DNA of 64,000 nucleotides, from the NCBI GenBank assembly GCA_021775875.1, contig JAJFHA010000011.1, positions 10,178 to 74,177 of the forward strand. Reading direction: 5' to 3'. Source of the stretch: Hyphomicrobiales bacterium (GTDB taxonomy: Bacteria; Pseudomonadota; Alphaproteobacteria; Rhizobiales; NORP267). The position numbers and the translations under genes were made by a program. This document shows, one piece after another, positions 1 to 64,000 of this stretch (position 1 is its first letter; every line of letters starts with the position of its first letter). The notes under the pieces are model-generated. The model was not told the origin of the DNA. It searched no databases and was given only the letters and a program-made list of their open reading frames with translations.

Positions 1-1
1 T

Positions 2-787
2 TCGGCTGGTTCGCTCGAAAGCCAGGCCCCGTCAGCAGCAAAGGGTGCGGTCGCGGGCAATGGCGAGAATGACGTGATGGAAGCCCGTCTGGCCTTCATC
101 CCGGAATATCGTGAATTGTTCGATACAGTATTTGGCGATGTATGGCCCAGGATAGACAATGCCTGGCGCGCGATAGCAGCCTTTGAACGCACACTCGTGC
201 AAACCGATACGCCATTGGATTTGTTTCTGCGAGGCGATGAAAATGCCCTGACCGAGCAGCAATTGCGGGGCAGAGAGCTATTCGAAGGCCGCGCTAATTG
301 TATCCAGTGCCACAACGGCGCCATGGCTACTGACGAGCGGTATTATAACCTTGGAGTTCCGCCTGCATTGCGCTGGGAAGAAGATGCTGCTGCTCAAATT
401 ACCTTCCGTTTTGAGCAGATTGCCAAAGGTGTGACCGAGGAACTTTATCGCGAGATCAAGGACGATGCCGGTCTCTATTATCGGACCAAAGAGGTGTCGG
501 ATATGGGCAAATTCCGCACCCCCAGTTTGCGCTATACCCTTTACACAGCGCCATACATGCATAACGGCGCTTTTTGGGATCTCACCGAAGTTGTCGAATT
601 CTACAACGAGGGCGGTGGCGAAAACGAATTTAGCGAAAATCGCACAGATTTGATCCAGCCGCTTGGTTTATCCGACGACGAAATTGAGGATCTAGTCGCC
701 TTCATCGAGGCGTTCAGCGGACCTGAGATCAGGATCGAAGTTCCCACATTGCCGCCGTACCAACCTTTGCCGAACCCGGCTGACTAA
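2..787 (+). CDS. Di-haem cytochrome c peroxidase / MauG family protein, C-terminal part (5' end lies outside the window)
   Basis: The frame is open from base 2, so the gene starts upstream of the window. It has the second haem motif CIQCHNG and the family-typical block FRTPSLRYTLYTAPYMHNGAFWDLTEVVEFYNEGGG. The stop lies 4 nt before the GGAGG of the next gene. Confidence 0.85.
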   Translation, partial: SAGSLESQAPSAAKGAVAGNGENDVMEARLAFIPEYRELFDTVFGDVWPRIDNAWRAIAAFERTLVQTDTPLDLFLRGDENALTEQQLRGRELFEGRANCIQCHNGAMATDERYYNLGVPPALRWEEDAAAQITFRFEQIAKGVTEELYREIKDDAGLYYRTKEVSDMGKFRTPSLRYTLYTAPYMHNGAFWDLTEVVEFYNEGGGENEFSENRTDLIQPLGLSDDEIEDLVAFIEAFSGPEIRIEVPTLPPYQPLPNPAD

Positions 788-804
788 ATTGGAGGTAATT
801 GCAG

Positions 805-1395
805 ATGAGTGAGAAGCAGAAAGTGTCAGCCGATCAACCACCGCAAGTGGATGCTGATCGCAAGAGCGGCGGTGGAAAATGCATGATGTCGCGCCGGGAT
901 TTCCTGCTCACCTCTGGGATGACCGTTGCAACGGTCATGGTCGTGATAAATGCGGGAACGTCCCAGGCGCATGAAATTCCTGGTGTAGTTTCTTCCTACC
1001 CGCGCAAATGGATTGCAAAATTAAGCGACCTCGTGGTCGATGAACCGGTCGATTTTCTCTACCCCGATGAAGGTGCCTATGCCGATTCCGTGATTGTGAA
1101 ACTCGGGGTCAGGGCCGGGAGTGGAATTGGCCCCACAGAAGATGTGGTTGCGTTCAACAACACCTGCACACATCAGGGCGGTCCGCTGTCGGGCACCTAC
1201 AAAGGCGACACGAAATCTCTGGGCGCCTGTCCGCTCCATCTATCGACTTACGATCTTACCCGTCACGGTATTCTCATCTCGGGACAGGCGTATCAGAGTT
1301 TACCGCAGGTTCTTCTCGAACTTGAAGGTGACGACATCTACGCGGTTGGCCTGTTCGGTCTGATTTTTGGTCGATACGACAATTTGCAAGGCTAG
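805..1395 (+). CDS. TAT-exported Rieske [2Fe-2S] small subunit of an AioB/IdrB-type molybdoenzyme
   Basis: GGAGG at 791-795 lies 9 nt before the ATG at 805. It has the twin-arginine motif SRRDFLL, the Rieske ligands CTH...CPLH, and a C-terminal block (QSLPQVLLELEGDDIYAVGLFGLIFGRYDN) that parallels my recollection of AioB. An alternative start at 883/886 (MMSRRDFLL) is possible. Confidence 0.85.
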   Translation: MSEKQKVSADQPPQVDADRKSGGGKCMMSRRDFLLTSGMTVATVMVVINAGTSQAHEIPGVVSSYPRKWIAKLSDLVVDEPVDFLYPDEGAYADSVIVKLGVRAGSGIGPTEDVVAFNNTCTHQGGPLSGTYKGDTKSLGACPLHLSTYDLTRHGILISGQAYQSLPQVLLELEGDDIYAVGLFGLIFGRYDNLQG

Positions 1396-1407
1396 GAGGT
1401 AGTTACC

Positions 1408-4083
1408 GTGTCAGCACCGTATTATATTCCCGAAATGGATGTCCCGCTGCCGCCGGCAAATGCGGAAATTGTCTCTACGGCCTGCGATTATTGTATCGTT
1501 GCATGCGGTTACAAGGTCTATCGTTGGCCTGTGGCAGGCAATTTAAACGGCGGTCCCGAGGCGGATAATAACGCTTTTGGCGAGGATTTCCCAGTCAATC
1601 CCCTTGGCCCTTGGGTTGCGCCCAACCAGCACAATATTGTGTTGCACAATAGCGAACCGCATCACGTTGTGATCATCCCGGACAAGGACACTCAGTCGGT
1701 TAATCTCAACGGAGATTCCAGCCTGCGTGGTGGCTGTATTGCCCAGAAATGCTACAATCCCCAAACCCCGACGCGCGATCGGTTGAGATCGCCTCTGATG
1801 CGGATCTACGGCATTCTTCAGCCAGTTCCATGGGATTTTGCGCTCGATGTAGCGGCGGAAATTGCTTCCTACGTGATCGAGAAGCACGGAGCCAGTTCGT
1901 ACGGCGTGAAAACCTTTTCCTATCAGTATATTGAGAACACTTACGCGATAACGAAGTACGCGCTCAGACACATCGGCACACCGAATTTTACCTTCCACGA
2001 CACGCCGTCTGATGTATCGTCGACGCCAGGTTTCCGGGATGCCGGTTTCGATAACTTTGCCGCATCCTACGAAGACTGGCGGGATGCTGAGACCTTGCTT
2101 ATCTGCGGCACCGACCCCTACGAGACCAAAACCATCCTGTGGACCCAATGGATTATGCCGGCCATTCAGGGCGGTCAGAAAACCATTCTGATGGTCCCAA
2201 GACGCACCGCAGGCGTAGCTTACGCGGAACAAAATGGCGGGATGTGGATCGATGTAACGCCTGGAACCGACCTTCTCGTTCTGAATGCCATCGCGCGTGT
2301 CATCGTGGAGAACGATTGGCAGGATAAGGAATGGATTGAAAACTGGGTGAACAATAAATGGGGATCCAGTTCCGGTTTCGGCCAGGGTACGCGGAATACC
2401 CCGTGGCAATGGCGCACCACCTGGGGCATGTTCCAGACCGACGGGTTTGAAGACTGGCGCAATTGGCTGCTGGCGCAGGACGAATTTACCGTTGAGAACG
2501 CTGCTGCAGTCTCGGGCGTGGATCCTGAAAAAATACGCACCGCTGCCGAGTGGATGGCCAAGCCAAAGGACGATGGCAGCCGTGTAAAAACCTCCGTCAT
2601 GATCGAAAAAGGACTGTATTGGTCAAACAATACAGGCACCACGCAATCCGTATCGGCGCTGGGTATTATTGTCGGTGCTGGCGGACGTCCGGGCCAGATG
2701 ATCAGCCGCGCTGGCGGCCATCAGCGTGGCGGCGTGCGCGGTGGCGGGTATCCACGAAATCTGTCGCCGATGAAATTACCCGGACGAAGGCGCCGGGCGC
2801 TGGATACCGATACCTGGCTCTATGCAGGTCATACCCGGATGGCGCACGTCATTGGAACGACCTGGATTCAGGCCATGTGCGGCTCCGAGCAGCTTAGCGT
2901 GGCATTTGAAAATCTGACTGTCGCCAATCCTCACCAGATACGGTCATACGACAAGGAAGACATCGTTGCGACCCTGAAAAAGCGCGCCGATAGCGGTGGA
3001 ATGGTGTTGATCAATCAGGATATCTATCTTGTGGACCCGATCGGCAATCGGTACGCAGATATAGTCTTTCCTGCGGCCACGTGGGGCGAAGAAACCTTCA
3101 TGCGCGCCAACGGTGAGCGGCGTTTGCGGCTCTATCCCAAATTTTACGACGCACCGGGTGAAGCTAAACCGGATTGGTGGATCATTGCGGAATTGTCAAA
3201 GCGTATGGGCTTTGACGGGTTCGATTGGGAAAACTCCAACGATGTGGCCGAAGAGGCTTCGCGCTTCTCCAGAGGCAGTCGCAAGGACTTCAACATGATC
3301 AAGGTTGCCGCCCACCGTGAAGGCAAAACCTTGCACGAAAAGTTGGGCGAGTTCGGTACTGACGGTATCCAGGGACCGGTGTTCATGCTGGATGATGGCA
3401 GTCTGGAAGGGACCGTACGGCTGCACGACACAACGCGCGAATTACCAGCCGAGGGACCGGCCGGCGGCAACATGTTCAACAAGAAATTGACCCACTTCAA
3501 CAGCCAGACGGGACGTTGCAACATTCAGAAGTCGCCCTGGTCGTTATTCTCGGACTATTGGGAGTGGCTGCAGCCCAAGGGTGATGAATTGTGGTGCACG
3601 TCCGGGCGGACCAACGAGCGTTGGCAGTCCGGTTTCGATGACCGCCGCAGACCTTATATCATGCAGCGTTGGCCCGAAAACTACGTTGAAATTCACCCCG
3701 ACGATGCCACCGAACGCGGCATTGAAAGCGGCGATATGGTCATGGCTTATTCCGACCGCGTGCCGAGTCTCAGGGAAACCACCATTGGCGTTGAGGCGTC
3801 GGACTATTCGTTCGCAGGCCAAATGGCGAATGGCAATGTGGAATTGTCCCGCGCCGCAGTTACCGGAGTAGCCATGGTGACGCGCCACATCAAAAAAGGC
3901 GTGATCTATATGGATTTCCTGCATCCGCAGCAACCGGCCAACGCCCTCCAGGGACGTATCGTTGACTGGATCAGTGGAAATTATAACTACAAAATGGGTG
4001 TCGCAAGCGTGCGCAAAATTGGCGTGTCGCCATACAAGGATAATTTGCGTTCGATGTCATTCGCACCCCGCGACATTATTTAG
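1408..4083 (+). CDS. Molybdopterin (DMSO-reductase superfamily) catalytic subunit with AioA/IdrA fold
   Basis: A GTG start follows AGGAGG (1394-1399). The N-terminus LPPANAEIVSTACDYCIVACGYKVYRWP matches the AioA-type C-x2-C-x3-C [3Fe-4S] motif region. Further blocks IIPDK, SSLRGG and AGGHQRGG line up by eye with AioA. It has no signal peptide of its own, consistent with hitch-hiking export on the TAT-Rieske partner. Confidence 0.9.
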   Translation: MSAPYYIPEMDVPLPPANAEIVSTACDYCIVACGYKVYRWPVAGNLNGGPEADNNAFGEDFPVNPLGPWVAPNQHNIVLHNSEPHHVVIIPDKDTQSVNLNGDSSLRGGCIAQKCYNPQTPTRDRLRSPLMRIYGILQPVPWDFALDVAAEIASYVIEKHGASSYGVKTFSYQYIENTYAITKYALRHIGTPNFTFHDTPSDVSSTPGFRDAGFDNFAASYEDWRDAETLLICGTDPYETKTILWTQWIMPAIQGGQKTILMVPRRTAGVAYAEQNGGMWIDVTPGTDLLVLNAIARVIVENDWQDKEWIENWVNNKWGSSSGFGQGTRNTPWQWRTTWGMFQTDGFEDWRNWLLAQDEFTVENAAAVSGVDPEKIRTAAEWMAKPKDDGSRVKTSVMIEKGLYWSNNTGTTQSVSALGIIVGAGGRPGQMISRAGGHQRGGVRGGGYPRNLSPMKLPGRRRRALDTDTWLYAGHTRMAHVIGTTWIQAMCGSEQLSVAFENLTVANPHQIRSYDKEDIVATLKKRADSGGMVLINQDIYLVDPIGNRYADIVFPAATWGEETFMRANGERRLRLYPKFYDAPGEAKPDWWIIAELSKRMGFDGFDWENSNDVAEEASRFSRGSRKDFNMIKVAAHREGKTLHEKLGEFGTDGIQGPVFMLDDGSLEGTVRLHDTTRELPAEGPAGGNMFNKKLTHFNSQTGRCNIQKSPWSLFSDYWEWLQPKGDELWCTSGRTNERWQSGFDDRRRPYIMQRWPENYVEIHPDDATERGIESGDMVMAYSDRVPSLRETTIGVEASDYSFAGQMANGNVELSRAAVTGVAMVTRHIKKGVIYMDFLHPQQPANALQGRIVDWISGNYNYKMGVASVRKIGVSPYKDNLRSMSFAPRDII

Positions 4084-4158
4084 GGCGCAATAAATTCGAT
4101 GCCGAATAACGGACGGGAATCGACAATGGGGAAGATATTGAAACTGTGAGTATTCGAA

Positions 4159-6471
4159 ATGCCTGTTCCTAATACCGGTCTGTCATCAAAAAACACAGGC
4201 CCGGCTGCCAAAGCGGGCATTGTTGAGGTATGCTCAAACCTGAGTGAAGTTTTGCAGAACGGGGTGGATGTACACCGATGTTTTGCTGCCAAGGCTCTTG
4301 GAGAAATCGCAGAACCGCAGTCAGTCGATAGTCTGGTCCAGGCCTTGCTGGATGAAGACGAAGATGTGCGTACCGATGTTGCGAACGCTTTGGCGCGCAT
4401 CGGCGATCCCGGATCAGCCGGTCAACTGATCGAGAACTTGCTGGGTGATCCCTGCTGCGCCGTGAAACTGGCCGCGATTGATGCTCTGGTCGGCATGAAA
4501 CATGAAGCGGTAATCCCATGGCTGCGCCGTCTGGTTCATTGCCGCGATGAAGAAATATCTTGGGATGAAACCAGCTATTATATGGACGGTTGGGACGACT
4601 GGGCAGATATCCAGGTCAAATGCGTGGAAGCCCTGGGGGTATTGCACGTCGTAGAGGCCGTTGCGGACATCACGTCGGTTATAGACGATGAAGAAGGCCA
4701 GGATCTTACTGAAGTTGGCTTCAAGGCACTGGCTAATCTGGGTGCCTTTGGCGCGGCCGCCCTTAAAAAATATTTCGATACGGGTGACAATCGTCAACGC
4801 AGGCGGGCTATCGTGCATCTTGCCGCAATGGAGGGTGACGGGGCCGATGCAACCCTCTCGCGGGCTTTGGCGGACCCATCGAGTGACGTCAGATTGGCTG
4901 CTGTAAAATCATTGGCTGGAAAAAATCCGGCCGACAATCGACTGGCAGCTTTGTTCCAGGATTGCTCTCCCGAGGTCGGCGCAGCGGTCGTGAGCTTGTG
5001 CGGCCGCTACCACTTAACGGAGATAACTGCCATCGTCATGGATGAGACCGCTCTTAACCGCACGGCGGTATTCGAGTTGTTGGCACGTGAACCGGGGCTT
5101 GTTTTAGATGAAGACTGCGTTGAAAGCCTGCGCAGCGCAGCCAAATGTGCCGATAGAGAACAGGCCGGCGCGGCAATCAGAGCATATGCCCAAATCGCAC
5201 CCGAACAAGCCATCAATGAAATCGTTGAATTGTTGGGAGATGCGGCACATGTGGTGGAGGTGCGTTTTGCCTCACTGAAGGCATTGGCGAAATTGCCCGT
5301 GACGGAGAAAAACATCCGTGTGCTGGCGAACGTTTTAAGTGACGATAATCGCCAGCTTCGCCTCGAGGCCATGACAGTATTGGCCAATAAAGCAGCGTCG
5401 GAAAACTGGCCGAATTTGGCTGGCAAATTTCTGCTGGAAGCCTTGAACGGGGCCTTTGTTCCCGAGCCGGAAGACGGACGCGTCGCAGGTCCGGAAATAG
5501 CATCCAATACCGAGCTTGATGAGGAATTGGAGCAAGCGGTCGACGAAGCTGGCCAATCATCCGCGGCAAGTTCAGAATCCCCCGCATCCCCCTCAATCTT
5601 GTTGGAACCGGACGATAGCGCGGAAAATGGTGATGCATCACAAACCAACGGCGACGCTGCCGAATTCCCTACCTCAACGCTCGAAGCAATTCTTGGCGCA
5701 AATTCGCCGGGTCTTGAAGCTGCCAATTCTGCCGAAGATGATGTGACTTTGACAGAAGAGGATCTGGAATTCCTCAGTCTGTCAAAACGGGGGCCGAAAA
5801 AACGCCGGGTTTCGGTTTTGCCTGACGTGCCATTGCATCAGGATATTCCGCGATTTGCGGCAAGGGTTTTAGGCGATATTGCCCACGAAGACGTCGCACA
5901 CGCTTTGTCAAAAAAGCTATTTAGCGACGATGCGGATCTAACCAGGGCCGCGGCCGATTCCCTGGTTCAAATCGGTGAGAAACTGGGCGGACTGCCCAAC
6001 CAGGTGGTGCAAAATCTTCTGGCGGCTTCTTCCGCGGTCGATCTCGAATGCCGACGATCCATCGTCAGGGCGTTGGGTCTCTCGGGCAGCGGCGACGTGG
6101 TGATGAAGTTGGTTTCATGTTTGCATGACGAGAGCGGTTTTATTCGGGCAGAGGCCATTCGCGCGCTTACCCAATTGGGCGAAGCAGGACAGGGCATGAC
6201 GGCGATGCTTCAGGATTCGGATTCGAATGTTCGACTGGCCGCTGCTCAGGCGATCGCTGATCTGGATGAAGACGCCGCTCTGGAAAAGCTGGTGGATTTT
6301 GCATTCGCATTCAACGGCCATCATCGCAGGGCTGTCGGAAAAATGCTGCGTAAAATGGATGTTGAAACTGCCAATGCCCGTTTCATTCAGGTTCTTGGGC
6401 ATCCCGACAGAAAAAATGAATGGCAGGTCGTGATCGAGTCCCTGGAAGAACTCAATCGCGCCCGCATGTGA
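4159..6471 (+). CDS. HEAT-repeat (PBS-lyase/EZ-HEAT-like) protein with a central acidic/Ser-rich linker
   Basis: Many repeats of the form DxxVRxxAAxALGxIGD occur (e.g. DEDEDVRTDVANALARIGDP, DSDSNVRLAAAQAIADLDED). An approximately 105-aa low-complexity acidic segment (about 5461-5780) is followed by the basic patch KRGPKKRR. There is no signal peptide or TM helix. Confidence 0.7.
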   Translation: MPVPNTGLSSKNTGPAAKAGIVEVCSNLSEVLQNGVDVHRCFAAKALGEIAEPQSVDSLVQALLDEDEDVRTDVANALARIGDPGSAGQLIENLLGDPCCAVKLAAIDALVGMKHEAVIPWLRRLVHCRDEEISWDETSYYMDGWDDWADIQVKCVEALGVLHVVEAVADITSVIDDEEGQDLTEVGFKALANLGAFGAAALKKYFDTGDNRQRRRAIVHLAAMEGDGADATLSRALADPSSDVRLAAVKSLAGKNPADNRLAALFQDCSPEVGAAVVSLCGRYHLTEITAIVMDETALNRTAVFELLAREPGLVLDEDCVESLRSAAKCADREQAGAAIRAYAQIAPEQAINEIVELLGDAAHVVEVRFASLKALAKLPVTEKNIRVLANVLSDDNRQLRLEAMTVLANKAASENWPNLAGKFLLEALNGAFVPEPEDGRVAGPEIASNTELDEELEQAVDEAGQSSAASSESPASPSILLEPDDSAENGDASQTNGDAAEFPTSTLEAILGANSPGLEAANSAEDDVTLTEEDLEFLSLSKRGPKKRRVSVLPDVPLHQDIPRFAARVLGDIAHEDVAHALSKKLFSDDADLTRAAADSLVQIGEKLGGLPNQVVQNLLAASSAVDLECRRSIVRALGLSGSGDVVMKLVSCLHDESGFIRAEAIRALTQLGEAGQGMTAMLQDSDSNVRLAAAQAIADLDEDAALEKLVDFAFAFNGHHRRAVGKMLRKMDVETANARFIQVLGHPDRKNEWQVVIESLEELNRARM

Positions 6472-6534
6472 AAAATGCTGCGGTACAACGTCGCCGCGTG
6501 ATTTGGTGCAAATTTGGAGATGGAGGATTTGGTG

Positions 6535-7269
6535 ATGAAGAATTTACTCAGAAGTTTTATTGTTGGTGCGGCGGTTCTGGCACTCGCTCCCGGCGCGCTG
6601 GCAAAGAATTATGAACCCGGTGATGTAGCCGATGGCGGCACGATTACAGGGCAGGTTTTGGCCGGTAATGCAGGAGCAGAAGTCCAATCTTATCCAATCA
6701 CCAAGAACACGGAAGTTTGCGGCGAGGGTAACCGCGACGTTGAATGGGTGCGGGTCAATGACGGCGCGTTGCTCGATACGGTTGTCTATCTAGTAGAAGT
6801 GGAATCCGGAAAGGCTTTCACAGAAGAATCCCAGACCCTGTCTCTCGACCAGGACGGCTGCCGCTTCGCGCCTTATATGAGCGCAATGGCCAATAGCGGC
6901 GATTTGCATGTTACCAATTCCGACCAGGCGCTCCACAACATTCATACCTATGAACTGATCGGCAGCGCCCGGCGGACAGTCATCAACGTAAGCCAACCCG
7001 AGGCGGGTACCGAGTTCACCAAGACAATCAGACTGCGCAGGGGCAATGCAATGAAAGTCGAATGCGATGCCCATGATTTTATGCACGCATGGGTGTTTGT
7101 CGCCAAAAATCCATATTACGCAATCGTCGACGAGAATGGCCAGTTCAGTCTGGATAATGTTCCTCCAGGTACCTACGAAATCAGGTCATGGAATGGCCGT
7201 CTTGGAGAACAGGAAGCGACCGTGGAAGTTGGTGCGAACGGCTCGGTTGAAGTAAATTTTTCCTACTAG
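6535..7269 (+). CDS. Secreted cupredoxin-like protein with a C-terminal carboxypeptidase-regulatory-like beta-sandwich
   Basis: GGAGGA lies 7 nt upstream of the ATG. It has the signal peptide MKNLLRSFIVGAAVLALAPGALA. The ligand pattern HNIH...C-D-A-H-D-F-M (C-x2-H-x2-M, the spacing seen in amicyanin) is present. The tail IVDENGQFSLDNVPPGTYEIRSWNGRLG is typical of CarboxypepD_reg-like domains. Confidence 0.6.
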   Translation: MKNLLRSFIVGAAVLALAPGALAKNYEPGDVADGGTITGQVLAGNAGAEVQSYPITKNTEVCGEGNRDVEWVRVNDGALLDTVVYLVEVESGKAFTEESQTLSLDQDGCRFAPYMSAMANSGDLHVTNSDQALHNIHTYELIGSARRTVINVSQPEAGTEFTKTIRLRRGNAMKVECDAHDFMHAWVFVAKNPYYAIVDENGQFSLDNVPPGTYEIRSWNGRLGEQEATVEVGANGSVEVNFSY

Positions 7270-7449
7270 AAACGTGTGAACGGTAATGAGGTTTCGATAC
7301 CGAATTGGAGAATTACGACGGATCGGCGTGTTTGACGCTTTCGTCTTTGCGGGAGGGCTGGTGAATGTAATCGTGGTTGCGATTTTGCTTACCTATTGGC
7401 TGCTCTATGGATGAACAGCGACGACAGATTGACGGGTTGGGGGATAGCC

Positions 7450-9135
7450 ATGTCTGGGAGTTTTCTGCAGCAGTCAGCACTCGTGATGCCGGAAGGTGAT
7501 GCTGAGCGTTTTGATACTGCTCCGGTTTCGCTAAAGCGGATATTGGTAGCGTTGGATGCTTCCGTCTACGCTAACCATGCCTTGGTTGAGGCGACAAAAT
7601 TAGCCGGATCTGCCAATGGTGTAGTTACCGGAATCCACGCTTATGCGGCAAAACTCCACGACAATCGATTTCGTCAGATGGAAGGCGGCCTGCCTGAAAA
7701 ATATCGCCAGGAAGATGAAATGGAGCGCCAACGCGGCGTCCATGATGACCTCATCACACGTGGCCTAGGCATCATCAGCGATAGCTACCACGACGAAGCC
7801 GAGAAGGTCTGCGCTGCGGCCGGAATTCCCTACCAGCGGCTCAATCCTGAAGGAAAAAACTATCGCCGTATCGTCGAGGCGACTGAGACCGGCAATTTCG
7901 ATGTTCTGGCGCTGGGTGCCCAGGGACTTGGAGTCGTGTCGGGCAGCATTCTTGGCACAGTATGCCAGCGCGTCGTGCGTCGTTCGCCCATTGATGTGCT
8001 GGTCATCAGGGACGCTGATCGGACCATTGGTGACGGGCCCCTGGTCGTGGCCCTGGACGGTTCACAACGCTCCTTTGGCGTGCTGATGACCGCGCTCGAT
8101 CTTGCCCGCCGTGTTGATGCAGAAGTGCACGCGGTTGCGGCATACGACCCGTATTTTCACTATGTTGCCTTTGACAAGATCGCCGACACCTTGAGCGAGG
8201 AAGTCAGCAATGAGTTTCGTTTTCAGGAGCAGGAACAACTGCACGAGGAAATTATCGACGCAGGTATCGCTAAAATTTACCAGTCTCATCTTGAAATTGC
8301 AGAGACAATCGCGAAGGAGGCGGGTGCCAACCTTGCTTGCAAGCTTCTCGACGGCAAACCTTATCACGCGATCGCGCAATATGTTGAGCAGGTTGGTGCC
8401 AGCTTGCTCCTGATGGGAAAGACTGGAATTCATGCCGATGCCGATTTGGATATAGGCGGGAATACGGAAGTACTTTTGAGAACAGCCCCGTGCCATGTCT
8501 GGATTGGCAACGCGACATATACACCGAGAAGTGATCTGGTGGCCCAGGAAACCATCGTCTGGACCGAAGAAGCTGAAGAAATAATGACAAGGGTGCCTGA
8601 GACCGCGCTTGGCATGGTGCGTATGGCGGTTTTGCGGATCGCCCAGGAGAGCGGCCACACAGTCATCACTTCGGCCCTGATCGAGGAAGCAACCAACCGG
8701 TTTTGTCCTGATCGGGGTGGTGTAATGCCAGGTGCTGAAGAACCAGTGAAATGGACGGATGCGGCCACGGATATGGTCAAGAATCTTGGCGATCCCGGCC
8801 TCGCAAAATCGGTGCGTCTGAGCGCTGAAAAACGGGCACGCCGCGAGAAATCAGATGCTGTCGAATCCCACCACGTCACGCCGTTCATCGAGCATTCGGA
8901 CGCTGCCAATCTGAAATGGAACGCGGCGGCGCTGGCGCGGTTGGCGCAGGTCCCGCAGATGGTGCGCGGCTCTCTCCGGGTGCGCATTGAAGCCCATGCC
9001 AACGAAGCGGAATTGATTGAAATTGATGCCGATACGGTCGAGATTATGATCAAGGAAGCCCGCCAGGTCATGAATGAGACGATGCGGACAGGAGGGCACC
9101 CGGATAATGGTGACGCGAGCGATGGCAATGCCTGA
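7450..9135 (+). CDS. Tandem universal-stress-protein (UspA) domains fused to two or three PCP_red-like (BchB/ChlB C-terminal-like) repeats
   Basis: GGGGGA lies 5 nt before the ATG at 7450; the longest ORF starts at TTG 7396. There are two USP-like halves (ILVALDAS...VLVIRD and LVVALDGS...HVWIG). The C-terminal repeats are VWTEEAEEIMTRVPETALGMVRMAVLRIAQESGHTVIT and LKWNAAALARLAQVPQMVRGSLRVRIEAHANEAEL. Confidence 0.7.
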   Translation: MSGSFLQQSALVMPEGDAERFDTAPVSLKRILVALDASVYANHALVEATKLAGSANGVVTGIHAYAAKLHDNRFRQMEGGLPEKYRQEDEMERQRGVHDDLITRGLGIISDSYHDEAEKVCAAAGIPYQRLNPEGKNYRRIVEATETGNFDVLALGAQGLGVVSGSILGTVCQRVVRRSPIDVLVIRDADRTIGDGPLVVALDGSQRSFGVLMTALDLARRVDAEVHAVAAYDPYFHYVAFDKIADTLSEEVSNEFRFQEQEQLHEEIIDAGIAKIYQSHLEIAETIAKEAGANLACKLLDGKPYHAIAQYVEQVGASLLLMGKTGIHADADLDIGGNTEVLLRTAPCHVWIGNATYTPRSDLVAQETIVWTEEAEEIMTRVPETALGMVRMAVLRIAQESGHTVITSALIEEATNRFCPDRGGVMPGAEEPVKWTDAATDMVKNLGDPGLAKSVRLSAEKRARREKSDAVESHHVTPFIEHSDAANLKWNAAALARLAQVPQMVRGSLRVRIEAHANEAELIEIDADTVEIMIKEARQVMNETMRTGGHPDNGDASDGNA

Positions 9136-10438
9136 CCCTGTCGAAACACCGTTCCTCGTCGCCCTCAACCTGACGCGCCGCTGCAATCTGAAATGTGCCC
9201 ATTGCTATCTTGATGCAGGCATGAGGCGAAACGGCGAACCGGGAGAACTCGAAACTCAGGAAGTTTTCAATCTACTCGACGATATTGCCGCTTTGAGCGA
9301 CGAAACCATGGTTGTGGTGACTGGCGGGGAGCCGTTGTTACGGCTGGATATTCTTGAAATTTGCAGCCACGCATCCGGTCTCGGGCTGATGGTGGTGATG
9401 GGCACCAACGGCACCCTTCTCGACAAGAAACGCGTTCAGGAATTGCAAAATGCAGGGGTCAGGGCCGTCGGGATAAGCCTTGATTCATTGAGGCCCGAAT
9501 ACCATGACGATTTTCGCGGTGTAAAAGATGCGTGGGCGCAAACCATGAGCGGGATCGACAATTGCCGCGAAGCTGGTCTGATGTTCCAGGTTCATTTCTC
9601 GGTCACCGACGAAAATGCCCATGAGATCGACGACATTATCGATTTCGTACGCTCGGTCGGCGGGTCCGTTCTCAATTTTTTCTTTCTGGTCTGCACGGGA
9701 CGCGGCGAAACCTTTTCCAAAATATCGAGCAATGTTTATGAAGCTTCGCTCAGGCGGATCGCAGAAGCCGCCGCCGCGGAAACCGAGCTTCTTATCCGCG
9801 CCCGATGCGCCCCGCATTTTAAGCGCATGGCGCTCGAAATGCAGTCCCGCCTGCAAGTGACCCAGCTTGATGGCTACGAGGCCGGGGGGTGCCTTGCTGG
9901 CACGCATTATTGCCGGGTTACGCCCCACGGGAGAATTACACCATGCCCGTATATGGAAATCTCAGCGGGTTCTATCCGTGAGCAGGATTTTGCCACCGTC
10001 TGGCGCGACGCCCCGTTATTCGAAAAATTCCGCAATCCGAAGTTGGAGGGACGTTGCGGGGAATGCGAATTTTCAAAATTGTGCGGAGGGTGCAGGGCGC
10101 GGCCGTATGCGCGCGACGGCAATCTGATGGGTGAGGATTTTTTGTGCGAGTATCAGCCAGCGGGCGGTGCCGTCATTGAACCATATCTTCCGAAAGCTGG
10201 GGTTGTACCCTGGAGCCCGGAGGCCGAGGAGCGCCTTCAACGCGTCCCGTCCTTCGTGCGCCGTTTTGTCCGTCTGCGCGCGGAAACCCACGTTCATGAG
10301 GTAGGTGAAACCACCGTCACAGTGGAGCATTTGAAGACCCTGGCAAAGCGCCGGTTTGGCGAGGCCGGACCGCCCCTGGGAGGGTTCCCGGACATTATTC
10401 GGAACGTGGACACAACCAATATAAAGCGAAACCACTAA
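9107..10438 (+). CDS. Radical SAM/SPASM enzyme of the AhbC/AhbD/NirJ tetrapyrrole-modifying type with a C-terminal PCP_red domain
   Basis: The C-x3-C-x2-C motif CNLKCAHC lies at 9182-9205. Family-like blocks include VVTGGEPLL, FFFLVCTGRG and ARCAPHF. A Cys-rich SPASM region is present (CGECEFSKLCGGCRARPY). The tail is VPWSPEAEERLQRVPSFVRRFVRLRAETHVHEVGETTVTVEHL. The start is ambiguous (9074, 9107, 9122 or 9128) and overlaps the end of the upstream gene. Confidence 0.85.
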   Translation: MVTRAMAMPDPVETPFLVALNLTRRCNLKCAHCYLDAGMRRNGEPGELETQEVFNLLDDIAALSDETMVVVTGGEPLLRLDILEICSHASGLGLMVVMGTNGTLLDKKRVQELQNAGVRAVGISLDSLRPEYHDDFRGVKDAWAQTMSGIDNCREAGLMFQVHFSVTDENAHEIDDIIDFVRSVGGSVLNFFFLVCTGRGETFSKISSNVYEASLRRIAEAAAAETELLIRARCAPHFKRMALEMQSRLQVTQLDGYEAGGCLAGTHYCRVTPHGRITPCPYMEISAGSIREQDFATVWRDAPLFEKFRNPKLEGRCGECEFSKLCGGCRARPYARDGNLMGEDFLCEYQPAGGAVIEPYLPKAGVVPWSPEAEERLQRVPSFVRRFVRLRAETHVHEVGETTVTVEHLKTLAKRRFGEAGPPLGGFPDIIRNVDTTNIKRNH

Positions 10439-11853
10439 TGTACGATGCTGCGGTCATAGGCGGTGGCATATCGGGCCTCGCTGCGGCCTACGAGCTGCAG
10501 AAATCAGGATACAAGGTTGTCGTCATCGAGCGCCAGGTCAGGGTAGGAGGCAAAGCCCATACGGGGAATCTGAATGGATTTTTGATGGAATATGGCGCAA
10601 GTTCGATCAATGGAGCGTCAATCAGAGCTTCTGCATTCTCAACCGAACTTGGCCTTGACGGCGAGCGTTGCCAATTGGGACCAGACGTTCGCAAGCGGTA
10701 TCTTATCAAGAACGGTCGTTTGAACGGGATTGCCAAACATCCGTTTGGTTTTTTGACGTCCAGCTATCTCTCCCTGCCATCGCGTCTCAGGCTTCTGACA
10801 GAAATTTTCCGGTCTGCCGGACCAGACAACGAAGAGACGGTGGCCGAATTCTGCACCCGCCGCTTTGGCAGGGAATTTTCTGCGCGTATCATCGACCCGC
10901 TGATTGGTGGGTTATTTGCCGCCCGCGCGACCGAACTGTCATTGTCGGCGGTTTTCCCTAAATTGCAGTCATTTGAAAAGCAATACGGATCGGTCACGAT
11001 GGGTGCGATCCGGCGGCGGATGGAGGGCAACAAGATGCCCGCCCGCCTGCTCTATTCATGGCAGCGCGGGATCGGCGCATTGCCGAACGCTCTCGCAGGG
11101 CAACTTGGTTCAAACATCAAAACCGGAATCACCGTCCGGGGTATCGATGCGTTGCGTCAAGGATATCGCCTCAAGTTTGCTGGTGGTGGGTCGCTGGATG
11201 CGCGTTCGGTCATTGTCGCGACGCAGCCTCACGTTACAGCTGACCTCCTGCAATCGCTCGATCTGGAAGCAGCAGAAGCAGCCGCCGAAATTCACGCGCC
11301 CCCAATCACCGTCATCTTTATGGGGTTCCGCCGTGAGGATGTTGATCATCCCCTCGACGGCATTGGGTCCCTGTCACCGGAGAGCGAGAAAAGGACGCTG
11401 TCTGGGATATTGTTCCCAACGACCATGTTTCCCGGACGGGCGCCCGAAGGCTGTGTTTCGCTGTCGGGCTATATTGCCGGCGCCCGGTCTCCGGATTTGG
11501 TGAAATTGCCGCTTGAAGACCAGGCGGCTTTGGCACGAGAAGAATTTCGCCATTTGCTGGGCGTCAGGGGAGAACCCCTTGTCACGCGCGTACACCATTG
11601 GCATCGCGGATTGCCCCAGGCGCGCATCGGCCACGGGAGATTGATATCGAAATTCTCCGAACTTGAATCCCGGCGACCAGGAATGTTTGTTACAGGAAAT
11701 TATTTCTCAAGTCCCTCGATCGCAAATTGTGTTGAAACGGCCAGAGAGACGGTGGCCCGTGTTGCGCAATTCCTGGGAGCACAGGAAAATACCAGCAGAG
11801 AAAACGAGACGGGCGGCGTGAGGTTCACTGCTTCGGGGACCGGGCAAAAATGA
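10438..11853 (+). CDS. FAD-dependent protoporphyrinogen/coproporphyrinogen oxidase-like flavoprotein (HemY/CgoX family)
   Basis: The N-terminal dinucleotide fold is AAVIGGGISGLAAAYEL...ERQVRVGGK. The overall length and the C-terminal block GMFVTGNYFSSPSIANCVETA are typical of the PPOX family. The start overlaps the radical SAM stop (TAATG). Confidence 0.8.
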   Translation: MYDAAVIGGGISGLAAAYELQKSGYKVVVIERQVRVGGKAHTGNLNGFLMEYGASSINGASIRASAFSTELGLDGERCQLGPDVRKRYLIKNGRLNGIAKHPFGFLTSSYLSLPSRLRLLTEIFRSAGPDNEETVAEFCTRRFGREFSARIIDPLIGGLFAARATELSLSAVFPKLQSFEKQYGSVTMGAIRRRMEGNKMPARLLYSWQRGIGALPNALAGQLGSNIKTGITVRGIDALRQGYRLKFAGGGSLDARSVIVATQPHVTADLLQSLDLEAAEAAAEIHAPPITVIFMGFRREDVDHPLDGIGSLSPESEKRTLSGILFPTTMFPGRAPEGCVSLSGYIAGARSPDLVKLPLEDQAALAREEFRHLLGVRGEPLVTRVHHWHRGLPQARIGHGRLISKFSELESRRPGMFVTGNYFSSPSIANCVETARETVARVAQFLGAQENTSRENETGGVRFTASGTGQK

Positions 11854-12197
11854 ACCTTGCGCAAGACCCAGACAGTGTCAGATCCAGATCGACGGGCAAA
11901 GGATTCCTGGGGCTTTTCGTAATGTTTGCGGTTACTGCACTGATCCTGAGATTTGTTTTCAGCAGTGCCGAATATTACGGGGATCAAGTTGGACTGGCGA
12001 GATATTGTGGTGATCCGGTTGCAACAATTGACAGGGTCAAAATGATACTTGCCTCGGATATTCCGAGCGACGGTAATGAGCGACGGCCCTACATTGTAGC
12101 TGCAAAATTGCTGTATCTGGTCCCCCAACTGCACGATGAGACCATAGAAGCCTATTCGGTGAGGCTCCTCGAAGAAATCGAGGAAAGATGCCGGTAG
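11850..12197 (+). CDS. Hypothetical N-terminally membrane-anchored protein
   Basis: It overlaps the PPOX-like gene by ATGA. It has one TM helix (GFLGLFVMFAVTALILRFVF). I recognise no family. Confidence 0.5.
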   Translation: MNLAQDPDSVRSRSTGKGFLGLFVMFAVTALILRFVFSSAEYYGDQVGLARYCGDPVATIDRVKMILASDIPSDGNERRPYIVAAKLLYLVPQLHDETIEAYSVRLLEEIEERCR

Positions 12198-12218
12198 GCC
12201 CGAATTGCCACTTCCAAA

Positions 12219-14501
12219 TTACTTCAAATCTTGGCTGGACTGGTAAATGCGTCTTTGACGACGTGCCGCAAACAGGAACAATAGACCGGCCAAAGCTCCG
12301 CCCAATCCAGAGTAACCATAGACCCTCAATGGCTGTTCATCCTGCTGCAATAACAGCCAATACCACGACGTCATCGAGTGCCGGCTGCCTTGTTGCCCGG
12401 CCCAGCCATCCCAGTTGGCAAAAGCAACGGGGATGTACCGCCCGACTTCGAATTGCAGATCTCGGCCATCTTCGGTTTCCAAAGGCCGCGTGAATACAAT
12501 TCGCCACATTCCGTTTTCCCAAGCGCCGCTGCCCGCAAGGTCGCCAATCTCAGGGCGATGGGTCGGCGGCTCATCCGGGCCAGTTGCGTCCATAAGAGCT
12601 ACCTGCTGGGGGTTCCCTGCCTCTTGGTTGGGTGCTCGCCAATACCACATGTTTACCCCGTGCCCGGGATCGCCATGGCGGAACCAGGGCCTCTCGCTGG
12701 TGACTGGAATTTCGATTGGGAACTGGATCGCGGCAGCATCCGGCGTTGGCGTGAACTGGTCGTCGCGATACGGAACCTCTTCGGTTGCTCCTGGAACCGA
12801 GAAACTGCGGTCATCGATATCAAGACGCAACGCGATATCGTCCACATTGTATAGCGCACGCACCGTTACAGTATCGTTGAGTGAATAATAAAGTCGCTCG
12901 CCCTTGATGACGTTGGGGGCAAAAGGAAATGTGATGGCCGGTGCCTCGTCCCATCGCGGGTCGTTCGGGTCATCGGGCAACGCCCCGTCCACACGCAACG
13001 CGCGGATAACCGTCTCCCCGATTGTTACCGGGTTCGAATTGTCGCGCAGAGTCATTGCGTAATTGGCAATGTCCCAACGCTCGTCTTCCGACATTGTCGT
13101 CGTATGCTCCGGCATCGGCGTGCCACGGATGCCGCCACTGATCCGTTGGAAAATGTCCTCGGCATCGAGTGTGGCGCGCCAGGTTTCCGGCCTTGTAAGA
13201 TTGCGCGGCCATATCCTGTCCTGCCAGTCATCTCTAAGCACTTTGCCCGAAGTTACATTGCCGCGCCCTTCGGTCCCGTGGCATTGTACACACGCCTTTA
13301 CAAACAGTTCAGCTCCCCGGCTTAAGGAATCAGTATTGCTTTCCACGCGTACGCCCATTTCCATCGGCAGGGTCCCGAGATCTTCTTCGGCTTCCCCGTC
13401 CCAATAACCGAATTCACGAATGAGCGTTACCAACCCGTCGATTTGTGGCGCGGTCAGCACTTCACCCCACGCCGGCATGGATGTGCCCGGCAGGCCGTCG
13501 CGGATTGTGGCGGCGATATCTGTATCAAACGGGAATTCGGAATCTGCGGCACTGGTTTTGTATTTGAAAACCCCAAGCGTAAAATCCCGTGGCCTGGGAT
13601 AAAGAAATTCCGCAGCCGGTCCGTCGCCTTCACCTTCCGAACCATGGCACTGAGCGCAGCGTGTGTCATAGACCTGGCGTATGGGGTCCTGGTCCGAGGT
13701 CGTAACAGGTACTTCCGTCTGCCCAGACGCACCTTGTTCCTCAAGCTCCCACGATCTCGGTTCATATCCGGTATAATCATAGAGGAAAGAAATGATCTTC
13801 CAGATTTCCTCTTCACTCAGAATCTCGTGCCAGACCGGCATGGCGGATGCCCACGGCGCACCTTCTCGCGGCAGACCCGGGGCACCGGTGGCGATGCGCC
13901 AGAACAGATAAGATTCCTGAAGTTGGGCGATCGTTCCCACATCCTGAAAATTTGCCGGGCGTGGATTGAAGGCTGCGCCAAGATGTCCTTGCCCGTCGAG
14001 ATTGTCGCCATGGCAAAAGACACAATTCTCGTAATACAGGCTCCGGCCTTCCGCGATCATTTCAATGTAAGCATCGCTCCCGCCCGGCATCGTTTCGCGC
14101 AGGGGATTTTGCAGCGTCGCCAGGTCATAAGTGTTTCCATATATCCTAAGCGACGACGGTGGTGCCGGATGTACGGTCCTCAACTCAATCGGCGCATCGC
14201 TCCCAGGCTTCACCCACAGGTAGGTGAGGCCACTGGCCAGAGCGACAATTCCCAAAAATGAGCATAAACGAAGAATCCTGAAACCGGGCGCACCAAGAAC
14301 GAGGTGAAACGGATTGAGGAACCTCGCAAATGTTTCATCGTCAAACGACACGACCAGCAATATCCCGACCACGCAAATTACCATGAATTGAATCAGGAGC
14401 GTGACCGGTACGGGAGGTGAAATCACATAGGCAAAGAGCACGTATAATCCGGCGACCACCAGGCAGGATACAAAGAGGGGATGCGTTATGAAGCGTTTCA
14501 T
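12219..14501 (-). CDS. Membrane-anchored tri-haem cytochrome c fused to an EB_dh-like (ethylbenzene dehydrogenase gamma / DOMON-like haem-binding) domain
   Basis: It has three CxxCH motifs (CVFCHG, CAQCHG, CVQCHG). It has N-terminal TM helices and a C-terminal TM helix (GALAGLLFLFAARR). The C-terminal third (PNDPRWDEAPAITFPF...VRALYNVDDIALRLDIDD...GVNMWYWRA...ANWDGWAGQQGSRHSMTSWYWLLL) resembles EB_dh domains. The start MKRFITHP overlaps the upstream stop by ATGA; the longest ORF runs to 14567. Confidence 0.8.
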   Translation of the reverse strand: MKRFITHPLFVSCLVVAGLYVLFAYVISPPVPVTLLIQFMVICVVGILLVVSFDDETFARFLNPFHLVLGAPGFRILRLCSFLGIVALASGLTYLWVKPGSDAPIELRTVHPAPPSSLRIYGNTYDLATLQNPLRETMPGGSDAYIEMIAEGRSLYYENCVFCHGDNLDGQGHLGAAFNPRPANFQDVGTIAQLQESYLFWRIATGAPGLPREGAPWASAMPVWHEILSEEEIWKIISFLYDYTGYEPRSWELEEQGASGQTEVPVTTSDQDPIRQVYDTRCAQCHGSEGEGDGPAAEFLYPRPRDFTLGVFKYKTSAADSEFPFDTDIAATIRDGLPGTSMPAWGEVLTAPQIDGLVTLIREFGYWDGEAEEDLGTLPMEMGVRVESNTDSLSRGAELFVKACVQCHGTEGRGNVTSGKVLRDDWQDRIWPRNLTRPETWRATLDAEDIFQRISGGIRGTPMPEHTTTMSEDERWDIANYAMTLRDNSNPVTIGETVIRALRVDGALPDDPNDPRWDEAPAITFPFAPNVIKGERLYYSLNDTVTVRALYNVDDIALRLDIDDRSFSVPGATEEVPYRDDQFTPTPDAAAIQFPIEIPVTSERPWFRHGDPGHGVNMWYWRAPNQEAGNPQQVALMDATGPDEPPTHRPEIGDLAGSGAWENGMWRIVFTRPLETEDGRDLQFEVGRYIPVAFANWDGWAGQQGSRHSMTSWYWLLLQQDEQPLRVYGYSGLGGALAGLLFLFAARRQRRIYQSSQDLK

Positions 14502-15352
14502 TGGACGGCCTCGCCGGCTCCAAGCGCGATCAGATAATCGACAACCAGTTCCAGCTCGCTCGCCCACATCTGCTCAGCGTAATCTGGCGGCATGAAGTCG
14601 GCTTCATAGCCATCCGCAATCTCGGCATTGGGGTCAATGATAGCTGCCCTGAGTTGATGGCGCTGCATTTGCTGCACGGTCTCAGCAAGATCGGGGCCGA
14701 TATCGGCTCCCGACCCGAACAGATCATGACACCCGGCACAGCCGAGATTGGCGATGATATCCTCCGCCGAGGTCAAAGGCCACACGTCTTCCGAGGGCGT
14801 CTCCTCAACATTTGCACTCTCGACGGCATCTGCTGCCGACGGCAGCGCAACTGTTACCTCGAAACCTGCCAGATCCTGCAAAAAGCCGATAAGCGCGTCT
14901 GTTTCCGTTGCCGATAAGGAAATTGGCGCAGCATCTACGCGCGGCATCGGGCTTTCAGTATCGTTGGTCCCCTTTTTCCCGAATCCGTCGACAACAAAAG
15001 CGGACGGATCGATCATGGATTCACGTAGATAAATTTCAATTGCAGCCGCACCACTTAACCCTGCAGCGGCCCCTGCATAGCGTTGATCGGCAATGCGCTC
15101 AGGAAGCGTCGCTGCCAGATCCAGTTCGAGTAGATCGGGCGCCCGGCCCAGATTGTTATGGCAAAGCGTGCAGGTGCCCTGGCCTTCGAACAGGCGTCGG
15201 CCCCAGGCAATCTGTCCGGCTACATCTAGGGAACTTTCATCGATCTCCTCGGTTTGCGGCGGATCGGATTGTACCTGGGGCAGAATATTCGCAAATATCG
15301 TAAAGGCGAACATAATCGCCAGGCTGAAAACAGTGATCCGGAGAAGGGTCAT
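14498..15352 (-). CDS. Di-haem c-type cytochrome, N-terminally anchored or secreted
   Basis: It has two CxxCH motifs (CTLCHN, CAGCHD) and a hydrophobic N-terminus (LLRITVFSLAIMFAFTIFANI). It overlaps both neighbouring genes by ATGA. Confidence 0.8.
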   Translation of the reverse strand: MTLLRITVFSLAIMFAFTIFANILPQVQSDPPQTEEIDESSLDVAGQIAWGRRLFEGQGTCTLCHNNLGRAPDLLELDLAATLPERIADQRYAGAAAGLSGAAAIEIYLRESMIDPSAFVVDGFGKKGTNDTESPMPRVDAAPISLSATETDALIGFLQDLAGFEVTVALPSAADAVESANVEETPSEDVWPLTSAEDIIANLGCAGCHDLFGSGADIGPDLAETVQQMQRHQLRAAIIDPNAEIADGYEADFMPPDYAEQMWASELELVVDYLIALGAGEAVQ

Positions 15353-17307
15353 TTGGAAATCTTCCCGCCGGGTTTGGCCTGTTTGATTTCGCCCATCTGA
15401 CTGAGCCAGAACACAAAGACGATAACGCCCATGAAAATGAGGGTGATCATGGTAATGACATTCCCTGCCTGGCCAATGGTCGGAATATAGGCCTCAGGGG
15501 AGGTGTCTTTCATAATCGTATAGACGTGCCAATGGGTGCGTACCGAGGAGCGGATATATCCCATCAATCCCATCAGCCATGTGAAGGCGATCGGCAGGAC
15601 AAACAGCGCGTATTGAGACCGGGTCGACATCCGCCCCCAATGAACTTTGCTCCTTTTTGCCCCGCGGGACATGAACCCGTCGATGATAAGGGCAAAGATA
15701 ATTATGGAAATGGTGGTGGCTACCTGGGGAACGGAGGCTCCAACCTTGTAGACCGTGGGGGTGATGTAGCCGTAAATCCCGGCACCGACGATGTTGAGGA
15801 CACCCACCACATAGAGCGCCACAATTAGCAAATTACCGGTGCGCGCCCACGATACGGTCGGTTCGCGGCTTGAGCGATTGAACAGTTGAAACGAAAGGAA
15901 GGTTGCCACCAGCATCAAATTCACCGCCATATTCTTGGCTGGCATTATCCCGAGCGGTCCAAGAAATCCGTGATTGGTACCGCCCAGAAGGCGGATTTCC
16001 TGGGGTGTTAGAATCAATGTGTGTGGGGTGACCCAAACCAGAAATCCGCCAACGATGACCACCGCAATATATTTTACATAGGGCGCGTAGGTAGCGCCTT
16101 TCCGGGTGCGTCCCAGACCGCACCACAGGTAATAATTTGCTGCCAGAATGATGGTGCCGATCAAAACCGCCTGGATGATGAAAAGCCAGGCCAGAATCCC
16201 GCCCATGGCGGTAATGCCCATCTGCTGGCTATAGGCGTAGATTTCCGCCATCAGCCAATATCCGGCGAACGGCAGGGGTAGAAACCCGCAGACCGCGATA
16301 AAATTCGAGGTGTATCCCATCCAGTCGTAATGTGCCCGCTCGGCCGCATTTTTTGCACTCAGAAAACGGTAAGCGGCATAAGCCCCGACGATGGCTCCCC
16401 CATAAGCGATGTTTGCCAGGAACCGATGCAGGTTGAGCGGGTTCCAGAGGGGATTGCGGGTCGCTTCCCACACCGTCCCGATAACGGCACCAGTCGAGGG
16501 ATCGACACCTGACGGAGACATCATGAAAGTCGCCCATGCGTTGGCAACAAACATCAGCGTTAACCCGACCGCATTCAGCACCAGACCGATGGAAAGATGA
16601 ACCCATTTACGGTTGCCGTACCGAAGAACCCCCCAGGAATAGTAATAGATGTAGAGGAACAGGCTTTCCATCACGAACAAAGCCGCATAAATCAGCGTCT
16701 GTCCGCGAAATACCTGCATGAGATACCCCATCACAACCGGGTAGAACAGGAAAAGTGCGATGGCTAAAGCGCCGCCCGTGAGCGCCGTAAACGAATAGGC
16801 CGCCATGGAAATTTTCATGAATTCATGCGCCATGACATCGTAGCGCGGATCTTTGGTTAGAACGCCCAGCAGCTCGATGATTAAAACGAACAGGGGAACG
16901 GCAAGCACGAAGGCAGCCAGAAACAAATGCATTTGCGCAAAGACCCAAACAAAGGTCCGCCCACCCATGCCCCCCACCCGGGGATAATCACCCGGTGTGG
17001 GAACGGGTGCCGGCAATGCATCGCTGGCAGCGAAGACAAGGTCCGGAATCGCAATGGCGAATAGCAAGGCGAACCCCAAAATCCATATATTTCGGGAAAC
17101 CTCTACCACCAATTTTCTTTCAGGATGTCTTGACCAAACACAATTCCATGAGAAAGAGCTTTGCTCAAATTCAGAACCAGAAGAGGTTGGGTCCCGGGGC
17201 AACGCGCCGGTCAATACAGATTGGCTGGAAGTTGCCGAAAATTCCCGTAACAATCTGTTAGGACTGTGTGCCTTTCGCCTCCTGGAATTGCTTTTCTCCC
17301 AAGTCAT
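15349..17307 (-). CDS. CydA-like (cytochrome bd subunit I superfamily) polytopic membrane haem protein; no cydB partner in the window
   Basis: QMHLFLAAFVLAVPLFVLIIELLGVLTKDPRY aligns by eye with E. coli CydA [32 protein letters not shown]. A second conserved His lies in LNLHRFLANIAYGG. There are many TM helices and no long Q-loop. The first ~65 codons of the ORF look non-protein-like, so the true start may be TTG/GTG at about 17112/17109. Confidence 0.8.
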   Translation of the reverse strand: MTWEKSNSRRRKAHSPNRLLREFSATSSQSVLTGALPRDPTSSGSEFEQSSFSWNCVWSRHPERKLVVEVSRNIWILGFALLFAIAIPDLVFAASDALPAPVPTPGDYPRVGGMGGRTFVWVFAQMHLFLAAFVLAVPLFVLIIELLGVLTKDPRYDVMAHEFMKISMAAYSFTALTGGALAIALFLFYPVVMGYLMQVFRGQTLIYAALFVMESLFLYIYYYSWGVLRYGNRKWVHLSIGLVLNAVGLTLMFVANAWATFMMSPSGVDPSTGAVIGTVWEATRNPLWNPLNLHRFLANIAYGGAIVGAYAAYRFLSAKNAAERAHYDWMGYTSNFIAVCGFLPLPFAGYWLMAEIYAYSQQMGITAMGGILAWLFIIQAVLIGTIILAANYYLWCGLGRTRKGATYAPYVKYIAVVIVGGFLVWVTPHTLILTPQEIRLLGGTNHGFLGPLGIMPAKNMAVNLMLVATFLSFQLFNRSSREPTVSWARTGNLLIVALYVVGVLNIVGAGIYGYITPTVYKVGASVPQVATTISIIIFALIIDGFMSRGAKRSKVHWGRMSTRSQYALFVLPIAFTWLMGLMGYIRSSVRTHWHVYTIMKDTSPEAYIPTIGQAGNVITMITLIFMGVIVFVFWLSQMGEIKQAKPGGKISK

Positions 17308-17311
17308 CCGA

Positions 17312-17452
17312 TTATGTCACAGGCAATAAATCGACCCCAACGGGAAGGCCCTGACTGGTCATCAACAACCAGTCAAGCGCATAGAAATAAGCAGCCCAGA
17401 GGATGAGGAAACCAAAAAAAAGGAAGGCCGACTGTTTTAAATCGATTTCCAA
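17312..17452 (-). CDS. Unlisted 46-aa single-TM ORF immediately upstream of the CydA-like gene
   Basis: I translated it by hand: (TTG)MEIDLKQSAFLFFGFLILWAAYFYALDWLLMTSQGLPVGVDLLPVT*. AAGGGGAGGG lies 7 nt upstream of the TTG. The stop is 4 nt from the ATG at 17307. It is below the 60-aa cutoff of the ORF track. Confidence 0.35.
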   Translation of the reverse strand: MEIDLKQSAFLFFGFLILWAAYFYALDWLLMTSQGLPVGVDLLPVT

Positions 17453-17467
17453 AATCCAGCCCTCCCC

Positions 17468-17587
17468 TTAATGCACCGTGACGATGCCGTGGTCATAAAT
17501 CAGCAGCCACCAAAAAAAGAGAATTGTAGCAAGCATCGTCATTCCAAAAATGATCGGGCCGATCACATGACCCACCAACCGTTTCAT
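17468..17587 (-). CDS. Small (39-aa) single-TM protein, first ORF of the bd-like operon
   Basis: The sequence is MKRLVGHVIGPIIFGMTMLATILFFWWLLIYDHGIVTVH. The 74-aa version of the ORF would start inside the FNR box and is therefore unlikely. The RBS is weak. Confidence 0.4.
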   Translation of the reverse strand: MKRLVGHVIGPIIFGMTMLATILFFWWLLIYDHGIVTVH

Positions 17588-17691
17588 GATCGACTGACTC
17601 TCGCGCATTAAACTGGTCTGGCTTGTGCTCGGACCAAACCTTCCCTCTGATGGCAAAATACTATTATCGTTCGATTGACGGTGCAGATTCA

Positions 17692-17705
17692 TTGATTTGA
17701 ATCAA
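17692..17705. promoter_or_regulatory. Perfect FNR/CRP-family (Fnr/Anr/Dnr/FixK-type) box TTGAT-TTGA-ATCAA upstream of the bd-like operon
   Basis: I read an exact match to the TTGAT-N4-ATCAA consensus directly at 17692-17705. It sits about 105-110 nt upstream of the likely first start codon of the minus-strand operon, in an AT-rich divergent intergenic region. Confidence 0.6.
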
Positions 17706-18116
17706 TTTTGGGGCGCCAATTCACGCATCAGAAATCGGGAAAGCTGATAAAACCCAATTAAATGATTGAATAATCCGGGAGCTACCCGTTAGTTGTTTTC
17801 AAGTGTTTTCAGAGGGCTACAGATGATATCTATAAAATGACCATCAATCTGTTCTGACTGAATAATTTTGCGGCCTGAATATTTCACTCATTGCAATATG
17901 TGCTGCATCTGCCATTTATCGAAATGACAACTTTCTTTGACAAACGGTTGTTTGCAAAAATATTGGGAAATTTCGCAGAATAAGTATTGCGGTAACGAAA
18001 CAATATTCTCGTGCTTTTCGTTTCAACACGTTACTGCTATCGTGATCAAAAGCGCAGCTAAAGCGCGACAATAATAATGACGACAAGAGGCCGTAGGGCC
18101 CAGTGAGGAAGAAAAC

Positions 18117-19271
18117 GTGGCCGGTCGCCAGGATACTGATAAGCAAGACGGGGACGCCTCCGGTCAAAATTCTCCTCCGGATTTAGCCGGGCAACAATCT
18201 GCCGCGTCTCCTCAACGGTCTGGCGGTGTCTATGCCGCGTTGGATCTGGGCACCAACAATTGCCGCTTGCTGGTGGCGCGTCCGGCGAAGCGCGGCTTTC
18301 GGGTCATTGATGCTTTTTCACGGATCATCCGATTGGGCGAGGGGGTCAGCCTATCAGGTGCCATAAACAAAGATGCCATGGATCGCACAATCGAAGCCCT
18401 CAAGGTGTGCCGTGACAAAATGAATTTCCGGCGTGTGGGGCGGGCTCGGACAATCGCGACACAAGCCTGCCGGTCAGCGTGTAACGGTGAAGAATTTTTG
18501 TCCCGGGTACGCGAAGAGACCGGGCTTGATCTGGAAATTGTTGATCAGGAAACCGAAGCGCGCCTTGCCGTTTCCGGTTGCGCCAATCTCATTGATCCGG
18601 CGGCCGACGGCGTGCTCGTTTTTGATATTGGCGGTGGGTCTTCAGAAATTGCATGGGTGGAATTGTCCGGTCAAAATCGGTGTTGTCCGATCCGGGTGCA
18701 ACGAAATATTCAGGCATGGACCTCACTGCCGATCGGCGTTGTGACGCTTGCTGAAAAATTTGGTGGGTTCGATGTCAACCGCGATGTGTTTGAGGAAATG
18801 GTGACTTATGTCACCGAGATGTTGCAGAAATTTGAAACTGAAAATGGCATCCGTAATTTGCTCAAGGGCAAACGGGCCCACCTGCTTGGAACCTCTGGCA
18901 CGGTGACAACGATTGCTGGAATTTTCCTGAAACTGCCGCGCTATGAACGTTCCCGTGTCGATGGCTGCTGGCTCACCGGCGAGCAGGTTTCCGAGGTGAA
19001 TGACCGGTTGCTCGATATGGATTTTGACGCCCGGGCCGCAAACCCCTGCATTGGCAAGGAACGCGCCGATCTGGTGCTGGCGGGATGTGCTATTCTGGAA
19101 GCTATCCGGCGGATGTGGCCGTGTCAGAAATTGCGTGTTGCGGATCGCGGTTTACGAGAAGGTATTTTGTCGACCCTGATGGCTGAAGACGGCGTCTATG
19201 TGCCGGGCGAGACAAGACGGCGGCGTCGGCGCGGACGCTATCCCTATATGACGCGATCACGCGGGCACTGA
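18117..19271 (+). CDS. Ppx/GppA family phosphatase (exopolyphosphatase-like)
   Basis: YAALDLGTNNCRLLVAR, FDIGGGSSE and LLGTSGTVTT are the ASKHA/Ppx-GppA motifs. Confidence 0.85.
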   Translation: MAGRQDTDKQDGDASGQNSPPDLAGQQSAASPQRSGGVYAALDLGTNNCRLLVARPAKRGFRVIDAFSRIIRLGEGVSLSGAINKDAMDRTIEALKVCRDKMNFRRVGRARTIATQACRSACNGEEFLSRVREETGLDLEIVDQETEARLAVSGCANLIDPAADGVLVFDIGGGSSEIAWVELSGQNRCCPIRVQRNIQAWTSLPIGVVTLAEKFGGFDVNRDVFEEMVTYVTEMLQKFETENGIRNLLKGKRAHLLGTSGTVTTIAGIFLKLPRYERSRVDGCWLTGEQVSEVNDRLLDMDFDARAANPCIGKERADLVLAGCAILEAIRRMWPCQKLRVADRGLREGILSTLMAEDGVYVPGETRRRRRRGRYPYMTRSRGH

Positions 19272-19273
19272 TC

Positions 19274-19984
19274 ATGGCAGGCAAAGGCCCAGGCACAGCA
19301 CGCGATCTTAAAAAGCGCGTGAAAACAGCGCGTGGACGTACCACGGCGTCGTCACGCTGGCTGGAGCGTCAACTGAATGACCCCTTTGTTGCAGATGCCA
19401 AACGCAAGGGATATCGCTCCCGCGCGGCTTTTAAGCTGATCGGGATCGAAGAACGTTATCCGTTTCTAAAGCCCGGCCAGCGGGTGATTGATTTGGGCGC
19501 CGCTCCCGGCGGATGGTCGCAGATCGTTGCGGACCGGATTGGCGTCGAACACCAAAACCCGGATAAGAGAGGGCGGTTGGTGGCAATTGATCTATTGGAG
19601 ATGGATCCAATTCCAGGTGCTACAATCATCAAGGGCGATTTTCTGGATGATGATGCGCCAGATCAACTGACCGCGGAATTGGGCGGCAAGGCTGATATCG
19701 TGCTTTCGGATATGGCGGCCAATACCACCGGCCATCGAGCTACGGATCATATCCGTATCATCGCGCTTTGCGAAGTTGCGCTCGATTTCGCGTCGCAAAT
19801 TCTGGCACCTGACGGTGTATTCCTTGCCAAGGTTTTCCAGGGCGGAACGGAGGCTGATCTTCTGGCCCGTATGAAGCGCGAATTCAAAACGGTTCGTCAC
19901 GTCAAGCCACCGGCCAGCCGTTCGGATTCAGCGGAGATGTATGTGTTGGCAACAGGGTTTCGCGGTGCGTCGGATACCGAATAA
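19274..19984 (+). CDS. rlmE: 23S rRNA (uridine-2'-O)-methyltransferase RlmE (FtsJ)
   Basis: SSRWLERQLNDPFV...GYRSRAAFKL...VIDLGAAPGGWSQ...VLSDMAANTTGH are typical RlmE blocks. Confidence 0.9.
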   Translation: MAGKGPGTARDLKKRVKTARGRTTASSRWLERQLNDPFVADAKRKGYRSRAAFKLIGIEERYPFLKPGQRVIDLGAAPGGWSQIVADRIGVEHQNPDKRGRLVAIDLLEMDPIPGATIIKGDFLDDDAPDQLTAELGGKADIVLSDMAANTTGHRATDHIRIIALCEVALDFASQILAPDGVFLAKVFQGGTEADLLARMKREFKTVRHVKPPASRSDSAEMYVLATGFRGASDTE

Positions 19985-20018
19985 CTAACCGGTATGCAAG
20001 CGAGCGATGATCTCGCTG

Positions 20019-20132
20019 CTACTCTTCGCGCGGTGATTCCCGCCATACCTGATAGGCCAGTACGACACCGAATACCACATACAGCCCGACTGATAGAAAA
20101 AGAAAAGTAAGTTCACCCGCTGAATAATCCAT
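20019..20132 (-). CDS. Possible 37-aa single-TM protein
   Basis: The sequence is MDYSAGELTFLFLSVGLYVVFGVVLAYQVWRESPREE, with GAGGGTGATT directly before the ATG. The longer 79-aa ORF version has an implausible AT-rich N-terminus. Confidence 0.3.
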   Translation of the reverse strand: MDYSAGELTFLFLSVGLYVVFGVVLAYQVWRESPREE

Positions 20133-20556
20133 AATCACCCTCTGCGTTTTTTGTTTTCTAAAAGAATCCCTTTGCGGGTTATTTTGGCTGAGTAAAAACC
20201 AGACGCATTGACTTGGATCAAAACAATTAAAACATTGAAATATTTCAATTAGATACAACTTTTACTTAATGTAAAAAAAATCGACAACCGGATTTAAACC
20301 ACGTGAATTACTGTAATAAACGGATGATTTTTAAATCCGTTTTTTGATGGATGCAGAATTGGCTCCCGTCGAAAAAGCCGGGCGCGAACTGAAATTTTGC
20401 GAAGTTTCTCACCACTTGGCTTTGCAATCTGCAGACACGGTGATAATGACATGTGCCAATCAGATTCCCCGCTGGTACAGGTGTTTTGAACCGGCATTAC
20501 ATTACAAATAATACGGATATCCGAGAGCCGGGTATTCGGTTTTATGGAGGTTGGCA

Positions 20557-22038
20557 ATGGCTGATGCAGACGCAGCAGGCAGGTTCCCTTATACCCTTAC
20601 ATTTGATGACGTATTATTGCGCCCGGGCCGATCCGAGATTTTGCCGTCAGAAGCAGATCTCGCAACCCGGATAACCCGTTCCATTTCCATGTCGATCCCG
20701 ATCCTGTCGGCGGCGATGGATACGGTTACCGAGTCTCGGTTGGCGATTGCTCTGGCGCAGGCTGGTGGCATTGGCGTCATTCACCGCAACCTGACGCCTG
20801 AAAAGCAGGCGCAGGAAATCGTGCAGGTGAAAAAATTTGAATCCGGCATGGTCGTGAACCCGTTGACGCTCGCCCCGTCTGCAACCCTGAAAGACGCACT
20901 TGATCTCATGGACAAGCACGGATTTTCCGGTTTTCCCGTGGTTGAAGAGAGCGGCAAGCTGGTCGGGATGCTGACCAACCGCGATGTTAGGTTTGCGTCC
21001 AACCCGGATCAACCGGTATCTGAATTGATGACCCGTGAAAATCTGATCACGGTCAATGAAGGTGTTGAACGGGCAGAGGCCAAGCGGCTTTTGCATCAAC
21101 ACAGAATTGAAAAATTAATCGTCGTTGATAGCGATTACCTATGTATCGGTCTGATCACGGTTCGTGATATCGAACGGGCGCAATTGTACCCCAATGCCTG
21201 CAAGGATGATCAGGGCCGTCTCCGCGCTGCAGCTGCCACGTCTGTTGGTGATGATGGCTTTGCCCGTACCGAACAATTGATCGATGCCGGCGTTGATCTG
21301 GTGGTGGTCGATACTGCTCATGGTCATTCGGTCCGAGTTTTAGAAGCGGTGAAACGGATCAAGCGGCTTTCGAATTCTACGCAGGTGATTGCGGGAAATG
21401 TCGCGACGGTTGAAGGTGCGAAATCCTTGATCGATGCTGGTGCAGACGGCATCAAGGTTGGCATCGGACCGGGCTCGATTTGTACAACCCGCATTGTCGC
21501 AGGCGTAGGTGTTCCACAATTAACTGCAATCATCGACGTGGTTTCGGTGGCGCACGCGCAGGATATCCCGGTGATTGCCGATGGTGGCATCAAATTTTCA
21601 GGTGACATGGCCAAGGCGATAGCGGCGGGTGCCGATTGCGTCATGATAGGATCGTTATTAGCTGGGACCGAAGAAAGTCCCGGCGAGACATATCTCTATC
21701 AGGGCCGCAGCTATAAGAGCTACCGGGGCATGGGGTCAGTTGGTGCCATGGCGCGTGGTTCGGCGGATCGATATTTCCAGCAGGATATCAAAGACACGAT
21801 GAAACTTGTGCCGGAAGGTATCGAGGGGCAAGTGCCGTTCAAAGGGCCAGCATCCGACATCGTCCACCAATTACTCGGCGGCCTGAAAGCAGCGATGGGG
21901 TATACCGGCGCAGCCAACATTCCTGATTTTCAGGAGAGGGCCGAATTTATCCAGATTTCCGGCGCGTCGCTTCGCGAAAGCCATGTCCACGACGTGACTA
22001 TGACCCGCGAACCGCCAAATTATCAACGAGACAGGTGA
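20557..22038 (+). CDS. guaB: IMP dehydrogenase
   Basis: [11 protein letters not shown], tandem CBS domains and [11 protein letters not shown] are present. GGAGG lies 6 nt before the ATG at 20557. Confidence 0.97.
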
Positions 22039-22053
22039 TATGAAAGCAACGCA

Positions 22054-22482
22054 ATGACAATGACATCTCACGCAATTCTTTTACCTGTATTTGTTCAGGT
22101 TGCACTTACTTTTGGACTTGGATTCTGGACCGCAGGTCTGCGCTACCGCGCAACCGTAACCCGCGAAGTTCGAGTCAAGGATATAGCTCTCGGACAAACT
22201 GCTTGGCCGGACTATTCGACCAAAATCGGGAATTGTTTCCGAAACCAGTTCGAAGGCCCCATTCTTTTTTATGCGGTTATTACCTTGTTGCTGGCGACGG
22301 GAATGGTCGACATGGTGCAGATTGTGCTGGCCTGGATGTATATCGCGACCCGACTTGTCCATGCCTTTATCCATACTGGGTCTAATTTCGTACCGCGCCG
22401 CTTTCTGGCCTATATCGCTGGCATACTGACGCTACTAGCCATGTGGGTGTGGTTCGCGGTTCAAGTGATTGGTAGCCTTTAG
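22054..22482 (+). CDS. MAPEG-family small membrane protein
   Basis: It is 142 aa with 4 TM helices. FRNQFEGPILFYAV and ATRLVHAFIH resemble MAPEG blocks. Confidence 0.6.
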   Translation: MTMTSHAILLPVFVQVALTFGLGFWTAGLRYRATVTREVRVKDIALGQTAWPDYSTKIGNCFRNQFEGPILFYAVITLLLATGMVDMVQIVLAWMYIATRLVHAFIHTGSNFVPRRFLAYIAGILTLLAMWVWFAVQVIGSL

Positions 22483-23775
22483 ATGAAATCAGGAGCAAGA
22501 GCTGCCGCCGCAATCGAAATTCTCGAAGATATCGATGCGCGCAACCGTCCGGCCGGACAAGCTTTGCGCGATTGGGGCCAGAGTCACCGGTTTGCTGGCT
22601 CCGGTGATCGGGCAGCCATCGGCAATCTGGTCTATGATGCGATGCGTCAAAAATCATCCCTTGCCTGGCGGATGGGGGATGACAGCCCACGTGCCGCGGT
22701 AATTGGAACTCTGCACTGGATGTGGGGATTGAAGCAGGAAGATATTGCGCTTCAATTTGACGGATTGACCCACTCGCCCATGACTCTAACGGAAACCGAA
22801 ATTGACTCTCTCGCAAACGATAATTTGAATGCAGCTCCCGTTTGGGTGAAGGGCGATTATCCTGAATGGCTGCATGACTCAATGGTCAACCAGTTTGGCG
22901 ACCAGGCTAGCGCCGAAGGTGCGGCGCAGGCGACCCGCGCCCCGGTGGATATGCGGGTTAATCTTCTGAAGGCTGACCGGGCAAAAGTTTTGAAGGCGCT
23001 GGAGCGATTTCACGCGGAAGAATGCGTAATTTCGCCGGATGGTGTGCGCATAAATGTGTCCAATGCTGCGGGCCGCGCACCCGCAATATCCGCTGAATCC
23101 AGCTATAATAAAGGCTGGTACGAGTTGCAGGATGAAGGTTCGCAAACCGCTGTGCTTCTTGCTGGTGCAGCACCCGGCATGCAGGTCGCCGATATCTGCG
23201 CCGGTGCGGGTGGTAAAACCCTCGCATTAGCCTCTCTCATGAAGAATAGAGGTCAGGTCCATGCCCATGACGTGGACCGCCACCGGCTCAAGAAAATCCA
23301 CGACCGGTTACGCCGAGCCGGGACCCGCAATATCCAGGTGATCGATCCGGGTGAGGGGGCGCTGGAGCATCTCAGTGACCGGATGGATATTGTGCTGGTA
23401 GATGCCCCATGCACGGGGTCGGGGACCTGGCGGCGACACCCGGATGCCAAATGGCGCTTGCGGGAAGGGGCCATGCCGGTGCGTATTTCCGAGCAGATTG
23501 AAGCTCTGGATATGGCCGTATCTCTAGTCAAATTGGGCGGCAAAATTGTCTACGTGACCTGTTCGATTTTTGACGAAGAAAATAGCCAGCAGGTCAAATC
23601 CTTTCTGGAACGGCACACAAATTTTGCGCCCGGAAAACTCGACGCCGCCAGCGTGGCAAAGATTGCAGAAAGACGCGGCGTTGAAGCTTCAACAATTGAA
23701 TCAGAAATTCAACTGACCCCGCTAACCGATTCAACTGACGGTTTTTTTGTTGCCTGCATGACGCGGGTTTCATGA
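22483..23775 (+). CDS. RsmB/NOP-family RNA m5C methyltransferase
   Basis: DICAGAGGKT and VLVDAPCTGSGTWRRHPDAKW are the SAM and catalytic Cys motifs. Confidence 0.8.
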   Translation: MKSGARAAAAIEILEDIDARNRPAGQALRDWGQSHRFAGSGDRAAIGNLVYDAMRQKSSLAWRMGDDSPRAAVIGTLHWMWGLKQEDIALQFDGLTHSPMTLTETEIDSLANDNLNAAPVWVKGDYPEWLHDSMVNQFGDQASAEGAAQATRAPVDMRVNLLKADRAKVLKALERFHAEECVISPDGVRINVSNAAGRAPAISAESSYNKGWYELQDEGSQTAVLLAGAAPGMQVADICAGAGGKTLALASLMKNRGQVHAHDVDRHRLKKIHDRLRRAGTRNIQVIDPGEGALEHLSDRMDIVLVDAPCTGSGTWRRHPDAKWRLREGAMPVRISEQIEALDMAVSLVKLGGKIVYVTCSIFDEENSQQVKSFLERHTNFAPGKLDAASVAKIAERRGVEASTIESEIQLTPLTDSTDGFFVACMTRVS

Positions 23776-23793
23776 CCCTGATGGTACAGAGAT

Positions 23794-25341
23794 ATGAACG
23801 ATAGAATTCTCATTATTGATTTTGGATCGCAGGTCACCCAGCTGATCGCACGACGTATTCGCGAAGCCGGTGTCTATTGCGAAATCGTCCCGTTCAACAA
23901 CGCTGAAAACGCGGTAGCTGACTTTGCTCCGGCCGGCATTATTCTCTCGGGCGGACCGGCCAGCGTCCATGAAGCCGATACCCCGCGTGCCCCTCAAGCG
24001 GTGTTTGAAGCAGGCATTCCGGTGCTTGGCATCTGTTACGGACAGATGGCCATGGTCGAACAATTGGGGGGATCAATCGAAGCAGGCTCTGAACGTGAAT
24101 TCGGCCGCGCGTCTCTGGAAGTAATTGGCGACAGCCCGCTCATAGATGGCGTCTGGGAAAAGGGCGCGACACCCACCGTTTGGATGAGCCATGGCGACCG
24201 TGTGGTTGCGATGCCAGATGGGTTTGAAAAAGTCGGCGTTTCGGAGAACGCGCCATTTGCCCTGATCGCAGATCATGAGCGAAAATATTACGGCCTGATG
24301 TTTCACCCGGAAGTGGTCCACACCCCCGAAGGCGCAAAAATCCTCGCCAATTTCGCCCATAAAATTGCCGGGTGTGGTGGCGACTGGACAATGGCGCATT
24401 TCAAGACCGAAGCAATTGCCGCGATCCGCAAGCAGGTTGGCGACAAAAAGGTGATTTGCGGCTTGTCCGGCGGCGTCGATTCCAGTGTCGCCGCTACCCT
24501 CATCCATGAAGCAATTGGCGACCAACTCACCTGCATTCTGGTCGATCACGGCCTGATGCGACTGAATGAGACAGAACAAGTCGTGGACATGTTCCGCGAG
24601 CATTATCATATCCCGCTTATTGCGGTTGACGCTAGCGTCAGGTTCCTGGACGCGCTCAAAGGTGTCAGCGATCCGGAGAAAAAACGCAAGATTATCGGTG
24701 GGTTGTTCATCGATATATTCGAAGAAGAAGCGCAGAAAATCGGCGGCGCTGAATTTCTGGCGCAAGGCACACTGTATCCGGATGTGATCGAATCTGTCTC
24801 TTTCACCGGCGGACCATCGGTGACAATCAAATCTCACCATAATGTGGGTGGATTGCCCGAGCGGATGAACCTGAAACTGGTGGAACCGCTACGCGAACTC
24901 TTCAAGGACGAAGTCCGTGATCTGGGTCGTGAACTGGGTTTGCCGGATCATTTCGTTGGCCGCCACCCATTCCCCGGACCGGGCCTAGCGATCCGCATCC
25001 CCGGCGATATTACCAAAGAGAAGCTCGATGTACTGCGCAAAGCAGACGCGGTCTATCTGGACGAAATCCGCAATGCCGGTCTGTATGATACAATCTGGCA
25101 GGCCTTCGCCGTGCTGCTCCCGGTCCAGACCGTCGGCGTAATGGGCGACGCCCGGACCTACGACCATGTCTGCGCTCTAAGAGCCGTCACCTCAACCGAC
25201 GGCATGACCGCAGATTTCTACCCCTACGACATGGAATTCCTCGCTCGCGCCGCCACCCGCATCATCAACGAGGTAAAAGGCATCAACCGCGTCGTTTATG
25301 ACGTAACCTCGAAGCCTCCCGGCACGATTGAGTGGGAGTAA
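23794..25341 (+). CDS. guaA: GMP synthase (glutamine-hydrolysing)
   Basis: It has a GATase domain (GICYGQM), the ATP-PPase motif SGGVDSSV and the C-terminal PPGTIEWE. Confidence 0.97.
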
Positions 25342-25372
25342 TGGCTGGCGCAGTCGGCTGATATCAATCCTC

Positions 25373-25521
25373 CAACCGTCATTCCGGCGAAAGCCGGAAT
25401 CCAGTCGGAAAGTGCTACACGTGAAATCGCAAAAAGCTGGATTCCGGATCGCGCAGCGGGCCAACCTCTGAACATATCAAAAGGCATGGGGCCGCCGCTT
25501 GTCCGGAATGACGAGGGTTGG
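25373..25521. repeat. Nested inverted-repeat element in the convergent guaA / L,D-transpeptidase intergenic region
   Basis: The outer arms are CCAACCGTCATTCCGG (25373-25388) and CCGGAATGACGAGGGTTGG (25503-25521). The tight hairpin is ATTCCGGC-GAAA-GCCGGAAT (25381-25400). The inner arms are CCGGAATCCAG and CTGGATTCCGG (about 25394 and 25437). Confidence 0.5.
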
Positions 25522-25545
25522 CCGCAACCATCCCTAGATTTGCTC

Positions 25546-25983
25546 CTAATTCTCGATCTGTATTCGCGTCGAGCCTGCCCCATGCTGGCGCACGAGATCG
25601 TAGAAGGCGTGCGCGTTGTTCGGGTGCAGGCGAATACAACCATGCGACGCAACCTGACCTAATCTTGAAATCTGGTCAGTACCGTGGATCGCATAGCCGC
25701 GATGATAAAAAACCGAATAGGGCATCGGGGCATTATCGTAGCGTTGGGAATACCACATGCGATGCATGCGATAGGGGCTGTAATTGCCGGTTGGCGTGCG
25801 GTAGCGCCCACGCCCCGAAGATATTTGCCACGTATGCCGGATGCGTCCATTCACATAGACGCGCATACGTTGCTCCGAGAGATCAATCTTGACAACAACA
25901 CCCGCGGATGCCGACTTGGATGTTGCCATGTCACCGAGTGAAATCCCGACCAAAAGCAAAAACACAAAAACAAAACGGGCCAT
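25546..25983 (-). CDS. L,D-transpeptidase (YkuD domain)
   Basis: It has the signal peptide MARFVFVFLLLVGISLG and the catalytic block HGTDQISRLGQVASHGCIRL. Confidence 0.85.
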   Translation of the reverse strand: MARFVFVFLLLVGISLGDMATSKSASAGVVVKIDLSEQRMRVYVNGRIRHTWQISSGRGRYRTPTGNYSPYRMHRMWYSQRYDNAPMPYSVFYHRGYAIHGTDQISRLGQVASHGCIRLHPNNAHAFYDLVRQHGAGSTRIQIEN

Positions 25984-26054
25984 AGACTTCCCCTTTACGC
26001 AAACGCCGGTCCGCAACCGGAACTATCCTACAGCAAAAACGAATTTTGTCACTT

Positions 26055-26399
26055 TTAGCCCTCAGAACGGGACGCGCATTTGATGCAAAGGGCGGCAGCG
26101 GGATCGATTTCGAGACGCTTTGGCGCAATCTTTTCGTCGCATTCGATGCAATTGCCATAGTCGCCATCGTCAAGCCGTTTCAGGGCTTCAACGATGCGTA
26201 AAGAATCGCGAAGGCGTCGCCGCTCGGCTTCCTGCGCCATAGCCTGACCCTGCATGGCATCCATCCGCGACAACCGGCCAACACTCTGCTGGTCCAGCGT
26301 GACGGGATCACGGGATTCTTTGGAACCGGCGCTCAGATCGGTCAATTCCTGCTGGCGCGATTCCAGCATTTTTTGTACCTTATTTAGATCAATCGCCAC
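26055..26399 (-). CDS. DksA/TraR-family C4 zinc-finger protein
   Basis: CIECDEKIAPKRLEIDPAAALCIKC follows a coiled-coil N-terminal region. Confidence 0.85.
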   Translation of the reverse strand: MAIDLNKVQKMLESRQQELTDLSAGSKESRDPVTLDQQSVGRLSRMDAMQGQAMAQEAERRRLRDSLRIVEALKRLDDGDYGNCIECDEKIAPKRLEIDPAAALCIKCASRSEG

Positions 26400-26501
26400 C
26401 GCGGAAATCCTATTATCAAAGTGCGATTATAGCACTATTTGCACTTGAAAAACACGAATGAAGGACCGAGATAAGAGCAGGTTTGACAGGGGGCTCTTCG
26501 C

Positions 26502-27230
26502 GTGAAACCGTTATATCTTCCGTATACTGGGAGATATGCCCTGATGTTCTTACGAATGATGCCTCGATTTGTCATTACCATTGCGATTTTTTTGCTGGTT
26601 CAGTTGCCGGGCATCGTCGTGGCGCAAGATAATACGGCGACTTTCAAATTCAACCTGTTCTCCATTGAAGGCTTGGTTATTGGCGACACCTACTCGATCG
26701 ACGCTGAATTCGGCGAAAGGAATGGTATTTCCGTTCCTGTGCCTTTCAAAATTCTCACTCCACGGGAAGACGGTGTTGAGGTCATTCTCGAGCCGCCTTC
26801 TGAGGGCAGCGGAGAGATTTTGAAAGTAAATTTCGTATCAGAAGACCGCCAGTTGATTGAGAATATGCGCTTGGTCAATATGAGACTGCCTCTCGGACCA
26901 CAGGAAGAACGCCTGACCATTCTGGCCCGGCTGCTTGCCAATAGCGGGTTTAGCCAGGCGGTCGCAGGTTATGAACAAAGCGAATTCATCGGCGTCCGCG
27001 AAACAAAAATTGGTGATTATGATGGCGTTGAAGCGATTGGAAAATATATCGATCCGGACTTGGGTCTGATGTATGCACGCCTTGTGGGCATTCCGAATCC
27101 GGATCGCCCGGAAAGCATATTTGCCGTCGCTAACATTGTGGCCAGTCGTTTTGATTTCGAAAGCCTTGATGACCTTGCCCGCACCCATACCGGAACCATG
27201 TTACGTTTTTTTGAATATCTACCCGAATAA
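26502..27230 (+). CDS. Hypothetical secreted or anchored protein
   Basis: It has a hydrophobic N-terminus (FVITIAIFLLVQLPGIVVAQ). I recognise no family. The start is uncertain. Confidence 0.45.
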   Translation: MKPLYLPYTGRYALMFLRMMPRFVITIAIFLLVQLPGIVVAQDNTATFKFNLFSIEGLVIGDTYSIDAEFGERNGISVPVPFKILTPREDGVEVILEPPSEGSGEILKVNFVSEDRQLIENMRLVNMRLPLGPQEERLTILARLLANSGFSQAVAGYEQSEFIGVRETKIGDYDGVEAIGKYIDPDLGLMYARLVGIPNPDRPESIFAVANIVASRFDFESLDDLARTHTGTMLRFFEYLPE

Positions 27231-27256
27231 TCTGTCCAATTTTAGGAAGTAATCAC

Positions 27257-27829
27257 ATGACTCTTTTGATCTCCGGTCTGGTGATTTTCGCCGTGATCCA
27301 TTTTGTGCCGTCATTTCCAGGCGTCAAAAAATCTATGCAATCCAGTTTGGGAAAATTGGGGTACAGGGGCGTATTTTCTGGAATCTCGCTGCTGGGATTG
27401 GTCTTGATGATTTACGGCTATTCCGTAGCCCAGCCGGAGTCAGCCGTTGCCTGGGACCTTCCTTCATGGGGCCGCTCGGTTAATCATGGTCTGATGTTGA
27501 TCGCGTTTATCCTGCTGGCCGCGTCGGGATCGCGCGGCAATATCGTCAAATATATCCGCCATCCAATGAGCCTGGCCGTGATCATTTGGGGCGTGGCACA
27601 CCTGCTGGCCAACGAGACAGTGGCAGATGTGGTTCTGTTCGGCGGCATTCTGGCCTGGGCAATCGTGGCAATCATATTTGCCTTTGTCAGAAACAATGTC
27701 GCGGAAATTGCAACGGGAGCCGTTGCCGTCCGCAACGACCTTGTTGCGATAGTAACTGGCGTCTTTGTTTATGTGCTTTTTGTCTGGCGTGTGCATGAAT
27801 GGCTGATAGGTGTTCGACCAATCCCGTAA
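27257..27829 (+). CDS. NnrU-family membrane protein
   Basis: It is 190 aa and polytopic. The N-terminus MTLLISGLVIFAVIHFVPS and the overall pattern resemble NnrU. Confidence 0.65.
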   Translation: MTLLISGLVIFAVIHFVPSFPGVKKSMQSSLGKLGYRGVFSGISLLGLVLMIYGYSVAQPESAVAWDLPSWGRSVNHGLMLIAFILLAASGSRGNIVKYIRHPMSLAVIIWGVAHLLANETVADVVLFGGILAWAIVAIIFAFVRNNVAEIATGAVAVRNDLVAIVTGVFVYVLFVWRVHEWLIGVRPIP

Positions 27830-27922
27830 TCACATCCTGATGATATAATTCCTGAATATCATGTTGCACTGCGGTATCTATCGAGCGATAAACAGGGAAC
27901 GTTCATTCGCGAGGAGATCGAA

Positions 27923-28780
27923 ATGTCTGTGCAGACCCCGATCAAAAGACTGACCGCCCCGGACATTGCCGCCAAAAAGGGTGGCGAACCGATTGTATCG
28001 CTCACCGCCTATCACGCCCATACTGCCGCAATTGCGGATGAACACTGCGATTTTTTGCTTGTCGGCGACAGCCTTGGCATGGTGATGCATGGTTTTGAAT
28101 CCACATTGCCGGTCCCTCTTGAATTGATGATTATTCATGGTCGCGCAGTCATGCGCGGGTCTTCGCGTGCGCTCGTGGTGGTTGATATGCCTTTTGGGTC
28201 TTACGAAGAAAGCCCCCAGATTGCCTTTCGCAATGCTGCTGAAATTATCAAGGAAACTCAGGTTGGTGCGGTCAAACTGGAGGGCGGCGCGCGGATGGCA
28301 GAGACAATCCATTACCTGACCGAGCGCGGCATCCCGGTCATGGCCCATATCGGTCTTACCCCTCAATCCATCAATGTTATGGGCGGTTTCAAGGTGCAGG
28401 GCCGTGCAAAAGAACAATGGAAGTTGCTTGAAGAGGATGCGAAAGCGGTTTCCAAAGCGGGCGCTTTTTCTGTTGTGCTTGAAGCCATGCCGGAAGCGCT
28501 GGCTAAACGGATTACCAAACTTGTTCCAATCCCGACAATCGGCATCGGCGCAGGCAAAGAATGCGATGGCCAGATACTGGTGATGGAAGATATGCTTGGT
28601 CTGAGCCCGTGGGTGCCAAAATTTGTGAAAAAATTCGGTGCTGTCGGTGATGCGATCGAAGGTGCCATTGGTGGCTATGCAAAAGAAGTCCGGGAGGGAA
28701 GTTTTCCAGCACCCGAACACACCTATGCCATGAAAGCGCCGCAAAAAAAGGTTGCAAGAAAGGCCACCCGCAAGCGCTAA
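27923..28780 (+). CDS. panB: 3-methyl-2-oxobutanoate hydroxymethyltransferase
   Basis: [34 protein letters not shown] and GHIGLTPQS are PanB blocks. Confidence 0.95.
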
Positions 28781-28885
28781 CCTTGTAACACCAATATAAT
28801 TGCTTCCAGGCGTTACAAACGTTAGGTTTCCGGCTATTCGGCCCATTGGCCGAAATGACGGCGGCAACAGGATACTGGATTAGAT

Positions 28886-29572
28886 ATGAGTGACGTATTT
28901 CGCGAGGTCGATGAAGACCTTCGCAGCGAACAAATGACCACGCTTTGGCGCCGCTTTGGCCCGCTGGCAATCGGCGCGGCCTTATTGGTTGTGGTTGGGG
29001 TTGCCGGGTTCAAGAGTTGGTCCTGGTACCAGATCCAGCAGGCGGAAGAAGCCGGGCTTAGGTTCGAACAAGCCGTCCAGGCGAGTGAAGACGGCAATGA
29101 AGCTGAAGGTATCCGCCAGATGGAGCTGCTTGCCGGATCAAGCCCCGGTGGTTATCCTGCATTGGCGGCCTTGGAAATTGCTGGTCTGAAGGCACAAGCT
29201 GGAGATATCGAAGGTGCTGTCGCAGCCTATGATGCCATTTCCGGAAACAGTTCAAACGACGAATTGATCCGTAATCTGGCAACATTGCAGGCGGCTCATT
29301 ACCTTCTGGGTACTGCAGATGTTGCTGCTATTCGGGCTCGGCTCGATGTTTTGGCAACTGGTAATTCAATTTGGAAATCAAGCGCTCGTGAGAGCATCGG
29401 CCTTGCATTGTGGAACGCTGGAAATTTTTCTGAAGCTGGTAATTTGTTTCGGGAAATCACCGTTGACGCTCAAACCCCTCGAGGTGTTCGCCAGCGTGCC
29501 CTTGTTATGCTTAGCCTGATTGCCCCGGAAGAACAGGCGGCCGGCGTTTCAGGTGCGGAGAGCAACCAATGA
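28886..29572 (+). CDS. YfgM-like membrane-anchored TPR protein
   Basis: It has an N-terminal anchor followed by a TPR-like helical region. It lies directly upstream of bamB and overlaps it, the usual arrangement. Confidence 0.65.
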   Translation: MSDVFREVDEDLRSEQMTTLWRRFGPLAIGAALLVVVGVAGFKSWSWYQIQQAEEAGLRFEQAVQASEDGNEAEGIRQMELLAGSSPGGYPALAALEIAGLKAQAGDIEGAVAAYDAISGNSSNDELIRNLATLQAAHYLLGTADVAAIRARLDVLATGNSIWKSSARESIGLALWNAGNFSEAGNLFREITVDAQTPRGVRQRALVMLSLIAPEEQAAGVSGAESNQ

Positions 29573-30900
29573 AACGGCGGATTATTGGTACCATTGCGCT
29601 TGCGGTCATGGTTAGCCTGACCGGTTGCGGTGGTGGTCTTTCGTTTGATGATCTCAACCCATTCTCGGGGCGTGAACAAATTCTGCCGGGAGAGCGCCAG
29701 GAAATTCTGGCAGAGCCAAACCCGCTTGCGGTTGATCCGGCTTTGGCGGTAGTTCAGGCTATCATTTTGCCGCCAGCAATCAATAATGGCGACTGGTCGC
29801 AACCGGGCGGCAACCCGGCAAACGCGCCTGGCCATCTGGCATATTCTGGCTCAGGCCAACGCATCTGGATGTCCAGCGCAGGTCGCGGAACCGGTAGCCA
29901 CGGCAATATATCAGCGTCTCCGGTTATTTCTGGAGGACGTATTTTTGTGATGGATGTTGAGGGCAAGGTCACAGCCCTTACCGCTAGTGGTGGTGGACGT
30001 GCCTGGCAGGTATCGATTGTCCCTGAGGGCGACGATGATGATGGCATTACCGGTGGCGGTCTCGCAGCCGATGGCGGTAATCTGTTTGCAGCAACAGGCT
30101 ACGGCGAAATCATCGCCTTTGATCAGGGAACCGGGCAGCGTCGCTGGACAACTAAAATGGATATTCCCTTGCGGAGCGCACCTACCGTCGCTAACGGAAT
30201 TCTGTTTGTGGTTGGAACCGATAACCGGGTTTTTGCGGTGTCTATCGCTGATGGCAGTCAGCTCTGGTCGTTCCGCGGCATCCCGGAAACAACCGGCCTT
30301 GTCTCAAGCGCCAGTCCCGCTGTTTCAGGAGACATTGTGGTTGTGCCATTTTCTTCAGGCGAGATCATTGCTTTTCAAGCAGCAACCGGCCAGCCGATCT
30401 GGGCGGAATCTCTTACCAGAACCAGAAGCTTCACGTCGCTGTCAGGCATTCGCGAAGTAGCAGCGCGTCCCGTTATCCAGGATGGCGTCGTTTATGCAGT
30501 AAGCGTTTCGGGGCGCATGATCGCGACCGGCCTTGCCAGTGGTGAGCGTGTCTGGACCAAGAATTTTGCAGGCGTCCACACACCTGCCATCGCTGGTGAA
30601 AGCTTGTTTGCGGTTGATATCCGAGGCAAACTCGCGGCCATGTCCAGGGCAACCGGACAGGTGCTTTGGTTGGTCGATATGCCGAAGAACGAAGATAACG
30701 AAACCTGGGCTGGGCCGGTTGTAGCCGGTGGCCGCTTGTGGCTGGCATCATCAGAAGGTCGGTTGGTATCTGTCGATCCAGCGTCCGGGCGAATGATTTC
30801 AGAGCATGATATCGGTGATCCGGTGCGGCTTCAGCCGATTGTTGCTTCAAGCACGATTTATGTGTTTACCGATGACGCCAATCTGGTTGCTTTCAATTAG
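29569..30900 (+). CDS. bamB: Outer-membrane assembly lipoprotein BamB (PQQ-like beta-propeller)
   Basis: It has the lipobox LTGC and repeated beta-propeller blades (G.V.A.D..TG...W). Confidence 0.85.
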   Translation: MKRRIIGTIALAVMVSLTGCGGGLSFDDLNPFSGREQILPGERQEILAEPNPLAVDPALAVVQAIILPPAINNGDWSQPGGNPANAPGHLAYSGSGQRIWMSSAGRGTGSHGNISASPVISGGRIFVMDVEGKVTALTASGGGRAWQVSIVPEGDDDDGITGGGLAADGGNLFAATGYGEIIAFDQGTGQRRWTTKMDIPLRSAPTVANGILFVVGTDNRVFAVSIADGSQLWSFRGIPETTGLVSSASPAVSGDIVVVPFSSGEIIAFQAATGQPIWAESLTRTRSFTSLSGIREVAARPVIQDGVVYAVSVSGRMIATGLASGERVWTKNFAGVHTPAIAGESLFAVDIRGKLAAMSRATGQVLWLVDMPKNEDNETWAGPVVAGGRLWLASSEGRLVSVDPASGRMISEHDIGDPVRLQPIVASSTIYVFTDDANLVAFN

Positions 30901-30941
30901 GCGCTAACGCCAGCCAAATTTTATGACGGGCCGCAAATCTC

Positions 30942-32297
30942 ATGCGTTTCAAAATTGCTATTATCGGTCGTCCCAATGTAGGGAAGTCGACGCTTTTCAA
31001 CCGGCTGGCCGGGCGAAAACTTGCGATCGTTGATGATCGTCCGGGTGTCACCCGCGACCGACGTATGGTTGATGTCTCCTGGGGCGGGATGGAATTCACC
31101 CTGATCGATACCGCCGGGCTCGAAGACCCAAAAAAAGAAAGCCTTACAAGCCGGATGCAGGACCAGACTGCGGAAGCGATCCGGGAAGCGGATCTGTGTC
31201 TGTTCGTCATGGATGCCCGTGCCGGTTTGACGCCGATGGACAAACATTTCGCTGTGCCTTTGCGCAAGAGCGGAAAGCCCGTTGCAGTGCTGGCCAACAA
31301 GGCGGAAGGCAAAGCCGGAGACGCAGGCTCACTGGAAGCCCATGCATTGGGCCTTGGTGACCCCTTGCGCGTATCTGCCGAGCATGGTGATGGTATGGCG
31401 GATTTGTTCCAGATCGTGCGCCACACCAAAAAAGATTGGGAAGATGCCAACGCCGAATTGACTCATACGGAAACCCCGGAAGAGGGCGGCCCTTTAAAAA
31501 TTGCCATTATCGGACGGCCAAATGCAGGGAAATCCACTCTGGTAAACCAATTGCTCGGTGAAAACCGGGTTTTGACGGGGCCGGTGGCCGGAACCACGCG
31601 AGATTCGATTGCCGTGAAATGGCGCTGGCAGGACCGCGAAATCCAGTTGGTTGATACGGCGGGCCTTCGCAAAAAGGCCCGGATCAAAGACCGTCTTGAA
31701 AAAATGTCTGCAGGCGATGCCCTGCATTCCCTGAAATTCGCTGAGATCGTTATTTTGCTCCTCGATGCCGAACAGGCTTTCGAAAACCAGGATTTGAAAC
31801 TGGCTGACCTGATCGCGCGGGAAGGTCGGGCCGTCGTGATTGGCGTCAACAAATGGGACCTGGTGCGGAACAAGCAGGAAACCAGAAAAAAACTCGACGA
31901 GATGGTGGGCCGCCTGTTGCCCCAGATCAGGGGCGTTCCGGTGGTGACCCTGTCAGCGCTTGAAGGCAAGGGGCTGGACAAGCTGATCCGGTCCGCATGT
32001 GAAATTCATGATATCTGGAACCAGCGACTGCCAACCGCGAAGCTCAATAAGTGGCTGGCAGACGCTACCTCTGATCACCCGCCACCTGCCGACAGGGGCC
32101 GCAGCGTTGGTCTGCGCTATATGACCCAGCCCAACGCGCGTCCGCCCACTTTTGTTGTGTTCTCGCAGCGCGCGGCATCAGTTCCTGAATCGTATGTTCG
32201 ATATCTTATCAACGGATTACGAGAACAGTTTAAACTTAAAGGCGTGCCAATTCGCTTGAACATCCGTTCAAGAAATAACCCTTATGTGGAAGATTAA
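30942..32297 (+). CDS. der: Ribosome-associated GTPase Der (EngA)
   Basis: It has two G domains (GRPNVGKST and GRPNAGKST) and a KH-like C-terminus. Confidence 0.95.
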   Translation: MRFKIAIIGRPNVGKSTLFNRLAGRKLAIVDDRPGVTRDRRMVDVSWGGMEFTLIDTAGLEDPKKESLTSRMQDQTAEAIREADLCLFVMDARAGLTPMDKHFAVPLRKSGKPVAVLANKAEGKAGDAGSLEAHALGLGDPLRVSAEHGDGMADLFQIVRHTKKDWEDANAELTHTETPEEGGPLKIAIIGRPNAGKSTLVNQLLGENRVLTGPVAGTTRDSIAVKWRWQDREIQLVDTAGLRKKARIKDRLEKMSAGDALHSLKFAEIVILLLDAEQAFENQDLKLADLIAREGRAVVIGVNKWDLVRNKQETRKKLDEMVGRLLPQIRGVPVVTLSALEGKGLDKLIRSACEIHDIWNQRLPTAKLNKWLADATSDHPPPADRGRSVGLRYMTQPNARPPTFVVFSQRAASVPESYVRYLINGLREQFKLKGVPIRLNIRSRNNPYVED

Positions 32298-32544
32298 GCG
32301 AGTTTGAGGCGGCCATTTTTTCTCTATATTTCTGATTTCCAGCTTGACCGGAATTCTGCGCGGGTATATCCGAAAATTGTGATCGGCGATGGCGTCGCCG
32401 CACCCACCTGGCCAAATTCCCTGTCAGGTGATTTTTACACGCATGTTGGCATTCAGGGCTGATATGCGTTTAACATCCTGTACGCCCGGATTTTGATTGC
32501 CGGCGACAGAAAAATTGCCTCCGGCATCAGCGCAGGAGGTAACG

Positions 32545-33777
32545 ATGTTACGAAGTAATGATGTTACAAAAATCAATCGCCCGGAATTTTTCAAAACTAA
32601 TGTTGAGAAGGCTGCTTTGCCATTCTCGTCGTCAGAGTATGAAAGACGACTCGCTAAATTGCGCGAGGAAATGGCACGCCGCAATATCCCGGTTTCGCTG
32701 TTCACCTCGATGCATAATATCGCTTATTATTCAGGCTTCCTCTATTGCAGTTTTGGCCGCCCGTTTGGATGTGTCGTAACCCCTGATCGTTGTGTCACTG
32801 TATCTGCCAATATTGATGGATCTCAGCCGGGCCGCCGGTCCTTTGGCGAAAATATCATCTATACCGACTGGCAGCGGGACAATTTCTGGCGTGCGGTTGG
32901 GGACGTCGCCCGGAATTGCACACGGATCGGAGTTGAGGGAGACCACCTGACTCTTACGTCAAGGACAGCGCTCGAAAATATATTGGGCATTACCGACATT
33001 GTTGATATCGCGCCTTCGACCATGGCCATGCGGATGATCAAGTCCGATGAAGAAACTACCCTGATCCGCGAAGGCGCACGGATTGCTGATTTAGGCGCGG
33101 CGGCCATGCGCGATGTCATCCGGCCGGGTATTCGCGAAATAGATGTTGCTATGGCGGGCCGCGATGCGATGGAACTGGAAATTGCGCGGGCATTTCCGAA
33201 AAGCGAAATTCGCGATAGCTGGGTCTGGTTCCAGTCTGGCCCAAATACCGATGGCGCCCATAACCCGGTGACCTGTCGACAGCTTCAAAAAGGCGATATT
33301 CTAAGCCTGAACACATTCCCGATGATCTCCGGTTATTACACAGCGCTGGAGCGCACGCTCTTTCTGGGAACCCCGGATGAGCCATCGCTTGAATTGTGGG
33401 AGGCTAATGTTGCAGCCCATGAATTAGGTCTGTCGTTAATCAGGCCAGGAGTGAAATGCTCAGAAATTTGTGCTGAGATAAACGCGCTTTTCGAGCGCAA
33501 AGGATTGCTGCAATACCGGTCATTCGGCTACGGCCATTCGTTCGGAATTCTGTCTCATTATTACGGGCGCGAAGCCGGTCTGGAATTCAGGGAAGATGTG
33601 GAAACAATGCTAGAACCGGGCATGGTGGTATCGATGGAACCAATGCTCTGGGTGCCGCCGGGAATACCCGGAGCAGGGGGCTATCGCGAGCATGATATCC
33701 TGTTGGTGACCGATGGGGTGCCTGAAAATTTCACCAAATATCCTTATGGCCCCACAGCCAATATCGTGGAGATTTAG
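32545..33777 (+). CDS. Creatinase (creatine amidinohydrolase), M24 family
   Basis: GGAGG precedes the ATG at 32545. Near-collinear identity with my recollection of Pseudomonas putida creatinase includes YYSGFLYCSFGRP, SANIDGSQP, YTDWQRDN, WFQSGPNTDGAHNPVT, GYYTALERTLFL, GYGHSFG.LSHYYGREAGLE.RED and PGAGGYREHDIL. Confidence 0.85.
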   Translation: MLRSNDVTKINRPEFFKTNVEKAALPFSSSEYERRLAKLREEMARRNIPVSLFTSMHNIAYYSGFLYCSFGRPFGCVVTPDRCVTVSANIDGSQPGRRSFGENIIYTDWQRDNFWRAVGDVARNCTRIGVEGDHLTLTSRTALENILGITDIVDIAPSTMAMRMIKSDEETTLIREGARIADLGAAAMRDVIRPGIREIDVAMAGRDAMELEIARAFPKSEIRDSWVWFQSGPNTDGAHNPVTCRQLQKGDILSLNTFPMISGYYTALERTLFLGTPDEPSLELWEANVAAHELGLSLIRPGVKCSEICAEINALFERKGLLQYRSFGYGHSFGILSHYYGREAGLEFREDVETMLEPGMVVSMEPMLWVPPGIPGAGGYREHDILLVTDGVPENFTKYPYGPTANIVEI

Positions 33778-34508
33778 CTGATCAGGGAGACCATTTGCCC
33801 GGTTTCAAAATCGGACATCATGCCGTTTTCCGTGAGGCCGGGTTCGGCAAGTTTGATAAAGGCTTCGTCCAGCGCTTCGGGCGGCGGCAGGCTGTCCGGG
33901 TCTTCTCCGGGCATCGCTTCCGCCCGCATTTTCGTGCGGACCGGTCCTGGCGAAAGGGCGTTTGCCAATACATTGGTCTTCGCAATTTCGTTGGCATAAG
34001 TCGCAACAAGCGCGTTCACGGCCGCTTTGGAGACCGAATAGGGACCCCAATAGGCGCGGCATTTAAAGGCTGCGCCGGAGGTAACAAAAATCGCGCGACC
34101 TGCATCTGATTGCCGGAGCAGCGGGTCCATGGAGCGGATCAGGCGCCAGTTTGCGGTCACGTTGATGCTCATGACCTCGTCCCATTGTTCCGGGCTGACA
34201 TGCCCCAATGGTGAGATCGGTCCGAGAATACCGGCATTGCCAAGCAGGATATCGAGTTTTTTCCAGCGCTCGAAAATGGTGCCGCCAAGCCGGTCGATCC
34301 CGGCATAATCCGTCATATCGAGCGGCACCAGCGTAGCAGATCCACCGGCCAGATTTATATCATCATCAAGCTCTTCAAGTCCGCCTGTTGTACGGGCGAC
34401 AGCGATGATGTGTGCGCCCTCGCGGGCAAAGGCCAGAGCCGCTGCGCGTCCGATGCCACGTGACGCGCCGGTAACGAGCGCGACCCTGTCTTGCAATCTT
34501 CCAGTCAT
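33774..34508 (-). CDS. Short-chain dehydrogenase/reductase (SDR)
   Basis: VALVTGASRGIG, NAG and YxxxK (YSVSKAA) are present. The start overlaps the purF stop by ATGA. Confidence 0.85.
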   Translation of the reverse strand: MTGRLQDRVALVTGASRGIGRAAALAFAREGAHIIAVARTTGGLEELDDDINLAGGSATLVPLDMTDYAGIDRLGGTIFERWKKLDILLGNAGILGPISPLGHVSPEQWDEVMSINVTANWRLIRSMDPLLRQSDAGRAIFVTSGAAFKCRAYWGPYSVSKAAVNALVATYANEIAKTNVLANALSPGPVRTKMRAEAMPGEDPDSLPPPEALDEAFIKLAEPGLTENGMMSDFETGQMVSLIS

Positions 34509-35956
34509 CCGGTTTCCGCCAAAAGTGATAATTGAGTAACATCCTGCGCGCCATCGATATCCGTCAACGGCGTTGGATAATCGCCGGTAAAACAATGGTC
34601 GGTGAATTGGGGAATTATGGGGTCACGATTTTCATACCCCATGGCTTTGTAGATGCCGTCGATTGAGAGGAAGGCGAGGGAATCGCAGCCAATGAATTCG
34701 CGCATTTCTTCCAATGTATGGGTCGCGGCCAGAAGTTTGTCCGGGTTGGGGGTGTCGATCCCGTAAAAATCTGAATGGGTGATCGGTGGGCTGGCGATCC
34801 GCATATGCACTTCAAGAGCACCAGCATCGCGGATCATTTCTACGATCTTGACCGAAGTGGTGCCGCGCACGATTGAATCATCGATCAACACAACGCGCTT
34901 TCCGCGAATGACGCCGGAGCTGATATTGTGTTTCAGTTTCACACCGAGCTGGCGGATTTTCTGGGTCGGCTCGATAAAGGTGCGCCCCACATAATGATTG
35001 CGGATAATACCCAGCTCAAACGGGATCCCGGCCCTTTCGGCAAACCCGATCGCGGCCGGGACGCCTGAATCCGGCACAGGTACAACAACGTCGGCTTCAA
35101 CAAGCGATTCATCAGCAAGGACGCCGCCCATGGTCCGGCGGCATGAATAAATGCTGCGCCCACCAACGATCGAATCCGGTCTGGCGAAATAGATATATTC
35201 GAAAATGCAGGGACGCTCGCGCTGGGGCGGGAAAGGTTTCAGGCTCTCAATGCCGTCTTCGGTGATGACGACAATTTCGCCATTCTCGACTTCGCGCACG
35301 AACTTCGCGCCGATGATATCCAGCGCGCAGGTCTCGGATGCCAAAATTGGGGCGCCGTCCAGATCACCAAGCACCAGGGGCCGGATCCCCAACGGGTCCC
35401 GTGCCCCGATCATTTTCTTGTTGGTCATGGCAACCAGGGAAAAAGCGCCTTCAATTTGCCCAAGCGCTTCGATAAAGCGTTCGATGAAACGGCGCTTCTG
35501 GCTGCGTGCGACCAGATGCAGAATGATCTCGGTATCAGATGTCGACTGGCAAATTGCGCCGCCACGGATCAAATCAGCTCGCAGCGTCAGGGCATTGGTA
35601 AGATTGCCGTTATGGCAAACTGCAAAACCGCCGGCATTCAAATCAGCAAACAATGGCTGGACATTGCGAAGCAGGGTGTCGCCGGTAGTGGAATAACGCA
35701 CATGGCCCATGGCGCTGGTGCCTTTGAGGCGCTGGATGACGTTAGCTTTGGAGAAATGATCGCCAACAAGACCGAGGCGTTTTTCTGACCCGAAACTTTC
35801 GCCATTGAAGCTGACAATGCCTGCCGCTTCCTGACCTCTATGCTGAAGAGCATGAAGCCCGAGTGCTGTCAATTCGGCGGCATCGCTATGCCCGAACACA
35901 CCAAATACACCGCATTCTTCGCGCAGGGTATCTGCATCGAATTCATTTTGGTCCAT
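34505..35956 (-). CDS. purF: Amidophosphoribosyltransferase
   Basis: It has the ECGVFGV Ntn-amidotransferase N-terminus and the PRTase motif VVLIDDSIVRGTT. Confidence 0.97.
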   Translation of the reverse strand: MDQNEFDADTLREECGVFGVFGHSDAAELTALGLHALQHRGQEAAGIVSFNGESFGSEKRLGLVGDHFSKANVIQRLKGTSAMGHVRYSTTGDTLLRNVQPLFADLNAGGFAVCHNGNLTNALTLRADLIRGGAICQSTSDTEIILHLVARSQKRRFIERFIEALGQIEGAFSLVAMTNKKMIGARDPLGIRPLVLGDLDGAPILASETCALDIIGAKFVREVENGEIVVITEDGIESLKPFPPQRERPCIFEYIYFARPDSIVGGRSIYSCRRTMGGVLADESLVEADVVVPVPDSGVPAAIGFAERAGIPFELGIIRNHYVGRTFIEPTQKIRQLGVKLKHNISSGVIRGKRVVLIDDSIVRGTTSVKIVEMIRDAGALEVHMRIASPPITHSDFYGIDTPNPDKLLAATHTLEEMREFIGCDSLAFLSIDGIYKAMGYENRDPIIPQFTDHCFTGDYPTPLTDIDGAQDVTQLSLLAETG

Positions 35957-36009
35957 TTAAAAACCGGCCCTTGTTAGCTGGTATTGCGCTGAAATGAACT
36001 AGCTTGAAG

Positions 36010-36672
36010 TCAGTTATTTGTACCACCGGTACCCTGTTCAAGCTGGTTGAGACCTTGACGTTGCGATTCTGTATAGCCTGAGTCGGAAGGCGCGTCTTGC
36101 CCAGCCGTACCGTTTTCCCCGTCCGGTTGTTCGTCGCTCTCGCCGCCGTCACCTCCAAGGGCTTTGGAATTGATCCGCGACAACATGGCTTCGGGATCAT
36201 CCGGCAGGATCGAAAGGATCATGTCCCCGGTCTGGTTCAACAATGGTTGAGTTTTGGCTTCACGTACCCATTCCGGATGGTCGTTTTCTGGCACAAGCCA
36301 AATGAAGAAAAGATAGCCGATTGCCACCAATACAAGGCCGCGGGCAAGGCCGAAAATAAATCCGAAAGTTCTGTCCAGTGCGCCAACCCGGCTATCCAGA
36401 ACCTTATCACCGATCCGGATTGTAATGAACGATACGACAACCAATACCACGACGAAAATTCCAATGACGAGCGCAATGTCGGCGAGCCATTTCGGTTCCA
36501 GCGCTTCGCGGACCATCGGTTGAAACCGGGGGAAGAGAATAAGCGCTGCGCCTGCAGCAGCGGCCCAAGAAAAGATAGACAATACCTCGCGGGTAAATCC
36601 GCGCGCCATCGCCAGCAAGCCGGAAACCAGCATAAAGATAATAACGATAATATCGAGCCAGGTAATCGGCAT
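36010..36672 (-). CDS. cvpA: CvpA-family membrane protein
   Basis: It has the N-terminal blocks WLDIIVIIFMLVSGLLAMARGFTREV. It lies upstream of purF, the conserved cvpA-purF pairing. Confidence 0.85.
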   Translation of the reverse strand: MPITWLDIIVIIFMLVSGLLAMARGFTREVLSIFSWAAAAGAALILFPRFQPMVREALEPKWLADIALVIGIFVVVLVVVSFITIRIGDKVLDSRVGALDRTFGFIFGLARGLVLVAIGYLFFIWLVPENDHPEWVREAKTQPLLNQTGDMILSILPDDPEAMLSRINSKALGGDGGESDEQPDGENGTAGQDAPSDSGYTESQRQGLNQLEQGTGGTNN

Positions 36673-36811
36673 ATTTTGGGTCTCTTCTATAGCCCATCAG
36701 GAACGGCACGGGTTGGTCCGAAAAGTATACCACATTTTGTATGCGGAACAGGTTACTCCAACCTTATAATTCTCAGGCCACGTCTTTAGACCAAAATGGC
36801 CGCTTGGCCAA

Positions 36812-38209
36812 TCAAGAAGTGTCGCCGCCCTTGGGGGCAGGTGCGGTCGCTGCAATCATGGCGACGAGGTCTCCCAGATTGGCAACCTGAGAAACATTCA
36901 AATCCTTTTTGGAATCTTTGGTTTGGCCTTCAGGCATCACCGCGCCAGTGAATCCGAGTTTCCCGGCTTCGCGCAGGCGGGCGTCTGGTTGCGATACTTT
37001 ACGAACCGCGCCCGAGAGCGAAATTTCGCCAAAATAAACATTCTCTGCCGGCAACACAGCGCCGGAAAGGGCTGAAACAATGGCCGCACCAGCAGCAAGG
37101 TCGGCCGCGGGTTCCGTTAGTTTAAAGCCGCCCGCCACGTTGAGGTAAATATCATGGCCGGAAAGGCGGATACCGCAACGTGATTCCAATACAGCTAACA
37201 CCATGGCCAACCGGCTTGAATCCCATCCGACAACGGCCCGGCGCGGAGTGCCAAGGGTGGATTCAGCGACCAGCGCCTGAACCTCTATCAATAGCGGTCG
37301 GCTACCTTCCATCGCTGCAAAAACGGCGGTGCCGGGGCTTTTCGTTTCCCGGTCACCGAGGAACAGGGCGGACGGGTTGGTAACTTCAGCAAGCCCGTCG
37401 CCGGCCATCTCGAAAACACCGATTTCGTCGGTTGGCCCGAACCGGTTTTTCACAGCCCGCAGGATGCGGAATTGATGGGAGCTGTCGCCTTCAAAATACA
37501 AAACAGCGTCCACCATATGCTCGACCACGCGGGGGCCGGCAATCTGGCCGTCTTTGGTGACGTGGCCGACAAAAACAATCGCGGTGCCGCTGCGTTTGGC
37601 GTAGCGGATCAAAGCCTGCGACGAGGCACGAACCTGCGAAACCGTGCCGGGAGCAGAATCTATATTGTTGGTCCACATGGTCTGGATGGAATCGATAACC
37701 GCCAGTTGGACGGATTTCTCCGCGCCAAGCGTTGCGATGATATTCTCAACATTGGTTTCAGCGCCGAGCGCTACGCCTACATCGGACAAGCCAAGGCGTC
37801 TGGCGCGCATCTGCACCTGGGCCGGGGCTTCTTCGCCGGAGATATAAACAATGTTGCCGCCGGTCTTTGCCATCCGTCCGGCAATCTGCAACAGGAGGGT
37901 TGACTTGCCGATCCCCGGATCGCCGCCAACCAATACGGCGGACCCACGCACCAAACCGCCACCAACAACTCGGTCAAATTCTCCAATGCCCGATGAACTG
38001 CGCGGGGCTTCTCCAAGCTCGCTATCAAGCGCAACAAGTTTGACAGGGCGGCCCTTGGACGATTTACCGCTTTGTGGGCCGCCAGCGGCGCCGCTTGCGG
38101 ATTCTTCCGTGATCGAATTCCACTCACCACAAGATTCGCAACGTCCCGACCAGCGGCCATGGACTGTGCCGCAACTCTGGCAAACAAAATTCGCCTGTGC
38201 GTGTGCCAT
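36812..38209 (-). CDS. radA: DNA repair protein RadA
   Basis: It has a zinc finger (CQSCG...CESCGEWN), the Walker A motif GDPGIGKST, the KNRFG motif and a Lon-like C-terminus. Confidence 0.95.
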   Translation of the reverse strand: MAHAQANFVCQSCGTVHGRWSGRCESCGEWNSITEESASGAAGGPQSGKSSKGRPVKLVALDSELGEAPRSSSGIGEFDRVVGGGLVRGSAVLVGGDPGIGKSTLLLQIAGRMAKTGGNIVYISGEEAPAQVQMRARRLGLSDVGVALGAETNVENIIATLGAEKSVQLAVIDSIQTMWTNNIDSAPGTVSQVRASSQALIRYAKRSGTAIVFVGHVTKDGQIAGPRVVEHMVDAVLYFEGDSSHQFRILRAVKNRFGPTDEIGVFEMAGDGLAEVTNPSALFLGDRETKSPGTAVFAAMEGSRPLLIEVQALVAESTLGTPRRAVVGWDSSRLAMVLAVLESRCGIRLSGHDIYLNVAGGFKLTEPAADLAAGAAIVSALSGAVLPAENVYFGEISLSGAVRKVSQPDARLREAGKLGFTGAVMPEGQTKDSKKDLNVSQVANLGDLVAMIAATAPAPKGGDTS

Positions 38210-39366
38210 TATTCTGATGCCTCTTCAAAGATCCGGTACAAGCGTGGGCCAAGCCGGGTCAAAATTTCATAGGCTATCGTATTGCTCCAAAAGGCCACTT
38301 CATCAATCGAAATTGTATCACCGAACAATTCGACCAGGGTGCCACGCGCAACTGCGGTTTCCGGCAGGTCGGTTACATCAATGGCGATCAGGTCCATGGA
38401 AACCCGCCCGACCACAGGCACTCTGGTTTGGCCAATCGCGACGCTGGCATGCGGGGCCTCGCCGCCATTGCCAAGGCTGCGATGATATCCGTCAGCATAG
38501 CCAACCGAGAGAATTGCAAACCGGCTGGGGCGCCTGGCGGTGAAAGTCGCGCCATAACCAACCGTATCACCGGTCGCGACGCGGCGTACCTGGATAACGG
38601 TGCCTTCGAGCCTTGCTACTGGTTTCATCGGATTAGGAATATCGTTGCCTGCCGCGCTGCCATAAAGCGCAATGCCGGGCCTTGCTACATCAAACGTTAT
38701 GTCGGAACGGGCATCATCCTCCCATAAGAGAGATGCCGAATTGGCAAGGCTTGCAGGTATGCCGGGGAATGCAGCGCGGACAATATCAAATCGTTCCATC
38801 TGGATTTTGTTCAGGGGATGATCCGGCTCATCGGCGCAGGCGAAATGGGTCATGATCAGCGCAATATCGAAAACCGGGTTTTTGCAAAATTCACTTCGAA
38901 AAGCGTTGATCTCATCCAGCGAGATGCCAAGCCGGTTCAGCCCGGTATCCACATGCAGCGCAGCGGCGCGGTTTATGCCGTCATTGCGACATAATTCGGC
39001 CCATGCGCGGGCATCCTCCATGCAGCAAATTACTGGTGTCGCGTTGATCTCTGCCAAATGCCCGGCGGCACCGACGGGGATGCCTGCTAACACATAAATC
39101 GTGGCGCTCGGGGCAAGATTTCGGACACAGCGTGCTTCGGCGATCTGCGCCACGAAAAATGTGTCCGCGCCAGCTTCCAGTAACGCGTTGGTGCATTCGG
39201 TGAGGCCCAGACCATAGCCATTCGCTTTGATCACAGCAGCGCAATTGGCGCTACCGGCGTGGCGCGCCAGCAAAAGATAATTATGTTTCAGATTGCCCAG
39301 ATTGACGGTTAGACGTGCGCCCGCCTCTTCCGGGTTCAGGGGTGAGATATCGTCAAGACGCGACAA
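38209..39366 (-). CDS. alr: Alanine racemase
   Basis: It has the PLP-lysine block AVIKANGYGLG and the C-terminal pattern VGYADGY...PVVGRVSMD. Confidence 0.9.
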   Translation of the reverse strand: MSRLDDISPLNPEEAGARLTVNLGNLKHNYLLLARHAGSANCAAVIKANGYGLGLTECTNALLEAGADTFFVAQIAEARCVRNLAPSATIYVLAGIPVGAAGHLAEINATPVICCMEDARAWAELCRNDGINRAAALHVDTGLNRLGISLDEINAFRSEFCKNPVFDIALIMTHFACADEPDHPLNKIQMERFDIVRAAFPGIPASLANSASLLWEDDARSDITFDVARPGIALYGSAAGNDIPNPMKPVARLEGTVIQVRRVATGDTVGYGATFTARRPSRFAILSVGYADGYHRSLGNGGEAPHASVAIGQTRVPVVGRVSMDLIAIDVTDLPETAVARGTLVELFGDTISIDEVAFWSNTIAYEILTRLGPRLYRIFEEASE

Positions 39367-39369
39367 TGG

Positions 39370-40875
39370 TTAGCCCTGACCGCCATGAGGGGGGAGACGT
39401 GAATCCGGCACGTAATTGCCAAATCGGGTGACATCGGCCTGGAATTGCAACTTGATGCTGCCCGTTGGTCCATGCCGCTGCTTGCTGACAATCAGTTCGG
39501 CAAGGCCGTGGACATTCTCCATTTCCGATTGCCATTCGATATGTTCTGCAGTGCCTTCACGAGGTTCCCGGCGCTCGACATAATATTCTTCGCGGTACAC
39601 AAACATCACCACGTCAGCATCCTGCTCGATTGAGCCGGATTCTCGCAGATCAGCTAGTTGTGGGCGCTTGTCATCGCGATTTTCTACCTGCCTTGAAAGC
39701 TGGGATAGAGCGACTATCGGAACATTCAATTCTTTCGCCAATGCCTTCAGGCTGGTGGTGATTTCGGAGACTTCCTGCACCCGGCCTTCGGCGGCGCGTT
39801 TATGGGAGCCGCGCAGTAATTGCAGGTAATCAATCACCAGCAGATCCAGTCCGTGCTCGCGCTTGAGCCGCCGGGCACGCGCAGCAAGCTGGGCGATCGA
39901 AATGCCACCGGTATGGTCGATATAGAGCGGGATCGATTGCAAGTCCCGCGAGACTCCGACAAGGCGTTGAAAATCACCATCATTGATTTTCCCACGCCGG
40001 ATTTGCTCAGAGGGAATCCCGGATTGCTCCGCGATAATACGTGTTGCCAATTGCTCGGCTGACATTTCCAGCGAGAAGAACCCGACAACGCCGCCATTGA
40101 TAGATTCTTTGCTGCCATCAGACTTGATCTCGAATTGATGTGCTCGCGCAATCTCAAAAGCGATATTGGTAGCCAGCGCTGTTTTCCCCATCGAAGGTCG
40201 TCCGGCAATGATGATCAGGTCGGAAGCCTGTAAGCCGCCCATTTTGGAATCAACATCGGTCAACCCGGTCGCAATGCCAGACAATCCGCCATCGCGCTTA
40301 TAGGCTTTACCCGCCATGTCGATGGCATCGGTCAAAGCGTGTTTGAAAGTCAGGAAGCCGCCGCCATAACGGCCCTGTTCGGCGATTTCATAAAGGCGGG
40401 ATTCAGCTTCTTCAATCTGCTTGTCGGGGGAGAGGTCAACCGGTGCATCATAGGCGTTTATAACCAGCTCTTCGCCGATCAGGATCAGATTGCGCCGCGT
40501 CGCCAGATCATAAATCGCCCGGCCATAATCGGCAGCATTTATGATCGTTGTCGCGGATGCCGAGAGCCGCGCCAGATATTGCTGGATGGTGACACCTTCG
40601 GCAATTTCCTCATCTTCAAAAAATGTCTTGAGGGTGATCGGGGAGGCCAGCTTTGTTGAACGGATGATCTGCCCGGCAATATCGTAAATCCGCTGATGCA
40701 CTGGCTCGAAGAAATGCTCGGCTTCCAGAAAGTCCATCACCCGGTCGTAGGCCGCATTGTTCAGCAAAATAGCGCCTAGCAGCGCCTGTTCAGCTTCAAT
40801 ATTATGCGGTGCCTGCCGAAATGGCAGGTCGGTATCCTCTTCGACCTGGGTGGTCGCGTCTACGTATGCATTCAT
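39370..40875 (-). CDS. dnaB: Replicative DNA helicase DnaB
   Basis: PHNIEAEQALLGAIL, GRPSMGKT and SQLSR are present. Confidence 0.95.
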   Translation of the reverse strand: MNAYVDATTQVEEDTDLPFRQAPHNIEAEQALLGAILLNNAAYDRVMDFLEAEHFFEPVHQRIYDIAGQIIRSTKLASPITLKTFFEDEEIAEGVTIQQYLARLSASATTIINAADYGRAIYDLATRRNLILIGEELVINAYDAPVDLSPDKQIEEAESRLYEIAEQGRYGGGFLTFKHALTDAIDMAGKAYKRDGGLSGIATGLTDVDSKMGGLQASDLIIIAGRPSMGKTALATNIAFEIARAHQFEIKSDGSKESINGGVVGFFSLEMSAEQLATRIIAEQSGIPSEQIRRGKINDGDFQRLVGVSRDLQSIPLYIDHTGGISIAQLAARARRLKREHGLDLLVIDYLQLLRGSHKRAAEGRVQEVSEITTSLKALAKELNVPIVALSQLSRQVENRDDKRPQLADLRESGSIEQDADVVMFVYREEYYVERREPREGTAEHIEWQSEMENVHGLAELIVSKQRHGPTGSIKLQFQADVTRFGNYVPDSRLPPHGGQG

Positions 40876-41150
40876 TTTGCCGCTTTGTCCGTCGATTGTG
40901 TTGCCTCGTTCCTCAATCTATCGATACGCCTCGACCGCGCGCAGGTCTATGGGTGCATGTCATTTGTTTTCGTTCTCTGCACCTGAACCCGGACTTGTTA
41001 AGTGTATACACGTCGTCCACAAGACAGCGGGTCAATTTTGCTACGAATCCAAAATTCAGCTTGACCATTTTCAAGGTCGCTCGCGCCGTACAAAATCCTG
41101 ATTCGAGAAACGTAACCCAAGGTTTGGATGGAATTGCGGCAATTGCAGAC

Positions 41151-41179
41151 AAAAAAAGAGCGCCCGGATGAGGCGCTCT
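41151..41179 (-). terminator. Rho-independent terminator downstream of rplI
   Basis: The minus strand reads AGAGCGCC-TCATCCG-GGCGCTCT followed by TTTTTTT. It starts 26 nt after the rplI stop codon. Confidence 0.75.
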
Positions 41180-41204
41180 TTTCAGTCGTTATAATATAGC
41201 GCTG

Positions 41205-41903
41205 TTAGTCAGCGTTTTCGTCTGTCTCTTCAGCTTCGCCAGCGTCTTCGCTGGCTTCAGTTGCTGCCTCTTCTTCAGCAACAACAGCAACTTCTTCTGC
41301 AGCATCATCGGCATCTTCTTCGGAAAGTTCAGCTTCCGCCTCTGCAGCAAGCTCAGCATCTTCAAACACGTCTTCGACCTCTATGCCGTCTTCGTCTTCA
41401 TCGTCAAAATCATCGCGCTGGGTGACATCTTCACCGCGCGCCTGCATTTCAGCTTCTTCTTCACTGCGGGCAACGTTGATTATGATAGTCGAATCCACTT
41501 CCGGATGCAGTGCGACCACCACGTCGGACAGGCCGAGCGTCTTGATCGGGGCGGGGAGATGAATTTGGGTTTTTCTGACTTCAACACCGGCGGCTTTCAG
41601 CAAAGCAGCAATATCGCGGGTTGTGACTGAGCCGTACAATTGTCCGCTGTCACTGGACTGGCGGATTGCGACAAAGCTCATGCCATCAAGCGTGGTGGCC
41701 TGACTTTCCGCATCGGTTTTCTGCACAAGGTTTTTGGCTTCAAGGTCGGAGCGCTGGGATTCAAACTTGGCCAGGTTGGCTTTGTTGGATCTGAGCGCCT
41801 TGCCCTGGGGCAAAAGATAGTTGCGTGCAAATCCAGTTTTAACAGAGACGGTATCGCCCATATTTCCGAGCCTTGCGATCCGCTCCAGCAAAATTACTTC
41901 CAT
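41205..41903 (-). CDS. rplI: 50S ribosomal protein L9 with a long acidic C-terminal extension
   Basis: [36 protein letters not shown] follows AAGGAG (7-nt spacing). About 80 residues of D/E/A-rich tail lie at the C-terminus. Confidence 0.9.
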
Positions 41904-41946
41904 TGAACTTCTCCTTGGTTTTTCTAATGTCGTATTTGATTTGAAT

Positions 41947-42918
41947 TCATGTTGTGCCGGGGCCGGACTGGCTCCCGCCGCCACCCGCTCTGTCACGGAA
42001 CCTGGCCCATGGCTCCACGATGCCGAGAACGGAAAGTATAATGAGAGGGAATCCGAGCAACATCACACCGCCATAGACAATCGCCAGTAAAATTGGCCGA
42101 CCGGGAAATTTGCGCGTAATCGAATGTAATATCGAGAGGCCGATGACTGCGTGGGCAATGGCCAATGTGCCAAGCAAAATCAGGGATGCCAGCCCGATAA
42201 GGCCCGGCAGCATTGTTCCCAAAATCGCTGGCACCATCGCAATGCCATATCCTTGCGGGAGTGATATTGCTGACAAATCATCCCATGGCCGCGTGAGCTG
42301 GCCGGATAGTGACGCGATTTTTGCGCCGCCATAGAGATTGATCAGGATGATCATGATCCACCCCGCCGCCAGAACGATGGGCAGCAGCAGCGAGAGATAG
42401 TTGAGGAAATTCTCATACATACCCGCATCAAGTTGCGGTCCGTCGCCCTGCAATTCAGATAATTCGCTAAAGCTCTGGAAATGGCTTTGGACAAATATCT
42501 GATAGTCTTCAAGGTTGCTGCTGATTGTCAGAATGCCAACAATTACCAACAATGCTGCCATGACCCCCACTGATGCCACCACATTTCCAAGCGGGTACCA
42601 GGCGCGGTCCTGTGTTCCATCGGCTCCGGCAGTTTCGCGAAATAACAATATCCGGTGACAAAACCAGGCAATCGGCAGGGTGAAGCTAACGGTAAAAACC
42701 GCCGCTAATCGCAGATCAGCAGAGAATGCCACCACAATGGCGCCGGAAATTATACTGGCAATACTGGCGGGCCAGTACCAGACAAATCCGGCAATCGCCA
42801 GGGGCAGGGGCGCGGTATAGAACAGCAATAACGACAGTAATGAGCCATTACCGGCCGCGACGTATAATACGCCCGCAACCAGTCCTGCCAATAATCCTGT
42901 CGCTACAAGTTTTATCAT
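41947..42918 (-). CDS. Polytopic membrane protein (DUF2232-like) between rpsR and rplI
   Basis: It has multiple TM helices. Its position between S18 and L9 is typical of alphaproteobacteria. Confidence 0.7.
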
Positions 42919-43050
42919 CGTCCTGCTGTCCCGCTACAAAAGCGGTTAGAGGCAATTCAAAATGGAATTACCTCAACCGGGAGGAGGTGGGTTGCATGGC
43001 CAGAATGTGACCGGCAATCATCCTCTCGTGGAAATTATGGATGTCTGGCC

Positions 43051-43299
43051 TCAGTCGATGACGTAAGGCAGAAGTCCGAGAAAACGTGCCCGCTTGATTG
43101 CTTTTGCCAATTCCCGCTGCTTTTTGTGAGATACGGCGGAAATTCGGCTCGGGACAATCTTGCCGCGCTCGGAAACGTAGCGCAACAAAAGGCGGACATC
43201 TTTATAATCAATCGTTTGCCCGTTATCACCGGAAAATGGGCAAGTCTTGCGGCGCCGGAAAAACGGCCGTCGTGTTGGAAGTTGTGCAATATCAACCAT
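43051..43299 (-). CDS. rpsR: 30S ribosomal protein S18
   Basis: [12 protein letters not shown]...[24 protein letters not shown] is the S18 signature region. Confidence 0.95.
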
Positions 43300-43301
43300 G
43301 A

Positions 43302-43757
43302 CTATTCCCTGGCCCCGCTATCTTCACTATTAGTTTCGGTTTTTGCGGCTGGCGGCCCGTCTGAAGGTTTGCCTGGTCCGCGTCCGCCCGGGCGATCATC
43401 GCGACGTCCGCCACCACGGCGATCATCGCGGCTGTCGCGCTTCTGCATCATGACTGATGGGCCTTCTTCAAATTCCTCAACCCGGAGTGTCAGGAAACGA
43501 AGGACATCATCATTCAACCGCATCTGCCGTTCCATTTCAGCAACGGCATCTGGAGTTGCATCAATGTTCAGAAGAGAAAAATGCGCTTTGCGATTTTTCT
43601 TGACCCGGTAGGAGAGAACCTTAAGGCCCCAATATTCAGCTTTCTGGATCGAGCCGCCACCGGCTTCGATCACACCCTTGAACTGGTCTGTAAGGGTCTC
43701 AACCTGCGCACCGGATACATCGGGGCGCATCATCACAACATGTTCGTACAATGGCAT
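43302..43757 (-). CDS. rpsF: 30S ribosomal protein S6
   Basis: [13 protein letters not shown]...[18 protein letters not shown] is S6-like. It has an R/G/D-rich C-terminal tail. Confidence 0.95.
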
Positions 43758-44106
43758 AAGCCAGCCTTTCGTTTTCTGTGTTCGGCGCAAAGCCCCAAAT
43801 CAAGCCTGGTAGAAAGGCTCTAAGGGAGACTAGAAAGAGCGGAGACACGGGAAGCCGGAATAGTACCCTTTCGGGAACCATTTCCCGCCAGGATGAAAAT
43901 CCCTGCTGCAATGCAGCCTTCCGTTCAGCCTCCGACCGAACTTTTCAATTGCCGCGTTATACGCAATATTAGCGCTGGATCAAGTAGAAACCATCAGGCA
44001 AAATCGATATTTCTGCGGGTATGTTTAAAGTGCGCTTGACTTTGACCTTACATCCGGTCTTTTTGCGGCGCATCTAAAGCAGGAACCAACTGGAAAACAG
44101 GTAACA

Positions 44107-45057
44107 ATGGCCAACGCATTTACATTTCCGGGACAAGGCAGCCAGCATGTGGGAATGGGCAAGGAACTTGCCGACGCGTTCCCTACGGCACGCGCTGTAT
44201 TTGAAGAAACCGATGAGTCCCTTGGACAAGACCTGTCGCGTTTGATGTTTGAAGGGCCGTTGGATGAATTGACCCTAACTCAAAACACCCAACCTGCACT
44301 TTTAGCCGTCAGCACCGCTATCATGCGGGTTTTGGCAGAGCGTGGCGTGAAATTGCCGGGCTCGGTTGATTACGTAGCTGGTCATTCTCTCGGCGAATAT
44401 TCAGCCCTGACCGCCGCTGGAGCAATTTCTCTGGCTGACGCGGTGCGTCTCGTTCAAACCCGTGGCAAAGCGATGCAACAGGCTGTTCCTGTGGGCGAGG
44501 GTGCTATGGCGGCTTTACTCGGCCTTGATTTTGACGTGGCGCAGGAAATTGCAGCTGAAGCCGCTGAAGGCGAGGTGTGCCAGGCCGCAAACGACAATGC
44601 GCCGGGGCAGGTTGTGGTCAGCGGCGCGGTTGCCGCTGTTGAGCGGGCGATCAAGATTGCTGAAGGAAGAGGCGCAAAACGCGCGATTAAATTGCCGGTA
44701 TCCGCCCCGTTCCATTGCGCCATGATGGCACCAGCCGCCGATATTATGGCAGAAGAATTGGCGCTGGCTGAAATTCACCCGCCACAGGTTCCGGTGATCG
44801 TCAACGTATTGGCAAGCCCCCTGACGGTACCAGCAGATATCCGCACCCAATTGGTGGCCCAGATTACCGGCACGGTACGGTGGCGTGAATCAATTATGTG
44901 GCTGGCGCAAAACGGGGTTGATACAGTCTATGAGATTGGTGCAGGTAAAGTGCTGACAGGTTTGGCCCGGCGCATTGATCGTAGTTTGAATGGCGTCGCC
45001 ATTGGGTCCGCTGAGGACATAGAAAAATACGCCGTCATTTTAGGCAACACAGAATAA
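44107..45057 (+). CDS. fabD: Malonyl-CoA:ACP transacylase
   Basis: FTFPGQGSQ and GHSLGEYSAL are present. Confidence 0.95.
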   Translation: MANAFTFPGQGSQHVGMGKELADAFPTARAVFEETDESLGQDLSRLMFEGPLDELTLTQNTQPALLAVSTAIMRVLAERGVKLPGSVDYVAGHSLGEYSALTAAGAISLADAVRLVQTRGKAMQQAVPVGEGAMAALLGLDFDVAQEIAAEAAEGEVCQAANDNAPGQVVVSGAVAAVERAIKIAEGRGAKRAIKLPVSAPFHCAMMAPAADIMAEELALAEIHPPQVPVIVNVLASPLTVPADIRTQLVAQITGTVRWRESIMWLAQNGVDTVYEIGAGKVLTGLARRIDRSLNGVAIGSAEDIEKYAVILGNTE

Positions 45058-45077
45058 AGTAGAGAAAAGAGCTATAA

Positions 45078-45815
45078 ATGTTTGATCTTTCGGGAAAAAC
45101 GGCTTTGGTAACCGGCGCGACCGGTGGCATCGGTGCGGCCATTGCCACAATCCTGCATAAACAGGGTGCGACGGTCGCGATCTCCGGTACCCGGGAGAAT
45201 GTTCTGAACGACCTCGCGGAAAGCCTGAATGGCCGGGTCCATGTTTTGCCCTGCAACTTGTCCGATGGTAGCGAAGCCGATGGCCTTTCAGGACGCGCTG
45301 AAGAGGCCATGGAAGGGTTGGATATCATCGTCAACAATGCCGGGATCACTAAAGACAATTTGTTTTTCCGCTTTAGCGACGAAGACTGGCAAAGTGTCCT
45401 CGATGTAAATTTGACGGCTGGCTTCAAGGTCATTCGTGGCGGGCTCCGCAATATGATGAAGCGGCGGACTGGCAGAATTATCGGTATCACATCGGTTGTG
45501 GGCGTGACCGGAAATCCGGGACAGGGCAATTACGCCGCCGCCAAAGCCGGCATGATCGGCATGACCAAAGCTCTTGCGATGGAAGTGGCATCCCGCAATA
45601 TTACGGCGAACTGCGTCGCGCCCGGTTTTATCGAAACTGCTATGACGGATTCACTGAATGAGAAGCAGCGTGAAACCGTTCTCTCTCGCGTGCCGGCAAA
45701 AAGGCTCGGAACGGCAGATGAAATTGCCGCAGCTGTGCTCTATCTCGCAAGCGATGAAGCTGCCTATGTGACCGGCCAAACCCTCCACGTGAATGGTGGA
45801 ATGGCGATGATCTAA
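45078..45815 (+). CDS. fabG: 3-oxoacyl-ACP reductase
   Basis: VTGATGGIG, NNAGIT, YAAAKAG and the C-terminal HVNGGMAMI are present. Confidence 0.95.
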   Translation: MFDLSGKTALVTGATGGIGAAIATILHKQGATVAISGTRENVLNDLAESLNGRVHVLPCNLSDGSEADGLSGRAEEAMEGLDIIVNNAGITKDNLFFRFSDEDWQSVLDVNLTAGFKVIRGGLRNMMKRRTGRIIGITSVVGVTGNPGQGNYAAAKAGMIGMTKALAMEVASRNITANCVAPGFIETAMTDSLNEKQRETVLSRVPAKRLGTADEIAAAVLYLASDEAAYVTGQTLHVNGGMAMI

Positions 45816-46109
45816 AGTCGAAGCCCGTTTGTTTTTTCCACTGCTTGTTAGGTGAAGGGAAATGGGAGATAGAGCCGTCTGGTAAAGGGTGATAAAGTAT
45901 GTTACCTACCCCGCCGAACTTACGGCGTCAGTCGGTGAATGCCTTGGTAATCACAGCCTTCTTTGTGACAAGAACGACCACGGGAATAAAGTTGCAAGAG
46001 ATGAGGTGATTTGTTGCCTTGCGGTGATAAATAGGTAATACAGGAAAAAAAGTCAGCCTGGGCACGTTGTGATTCAGGGTATTTATTGTTGGAATCAGGG
46101 AATTAGCAC

Positions 46110-46346
46110 ATGAGCGACGTTGCAGACAGGGTCAAAAAAATCGTCATCGAACATCTTGGCGTAGAAACCGATAAGGTGTCAGAAGCCGCCAGTTTTATCG
46201 ATGATCTTGGCGCAGACAGCCTTGATACCGTAGAGTTGGTAATGGCGTTTGAAGAAGAATTCGGTGTTGAAATTCCTGATGATGCTGCGGAAACTATTTT
46301 GACCGTTGGTGACGCAGTGAAATTCCTCGACAAAGCCACCGGTTAA
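46110..46346 (+). CDS. acpP: Acyl carrier protein
   Basis: [20 protein letters not shown] contains the phosphopantetheine Ser. Confidence 0.97.
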
Positions 46347-46410
46347 CGGTTCCGGCTGTATTGGTCGCGTGAAGCGGGCTATGGCTGTCTATATTGCCGG
46401 AGAATACTAA

Positions 46411-47673
46411 ATGCGACGCGTTGTTGTCACAGGTATCGGAATGGTGTCGCCCCTCGGGACAGGGGTTGAAACTGTTTGGGAACATTTGCTGGCTGGCAAA
46501 TCCGGTGCCGTAAATCCAGACATTGATCTGACAGACGTGGCCAGCAAAGTCGCCTGCGTCATCCCTCGTGGAGATGGCAGCAACGGCACTTTCAATCCGG
46601 ATGACTGGATGGAGCCGAAGGAACAGCGCAAAGTCGACGATTTCATTATTTATGGAATGGCCGCCGCTGAACTGGCGTTGAAGGATGCCAATTGGGCCCC
46701 CCAAACCAGAGAAGACCAGATCGCGACGGGCGTCCTGATCGGATCTGGTATTGGTGGATTGCAGGGTATCGAAAGGGCGGCAAATATTTTGCAGGATCGC
46801 GGCGCGCGCCGCGTCAGTCCGTTTTTTATTCCAGGCCGCCTGATCAATCTGATATCCGGCTATGTGTCTATCCGTCATGGATTGAGAGGCCCGAACCATT
46901 CGGTTGTGACAGCCTGCTCTACAGGCGCACACGCGATCGGCGATGCGGCCCGTCTGGTAGCGCTTGGTGATGCGGATGTGATGGTGGCGGGTGGATCAGA
47001 ATCGCCGATTTGCCGACTTGCCATGGTCGGGTTCAACAACATGCATGCGCTGTCGCGCAACTTCAACGATACCCCGGAAAAGGCTTCAAGGCCCTACGAC
47101 AAAGACCGCGACGGGTTTGTTATGGGCGAAGGCTCTGGTGTTGTCGTTGTCGAAGAACTGGAACACGCCTTGGCGCGCGGGGCCAAAATATACAGTGAAG
47201 TCATCGGTTATGGCCTGTCTGGCGATGCACATCATATCACCTCGCCTGCGCCCGATGGAGATGGGGCCTATCGCTGCATGAGCATGGCTCTGAAGCGGGC
47301 TGAAATTGATGTCAGCGAAATTCAGTATGTGAATGCTCATGGTACGTCTACGCCAATGGGTGACGAGATCGAATTAGGTGCCGTCGAGCGCTTGTTCGGC
47401 GATGCGGCGACAAACGTTTCGATGTCTTCAACAAAATCTGCGATTGGGCATTTGCTGGGTGCAGCTGGTGCGGTGGAAGCTATTTTTTGTCTGATGGCCA
47501 TCCGTGATAATATTGCGCCGCCAACGCTCAATCTTGATAATCCGTCTGTGGAAAGCGTGATAGATATGGTGCCTCACAAGGCACGCAAACGCGAAATCAA
47601 CATTGCATTGAGTAACTCGTTTGGATTTGGTGGCACCAACGCGTCCCTGATTTTCAGGCAATATGACGCCTGA
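46411..47673 (+). CDS. fabF: 3-oxoacyl-ACP synthase II
   Basis: MRRVVVTGIG, the active-site ACSTG, the HGTSTP and GHLLGAAG motifs are present. Confidence 0.95.
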   Translation: MRRVVVTGIGMVSPLGTGVETVWEHLLAGKSGAVNPDIDLTDVASKVACVIPRGDGSNGTFNPDDWMEPKEQRKVDDFIIYGMAAAELALKDANWAPQTREDQIATGVLIGSGIGGLQGIERAANILQDRGARRVSPFFIPGRLINLISGYVSIRHGLRGPNHSVVTACSTGAHAIGDAARLVALGDADVMVAGGSESPICRLAMVGFNNMHALSRNFNDTPEKASRPYDKDRDGFVMGEGSGVVVVEELEHALARGAKIYSEVIGYGLSGDAHHITSPAPDGDGAYRCMSMALKRAEIDVSEIQYVNAHGTSTPMGDEIELGAVERLFGDAATNVSMSSTKSAIGHLLGAAGAVEAIFCLMAIRDNIAPPTLNLDNPSVESVIDMVPHKARKREINIALSNSFGFGGTNASLIFRQYDA

Positions 47674-47756
47674 CCAATTGATTGTTCATGCTTTCGCCAT
47701 TTTGAGTCCGTCTGATAATCGGTGACCTCAAGGCGCGGGAAAACAGGATACCGGAA

Positions 47757-49238
47757 ATGATTGGCGGATTTTGGAAAAGACGCCGGGACAAATCGGGTGA
47801 TGGCGATGTAGCCGAAGACCCGGATTCGGACATGATGGAAGATGTTCCGGTCCTGCCGGCAGAATTCCAGGACCAGGATTTCAGTTCTGTTTCAGAGCAA
47901 GCCTACGCCCCTGATCCGGAATATGACCAAGACTATAGCGAGCCATATGTTGAGCCCGATACCGGGCAGGCCCCGGACGATTTCGGGCCTTCTGAAAATT
48001 ATAATAGCCAGGCAGGTTACGACCGGATTTATCCAAGAAGTCCGGCAGAGGCGATCCAGCCGGAAGCAGCGCCACTACCCCCAAGTGTTAAGCGCAAGCA
48101 AAACCGCATCGTCCGCGCCCTGAACGGTATCATTGCCGCGATCATTTTCTTTTTATTGATCGGCGCCGGAATTATGTTTGTCGGTTTCAGACAATTCGTC
48201 GCCGACGGGCCTCTGACTGAAACCCGGAATATTGTCATTCCACAGGGCGGTAGTCTGACCAGCATTGCGACCCGGTTGGAACGTGAGGGTATAATTGCCG
48301 ACGCTTATATGTTCCTGGCAAGTGTATCCGTCGCCCGCGCCAGCAATCAGCTAAAAGCTGGCGAATATCTGTTCCGCGAAAATATGAGCATGCGAGATGT
48401 TATGCAGATGCTGATCGAAGGCAAGTCGATCCTGCACGGCGTTACTTTGCCCGAAGGCCGCACCAGTCTTCAAATTGTTGAAATTCTGCGCGCCGATCCG
48501 ATTTTGGTCGGCGAAATAGCAGATATTCCACCAGAAGGAAGTTTGCTGCCGGAAACCTATAAATTCACCCGTGGTGATGAGCGCCAGGCAATCATCACTC
48601 GAATGCGCCAGGCACGGGACCGGGCGCTGGCACGGATTTGGTCAAATCGCGATGCCAGCATTCCCATCCAGTCGCCGGGAGATCTGGTGATTTTGGCGTC
48701 GATCGTCGAAAAAGAGACCGGGCGTGCCGACGAACGTCCTCAAGTTGCAGCTGTCTTCGCCAATCGTTTGCGCCGAGGGATGCGTTTGCAATCTGACCCG
48801 ACAATCATTTATGGAATTGTGGGCGGACAGGGCACATTGGGCCGCCCGATCCGGCGTAGCGAAATTGATGCCACCACGCCCTACAACACCTATCAGATAG
48901 ACGGCCTGCCGCCGACACCGATCGCTAATCCTGGCATTGCAGCTTTGGAGGCGACCGCCAATCCGTCTCAAACCAAAGACCTGTTTTTTGTAGCTGACGG
49001 GACCGGCGGTCATGCATTTTCGGAAACTCTAGCTGGGCATCAGCAAAATGTGAGACGGTGGCGCCAATTTCAGGCGCAGGCTGCAGCGGCTCCGACAACC
49101 CCGGATCCAGCGATTTCAGCACAATTGTCTAGTCCTGACACGACATCGTCTTCGGAGAGCAGCCCCGCAATTGTGCCACCCCTGCCAGAACTCAAATTGA
49201 ATTTGACCGTGCCGCTGGTGCCGCCACCCGCCCAGTAG
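47757..49238 (+). CDS. mltG: Endolytic murein transglycosylase MltG (YceG) with an extended acidic N-terminal region
   Basis: The YceG core (LASIVEKETG, SDPTIIYG, YNTYQIDGLPPTPIANPG) follows a TM helix. About 120 aa of cytoplasmic D/E/P-rich region precede the TM helix. Confidence 0.85.
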   Translation: MIGGFWKRRRDKSGDGDVAEDPDSDMMEDVPVLPAEFQDQDFSSVSEQAYAPDPEYDQDYSEPYVEPDTGQAPDDFGPSENYNSQAGYDRIYPRSPAEAIQPEAAPLPPSVKRKQNRIVRALNGIIAAIIFFLLIGAGIMFVGFRQFVADGPLTETRNIVIPQGGSLTSIATRLEREGIIADAYMFLASVSVARASNQLKAGEYLFRENMSMRDVMQMLIEGKSILHGVTLPEGRTSLQIVEILRADPILVGEIADIPPEGSLLPETYKFTRGDERQAIITRMRQARDRALARIWSNRDASIPIQSPGDLVILASIVEKETGRADERPQVAAVFANRLRRGMRLQSDPTIIYGIVGGQGTLGRPIRRSEIDATTPYNTYQIDGLPPTPIANPGIAALEATANPSQTKDLFFVADGTGGHAFSETLAGHQQNVRRWRQFQAQAAAAPTTPDPAISAQLSSPDTTSSSESSPAIVPPLPELKLNLTVPLVPPPAQ

Positions 49239-49331
49239 AAAAAAGCAAACAGTTCAATATAGTCTCGTCATGCACTAGGCTTGTCGTGAGACGGCAGAAT
49301 CACTAATTTCAAACCGGAGCAGCGTTCACTA

Positions 49332-50219
49332 ATGGCAGCGAAAAGCATGACCGGTTTTGCCCGCCACGAAGGCGCGCTCGGAAGCGACCAATGGTATTGG
49401 GAGCTTCGCAGCGTCAATGGGCGCGGGCTTGATGTGCGTATGCGGTTGGCACCGGGCCATGATCAGCTGGAACCTTTCGTGCGCGAGGCCGTGCGTAAGA
49501 AATTTTCGCGAGGCAGCATTCAAATCTCCTTGAATGTCAAAAGCGCCCGTACCGAATCACAAATTCAAATCAACGAACAAGCTCTGAGCGACCTATTGAA
49601 ATCATCAAAAACGGTCGCAGAAAAATTTGGCCTGGAACCGCCCGGTCTGGACGCTTTGCTCAACGTGCGCGGCGTTGTTGAAGCCAACGACCCGGAAGAG
49701 AGCGAAGACGAATTGAATGCGCGGATCGATGCCCTCAAGAAAGGGTTTTCGCAAGCACTGGATGATTTGGCCAGCGCCCGGGAAGAGGAAGGCGACCGCC
49801 TGGTCACAATTCTTGAAGGGCAGTTGCAACGCATTTCAGAGCTAACAGGTGAGGCGGCTGAAGCACCATCACGTAGCCCTGAAACCATCCGCGCCCGTAT
49901 TCTCCAGCAGATCGAAAGGGTAGCGGCTGCTACCAGCGAGATGGATCCGGACCGGCTTCATCAGGAAGCTGTGATAATAGCTGCCAAGGCAGACATTCAG
50001 GAAGAAATTGATCGTTTGAAAGCCCATGTGGAAGCCGGGCGCGATTTGCTATCTTCAGATGGTCCGGCGGGACGTAAACTGGATTTCCTGACTCAGGAAT
50101 TTAACCGGGAAAGCAACACACTTTGCTCGAAATCAAACCACGTGGATTTGACCTCCATTGGCCTCGAATTGAAGGTCGTAGTCGACCAAATGCGTGAACA
50201 GGTGCAGAATATTGAATAA
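49332..50219 (+). CDS. YicC-family protein
   Basis: SMTGFAR...WELRSVNGRGLD...REFNRESNTLCSKS are YicC N- and C-terminal blocks. Confidence 0.85.
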   Translation: MAAKSMTGFARHEGALGSDQWYWELRSVNGRGLDVRMRLAPGHDQLEPFVREAVRKKFSRGSIQISLNVKSARTESQIQINEQALSDLLKSSKTVAEKFGLEPPGLDALLNVRGVVEANDPEESEDELNARIDALKKGFSQALDDLASAREEEGDRLVTILEGQLQRISELTGEAAEAPSRSPETIRARILQQIERVAAATSEMDPDRLHQEAVIIAAKADIQEEIDRLKAHVEAGRDLLSSDGPAGRKLDFLTQEFNRESNTLCSKSNHVDLTSIGLELKVVVDQMREQVQNIE

Positions 50220-50871
50220 GCCGAATGATAACCGGATTGTACCGCGCCGCGGTTTGATGCTGGTGCTGTCTTCGCCCTCGGGAGCGGGCAAGACCACGCT
50301 TGCACAGCGTTTGCTGAAACTAGACGACGACATTACCATGTCCGTATCAGTGACCACGCGGCCCAGCCGTCCGGGCGAAATTGACGGCGTTCATTATCAT
50401 TTTATCTCGAAGGAAGAATTTTCCCGCCAGCGCGATGCGGATGAATTTCTCGAATGGGCAGAGGTATTCGGCAACCTTTACGCAACACCGCGCGCGGCGG
50501 TTGAATTTGAGCTTGAAGCCGGTCGTGATGTGCTTTTTGACATTGATTGGCAGGGTGCTCAGCAACTCCACGAAAAGTTCGGCAGTGATCAGGTTCGTGT
50601 ATTTGTTTTGCCACCCTCTGGTGCAGAGCTTGAAGCACGGTTACATCGCAGGGCATTAGATTCGGCAGATGTGCTTGCTACCCGAATGGCAGGTGCCGCA
50701 ACCGAAATTCGCCATTACGACGGATATGAATATATCCTCATCAATCATGATGTAGAGGAAAGCCTTGCCGAACTGGAGGCCATCTTGACGGCGGAGCGGC
50801 TCCGGTTGGATCGCCAGGTTGGGTTATCGGATTTTGTTCGCGGCATTATCAAATCATTGACTGAGACTTGA
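50194..50871 (+). CDS. gmk: Guanylate kinase
   Basis: RRGLMLVLSSPSGAGKTT and DIDWQGAQQL are present. The start is uncertain (ATG 50194 overlaps yicC; TTG 50212 is possible). Confidence 0.9.
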   Translation: MNRCRILNKPNDNRIVPRRGLMLVLSSPSGAGKTTLAQRLLKLDDDITMSVSVTTRPSRPGEIDGVHYHFISKEEFSRQRDADEFLEWAEVFGNLYATPRAAVEFELEAGRDVLFDIDWQGAQQLHEKFGSDQVRVFVLPPSGAELEARLHRRALDSADVLATRMAGAATEIRHYDGYEYILINHDVEESLAELEAILTAERLRLDRQVGLSDFVRGIIKSLTET

Positions 50872-50969
50872 TCCTGTTTTTGGTTTGGTTGTGATACGAA
50901 AAATGTCACAAATCTTGTGTATCTCTAATTTGTTCGAGTGTTGATTCTTCCGTCATTTGATTGGGACAC

Positions 50970-52772
50970 ATGCTTTTATTCAGCTCATTTCTGGCGCAGT
51001 TAACTCTACTCTTGACGGCAGCGGTGTTCGCGGCACCCCTCGCCAAACGGCTCGGCATAGGGTCCGTGCTGGGTTATTTGTTTGCTGGCATTTTGATAGG
51101 ACCGTACGGGCTAGGGTTGATCTATTCCGTGTATCAGGTTGGTAGAATTCAGCATTTTGCGGAATTCGGCGTGGTCATGCTGCTGTTCCTGATCGGCCTG
51201 GAACTGCGTCCACGCCGGTTATGGGTCATGCGATCCTCGATATTTGGTCTTGGTGGCGCGCAATTATTGTTGACCGGCCTGGTGCTCGGTGTGGCCGTTG
51301 CGATGATGGGGATACAATTCAAGACTGCCATTTTGCTCGGGCTCGCCCTGGCCTTGTCATCTACCGCCTTTGCACTCCAGGTTCTGGAAGAAAAATCCGA
51401 ACTCACCATGCGCCACGGGCGGGCCGCTTTTTCCGTGCTTTTATTTCAGGATCTGGCGGCGATCCCGCTGATCGCACTGGTGCCGCTCTTTGCCATTGAT
51501 AGTGGGATAGGCGAGGGGATGAATTTCTGGGGCGCGTTTCAGGCCCTCGGTATAATCAGTGTTGTGGTTCTGGTAGGCCGCTATGTGATCCAGTATTTGT
51601 TCCGTTTCGTGGCGTCGACAAAACTCAACGAAGCGATGACCGCGTGCGGGCTTTTGATCGTGACGGGTGTCGCGCTTTTGATGGAATTGGCTGGGTTATC
51701 AGCGGGGCTTGGTGCATTTATTGCTGGTGCGCTGTTGGCTGAATCCGAATATCGCCACGAAATGCACGCTGCCATTGCACCCTTTGAAGGGTTGTTGCTC
51801 GGGCTCTTCTTCGTGGCCGTCGGCATGTCGCTCAACCTTCATGTTTTCTATGAACAGCCTTTACTTATTTTGATGCTGACGGCTGGATTGGTGTCGATCA
51901 AGGCGATTGTACTTTTCAGTCTCGGACGCTGGCATGGATTGGAAATCAAAAGTGCCCGGCGGTTTGCCATCGCGATTTCTCAAGGTGGCGAGTTCGCCTT
52001 CATTATATTCAGTGCCGCTCTGGCCAGCAACGCGTTAGAGGCATCGATCGTTGATCTGGCATTGGTCGTTGTCACCATTTCCATGATGGCGACACCATTG
52101 CTTCTTGTGGCCGATGATCTGTTTTTCAGAAAGACAGGGGACCAGGACGCCTCGGAATTTGACACAATGCCGGACGAAGAGGCGCCGGTTATCATTGCCG
52201 GACTAGGGCGTTTCGGACAGATCGTAGCGCGTATTTTGACGGCGAAGAAAATACCGGTTATCGCGCTGGATGACAGTTCCCAGCAAGTAGACATTGTTCG
52301 AAAGTTTGGCGGCCAGGTTTATTACGGTGATCCGGGCCGGCTAGATATCTTACGAGCAGCACAAACCGGAAAGGCGCGTGCATTTATGCTGGCAATCGAT
52401 GATGTGGAGAAATCCGTTCACATCGCTATGCTGCTCAAAACCCATTATCCTCATGTGCCAGTTTATGCCCGCGCCCGAGACAGAATGCATGTTCATCGGT
52501 TGATGGATGTTGGTGTAGAGACGATTTTGCGGGAAACCCTGTTGTCGTCTCTCGATCTGACAGCCGATCTGTTGCGCGGTCTGGGTATGCGTGAAGGCGA
52601 AGTTGAACACGCCATCCAGACCTTTAAGGAGCACGACCAACACCATCTCTATGAAGATTACGCTCATTATACGGATGCTGAAAAAATGCTTACCAGGATC
52701 AAGGCGTCCGCAGATGAACTAGATGATTTATTCACCCGAGACGCTGAAGATGAAGACCTGCTAACAAAATAA
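50970..52772 (+). CDS. CPA2-family K+/H+ antiporter of the KefB/KefC type with a C-terminal TrkA-N (RCK) domain
   Basis: It has the Na_H exchanger TM core (RLGIGSVLGYLFAGILIGPYGLG) and a Rossmann RCK motif (VIIAGLGRFGQIVARIL). Confidence 0.85.
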   Translation: MLLFSSFLAQLTLLLTAAVFAAPLAKRLGIGSVLGYLFAGILIGPYGLGLIYSVYQVGRIQHFAEFGVVMLLFLIGLELRPRRLWVMRSSIFGLGGAQLLLTGLVLGVAVAMMGIQFKTAILLGLALALSSTAFALQVLEEKSELTMRHGRAAFSVLLFQDLAAIPLIALVPLFAIDSGIGEGMNFWGAFQALGIISVVVLVGRYVIQYLFRFVASTKLNEAMTACGLLIVTGVALLMELAGLSAGLGAFIAGALLAESEYRHEMHAAIAPFEGLLLGLFFVAVGMSLNLHVFYEQPLLILMLTAGLVSIKAIVLFSLGRWHGLEIKSARRFAIAISQGGEFAFIIFSAALASNALEASIVDLALVVVTISMMATPLLLVADDLFFRKTGDQDASEFDTMPDEEAPVIIAGLGRFGQIVARILTAKKIPVIALDDSSQQVDIVRKFGGQVYYGDPGRLDILRAAQTGKARAFMLAIDDVEKSVHIAMLLKTHYPHVPVYARARDRMHVHRLMDVGVETILRETLLSSLDLTADLLRGLGMREGEVEHAIQTFKEHDQHHLYEDYAHYTDAEKMLTRIKASADELDDLFTRDAEDEDLLTK

Positions 52773-52782
52773 TTGCTGTCAA

Positions 52783-53862
52783 TCAGGGCGTCAAAACAAC
52801 GCGACCGATAACCTTGCCATTGCGCAGATCATCAAGCGATTGGTTGGCAGTATCAAGCGTCCGTTTTTCAATCGCAATAGGATTGACCTTCCGGGCCCGC
52901 ACCATGTCCAGCAATTCCTTCGCTTCATCAAGAGTGCCAACAAAGCTGCCCTGGATGCCGATCGAGCGGAGCGGAAACATCGGGATGGCAATTTCGAAAT
53001 GACCACCGATCAACCCGGCAATGACGAGCTTGCCACCTTTGCGCAAAACAGAATGCCCGAACCGGACTGATCCTTCGGCACCAGCAAAATCCACCGAACC
53101 AGAAACGCCACCGCCGGATTTCTTGATCGCAGCTTTAACCGCATCCCGATCGGCGGAATCAAAAGCTTCGCTGGCTCCAAGCTCCAAAGCGGCCTGGCGT
53201 TTGGACGCATCGATATCGGCAACAAATGGTGGCGTATCAAAAATAGCCTTGGCGATTTCAACGGCGATCATGCCAACGCCCCCAAGCCCGACAATCATGA
53301 TCGGTCCTTTGAGTAATTTGCCGGATTGATCCACCAGCTTTTTGAGTGCGCTCAGCGCGGTCAATCCTGAACACATGCAGGTGCCAGCAAAGGCCGGGTC
53401 AATGCCACTTGCATCAAGCAGGTATTTTGCATCGGGAACCACAACATGGCTCGCGAAACCGCCATCAATTGTGATGCCCAAATGCCGGGCACGAGCACAA
53501 TAAATTTCTTCATCCCCCAGGCAAAGGTCGCAGGCACCGCACCCGATCCATGGATAGACCGCATAATGGTCGCCAACCTTGATCTGATCTACATCAGGGC
53601 CAATTGCGGCGACTTCACCTTCTATTTCGTGCCCCAAGGTGAATGGCAGTTCGCGACCTGCTCTTACGTCCAGCTGCTTGTCCCGGCCAAGATCGAAATA
53701 CCCGTCCTGCATGTGAATGTCGCTGTGGCAGACGCCACAATGATGCACCTTGATTACAATTTCTTTGCCCGTGGGTGAAGGGGTATCGGCAGTCGTGGCC
53801 TGAAGAGGTTCCCCATACGCTATAATGGATTGGCGCTGCATAATGTTTCCGATTCCTGACAT
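52783..53862 (-). CDS. Zinc-dependent alcohol dehydrogenase family oxidoreductase
   Basis: GVCHSDIH, GHEIEGEV, the structural-Zn cysteines (CGACDLC...C) and GLGGVG are present. Confidence 0.85.
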   Translation of the reverse strand: MSGIGNIMQRQSIIAYGEPLQATTADTPSPTGKEIVIKVHHCGVCHSDIHMQDGYFDLGRDKQLDVRAGRELPFTLGHEIEGEVAAIGPDVDQIKVGDHYAVYPWIGCGACDLCLGDEEIYCARARHLGITIDGGFASHVVVPDAKYLLDASGIDPAFAGTCMCSGLTALSALKKLVDQSGKLLKGPIMIVGLGGVGMIAVEIAKAIFDTPPFVADIDASKRQAALELGASEAFDSADRDAVKAAIKKSGGGVSGSVDFAGAEGSVRFGHSVLRKGGKLVIAGLIGGHFEIAIPMFPLRSIGIQGSFVGTLDEAKELLDMVRARKVNPIAIEKRTLDTANQSLDDLRNGKVIGRVVLTP

Positions 53863-53887
53863 AAAGCTGAATTCTGGTTGTAGTTTC

Positions 53888-54724
53888 TCAATCTATGATC
53901 TCATTGGCAAGCGCCACGAAATCAGAAATCCCCAGTATTTCTGGTCGCGCGGTTGGTGAAATATTCAACCGCTCCAATACGGGGACAGGATCGGGCCAAA
54001 GGCTTTTTAAACTCGCCCGTAACATTTTCCGGCGCTGGCCAAATGCGACGCGTGTAATCATTTCAAGGCTTTTCGTATTGCACGGTTCCGGAGATTGCCG
54101 GGGAACCAAGTCAACGATGGCTGATACGACTTTTGGCGACGGCGTAAATGCTTCAGGAGGGATTTTGAATAAGATAGCGGTGTCGCACCGCCATCCGGCC
54201 ATTACCGACAATCTACCGAACGCATTGTCTCCGGGTGATGCCGTGATGCGCTGCGCCACCTCCAGCTGAAACATCAGCGTCAGACGCCTGAACCAGGGCG
54301 GCCAGGGATCGGCTTGAAGCCATCCGATTAATAAGGGCGTCGCGATATTGTAGGGCAAGTTTGCGATGATACGGGTATTGTCGCTGGCAAGCGCCGAAAA
54401 ATCCGTTTCCAGCGCATCGCCTTCGATGACCTCAAGTTGACCCGGCCAAGCCTCCGCAATTTCCTGTAAAGCATCAAGACATCTGGCATCGCGTTCAATC
54501 GCGGTGACTTTTTTAGCGCCGGCTGCAAGCAAAGACCGGGTCAGGCCACCGGGTCCGGGGCCCACTTCAATGATGTGGGCGTCCTTCAAGTCACCACCAG
54601 ACCGGGCAATACGCTCGGTCAGATTCAAATCGTGAAGAAAATTTTGTCCAAGAGATTTGCGCGGACGCAAGCCGTATTTTTGAATGACATCCCGAAGCGG
54701 GGGAAGGGTGTCGCCGTTAGTCAT
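53888..54724 (-). CDS. rsmA: 16S rRNA (adenine1518/1519-N6)-dimethyltransferase
   Basis: [20 protein letters not shown] and NLPYNI are present. Confidence 0.95.
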
Positions 54725-55740
54725 GTGGTTTTTGGTGGCATCATTGTATCTGCCATCCGGATTGCAGCAACAAGACTGGCGCAGGAAGCTTTACCTGTAC
54801 CGGCAATGTCAAGCGCCGTGCCATGGTCGGGCGAGGTGCGAATAAACGGCAGCCCGAGCGTAACATTGACCGCCTGATCAAAGGCTAGCGTCTTGATCGG
54901 GATCAACGCCTGGTCATGATACATGGCAATCGCCACATCATACTTGTCTCGGGCGCTTTCATGGAACATCGTATCCGCCGCAAATGGCCCCTCTGCGCTG
55001 ATGCCTTCTTGTTGCAACAACGAGATAGCCGGTGCGATAATATCTTTTTCCTCATTACCCATTTTGCCGTCTTCCCCCGCATGAGGGTTCAGGCCACAAA
55101 ACCGAAGGCGCGGCATGGGGACACCAAAGCAATCTTCAAGCGCACGAGCTATAATTTGCCCTGTCTCTAGCAGCATTTCGGTTGTGAGCGCATCAGCCAC
55201 CATGGACAACGGGATATGGATAGTCGCAGGGACAATTCTCAAATCCTCGCTCGCAAGCATCATGACAGGGTGTGGCGGGGCATCGACGTCAGGCCAAGAA
55301 ACTGCAAGGCTCGCCAAAAATTCAGTATGGCCGGGATAAGCAAACCCGGCATCGGCAAGGACCGATTTCTGGATCGGGCATGTGACGATCGCTTTTGCGA
55401 TTCCTTGCCGCACTATATCTACGGTTGTTTCGATTGATTTGATAACAGCCTGAGCATTAATCGTGTCCGGCAACCCAAAAGTTACTGGCCCTCCAAGCTC
55501 CACCGGGACAACCGGCAGTGTCTGATCAAATGTTGAAATGATGTTGTGCGGTTCAACCACAGTGACCGCCACGTCAAGATTGAGATGCTTTGATACTTGT
55601 CCCAAATACGCCGGGTCGCCCACAATGGCGAAGGGAGGCAATTGGAAATCCTTGCGTCTCAACCATGTCATGAGCGCCAATTCCGGGCCAATACCGGCGG
55701 GTTCACCCATTGTGAGCAATAACGGAAGGCGGTCAGTCAT
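54721..55740 (-). CDS. pdxA: 4-hydroxythreonine-4-phosphate dehydrogenase
   Basis: [24 protein letters not shown] and RTSPDHGTA are present. Confidence 0.95.
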
Positions 55741-55765
55741 GATATCTGCAATGCAGGTTTATTGT

Positions 55766-56713
55766 TCAACGCCGTTCGATCACAGCATCCTGGCGCAGGT
55801 CCCGCAAGTGGCGCCTGGCGACAACCGAGAATTCTTCATTTACCAGTTGATTCTGAACTTCAAGTCGCGCCGCTTCAGTATCAGTGACGTCTTCCCGGGC
55901 ACATACGATCAACAGTTCCACACCACGGTCTGTCCGATGTGGTTCTGTAGCCTGGCCAATTTGCAATGTTGAAAGGGCAGTGTTGATGTCAGCTGGTAAC
56001 TGGGTCGAATTTCTCTTCCCTACATCCTGGATTACAACGTCACGAATGCCCGCTATAAGGGATCTGGCAGAGCCGCATGATGAAATACTGTTACGGACAA
56101 TGGTGGCCTCGTTGATCCGAGCGCGAACTGTTGCATCGTTAGCGCCCGGCCGGACAAGGAACAAAACCTGTTTCAATTCATACTCAGTCCGTGTAGCAGT
56201 TTCCAAAGTAGGTGCATTGCTGATTGCGGATTCAACTTGTTGCTCACTCACACGAACTGTTCCGCGGAACCGGCGCGTCACCACTTCGCGCCAAGCCATT
56301 TCAGACTCAATCCGTGAGCGCAGCGTGCGTACACTTATTCCAATTTGACCCAAGGCGCGTGAAAATTGTTCAACGCTCATATTGCTGTTGCTTGCCATTT
56401 GGCTAAGCGCGTTGACAATTTGGTCTTCGGGAATGCTGATATTCATTGCCCTGGATGCCTGCATTTTCAGCATTTCATCAATGAGTTGATCGGCCGCTTC
56501 TTCACGCAATGCGTCGTTGAGGGAGCGGCGCGTGGACACCTGAATAAGTTTGGTACGCTGCTGAATATCAAAAGTCGATATGGGCTCATCGTTGACCAGA
56601 ACCGCTACTTGCTGAACGGCTTGCGCATGGGCGTTATTCAGGGCAGCCCATTGGGCCGCGAACAAAAAGGCCGAAGCGACAAGGATACGTGCTAATTTTG
56701 GAATCTGTTTCAT
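55766..56713 (-). CDS. SurA-like periplasmic chaperone (SurA N-terminal-domain protein)
   Basis: It has a signal peptide and the VAVLVNDEPISTFDIQQR block. It lies between lptD and pdxA, the conserved cluster position. Confidence 0.8.
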   Translation of the reverse strand: MKQIPKLARILVASAFLFAAQWAALNNAHAQAVQQVAVLVNDEPISTFDIQQRTKLIQVSTRRSLNDALREEAADQLIDEMLKMQASRAMNISIPEDQIVNALSQMASNSNMSVEQFSRALGQIGISVRTLRSRIESEMAWREVVTRRFRGTVRVSEQQVESAISNAPTLETATRTEYELKQVLFLVRPGANDATVRARINEATIVRNSISSCGSARSLIAGIRDVVIQDVGKRNSTQLPADINTALSTLQIGQATEPHRTDRGVELLIVCAREDVTDTEAARLEVQNQLVNEEFSVVARRHLRDLRQDAVIERR

Positions 56714-56825
56714 AAATCAATATCGGCTTAACATTAGAGAGTTTTCGTTGGCATTCTACTGAACTATATCAGCTTTAAATCTTGACCTAATTTGGGCGCA
56801 GCCACGGGCAGGCATCATTTTTGGA

Positions 56826-59129
56826 CTATTGACCCGTTAATGAATTTGTCGAAGTAGCTGATCCACCAAGCGACTTGAAGTAAAAACGGAATAATATTCT
56901 GCGGTCAGGAGCGATGTCCTGGTTGCGGAAAAATACTTCCTGGAATTCAAGACTGGCTGTAAAGCAATCGCAATAATAGCCAAGACCGATTGAACGGCTG
57001 ATATTCTGGTTGCCTGCCAGGTCATAGCGATAGCCACCCAATGCAGCCCATTCCGACGAAATCGGTATTCTGGCATTTCCGGTCACTTCTTCCCGGTTTA
57101 CAATCGGGTCGGCCGCAGCGATCGTCTGGTTCTGGACACGCATATAGGTGACTGCAGCCGAGGCACCTTCGTATCGCAGCCAGGTATTCAATTCATGACG
57201 GTTGATCTGGAAGCTGCTGGGGTCAACCCGGATTTGCGAACTGATTCCAAAATAGCTGTTTGGCTCAAAATAGAGCGATCCGATAATATCGGAACTATCG
57301 CGCATCAGGCCGGAATTAATTCCAAACGGGTTGGTCCCGCCCAGATGGAATGATTGCCCGACCAGGAGGCTGCCATGGCCGCCGTTATTGGTCTGCACGG
57401 TATAGCGAACACCTACATTTGCGCGACTACCGCCTTCGTCCCGGTCGAAGCCGGAGAATTTATCGGTGTCGAACAGGGTGGTGTCGTCAAACACCAGGCT
57501 GACGGCATCTTCATTCGAAATGTTGGCTACATTCTGCTCGTTTGGCCTGACGATGATCTGGGCTACCGGTTCGATGATCTGCTGACCCCAATCATGAACA
57601 CTGATGAAAGGGTAATTATATTCAATCCCAGCCGCCACCATGCCTCGGGTTACCGTGTTGTTCACGCCGGGCATCACATTGTTGACGAAATAGGCATCGC
57701 CGCGGGCCTGGAAGAACGGCGTGAATTGCTGGCCGAGCCGGTCGGTAAATGTGCGTTTCCATTCCATTTCGCCGGTAAGACGGGTTTGATCAATTCCCAA
57801 ATCCCGGGTCAGGCTAACCATATTGAAATTCATGCTCAACTGGCCCTGCATAACCGGCTGTGCGAATACCAAGTTATAATCGACGACAGGATGAACCAGC
57901 GGCAGACGCGGACCTTCTCCCACGATCACAAGGTCGTCGAAATGCATCACCCGCATGTCGAAATGGTTGCGCTCTCCAAGACCGGTCAAATGCGCCTGCG
58001 ACGTGACTTGCGAACGCCCGTCCAGGTCATAGACATTCATGAATGTATCTTCACTAAAGGCCGTGCCATCCCACCCAAACTGCCATTGATCGCCCAGATC
58101 AAATTCACCCGTCGTGCGCACCATGCCGCGCCAGTCCCGGTTGCCGAGGGTTGCTCCAAATTGGCCTGGGTTTGCTTGGCGCAGACCTGCGCCTTCGATT
58201 GTGTAGGTGCCGTTTTCCACCCGATGCCTGAATTCGGCCTGCATCATGAAGCCCTGTTCGGTCAGAACGCGCGGCGTCAGCGTCAAATCAGCGTTCGGCG
58301 CGATGGCCCAGAAATAGGGTAGTTCAAAACTCGCGCCCAGATCGCTGGAATAATCAATTGCCGGGACCAGAAAACCTGACTTCCGTTTTACGGAAGGGTC
58401 TGGATGGAAAAAATATGGGAAATAAGCAATCGGAACACCGAGAAATTCGAATGTCGCATCTTCGAATTCAATGATCTGTTCTTCCTGGTTATGGACAACC
58501 CGAACTGCATTGATTTGCCAGATGGGAGATCCATCAGGATCTTCCGCGCGAATTTCACAGGCTGTGTAAATGGCTTTGTTGAAGACCAGGATATTGCCCT
58601 CGACGCGCTCCGCTGAAGCTGCGACGACGCGAGCATTGTCCGGCGTCAAAACCGAGATTGATCGGGCAAAGCCTTCCCGGAAATCTCCGGTCACAACAAG
58701 GAACTCGGCAAAAATCACGTTGCCATCCGGCTCGGTCAGTTTCGCATTACCTTCCGCCGTCATGCGATCTTCGCCCTGATCGTAAACAACCTTGTCTGCG
58801 AACAGTGCAAAATTATTGTAGTAAATTTCAACGGAGCCAAGAGCCGTTATCTCATCATTCTCATAATCGTAAAACATCTCGTCGGCCTGGACGAGCATGG
58901 GAACACCGTTTTCAACGCCGGGCAGATTGTTGAGAAGATTAGCGTTCTGCGCCCGGGTCGGAGCAGAGGCGATGAGGCATATTGCAAACATCATAAACAG
59001 GGCTGCCGGTAACGCGGATAATCGGGCAGCAGGCAAAGCAAAATTGCGAAGGCGCGAACACGCCTTCCACATGACCATACATTTCCGGTAAATCCAGTCT
59101 TGGAATTCACCGGTTCTAGGTCGCCGCAT
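56826..59129 (-). CDS. lptD: LPS-assembly outer-membrane protein LptD
   Basis: It has an OstA-like N-terminal region and a large beta-barrel (LptD_C-like aromatic-rich strands). The start is uncertain (59162, 59129, 59078 or 59072); the longest ORF (to 59333) overlaps lptG and is unlikely. Confidence 0.88.
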   Translation of the reverse strand: MRRPRTGEFQDWIYRKCMVMWKACSRLRNFALPAARLSALPAALFMMFAICLIASAPTRAQNANLLNNLPGVENGVPMLVQADEMFYDYENDEITALGSVEIYYNNFALFADKVVYDQGEDRMTAEGNAKLTEPDGNVIFAEFLVVTGDFREGFARSISVLTPDNARVVAASAERVEGNILVFNKAIYTACEIRAEDPDGSPIWQINAVRVVHNQEEQIIEFEDATFEFLGVPIAYFPYFFHPDPSVKRKSGFLVPAIDYSSDLGASFELPYFWAIAPNADLTLTPRVLTEQGFMMQAEFRHRVENGTYTIEGAGLRQANPGQFGATLGNRDWRGMVRTTGEFDLGDQWQFGWDGTAFSEDTFMNVYDLDGRSQVTSQAHLTGLGERNHFDMRVMHFDDLVIVGEGPRLPLVHPVVDYNLVFAQPVMQGQLSMNFNMVSLTRDLGIDQTRLTGEMEWKRTFTDRLGQQFTPFFQARGDAYFVNNVMPGVNNTVTRGMVAAGIEYNYPFISVHDWGQQIIEPVAQIIVRPNEQNVANISNEDAVSLVFDDTTLFDTDKFSGFDRDEGGSRANVGVRYTVQTNNGGHGSLLVGQSFHLGGTNPFGINSGLMRDSSDIIGSLYFEPNSYFGISSQIRVDPSSFQINRHELNTWLRYEGASAAVTYMRVQNQTIAAADPIVNREEVTGNARIPISSEWAALGGYRYDLAGNQNISRSIGLGYYCDCFTASLEFQEVFFRNQDIAPDRRILFRFYFKSLGGSATSTNSLTGQ

Positions 59130-59154
59130 CGCAACTCCCGATCGACGTTTCAAC

Positions 59155-60252
59155 TTAACCATCCTCTTGGTAGAGCAAGATGCTAAGTCCTGCAAGGGCA
59201 CCAACAATCCCTGGAGACCACGCAGCGAAAACAGGGTTAAGAAGACCTGCTTTTCCGAGATCACCGAGAAGCTTGGAAATAATGAAAAGCAGAAAGCCAA
59301 CAAGGACCCCGCCAAGGACCATTCTACCCACATTTCCGAACCTGAAAACGCGCAAGGATGTGGTTGCTGCGATCAGCACCATGGCGCATAAATAGAACGG
59401 TCTGGCGAGCAATTGCTGATATTGCATTTGGTATCCGGTCGCAGACAGGCCCGCTCGTGACGCCAATTCGACAAATTTGGGTAAATCCCAGAAGGATACG
59501 GTTTCCGGGTCGGAAAAGCTTTCCTGCACCTGGGTTGCCGTCAAATAGGTGCTCACGGAATAACTATCATGATGTTGCGGCTCGCGGTCACCGGACAAAA
59601 TCCAGACATCGCTCAATTCCCAGTAATTATTCCGCAAAATTGCAGATTCTGATTCAAGTCGTTCCACATAGGCGCCGTCATGATTGAAGGCAAAAATCGT
59701 CAGGTTTCTAAGCTCTGTACCCTTGTCAACCGCATGACGTGCATGAAAAACGGTCTGCCCGTCTATCCCGTCCTGGCGAAGCCAAACTCCTGAACCGGAA
59801 GAAGAAAATACCATGCTTGACCCTCCAAAAACTTCTGCTTCCATGCGCAAAAACTGCTCTTTGAGGTAGGCGGAGAACGGATTGAAGAGGGTGATGGCGA
59901 TGACCCCGATGAGAAATGCTGAGATCAGGGATGGCATGAGAAATTGCCAGACCGAGAGGCCCACCGAGCGCGCCACAACCAATTCGCTTTTGCTGCTCAG
60001 GCCCAAATAGGTGGCGATGGTAGCTATCAAAACCGCAAATGGCAAAACTTGTTCCGACCTGGAGGGGACTCGGAAAATTGCTAATTCTGCCAATCGGAAC
60101 ACAGAAGCCTCATCCACTGACGAACCGCGGCGCAACAAGTCTATGAAATCAACAAGGAATATCAGCATCAGGCAGGACAGAAAAATTACCGCGACGGTAA
60201 TCATAAACCGACGCGAAATGTACCAACCGAGTGTGAGCGGACGTGTCCCCAT
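59155..60252 (-). CDS. lptG: LPS export ABC permease LptG
   Basis: It has YjgP/YjgQ family topology and the N-terminus LGWYISRRF. It is adjacent to lptF. Confidence 0.9.
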   Translation of the reverse strand: MGTRPLTLGWYISRRFMITVAVIFLSCLMLIFLVDFIDLLRRGSSVDEASVFRLAELAIFRVPSRSEQVLPFAVLIATIATYLGLSSKSELVVARSVGLSVWQFLMPSLISAFLIGVIAITLFNPFSAYLKEQFLRMEAEVFGGSSMVFSSSGSGVWLRQDGIDGQTVFHARHAVDKGTELRNLTIFAFNHDGAYVERLESESAILRNNYWELSDVWILSGDREPQHHDSYSVSTYLTATQVQESFSDPETVSFWDLPKFVELASRAGLSATGYQMQYQQLLARPFYLCAMVLIAATTSLRVFRFGNVGRMVLGGVLVGFLLFIISKLLGDLGKAGLLNPVFAAWSPGIVGALAGLSILLYQEDG

Positions 60253-61481
60253 CAGCGCACAACTCCGCTATCTGCCTGGTTTTTGCGACCAAAGCTGAAC
60301 AGCCATTTCCAACCATATCTTGCGAAATAGGAATATATTTTGTTCTGGGTTTCAAGGGCTCGTTGAGCGAACCTCTCCAGCCGGGGGAATTGTTTTGAGG
60401 AGATAAATCCGAAGGCGAACAATGCTGTCAGAATGAATACAACAATCGGCGTCAAATAGAGAAGATAGACAGCAGCGGTCGAGGATGCCGACATATTACC
60501 AAAGGCAAACCCGGCTATGCGGGCAGAAAACGCGATCGCGGTTGCCAGAATAATGCCCCAATAGCGGTTTTGCCGTGTGGTACGGGCAAAGCCGACTGCG
60601 GCAAGCGCAATCATTACCATCATGAAGGGGTACAACGGACTGGAAAGCCGATAATGCAATTCGCTCCGGAATTTGCCGGGGGCATTTATAAAATACCTGT
60701 CGTCCGGGTCCGGGTTCATGAGATACAAAGTGGAACGCTCACGGGGATGACGAAAAGTAATTGTTATTTCCTGCTCAAACTGGGACAGATTAAAGGCATA
60801 GCGGCTAAAGACCACCGATTGCATTTTCGTAACATCGTCGGAATGTCGCTGAAACGAGCCATTTTCCATCAGAAGATAATTCTGGCCATTGTCACTGATC
60901 ATCCGCCCACGCTCGGCGAAATAAACCACCTTGGCTTCCGGATCTCGTTCATCGCTGACCAGCAAACCCAACAATTCCCCGTCCGGGTTACGTTCGCGCA
61001 CATGAAAAATGAGGTTTTGTTCCGGCCCTGAAAATTGCCCTTCGCGCAGCATCATGTTCAAAACATCGGTCTGAATTTCGGCCAAAAGTCCACGCATTTG
61101 CCCGGTTACGCGCGGCACAACTTCCAGATTTATCACCCCGATCCCGAAACTGACCAAAGCTGCCAGCACCATGAAAGGCGCAATAACCCGCCAACGTGAG
61201 GCACCCGCGGCGTTGATAACAACGAGTTCGTTATCGGAATTCAGCCTGTTGAGCGTGAAATTTGTGGCAATGAACAGCGCGATCGGAGCCAGAATTGAAA
61301 TAAATTTCGGCAGGATCAAAATCGTGATCAGAAAAAACACCCAGATAGTCTGGCTCTGCGACGTCATTAGATCGAAACGCCGGAGAACCTGCGTCAACCA
61401 GACGAGGGTTGTCAGGGTTCCGAGTGCCACAAGAAAGCCGAACAGAGCCTGGCGAAATATGTATCGGCTGATCAGGCTCAT
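60252..61481 (-). CDS. lptF: LPS export ABC permease LptF
   Basis: It has the N-terminus MSLISRYIFRQ and belongs to the YjgP/YjgQ family. The upstream 62 codons of the ORF are not protein-like. Confidence 0.9.
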   Translation of the reverse strand: MSLISRYIFRQALFGFLVALGTLTTLVWLTQVLRRFDLMTSQSQTIWVFFLITILILPKFISILAPIALFIATNFTLNRLNSDNELVVINAAGASRWRVIAPFMVLAALVSFGIGVINLEVVPRVTGQMRGLLAEIQTDVLNMMLREGQFSGPEQNLIFHVRERNPDGELLGLLVSDERDPEAKVVYFAERGRMISDNGQNYLLMENGSFQRHSDDVTKMQSVVFSRYAFNLSQFEQEITITFRHPRERSTLYLMNPDPDDRYFINAPGKFRSELHYRLSSPLYPFMMVMIALAAVGFARTTRQNRYWGIILATAIAFSARIAGFAFGNMSASSTAAVYLLYLTPIVVFILTALFAFGFISSKQFPRLERFAQRALETQNKIYSYFARYGWKWLFSFGRKNQADSGVVR

Positions 61482-61687
61482 GTAGTAGAATCCTGTGCGC
61501 TGCGTCTGCTGTCCGGAATAATCATGTGAGCCCGTGAAGCATCGATTCTGTTTGCCAATTATGCCTGTAAATAGATGGCAAAAATAGGACAATTCGGCTT
61601 CTGCACTATTGTTTGATTTGTGGTCAGACTTGCGATCACCCTTATCTTGTGCCACAGCCGGGGACATTGAAAAATATTGAGCGGGAA

Positions 61688-63202
61688 ATGGTGATGGCGA
61701 AAAAACTCACAATCGGATTTGGGTCGGCGAAAATTCCAGCCTCCGGCGACATAATAATCGTTGTTGGAGACAAAGGAGTATTTGGCAAGCTTGGCGCAGA
61801 ACTGGACAAACAACATGACGGGTTGCTAGCCAGCGCCGCCAAATCCGCTGATTTCAAGGGCACCGCCAATGCAACCATGGATGTTTGGACCCAGAGCAAA
61901 AATCAGGCTGAGCGTTGCGTCTTGCTGGGCATTGGTGGTGACGATGACCGCGCTGAAACCTCCTGGCTTGATCTGGGCGGAACCATATTAGCGGCGGCGG
62001 CATCTTCCTCTGCCAAATCGGCCACCATTCTGCTAGAGGACCCGGCGGGCGGAGAGATTTCAGGCGATCAGGCGGCGCTGGTTGCCATGGGCATGTTGCT
62101 TCGCGCCTATAAGTTTGAACAATATAAAACCAGCGAAAAGGCACGTAAGGCCAAAGCAAAAACCTTGCCGAAAATCACCGTCGCCACCGCCAATTCAACT
62201 GCCGCAAAACGGCGTTTTTCAGCGCTTTCAGCGGTTGGGGAAGGCGTCAATATCGCTCGTGATCTGGTCAACGAACCAGCTAATATTCTGGGTCCGGTGG
62301 AATTTGCAAACAAAGCAAAAGAGCTGAGTAAAATCGGTGTCGATGTCCAAATTCTGACCGAAAAAGAAATGAAAAAGCTGAAAATGGGATCGCTGCTCAG
62401 CGTATCTCAGGGCAGCGTGAAACCTGCGCGCATGGCGATCATGCGCTGGAACGGTGCCAAATCAAAAACCGCAGCTCCCGTCGCCTTCGTTGGCAAGGGT
62501 GTGGTCTTTGATACCGGCGGTATCTCGCTGAAACCCGGCGCCGGCATGGGTGACATGAAGGGCGATATGGGCGGCGCTGCAGCGGTCACCGGCCTGATGC
62601 ACGCACTTGCCGCCCGCAAAGCCAAAGTCAATGCGGTCGGCGTTATTGGCCTTGTTGAGAATATGCCCGACGGCGATGCCACCCGGCCTGGCGATATCGT
62701 GACCTCGATGTCAGGGCAAACAATCGAGATTTTGAATACCGACGCCGAGGGTCGTCTCGTTTTGGCGGACGCACTTTGGTACACCCAGAAGAAATTCAAA
62801 CCAAAAATTACCATCGATCTGGCAACCTTGACCGGCGCTATTCTAGTGGCGTTGGGGCAGGAACGTGCAGGCTTGTTTTCAAACGACGATGAATTGAGCG
62901 AGCAATTGTCAGCGGCTGGTGAGGCCACCGGCGAAAAAGTATGGCGGATGCCGCTCGGCAAAGCCTACGACAAGATGATCGATTCAAAGTTTGCCGACAT
63001 GAAAAATATCGGTGGGCGGTTTGCCGGTTCAACCACCGCCGCGCAATTTCTACTGCGCTATGTGAACGAAACCCCTTGGGCGCATCTGGATATTGCAGGA
63101 ACGGCGATGAATTCACCGGACACCAAAATCAACCGAAGCTGGGGATCAGGTTACGGCGTGCGCCTGCTTGATCGCCTGGTCGCGGATAATTACGAGAAAT
63201 AG
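61688..63202 (+). CDS. pepA: Leucyl aminopeptidase (M17)
   Basis: [16 protein letters not shown] and [14 protein letters not shown] are present. The start is at 61688 or 61694. Confidence 0.92.
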
Positions 63203-63220
63203 GCGGCTCATAAGTTCGGC

Positions 63221-63670
63221 ATGACCGAAATCCTGTTCTACCATATGGAGCGGCAGTCCCTTGAGCAGGTATTGCCCCAGCTTGTCTCCAAATGCGTTGA
63301 ACGAGATTGGCGCACCTTGATTGTGACATCTTCGGATGAACGTCTGGATGCTTTGGACAGCCAGCTTTGGACCTATGCCGAGCAGTCATTTCTGGCGCAC
63401 GGCAAGGTTGGTGATGGTGACGATGCCGAACAACCGGTTCTGCTTTCAACATCCGATGACCCGGTGAACAAAGCCGAAGTGTGTTTTTTGGTCGACGGGG
63501 CCAAGACCGATAAAACAAGTATATTCAACCGGATAGTCCATCTTTTTGATGGTCGACAGGAAGCCGCTGTTGAAGCCGCCCGTGATGCCTGGAAGGTGCT
63601 CGACCGGGAAGCTAACGAGGTCACCTATTGGCAGCAGGACAATTCCGGACAATGGATCAAGAAGGCCTGA
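63221..63670 (+). CDS. holC: DNA polymerase III chi subunit
   Basis: It is about 150 aa with the N-terminus FYHM. It lies directly after pepA, the conserved pairing. Confidence 0.8.
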   Translation: MTEILFYHMERQSLEQVLPQLVSKCVERDWRTLIVTSSDERLDALDSQLWTYAEQSFLAHGKVGDGDDAEQPVLLSTSDDPVNKAEVCFLVDGAKTDKTSIFNRIVHLFDGRQEAAVEAARDAWKVLDREANEVTYWQQDNSGQWIKKA

Positions 63671-63689
63671 AACGACGACAGGACAAAAT

Positions 63690-64000
63690 ATGCCGGTCTG
63701 GAAAGATGAAAAATTCATGGCCCGTCGCGGCAAAGCACGCGACCGGATCAAGCAAGAGCTGGGCCTTGGAATTGAGCCGGACGAGCGTCAAACCTGGTTT
63801 GAGGGCGTTTATGAATTGGCCGACGGTGATCCGGCTGGCATCCCCTGGGCCGATACGGAACCGCGTGCGCCGCTGGTCCGCTGGTTAAAGGAACAAACGC
63901 CGGAGCAACTCAAGGGCTATGCAATCGATGTGGCCAGCGGCCTTGGCGATAATGCTGAAGCTTTGAGTGGCGCCGGGTTCGATACAACCGCGTTTGATTT
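63690..64000 (+). CDS. Probable class I SAM-dependent methyltransferase, N-terminal fragment (runs off the window)
   Basis: I translated it by hand: MPVWKDEKF...PLVRWLKEQTPEQLKGYAIDVASGLGDNAEALSGAGFDTTAFD. It has a motif-I-like D.(A/G)SGLGDNA followed by an acidic residue. The frame is open to the window end. Confidence 0.5.
   Translation, partial: MPVWKDEKFMARRGKARDRIKQELGLGIEPDERQTWFEGVYELADGDPAGIPWADTEPRAPLVRWLKEQTPEQLKGYAIDVASGLGDNAEALSGAGFDTTAFD

Follow-up and report, generated by a model that had tools for sequence, protein, structure and literature searches.

In 2021, a marine alphaproteobacterial branch was catalogued among the holders of iodate reductase (idr) gene islands, with Ruegeria halocynthiae as one of the island holders listed (PMC8692401, Table S3), and it was reported that arsenite oxidase (aio) loci are devoid of peroxidase genes and that the chlorite-dismutase-like gene cld is not part of the idr island (PMC8692401). 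Reduction of iodate by three alphaproteobacterial isolates (Roseovarius azorensis, Notoacmeibacter marinus, together with Aliiroseovarius sediminilitoris) was subsequently described in 2024, and IdrA was found in the active gel band (PMC11445184). The same study demonstrated that the idr genes were 59- to 102-fold upregulated with iodate in static growth, and that idrA of R. azorensis was induced by 0.1 uM iodate (PMC11445184). Iodate did not support anaerobic growth of the aerobic alphaproteobacterial isolates, and the authors proposed a role as an electron sink; extracts of R. azorensis displayed a methyl-viologen activity below 0.1 U/mg (PMC11445184).

In 2026, expression of the idrABP1P2 genes of an alphaproteobacterial metagenome-assembled genome (MAG) in Escherichia coli was found to increase iodate reduction, with stoichiometric conversion of iodate to iodide; the E. 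coli control itself reduced approximately 28% of the iodate (PMC13455634). The same work provides a validated iodate respirer, Azonexus hydrophilus NCP973 (PMC13455634).

A probable iodate reductase gene cluster at the edge of the window

The locus described here lies at the beginning of the 64 kb stretch of DNA that was analysed (referred to below as 'the window') and is, with a probability of roughly 0.85, the 3' end of an operon for a periplasmic iodate reductase (idrP2-idrP1-idrB-idrA) on a marine alphaproteobacterial chromosome. Three genes of that cluster fall within the window:

2..787, + strand: idrP1 homologue, 3' part (261 of 379 codons; Pfam CCP_MauG, E 9e-14)
805..1395, + strand: idrB, Tat-exported Rieske [2Fe-2S] small subunit, 196 aa (TIGR02694; Pfam Rieske, TAT_signal)
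1408..4083, + strand: idrA, catalytic molybdopterin subunit, 891 aa (Rieske_3 (3Fe-4S), Molybdopterin, Molydop_binding)

The intergenic gaps are 17 and 12 nucleotides, and idrA begins with a GTG codon behind an AGGAGG ribosome-binding site. A preliminary description of this DNA had recognized a Tat-Rieske subunit of the AioB type and an AioA-fold subunit with a C-x2-C-x3-C motif, tightly packed behind a di-haem peroxidase gene, and each of these elements was recovered on the + strand, with matches at E-values of 1e-33 to 0 that leave no room for chance. Because the first CxxCH motif of idrP1 lies outside the window, which holds only the second (CIQCH), the di-haem status of its product can be confirmed only on a public contig (L001) whose genes are identical to those of the window locus and which displays 3.6 kb of sequence upstream of it. 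The full idrP1 gene on that contig (positions 1919-3058) encodes a protein with a Sec-type N-terminus and both CxxCH motifs. A second peroxidase gene (idrP2), which had been anticipated upstream of the first base, is located directly upstream of idrP1 on L001, giving the order P-P-B-A and placing both idrP2 and the 5' end of idrP1 upstream of the window. The chlorite-dismutase-like gene that had also been sought is absent from the 64 kb, in agreement with the published composition of the island.

The order P-P-B-A is likewise found at the plasmid locus of Azonexus NCP973, is implied by the locus tags (00684-00687) of Denitromonas IR-12, and recurs in all related loci with sufficient upstream sequence (66/66), in which idrA is preceded by P2, P1 and B. 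The idrP1 product shares 51% identity with the Rieske-proximal peroxidase of NCP973, and both display an NCBIfam pattern in which MbnH scores above MauG (the names P1 and P2 being inferred from accession order in Azoarcus DN11; PMC10149662). IdrB, which scores 113.8 bits against TIGR02694 (cut-off 95.65), carries the Tat motif SRRDFLL and the Rieske motif CxHx18Cx2H, with identities of 53% to the IdrB of Azonexus and 42% to the AioB of NT-26.

As the preliminary description had noted, aioXSR, ars and pst genes are missing, both from the whole 64 kb and from the 3.6 kb upstream on L001, in contrast to four aio loci that were examined, those of NT-26, Ralstonia, Thermus and Cytobacillus, which have neighbours of this type. 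Gene content, gene order and cofactor motifs are observations made on the locus itself, as are the clade membership and purifying selection described below. The cluster type is already known from marine Alphaproteobacteria and the locus is itself ordinary; annotation pipelines mislabel such clusters as arsenite oxidase.

Placement and active site of the catalytic subunit

The cofactor motif of IdrA (C26-x2-C29-x3-C33-x70-S104, or CX2CX3CX70S) is intact and, together with the Rieske and Tat motifs of IdrB, is as described for the Idr of Azoarcus DN11 (PMC10149662). IdrA has no signal peptide, and is therefore presumably co-exported with IdrB. Its identity is approximately 30% to AioA of NT-26, Thermus and Ralstonia, 50% to IdrA of NCP973, 64% to a Vibrio protein, 76% to a Ruegeria halocynthiae protein, 81% to Arabian12_MAG_54 and 89% to a Hyphomicrobiales MAG, the nearest genome. 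The name Arabian12_MAG_54 conforms to the naming series of the 2026 study (PMC13455634). Purifying selection is acting on idrA, with dN/dS of about 0.03 relative to its L005 orthologue.

Neighbour-joining analysis with 200 bootstrap replicates placed the window protein within an Idr clade (99%) that includes the peroxidase-linked P0123, and apart from an AioA group supported at 100%; the alphaproteobacterial clade and its union with Vibrio were each recovered at 100%, and the grouping of the marine branch with the NCP973 branch to the exclusion of P0123 at only 65%. Two clades of intermediate position (P0124 and P0130) lack a neighbouring peroxidase gene, which P0123 has. The window IdrA belongs to a marine Alphaproteobacteria/Vibrio branch, distinct from the beta/gamma branch of isolated iodate respirers, and its link to tested enzymes passes through Azonexus NCP973 (50% identical) as well as through lists and descriptions of clades in the literature. 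The second peroxidase gene, the gene order, the clade and the missing arsenic genes together bear out the earlier proposal that the enzyme is of the Idr type and not a classical arsenite oxidase. The accompanying suggestion of a third, uncharacterised clade holds insofar as the branch is distinct, but that branch was catalogued in 2021 and its iodate reduction was demonstrated in 2024 and 2026.

Conserved neighbours downstream of idrA

Eight further genes follow the cluster:

4159..6471, + strand: HEAT-repeat protein, 770 aa, without signal peptide (Pfam HEAT_2, E 7e-50)
6535..7269, + strand: periplasmic cupredoxin-like protein, 244 aa, with C-terminal prealbumin-like beta-sandwich (fold, ligands)
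7450..9135, + strand: protein with tandem Usp domains and two PCP_red domains (Pfam)
9107..10438, + strand: radical SAM/SPASM protein, AhbD/NirJ2 type, with C-terminal PCP_red (Pfam, NCBIfam)
10438..11853, + strand: HemY-type protoporphyrinogen/coproporphyrinogen oxidase homologue (TIGR00562, 269.6 bits, cut-off 97.85)
12219..14567, - strand: fusion of a tri-haem cytochrome c with a haem-b domain of EB_dh type (DMSO-reductase type II gamma-like), 782 aa (Pfam)
14498..15352, - strand: di-haem c-type cytochrome, 284 aa (two CxxCH; Pfam Cytochrom_C)
15349..17307, - strand: cytochrome bd subunit I-like membrane protein (Pfam Cyt_bd_oxida_I, E 1.4e-15)

Of the 70 related loci with 3 kb or more of sequence downstream, 68 have a HEAT homologue directly 3' of idrA; the Vibrio and Azonexus loci lack it. 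As a conserved gene it stands fifth in the idr cluster of Alphaproteobacteria, and a role in assembly or maturation is our guess. The 244-aa protein is annotated as 'hypothetical', and Pfam detects only its C-terminal domain. Its AlphaFold2 model (pLDDT 91) matches plastocyanin, amicyanin, pseudoazurin and Cupredoxin_1 in Foldseek, and its putative cupredoxin ligands (His134 and Cys177-x2-His180-x2-Met183) are invariant. The corresponding gene is found near idr in 39 of 46 loci; Azonexus and NT-26 instead have a small cytochrome c gene after the large-subunit gene. Both the HEAT and the cupredoxin neighbours of idr look to be undescribed.

The Usp/PCP_red, radical SAM and HemY-type genes occur together beside idr in 9 of the 46 loci, the radical SAM protein scoring 322 bits against TIGR04055 and 311 bits against TIGR04545, each under its cut-off. 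The 782-aa fusion (three CxxCH motifs; Pfam Cytochrom_C and EB_dh; TIGR03477, 90.9 bits) has orthologues of 54-62% identity that adjoin idr in related loci, mostly directly 5' of idrP2, and c-type cytochromes also recur beside such loci. Homologues of the bd-like gene, the true start of which is probably downstream of 17307, are found beside idr in 21 of the 46 loci, and in one of these (L020) directly after the cupredoxin-like gene.

Electron supply and function

The recurrence of HEAT, cupredoxin, bd-like and c-type cytochrome neighbours suggests a dedicated electron-supply chain, in which the roles of the first three are assigned from gene neighbourhood and predicted fold only. Electrons would pass from the quinol pool through the bd-like membrane protein, a candidate quinol dehydrogenase, to c-type cytochromes, then to the periplasmic type-1 copper protein and on to IdrB; conservation and fold suggest that this blue-copper protein supplies IdrAB. 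IdrB (Rieske 2Fe-2S, Tat signal) would carry IdrA (3Fe-4S, Mo-bis-pyranopterin) to the periplasm, perhaps with the cytoplasmic HEAT-repeat protein aiding assembly or export, and electrons would then move from the Rieske cluster via the 3Fe-4S cluster to Mo, where iodate would be reduced. The substrate, the products and the inducing effect of iodate and low oxygen are drawn from the literature on relatives; in published models the product of iodate reduction is HIO, and then iodide. The two di-haem peroxidase-like proteins would clear by-product H2O2 or other oxidants. By analogy with R. azorensis, the enzyme probably operates under oxygen limitation, and it may serve as an electron sink instead of sustaining growth without oxygen.

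An active-site loop that reads HDTPSDVSS in the alphaproteobacterial type and HDKCSATND in the NCP973 type does not guarantee the same substrate specificity, and a HEAT, cupredoxin and bd-like module replaces the sigma-54 two-component pair and small cytochrome c; an Idr-like enzyme of this branch might thus act on another oxyanion (bromate or chlorate, for example), or reduce iodate for redox balancing or detoxification without energy conservation, as the missing anaerobic growth, the suggested electron sink and the low extract activity of the tested isolates (PMC11445184) would allow. This possibility is an unlikely one, given the induction of R. azorensis idrA by submicromolar iodate and the presence of IdrA in an iodate-dependent activity band (PMC11445184), the stoichiometric formation of iodide by a heterologously expressed alphaproteobacterial cluster (PMC13455634), and the lack of evidence for any other substrate.

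Iodate reductase is also much preferred over a divergent arsenite oxidase, AioBA, that would oxidise As(III), with a cupredoxin or cytochrome of the periplasm as electron acceptor. Automatic annotation ('arsenate reductase (azurin) large/small subunit', with close relatives named arsenite oxidase) and scores above the NCBIfam equivalog cut-offs (TIGR02693, 409 versus 359; TIGR02694, as above) point to AioBA, but NCBIfam has no Idr-specific model, so that such a match cannot separate Idr from Aio. The fold and cofactor motifs are as in AioA, three of its four substrate-pocket residues are kept (H197, R434 and H438), and the neighbouring cupredoxin recalls azurin, a partner of AioAB; against this, the fourth pocket residue, Glu203, is Ser, the AioA signatures IHNRPAYNSE and GGHQEGY read FHDTPSDVSS and GGHQRGG (QEGY becoming QRGG), and an HMM built solely from NCP973-type IdrA scores 1144 bits versus 496 bits for an AioA HMM. 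Together with the tree, the low identity to structurally solved AioA, the absent arsenic genes and the two ever-present peroxidase genes, these differences render an arsenite oxidase very improbable.

Comparison with known systems

AioBA (Pseudorhizobium banfieldiae NT-26 and Alcaligenes faecalis; PDB 4AAY and 1G8K) shares with the window enzyme a two-subunit architecture, fold and cofactors, a small-then-large gene order, Mo without a protein ligand and, as proposed for the window locus, a small periplasmic redox partner. It differs in sequence (approximately 30% identity), clade, Glu203 and genomic setting, the window locus having attached peroxidase genes and lacking genes for arsenic sensing or resistance, and the window enzyme would be predicted to work in the opposite direction, as a reductase rather than an oxidase.

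The systems of the iodate respirers (Pseudomonas sp. SCT, Denitromonas iodatirespirans IR-12, Azoarcus sp. DN11 and Azonexus hydrophilus NCP973) are alike in their P2-P1-B-A order, Tat-Rieske subunit, 3Fe-4S motif and pair of di-haem peroxidase-like proteins (Sec-exported, with a matching pattern of HMM hits), and form with the window Idr one clade that excludes AioA; NCP973, at about 50% identity, is the sole iodate-respirer IdrA compared. They differ in branch (beta/gamma rather than marine alpha/Vibrio) and Mo-site loop, in having a sigma-54 regulator and histidine kinase upstream, both absent from the window locus, and in a small cytochrome c and MoaA after idrA, where the window has HEAT and cupredoxin genes.

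Closest are the IdrABP1P2 systems of marine Alphaproteobacteria (PMC11445184; OMZ Fu_MAG_99, PMC13455634), which match the window locus in four-gene set, host class, habitat type and IdrA size (about 99 kDa, 891 aa), a likeness to the tested enzymes that is set by class, gene set and published lists rather than by pairwise identity; alphaproteobacterial IdrA proteins, including those of R. halocynthiae and Arabian12_MAG_54, group with that of the window at full bootstrap support. Relative to these systems, the window cluster is distinguished by an unusually full accessory set, comprising the HEAT protein, the two-domain cupredoxin, the Usp/radical SAM/HemY trio and the bd-like/cytochrome module.

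Composition and order of the gene cluster

The preliminary description placed a peroxidase gene and genes for a Rieske protein and a molybdopterin enzyme at positions 2-4083, and these three genes were indeed found there, tightly spaced on the forward strand, with only one of the two haem motifs of the peroxidase lying within the window:

2-787, + strand: CCP_MauG-family peroxidase, last 261 codons (Pfam E 9e-14)
805-1395, + strand: Rieske protein, 196 aa, with Tat motif SRRDFLL and cluster motif C-T-H-x18-C-P-L-H
1408-4083, + strand: catalytic subunit, 891 aa, with a GTG start and an AGGAGG site 5' of it

The 891-residue protein contains the Pfam domains Rieske_3 (3Fe-4S), Molybdopterin and Molydop_binding, and its [3Fe-4S] motif reads C26-x2-C29-x3-C33-x70-S104. 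In the iodate-respiring Azoarcus DN11, IdrA carries CX2CX3CX70S, and IdrB carries a CXHX18CX2H Rieske motif together with a Tat signal (PMC10149662); all of these hallmarks of an Idr island are found in the two window proteins. Scans of the window for promoters and terminators performed no better than scans of shuffled sequence.

A public contig of 27.7 kb (L001) encodes an identical 891-residue protein; on it, two complete peroxidase-like genes (788-1903 and 1919-3058), each specifying a Sec-like N-terminus and a pair of CxxCH motifs, lie 5' of the Rieske gene, so that the order of the cluster is peroxidase, peroxidase, B, A (P-P-B-A). The second peroxidase gene that had been sought upstream of window base 1 therefore exists, complete and adjoining the first; farther 5', L001 holds merely an IS3-type transposase fragment (308-493). 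Two di-haem cytochrome c peroxidase genes adjoining idrBA are the feature by which the Idr clade has been delimited (PMC8692401), and both are present here, one partly in the window and the pair complete on L001. The same order is implied by the locus tags of Denitromonas IR-12 (00684 and 00685, peroxidases; 00686, small subunit; 00687, large subunit; PMC8692401 Table S2), and was read directly on a plasmid of Azonexus hydrophilus NCP973, an isolate in which iodate respiration has been demonstrated (PMC13455634). Because the DN11 accessions are ordered A, B, P1, P2 (PMC10149662), the Rieske-proximal gene was inferred to be idrP1 and the distal one idrP2. A survey of neighbourhoods in species genomes, covering the best 80 (each at least 75% identical in IdrA) of at least 587 relatives' loci, placed P2, P1 and B 5' of idrA in 66 of 66 loci.

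Relationship to iodate reductases and arsenite oxidases

The IdrA clade was defined in 2021, when the cluster was reported from 145 genomes, including those of Alphaproteobacteria, and when it was proposed that IdrAB reduces iodate to HIO while the peroxidases act as detoxifiers (PMC8692401). In 2024, three aerobic marine Alphaproteobacteria were found to reduce iodate in static growth; an activity-stained band contained IdrA, and iodate induced the idr genes 59- to 102-fold under those static conditions (PMC11445184). A study from 2026 placed IdrA of oxygen-minimum-zone MAGs, from Alphaproteobacteria and from SAR324, in a clade separate from that of isolates, and observed more iodate reduction in Escherichia coli expressing an alphaproteobacterial cluster (PMC13455634).

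Identity of the window's catalytic subunit to other proteins is about 30% for AioA of NT-26, Thermus and Ralstonia, 50% for IdrA of NCP973, 64% for a Vibrio homologue, 76% for Ruegeria halocynthiae DSM 27839 (a species among the listed holders of the idr island; PMC8692401 Table S3), 81% for Arabian12_MAG_54 and 89% for the closest relative, a Hyphomicrobiales MAG (L005). A neighbour-joining tree was computed from 44 sequences and 798 columns with 200 bootstraps, the supports being calculated as unrooted splits; its anchor for tested IdrA, in place of the proteins of Pseudomonas SCT, Denitromonas IR-12 and R. azorensis, was the validated isolate Azonexus NCP973. Bootstrap support was 100% for the alphaproteobacterial clade, for its grouping with Vibrio and for the NCP973 group. 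The Idr clade as a whole, consisting of the marine branch, the NCP973 branch and a peroxidase-linked protein (P0123), received 99%, and the union of the marine and NCP973 branches without P0123 received 65%. A fragment of a peroxidase gene adjoins the Rieske gene of P0123, and no peroxidase gene was found near P0124 or P0130, the next clades out, in agreement with the published use of neighbouring peroxidase genes to delimit Idr. A surrogate Idr HMM, built from 120 NCP973-type sequences only, scored the window protein at 1144 bits, versus 496 bits for an AioA HMM; the published IdrA profile HMM of Reyes-Umana et al. employs a membership threshold of at least 640 bits.

The loops surrounding the molybdenum site have also diverged, such that IHNRPAYNSE and GGHQEGY of AioA correspond to FHDTPSDVSS and GGHQRGG in the window protein. 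The substrate pocket of AioA, comprising His195, Glu203, Arg419 and His423 (A. faecalis numbering; structure 1G8K), is matched by H197, S205, R434 and H438, with serine in place of the pocket glutamate. All four aio loci that were inspected (NT-26, Ralstonia, Thermus and Cytobacillus) carry aioXSR, ars or pst/phn-type neighbours, and the absence of aioXSR, ars and pst-type genes that had been reported for the present locus holds across the 64-kb window, in which no aioXSR, ars, pst/phn or cld gene was found.

Taken together, the tree, the HMM scores, the P-P-B-A order and the gene context uphold the earlier reading of the locus as an Idr-type iodate reductase cluster rather than a classical arsenite oxidase, at a probability of roughly 85%. 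In view of published work on the clade and its alphaproteobacterial carriers, that interpretation is correct, but clusters of this type had already been described. By analogy with relatives in the literature, the substrate would be iodate, the enzyme would be periplasmic, and its genes would be induced by iodate and low oxygen. That the main role or substrate is something other than dissimilatory iodate respiration seems unlikely; iodate-dependent activity and induction are known from relatives of the cluster (PMC11445184, PMC13455634, PMC10149662). A true arsenite oxidase is highly improbable, given that the large subunit falls outside the AioA group (100% bootstrap, neighbour joining), that the pocket glutamate and the adjacent loop are altered, and that the usual neighbours of such an enzyme are missing from the window.

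Among more distant homologues are three proteins of 1,100-2,100 residues (P0190, P0139 and P0165) with an AioA/IdrA-like N-terminal module (3Fe-4S, Molybdopterin and Molydop_binding), which is fused to LodA-like lysine-oxidase domains in P0190 and to a flavin amine oxidase in P0139; no domain beyond that module was seen in P0165. To our knowledge, fusion of such a module to oxidase domains is not a recognised architecture.

Annotation in public databases

Both subunits score above the cut-offs of NCBIfam equivalog models, the catalytic subunit with TIGR02693 (409 versus 359 bits) and the Rieske subunit with TIGR02694 (113.8 versus 95.65 bits). The NCBIfam library contains no Idr model, and these scores therefore cannot separate Idr from Aio; as a result, relatives are publicly labelled 'arsenate reductase (azurin)' or 'arsenite oxidase'. 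IdrA is thus systematically mis-annotated as arsenite oxidase. IdrA relatives are encoded in at least 587 species genomes of the collection that was scanned, and many of them probably carry a label of that type, so that marine metagenome inventories of the arsenic cycle are inflated and those of the iodine cycle undercounted.

Genomic context

The remainder of the 64 kb consists of chromosomal housekeeping genes (ppx, rlmE, guaB, guaA, bamB, der, purF, radA, alr, dnaB, fab genes and lptDFG), and the window contains no tRNA and no Rfam family. A chlorite-dismutase-like gene, which the preliminary description had recommended seeking, was found neither there nor on L001. A tRNA-Leu(taa) gene lies at 5516-5602 of the L005 locus, about 500 bp 5' of idrP2, in line with earlier descriptions of idr as a mobile island; that tRNA gene and the transposase fragment of L001 together hint that the cluster is such an island.

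No regulator gene adjoins the window cluster. In one alphaproteobacterial idr subgroup (L020), a BTAD/Trans_reg_C regulator is located immediately 5' of idrP2, and beyond it come genes for a tetrahaem quinol dehydrogenase of the NapC/NirT type and for a di-haem cytochrome c (L020, 4404-5594 and 2632-4050 (-)).

Conserved accessory genes

Several further genes follow idrA in the window:

4159-6471, + strand: HEAT-repeat protein, 770 aa, with an acidic low-complexity middle and no signal peptide
6535-7269, + strand: two-domain predicted cupredoxin, 244 aa, Sec-exported, with a C-terminal prealbumin-like domain
7450-11853, + strand: three overlapping genes, encoding a tandem-Usp protein with two PCP_red domains, a radical SAM/SPASM protein and a HemY-type oxidase
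11850-12197: 115-aa ORF after the HemY-type gene
12219-17307, - strand: operon for a bd-subunit-I-like membrane protein and two c-type cytochromes, one di-haem and the other tri-haem with a fused EB_dh haem-b domain

A HEAT-repeat protein of 730-770 residues is encoded directly 3' of idrA in 68 of 70 alphaproteobacterial loci among the best 80 of at least 587, whereas the idr loci of Vibrio and Azonexus lack its gene. The protein diverges much faster than IdrA (57% versus 89% identity to the L005 orthologues). The dN/dS values of the accessory genes against L005 are well below 1, though dS is saturated.

Within the same best 80 of at least 587, a cupredoxin-type gene occupies the flanks of 39 of 46 loci, either as the 244-residue form of the window (24 loci) or as a 161-residue pseudoazurin type (15 loci, mostly Ruegeria). 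The only database name of the 244-residue protein is 'hypothetical'. His134 and Cys177-x2-His180-x2-Met183 are invariant among 55 homologues, and an AlphaFold2 model computed on the 55-sequence alignment reached a pLDDT of 91 (33 for a single-sequence model). Foldseek matched this model to plastocyanin, amicyanin, pseudoazurin and Cupredoxin_1, with target TM-scores of 0.67-0.77 to amicyanin, plastocyanin and Cupredoxin_1. A Pfam search at E values up to 1 returned no cupredoxin family, a PDB profile search matched the C-terminal beta-sandwich only, and hhalign against the pseudoazurin-type neighbours gave a probability of 2.3%; the sequence-profile evidence being weak or negative, the cupredoxin assignment rests on fold and ligands. 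The model displays the Greek-key fold and the His...Cys-xn-His-xn-Met ligand set of a putative type-1 copper protein, and the protein appears to represent an unnamed two-domain blue-copper family tied to idr clusters.

The pseudoazurin-type protein has invariant H72, C110, H113 and M118. Its gene adjoins idr in Ruegeria, Vibrio, Roseibium and others, in the slot held in the window by the two-domain cupredoxin (L075, 14050-14535; L002, 9753-10196 (-); also L059, L064, L067 and L080). The next gene in Ruegeria is moeA; the Vibrio homologue, which adjoins idrA, lies outside the 46-locus tally. Among the papers searched, none was found to pair idrA with a pseudoazurin or cupredoxin, and the conserved HEAT and cupredoxin genes at idr loci appear to be previously undescribed.

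Homologues of the bd-like and cytochrome trio occur beside idr, in either orientation, in 13-21 of the 46 loci (from the best 80 of at least 587), and the cupredoxin-like gene of L020 is immediately followed by one bd-like and two cytochrome c genes. The trio at 7450-11853, in which the AhbD/NirJ2-like radical SAM/SPASM protein also carries a PCP_red domain, looks like an oxygen-independent tetrapyrrole-modifying set, and flanks idr in 9 of the 46 loci in that sample.

A possible extended module and its comparison with known systems

Iodine fluxes from sea to air, and ozone chemistry, are fed by the reduction of iodate to iodide in seawater. The main result is confirmatory, adding one more chromosomal idr cluster from an uncultured marine alphaproteobacterium, and the accessory genes provide testable candidates for the proteins that supply Idr with electrons and assemble it in the organisms that matter most for surface waters of the ocean and for oxygen minimum zones. 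It is possible, though somewhat doubtful, that idr of marine Alphaproteobacteria forms a larger self-contained module, in which idrP2P1BA is joined by an obligatory HEAT partner, a dedicated blue-copper donor and, in many cases, a bd-like quinol dehydrogenase and c-type cytochromes of its own; that donor may be either the new two-domain cupredoxin or a pseudoazurin. Electrons from quinol would then pass through the bd-like protein and c-type cytochromes to the cupredoxin, and from there via the Rieske cluster of IdrB and the 3Fe-4S cluster of IdrA to molybdenum, while the HEAT protein might serve as an assembly or export factor and the haem-related trio might support cofactor supply under hypoxia.

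If such a module exists, iodate reduction in Alphaproteobacteria of the oxic ocean would draw on the quinol pool by a route that bypasses the bc1 complex and cytochrome c551. In Azonexus and NT-26 the large-subunit gene is followed by a small cytochrome c gene, whereas the window has HEAT and cupredoxin genes instead; with the extended module, alphaproteobacterial iodate reduction would be copper-dependent, much as arsenite oxidase is partnered by azurin.

Follow-up and report, generated by a model that had tools for sequence, protein, structure and literature searches.

Several described systems resemble parts of the locus reported here. It is accepted that AhbD replaces ChdC under anaerobic conditions, acting after CgoX and CpfC in the coproporphyrin-dependent pathway of some Gram-positives (PMC13564367), for which alone such a hybrid AhbD/HemY late-haem route has so far been discussed. 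The cassette, located in a window of 64,000 nucleotides from a Hyphomicrobiales bacterium, would likewise rely on an oxidase of the HemY type and a decarboxylase of the AhbD type; in contrast to the Gram-positive pathway, however, it is found in Gram-negative Alphaproteobacteria, has no CpfC in the cluster, adds a partner protein with universal stress protein (USP) and PCP_red domains, and is embedded in a respiratory island and not in a haem operon. A further point of reference is the DPOR subunit BchB/ChlB, whose C-terminal PCP_red domain (PF08369) lies near the bound pigment. Two cassette proteins, the tandem-USP protein and the radical SAM (rSAM) enzyme, share with it a helical domain of ∼45 residues with the motif W..EAE..L..VP.FVR and exceed the Pfam cut-off of 32.5 bits (70.5 and 47.7 bits, respectively), as expected from an earlier sequence-only reading of this DNA, but they lack the nitrogenase-like body, and one to six copies of the domain are fused to USP or rSAM proteins. 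An identity as BchB/ChlB itself has been rejected, as just the last ∼55–70 positions of the BchB models match, with 40 bits against cut-offs above 490. We have found no literature describing the cassette, which gives the PCP_red domain a testable function outside chlorophyll synthesis.

Gene order and conservation of the cassette

The sequence-only reading had proposed a chain of four genes coupled by overlapping stop and start codons (Table 1), and the nucleotide sequence confirms every one of these overlaps. The USP stop codon (TGA, 9133–9135) lies inside the rSAM gene (ATG at 9107), resulting in a 29-nt overlap, the rSAM stop and the PPOX start share TAATG (10436–10440), and the PPOX gene overlaps the 115-aa gene by ATGA (11850–11853). 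For gene 1, a TTG at 7396, upstream of 7450, is also a possible start. The conserved unit is nevertheless a three-gene operon of USP-PCP_red, rSAM-PCP_red and PPOX; the 115-aa gene, whose product has one hydrophobic helix, is translationally coupled here but lineage-specific, with homologues among the mapped loci only in L001/L007 (one genome) and L072, and stands outside the conserved cassette.

Table 1. Features of the cassette and its surroundings in the window
Feature	Position	Strand	Basis or remark
CCP-like dihaem peroxidase	74-787	+	second one cut off at window start
Rieske subunit	799-1395	+	
AioA/IdrA-like molybdoenzyme	1408-4083	+	
HEAT/PBS-lyase-like repeat protein	4159-6471	+	
Secreted protein, 251 aa	6514-7269	+	weak CarboxypepD_reg/fn3_3 matches
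Gene 1, tandem-USP / 3x PCP_red protein	7450..9135	+	561 aa; exact database match P0121
USP domain 1	~7534-8010	+	Pfam Usp
USP domain 2	~8038-8505	+	Pfam Usp
Three PCP_red repeats	~8554-9090	+	Pfam PCP_red, own HMM, AF2 model
Gene 2, radical SAM with C-terminal PCP_red	9107..10438	+	443 aa; exact database match P0001
rSAM core	~9167-9649	+	Pfam PF04055
SPASM	~9890-10069	+	Pfam PF13186
PCP_red of rSAM protein	~10211-10336	+	Pfam
Gene 3, HemY-type porphyrinogen oxidase, FAD	10438..11853	+	471 aa
Gene 4, single-helix protein	11850..12197	+	115 aa; ATGA overlap; no family match in Pfam/NCBIfam searches
Tri-haem cytochrome c fused to EB_dh (haem b, DMSO-reductase type II gamma-like)	12219..14567	-	Pfam Cytochrome_CBB3/Cytochrom_C x3, EB_dh
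c-type cytochrome, 284 aa	14498..15352	-	Pfam Cytochrom_C; synteny
bd-like CydA homologue, module's membrane subunit	15349..17307	-	Pfam Cyt_bd_oxida_I, residues 122-371

The order and near-zero spacing of the trio have been kept in about 70–80 independent loci, which is far beyond chance and answers very strongly the question of conserved linkage raised by the sequence-only reading. Across 78 loci, the USP stop lies within −60 to +30 nt of the rSAM start in 97%, and the median gap between rSAM stop and PPOX start is −1 nt; downstream of PPOX, nothing is conserved in the mapped loci. At least 499 species-level genomes, nearly all from uncultured Alphaproteobacteria and many from oxygen-minimum zones, encode a relative of the USP-PCP_red protein. 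The USP-PCP_red/rSAM-PCP_red pair is also found without PPOX, beside bd-like/EB_dh genes in Thermodesulfobacteriota and beside a bd-like gene in Dehalococcoidales, and the rSAM-PCP_red proteins of both match the rSAM profile at 660–670 bits. In Methanoculleus, the USP-PCP_red gene adjoins a bd-like gene and an Ahb-type cluster whose rSAMs are devoid of PCP_red.

Protein families of the three conserved genes

Domain searches have recovered all the families anticipated for the trio. The gene 1 product matches Usp (PF00582) in two stretches (E = 2.7e-31) and PCP_red in two according to Pfam, for which our own HMM and the AF2 model (pLDDT 74) indicate three repeats. The modelled fold resembles the tandem USPs TTHA0350 and Rv2623 (3ab8 and 3cis in Foldseek, with E of about 1e-10 to 1e-11) plus three 3-helix repeats. 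With TTHA0350, Rv2623 and UspE the protein shares two USP folds and the ATP-binding glycine motif G-x2-G-x9-G-(S/T) of domain 1 (G156-x2-G159-x9-G169-T170), which is degenerate in domain 2. In contrast to them, a long helical stretch bearing invariant His/Tyr/Arg is inserted into each USP domain, PCP_red repeats are added, and the genomic partnership is fixed. Conservation is very high, with a mean column identity of 70–74% and the family-specific invariant motifs HxYAAxxHxxRFxQME and DPxFH...QExLH. The cassette reveals a very conserved, widespread and uncharacterised partner protein.

In the gene 2 product, Radical_SAM (PF04055, E = 4e-29) is followed by SPASM (PF13186, E = 1.4e-9, 38.5 bits), and the AF2 model (pLDDT 85, pTM 0.86) has a SPASM fold. 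The cysteines C26, C30 and C33 of the CxxxCxxC motif and at least seven in SPASM, C262, C280, C317, C320, C326, C329 and C347 (numbering of P0001), are invariant among 119 homologues. By sequence comparison the enzyme is nearest to NirJ2 (TIGR04055, 322 bits) and AhbD (TIGR04545, 311 bits, model positions 1–339 of 339), both aligned end to end, and not to peptide maturases, whose HMMs reach at most 137 bits; the placement in the AhbC/AhbD/NirJ-like group made by the sequence-only reading is hence upheld. With AhbD/NirJ2 it has in common the full-length match, CxxxCxxC, the auxiliary-cluster cysteines of SPASM and the absent RRE, whereas it stays below the equivalog cut-off of 500 bits, carries the additional C-terminal PCP_red, belongs to an alphaproteobacterial host, is always paired with the tandem-USP/PCP_red protein and lies outside an AhbABC context: neither the 54 kb of the window that were annotated nor the alphaproteobacterial loci contain AhbA/B/C genes. 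The missed cut-off is weak evidence, because the rSAMs of the AhbA/B-type cluster of Methanoculleus also reach just 334 and 304 bits against the AhbD/NirJ2 models. NirJ of haem d1 synthesis has been rejected as an identity (187 bits against an equivalog cut-off of 515), and no nir genes lie within the annotated 54 kb.

Gene 3 encodes a flavoprotein that groups with PPOX/HemY, as had been predicted. Amino_oxidase (PF01593) covers 1–442 of 443 (E = 2e-62), TIGR00562 (proto_IX_ox) scores 269.6 bits against an NCBI cut-off of 97.85, and the seven best PDB matches are all PPOX. The curated score, the full-length FAD/amine-oxidase fold and the N-terminal GxGxxG are shared with PgoX and CgoX (2ivd, 1sez, 3i6d), in contrast to which the cassette gene is translationally coupled to an rSAM gene, with copro- or protoporphyrinogen as the candidate substrate. 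The PgoX of Myxococcus xanthus is closer (2ivd, 225 bits) than 1sez (170 bits) and the CgoX of Bacillus subtilis (3i6d, 155 bits); no sequence determinant of PgoX/CgoX substrate specificity is known (PMC10427985). Since HemY-type enzymes normally use O2 (PMC10965808), the idea of an oxygen-independent haem branch is doubtful.

The respiratory island

The trio stands at the end of an island that starts with the bd-like CydA homologue, c-type cytochromes and the EB_dh haem-b protein, and the stretch before the trio often carries an additional module, either iodate-reductase-like, as in this window, or with an NXR-like molybdoenzyme. The 652-aa bd-like protein matches Cyt_bd_oxida_I only N-terminally and, like the OR-N and OR-C genes (Murali, Gennis & Hemp 2021), occurs together with cytochromes c and alternative electron-donor modules; it is probably of the OR-N type. 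The same publication makes no mention of USP-PCP_red or rSAM neighbours. A bd-like gene adjoins USP-PCP_red in Alphaproteobacteria, Thermodesulfobacteriota, Dehalococcoidales, KSB1 and Methanoculleus, and the cytochrome c-EB_dh fusion gene co-occurs with the trio in most loci, so that the predicted link to a neighbouring bd-like haem operon has been borne out across phyla. Each mapped locus with enough upstream sequence has one of three upstream blocks. The bd-like, cytochrome c and EB_dh genes are part of two of these, and for the iodate-reductase-like block they are seen in some loci only, because the flank ends. The six-gene upstream block of the window (74–7269) precedes the trio in about 20 loci; its last protein, previously described as blue-copper-like, has no cupredoxin Pfam match. 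Other contexts exist in the wider family, where, of 31 metagenome loci reaching 5 kb or more upstream, just 8 contain bd-like or EB_dh genes.

Candidate products and recipients

Building on the observed domain identities, gene order, coupling and co-location, our preferred reading, which we hold tentatively and at a little short of an even chance, is that the trio is dedicated to the late steps of haem synthesis and to haem hand-over for the adjacent haem-rich respiratory complex, composed of the bd-like CydA homologue, c-type cytochromes, the EB_dh haem-b domain and, here, the iodate-reductase-like molybdoenzyme. In the proposed route, whose substrates, product, complex formation and role for the USP-PCP_red protein are inferred, the HemY-type flavoenzyme would convert coproporphyrinogen III to coproporphyrin III, an enzyme encoded outside the cassette would insert iron, and the AhbD-type rSAM, with two SAM and the auxiliary SPASM clusters, would turn both Fe-coproporphyrin propionates into vinyls to give protohaem. 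The nucleotide-binding tandem-USP protein may dock to the rSAM via the shared PCP_red domains and may hold or hand over the tetrapyrrole via its invariant His/Tyr/Arg helical insertions. Organisms with the Ahb pathway already have coprohaem and would thus need the USP and rSAM pair alone; Alphaproteobacteria, whose haem is normally made via protoporphyrin, lack coprohaem, and this would account for the added HemY gene. Haem b supply is favoured by the rSAM aligning with the AhbD/NirJ2 models as well as the rSAMs of the Methanoculleus Ahb-type cluster do. One locus (L015) has a HemN-like gene 2.9 kb downstream of the trio, so some hosts also have an ordinary HemN-type gene and the trio would be an extra, specialised branch. 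The preferred reading would extend the pairing of an AhbD-type haem synthase with a HemY-type oxidase to Proteobacteria, and would offer a first concrete handle on haem acquisition by the enigmatic bd-like (OR-N/OR-C) complexes, which in bacteria of oxygen-minimum zones are found alongside iodate-reductase-like and nitrite-oxidoreductase-like enzymes.

Several observations count against this haem-supply route. No ferrochelatase is found in or near the cassette, the flavoenzyme is closer to the Myxococcus than to the Bacillus enzyme, the rSAM falls under the AhbD equivalog cut-off, and the bd-like or EB_dh genes appear in only the above minority of wider-family loci. The O2 use of HemY-type enzymes stands against the O2-lability of rSAM enzymes. 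An obvious export signal is missing from the cassette proteins, which presumably reside in the cytoplasm; the EB_dh and cytochrome c domains, by contrast, act in the periplasm, and no exporter is encoded.

It is also conceivable, albeit unlikely, that the product of the cassette is a modified haem other than haem b, or another tetrapyrrole, required specifically by the OR-N/OR-C bd-like proteins, e.g., a high-spin haem of the d type or with some other alteration, formed anaerobically; the AhbD-like rSAM would then do chemistry other than double decarboxylation. Hosts keep the pair by bd-like genes although they have, or presumably have, ordinary haem b routes, as judged from the HemN-like gene near L015 and the Ahb pathway expected in Thermodesulfobacteriota; the rSAM family lies under the AhbD cut-off with an extra domain, and the OR-N/OR-C enzymes are uncharacterised as to their cofactors. 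Yet no sequence feature suggests a different chemistry, presumably genuine Ahb-cluster rSAMs score just as low, the Methanoculleus bd-like gene adjoins a plain Ahb-type cluster, which fits simple haem b supply, and the pair also occurs without bd-like neighbours. In a broader form, similarly doubtful, the pair would be an unrecognised cofactor maturation system for these bd-like enzymes, yielding a non-b haem derivative by radical-SAM chemistry, or with the tandem-USP/PCP_red protein as a novel type of tetrapyrrole chaperone or chelatase that depends on ATP and would supply the missing iron-insertion or hand-over step.

Somewhat less probable still is a protoporphyrin-type branch, in which the rSAM, doing the job of HemN, would convert coproporphyrinogen III to protoporphyrinogen IX, the HemY-type enzyme would form protoporphyrin IX, and the host ferrochelatase would finish. 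The greater similarity of the PPOX to the Myxococcus enzyme fits this, and Alphaproteobacteria have the protoporphyrin pathway together with a protoporphyrin ferrochelatase, which would remove the problem of the missing chelatase. However, the rSAM family is AhbD-like and not HemN-like, some hosts already own a HemN-like gene, and rSAM-PCP_red genes occur without PPOX in Thermodesulfobacteriota and Dehalococcoidales; the former should be without coproporphyrinogen, making a metallated rSAM substrate more likely.

That the rSAM/SPASM enzyme is instead a peptide or protein maturase of a small neighbour protein or respiratory subunit, with flavoprotein and USP as accessories, we regard as improbable. 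Its closest solved folds are the RiPP/SPASM maturases SkfB, PqqE and SuiB, but the solved structures matched by sequence or by fold include neither AhbD nor NirJ, which renders the fold matches uninformative. The AhbD/NirJ2 models lead any peptide maturase HMM by more than 170 bits, no N-terminal RRE is present in the sequence or the AF2 model, in which the core begins at about residue 15, and the PPOX assignment is strong. A small ORF (s65) that immediately precedes the USP gene in 42 loci and has a homologue after the rSAM gene in L089 could be taken for a substrate; it encodes a two-helix membrane protein, however, and occurs neither in the window nor in the Idr-like and NXR-like contexts. 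A conserved adjacent precursor peptide, as would mark a RiPP maturase, is not found here, s65 being the only recurrent small ORF. Very improbable, finally, is a merely incidental adjacency of a general stress or regulatory protein and two ordinary housekeeping haem genes: databases label the first protein only 'universal stress protein', but its column identity and family-specific motifs, and its fixed position in a tightly spaced, often overlapping chain in ∼80 loci from several phyla, argue against it.

Composition and conservation of the unit

The genes for a USP-PCP_red protein (gene 1), a radical SAM/SPASM enzyme with PCP_red (rSAM-PCP_red, gene 2) and a HemY-type flavoprotein (PPOX, gene 3) together encode a putative late-haem step of AhbD/HemY type, for which both the obligatory partner and the genomic role are new. 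The sequence-only reading had described a chain of four genes with overlapping stop and start codons, and this chain is borne out by the sequence at all three junctions (see table), the first being an overlap of 29 nt in which the gene 1 stop falls inside the rSAM gene. The ATG of gene 1 is preceded by a GGGGGA motif, and an alternative upstream start at TTG 7396 is possible. The domains claimed for the chain members (USP, PCP_red, radical SAM, SPASM and PPOX) have all been confirmed by HMM checks against Pfam and NCBIfam.

Among the 8000 candidates sharing most words, which alone were scored, at least 5854 rSAM and at least 3621 USP matches have passed, and the best 120 of each family have the same architecture at 59-79% identity. 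In a pattern scan with one genome per species, at least 499 genomes contained relatives of USP-PCP_red; MAGs make up all of the best 80, which are nearly all Alphaproteobacteria (Hyphomicrobiales, Rhodospirillales, Kiloniellales, Thalassospiraceae, Rhodobacteraceae, Sneathiellales), with Saanich Inlet, the Arabian Sea, the ETNP and the Black Sea as frequent origins. According to tblastn mapping of 86 loci, the order USP, rSAM, PPOX is kept almost everywhere, exceptions being mostly truncated contigs. In 97% of 78 loci the USP stop is found between -60 and +30 nt relative to the rSAM start. The interval from rSAM stop to PPOX start, with a median of -1 nt, stays within 30 nt for 99% of 70 loci. 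This tight, often overlapping spacing and the common PCP_red domain suggest that a complex is formed.

The 115-aa single-helix protein encoded by gene 4 has no family match in Pfam or NCBIfam and has been rejected as a cassette member, its homologues being confined to two other genomes (loci L001/L007 and L072). Conserved genes 3' of PPOX, e.g., for a ferrochelatase or an exporter, were not found in the mapped loci. Since gene 4 recurs so rarely and nothing else is kept downstream of PPOX, the unit is the trio; the conserved linkage expected of a four-gene cassette thus holds for USP, rSAM and PPOX and fails for gene 4.

Searches of window positions 1-19000 gave no Rfam match to a riboswitch or other RNA element, and promoter and terminator scans yielded counts no better than chance. 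A 42-codon ORF with one hydrophobic helix, located in the 180-nt gap between the genes for the 251-aa secreted protein and the USP protein, gave no significant match to anything it was compared with, including the small membrane protein s65 described below, and may not be a real gene.

Features of the window in and around the trio
Feature	Position	Strand	Remarks
Iodate-reductase-like cluster	1-4083		
CCP_MauG-type dihaem peroxidase	74-787		another copy, as in L001, is truncated by the start of the window
Rieske subunit	799-1395		TAT-signal
AioA/IdrA-like molybdoenzyme	1408-4083		TIGR02693 409 bits, cut-off 359
HEAT-repeat protein	4159-6471		770 aa
Secreted protein	6514-7269		251 aa
Small ORF	7286-7414		42 codons
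Gene 1, USP-PCP_red	7450-9135	+	561 aa; database copy P0121 begins at ATG 7450
Gene 1 stop	9133-9135	+	inside rSAM gene
Gene 2, rSAM-PCP_red	9107-10438	+	443 aa, identical to P0001
Gene 2/gene 3 junction	10436-10440	+	TAATG
Gene 3, PPOX	10438-11853	+	471 aa
Gene 3/gene 4 junction	11850-11853	+	ATGA
Gene 4	11850-12197	+	115 aa
bd-like/cytochrome c/EB_dh module	12219-17307	opposite to trio	

Properties of the three proteins

Gene 2 carries Radical_SAM, SPASM and PCP_red (47.7 bits) domains in Pfam, and the enzyme matches the NCBIfam models NirJ2 (322 bits) and AhbD (311 bits) end to end, with NirJ, AhbC and all peptide maturases far below (top maturase 137 bits). Both leading scores are below the NCBI equivalog cut-off of 500, which tells little because the two rSAMs flanking NirD/L-like (AhbA/B-type) genes on a Methanoculleus contig score similarly low, at 304-334 bits. 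Invariant positions among 119 homologues include the CxxxCxxC motif and at least seven cysteines of SPASM. The structure model (pLDDT 85, pTM 0.86) has a generic SPASM fold in which an N-terminal RRE is absent; a fold search with it has matched generic SPASM folds only, with no AhbD or NirJ structure among the solved-structure matches.

Gene 1, named only 'universal stress protein' in the source databases (its neighbour only 'radical SAM protein'), contains two Usp domains and PCP_red (70.5 bits, cut-off 32.5; Pfam). In the AF2 model (pLDDT 74, pTM 0.63) the tandem USP body is followed by three similar three-helix units, and the PCP_red-like repeats claimed for this protein are therefore real and three in number. 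The protein is strikingly conserved (mean column identity 70-74%), with signature motifs including HAYAAKLHDxRFRQMEGGLP, AVAAYDPYFHYVAF and a C-terminal GGH. The ATP-binding glycine motif is retained in USP domain 1, and each USP domain has a helical insertion carrying residues invariant across phyla, among them H63, Y65, H70, R73, F74, E78, R95 and H98 of the first domain and H237, Q261 and H265 of the second, a pattern that would fit tetrapyrrole or metal binding. Four invariant cysteines were also considered as a possible Fe-S site; the idea was discarded, since they are not kept outside Alphaproteobacteria. The fold search with this model has matched only generic tandem-USP folds.

Gene 3 has a full-length amine-oxidase fold and matches protoporphyrinogen oxidase (TIGR00562) with 269.6 bits (cut-off 97.85). 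Its seven best solved relatives are all PPOX, led by the enzymes of Myxococcus xanthus (225 bits), tobacco (170) and Bacillus subtilis (155), and it is nearer to PgoX than to CgoX; no sequence rule in the literature separates copro- from protoporphyrinogen oxidases (PMC10427985). HemY-type enzymes use O2 (PMC10965808).

The genomic island and distant relatives

In every mapped locus with sufficient upstream sequence, a larger island terminates with the trio at its 3' side; three versions of this island occur. Version A, the type of the window, comprises two CCP-like peroxidases, a Rieske protein, an AioA/IdrA-like molybdoenzyme, a HEAT-repeat protein and the 251-aa secreted protein; version B a bd-like gene (CydA homologue), a cytochrome c, a cytochrome c-EB_dh gene and a 65-aa two-helix membrane protein; version C a bd-like gene, a cytochrome c and an NXR-like type II DMSO-reductase operon (1190-aa alpha subunit, 88-aa protein, beta, NarJ-like chaperone, EB_dh gamma subunit). 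The recurring partner is the bd-like homologue with cytochromes c and the EB_dh haem-b domain, visible in version A only where the flank extends far enough; in L022, L059 and L074 a cytochrome c-EB_dh gene is seen at the 5' edge, upstream of the block. The annotated part of the window, to 54 kb, contains no other haem genes, and its stretch from 17.3 kb onwards is housekeeping.

The arrangement at the 5' end of the window agrees with idrP1P2BA of OMZ Alphaproteobacteria (PMC13455634); the molybdoenzyme here could be either IdrA or AioA. The HEAT-repeat protein, with PBS-lyase-type repeats and weak matches to the bilin lyases CpcE and NblB, is kept between molybdoenzyme and trio in ~18 loci and could be an assembly or scaffold factor. 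The gene for the secreted protein immediately precedes the trio in every type-A locus, and the protein has only weak C-terminal CarboxypepD_reg/fn3_3 matches in Pfam; as for its supposed blue-copper character, the sequence HNIH...C-x2-H-x2-M may represent a site resembling type-1 copper, yet cupredoxin models give no match. In type-B loci (L004 5114-5311 and 41 others) s65, a protein of ~65 aa with two hydrophobic helices and the motif FGVVLIFLG..D.MLSWRGG, immediately precedes the USP gene; a homologue follows the rSAM gene on a Thermodesulfobacteriota contig (L089 10440-10649), and s65 is a candidate small subunit of the bd-like complex. As a RiPP precursor it was ruled out, being a two-helix membrane protein that is limited to one context type and missing from the window. 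The NXR-like operon, periplasmic, separates the bd-like/cytochrome c genes from the trio in L003, L006, L030, L032, L036, L039, L045, L058, L069 and L084-L086, hosted by Hyphomicrobiales, Xanthobacteraceae and Rhodobacteraceae MAGs.

An exhaustive HMMER search (E<1e-30) has returned 233 50%-identity clusters of USP-PCP_red with one to six PCP_red repeats, some with rubredoxin-like or PNPOx-like additions; named members come from KSB1, Calditrichota, Bacteroidota, Chloroflexota, Betaproteobacteria, Thermodesulfobacteriota, Nitrospinota, Planctomycetota and Methanoculleus. Relatives with RUBY_RBDX rubredoxin-like inserts or a PNPOx-like domain at the N-terminus, and with as many as six repeats, include P0253, P0269, P0278 and P0433; such additions suggest a redox or flavin/haem-binding role. 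Thermodesulfobacteriota combine USP-PCP_red, rSAM-PCP_red and the s65 homologue, without PPOX, with an opposite cytochrome c-EB_dh gene, two cytochromes c and a bd-like gene. The Dehalococcoidales order is cupredoxins, bd-like, cytochrome c, USP-PCP_red, MrpORP-like ATPase, free PCP_red protein, rSAM-PCP_red; KSB1 has two CydA-cytochrome c fusions and two unknown genes before USP-PCP_red, Methanoculleus an Ahb-type cluster, a cupredoxin and a bd-like gene beside it, and on one Nitrospinota contig it stands alone. The wider family was sampled with 80 metagenome loci. Of the 36 whose downstream sequence is long enough, 18 have the rSAM gene directly after USP-PCP_red; of the 31 with at least 5 kb upstream, 8 show bd-like or EB_dh genes. 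PPOX is present in only two loci, and other neighbourhoods are found too. From these contexts, the USP-PCP_red/rSAM-PCP_red pair is the deepest-conserved core; its bd-like link is strong, yet not universal, and PPOX is essentially an alphaproteobacterial addition. A different context is seen on a distant, soil-type contig (L164 5196-8860), where the genes before the pair are not bd-like ones but encode a nucleotidyltransferase, a methyltransferase of UbiE type and a B12-binding radical SAM enzyme.

A proposed late-haem function and its alternatives

The proposed tetrapyrrole module tied to neighbouring haem proteins is upheld in part: it is tetrapyrrole-related, conserved and linked, with three genes instead of four. 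The simplest account is that the trio is a dedicated late-haem unit for the adjoining haem-rich complex. An AhbD-type enzyme requires Fe-coproporphyrin, which is present in Ahb-pathway organisms, whereas Alphaproteobacteria normally go via protoporphyrin and lack it, which would account for a HemY-type oxidase having been added in this class only. In L015 a HemN-like gene lies 2.9 kb downstream of the trio, so at least some hosts also keep an ordinary-pathway HemN-type gene and the trio is an extra branch. AhbD acting after a HemY-type oxidase has a precedent in some Gram-positives only (PMC13564367). The late-haem reading is weakened by the cassette lacking ferrochelatase and exporter, by PPOX being nearer to PgoX, and by the coupling of an O2-using HemY type with an rSAM enzyme, a class that is O2-labile.

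That the cassette instead makes a non-b haem for the bd-like proteins, whose cofactors are uncharacterised, is less likely, and a protoporphyrin-type branch in which the rSAM serves as HemN analogue is a somewhat weaker candidate. A peptide maturase is very improbable given HMM scores favouring AhbD/NirJ2, the missing RRE, and the membrane nature and distribution of s65.

The trio genes are not mentioned in papers on iodate reductase islands, nor in the cytochrome bd superfamily paper, the Nitrospinota genomes paper or a haem-biosynthesis review (PMC13564367). A literature search for PCP_red/PF08369 gave nothing relevant, and in DPOR papers a role of the BchB C-terminal domain is not documented. 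In Dehalococcoidales and one metagenome contig (L091 9204-10540; L108 10848-12319), genes for a Fe-S P-loop ATPase resembling Mrp/MrpORP and for a free-standing PCP_red protein come after USP-PCP_red. This combination of an ATPase with a PCP_red-bearing partner resembles such a pairing in DPOR, and by analogy hints that PCP_red might serve as the module at which an ATP-driven electron donor docks.
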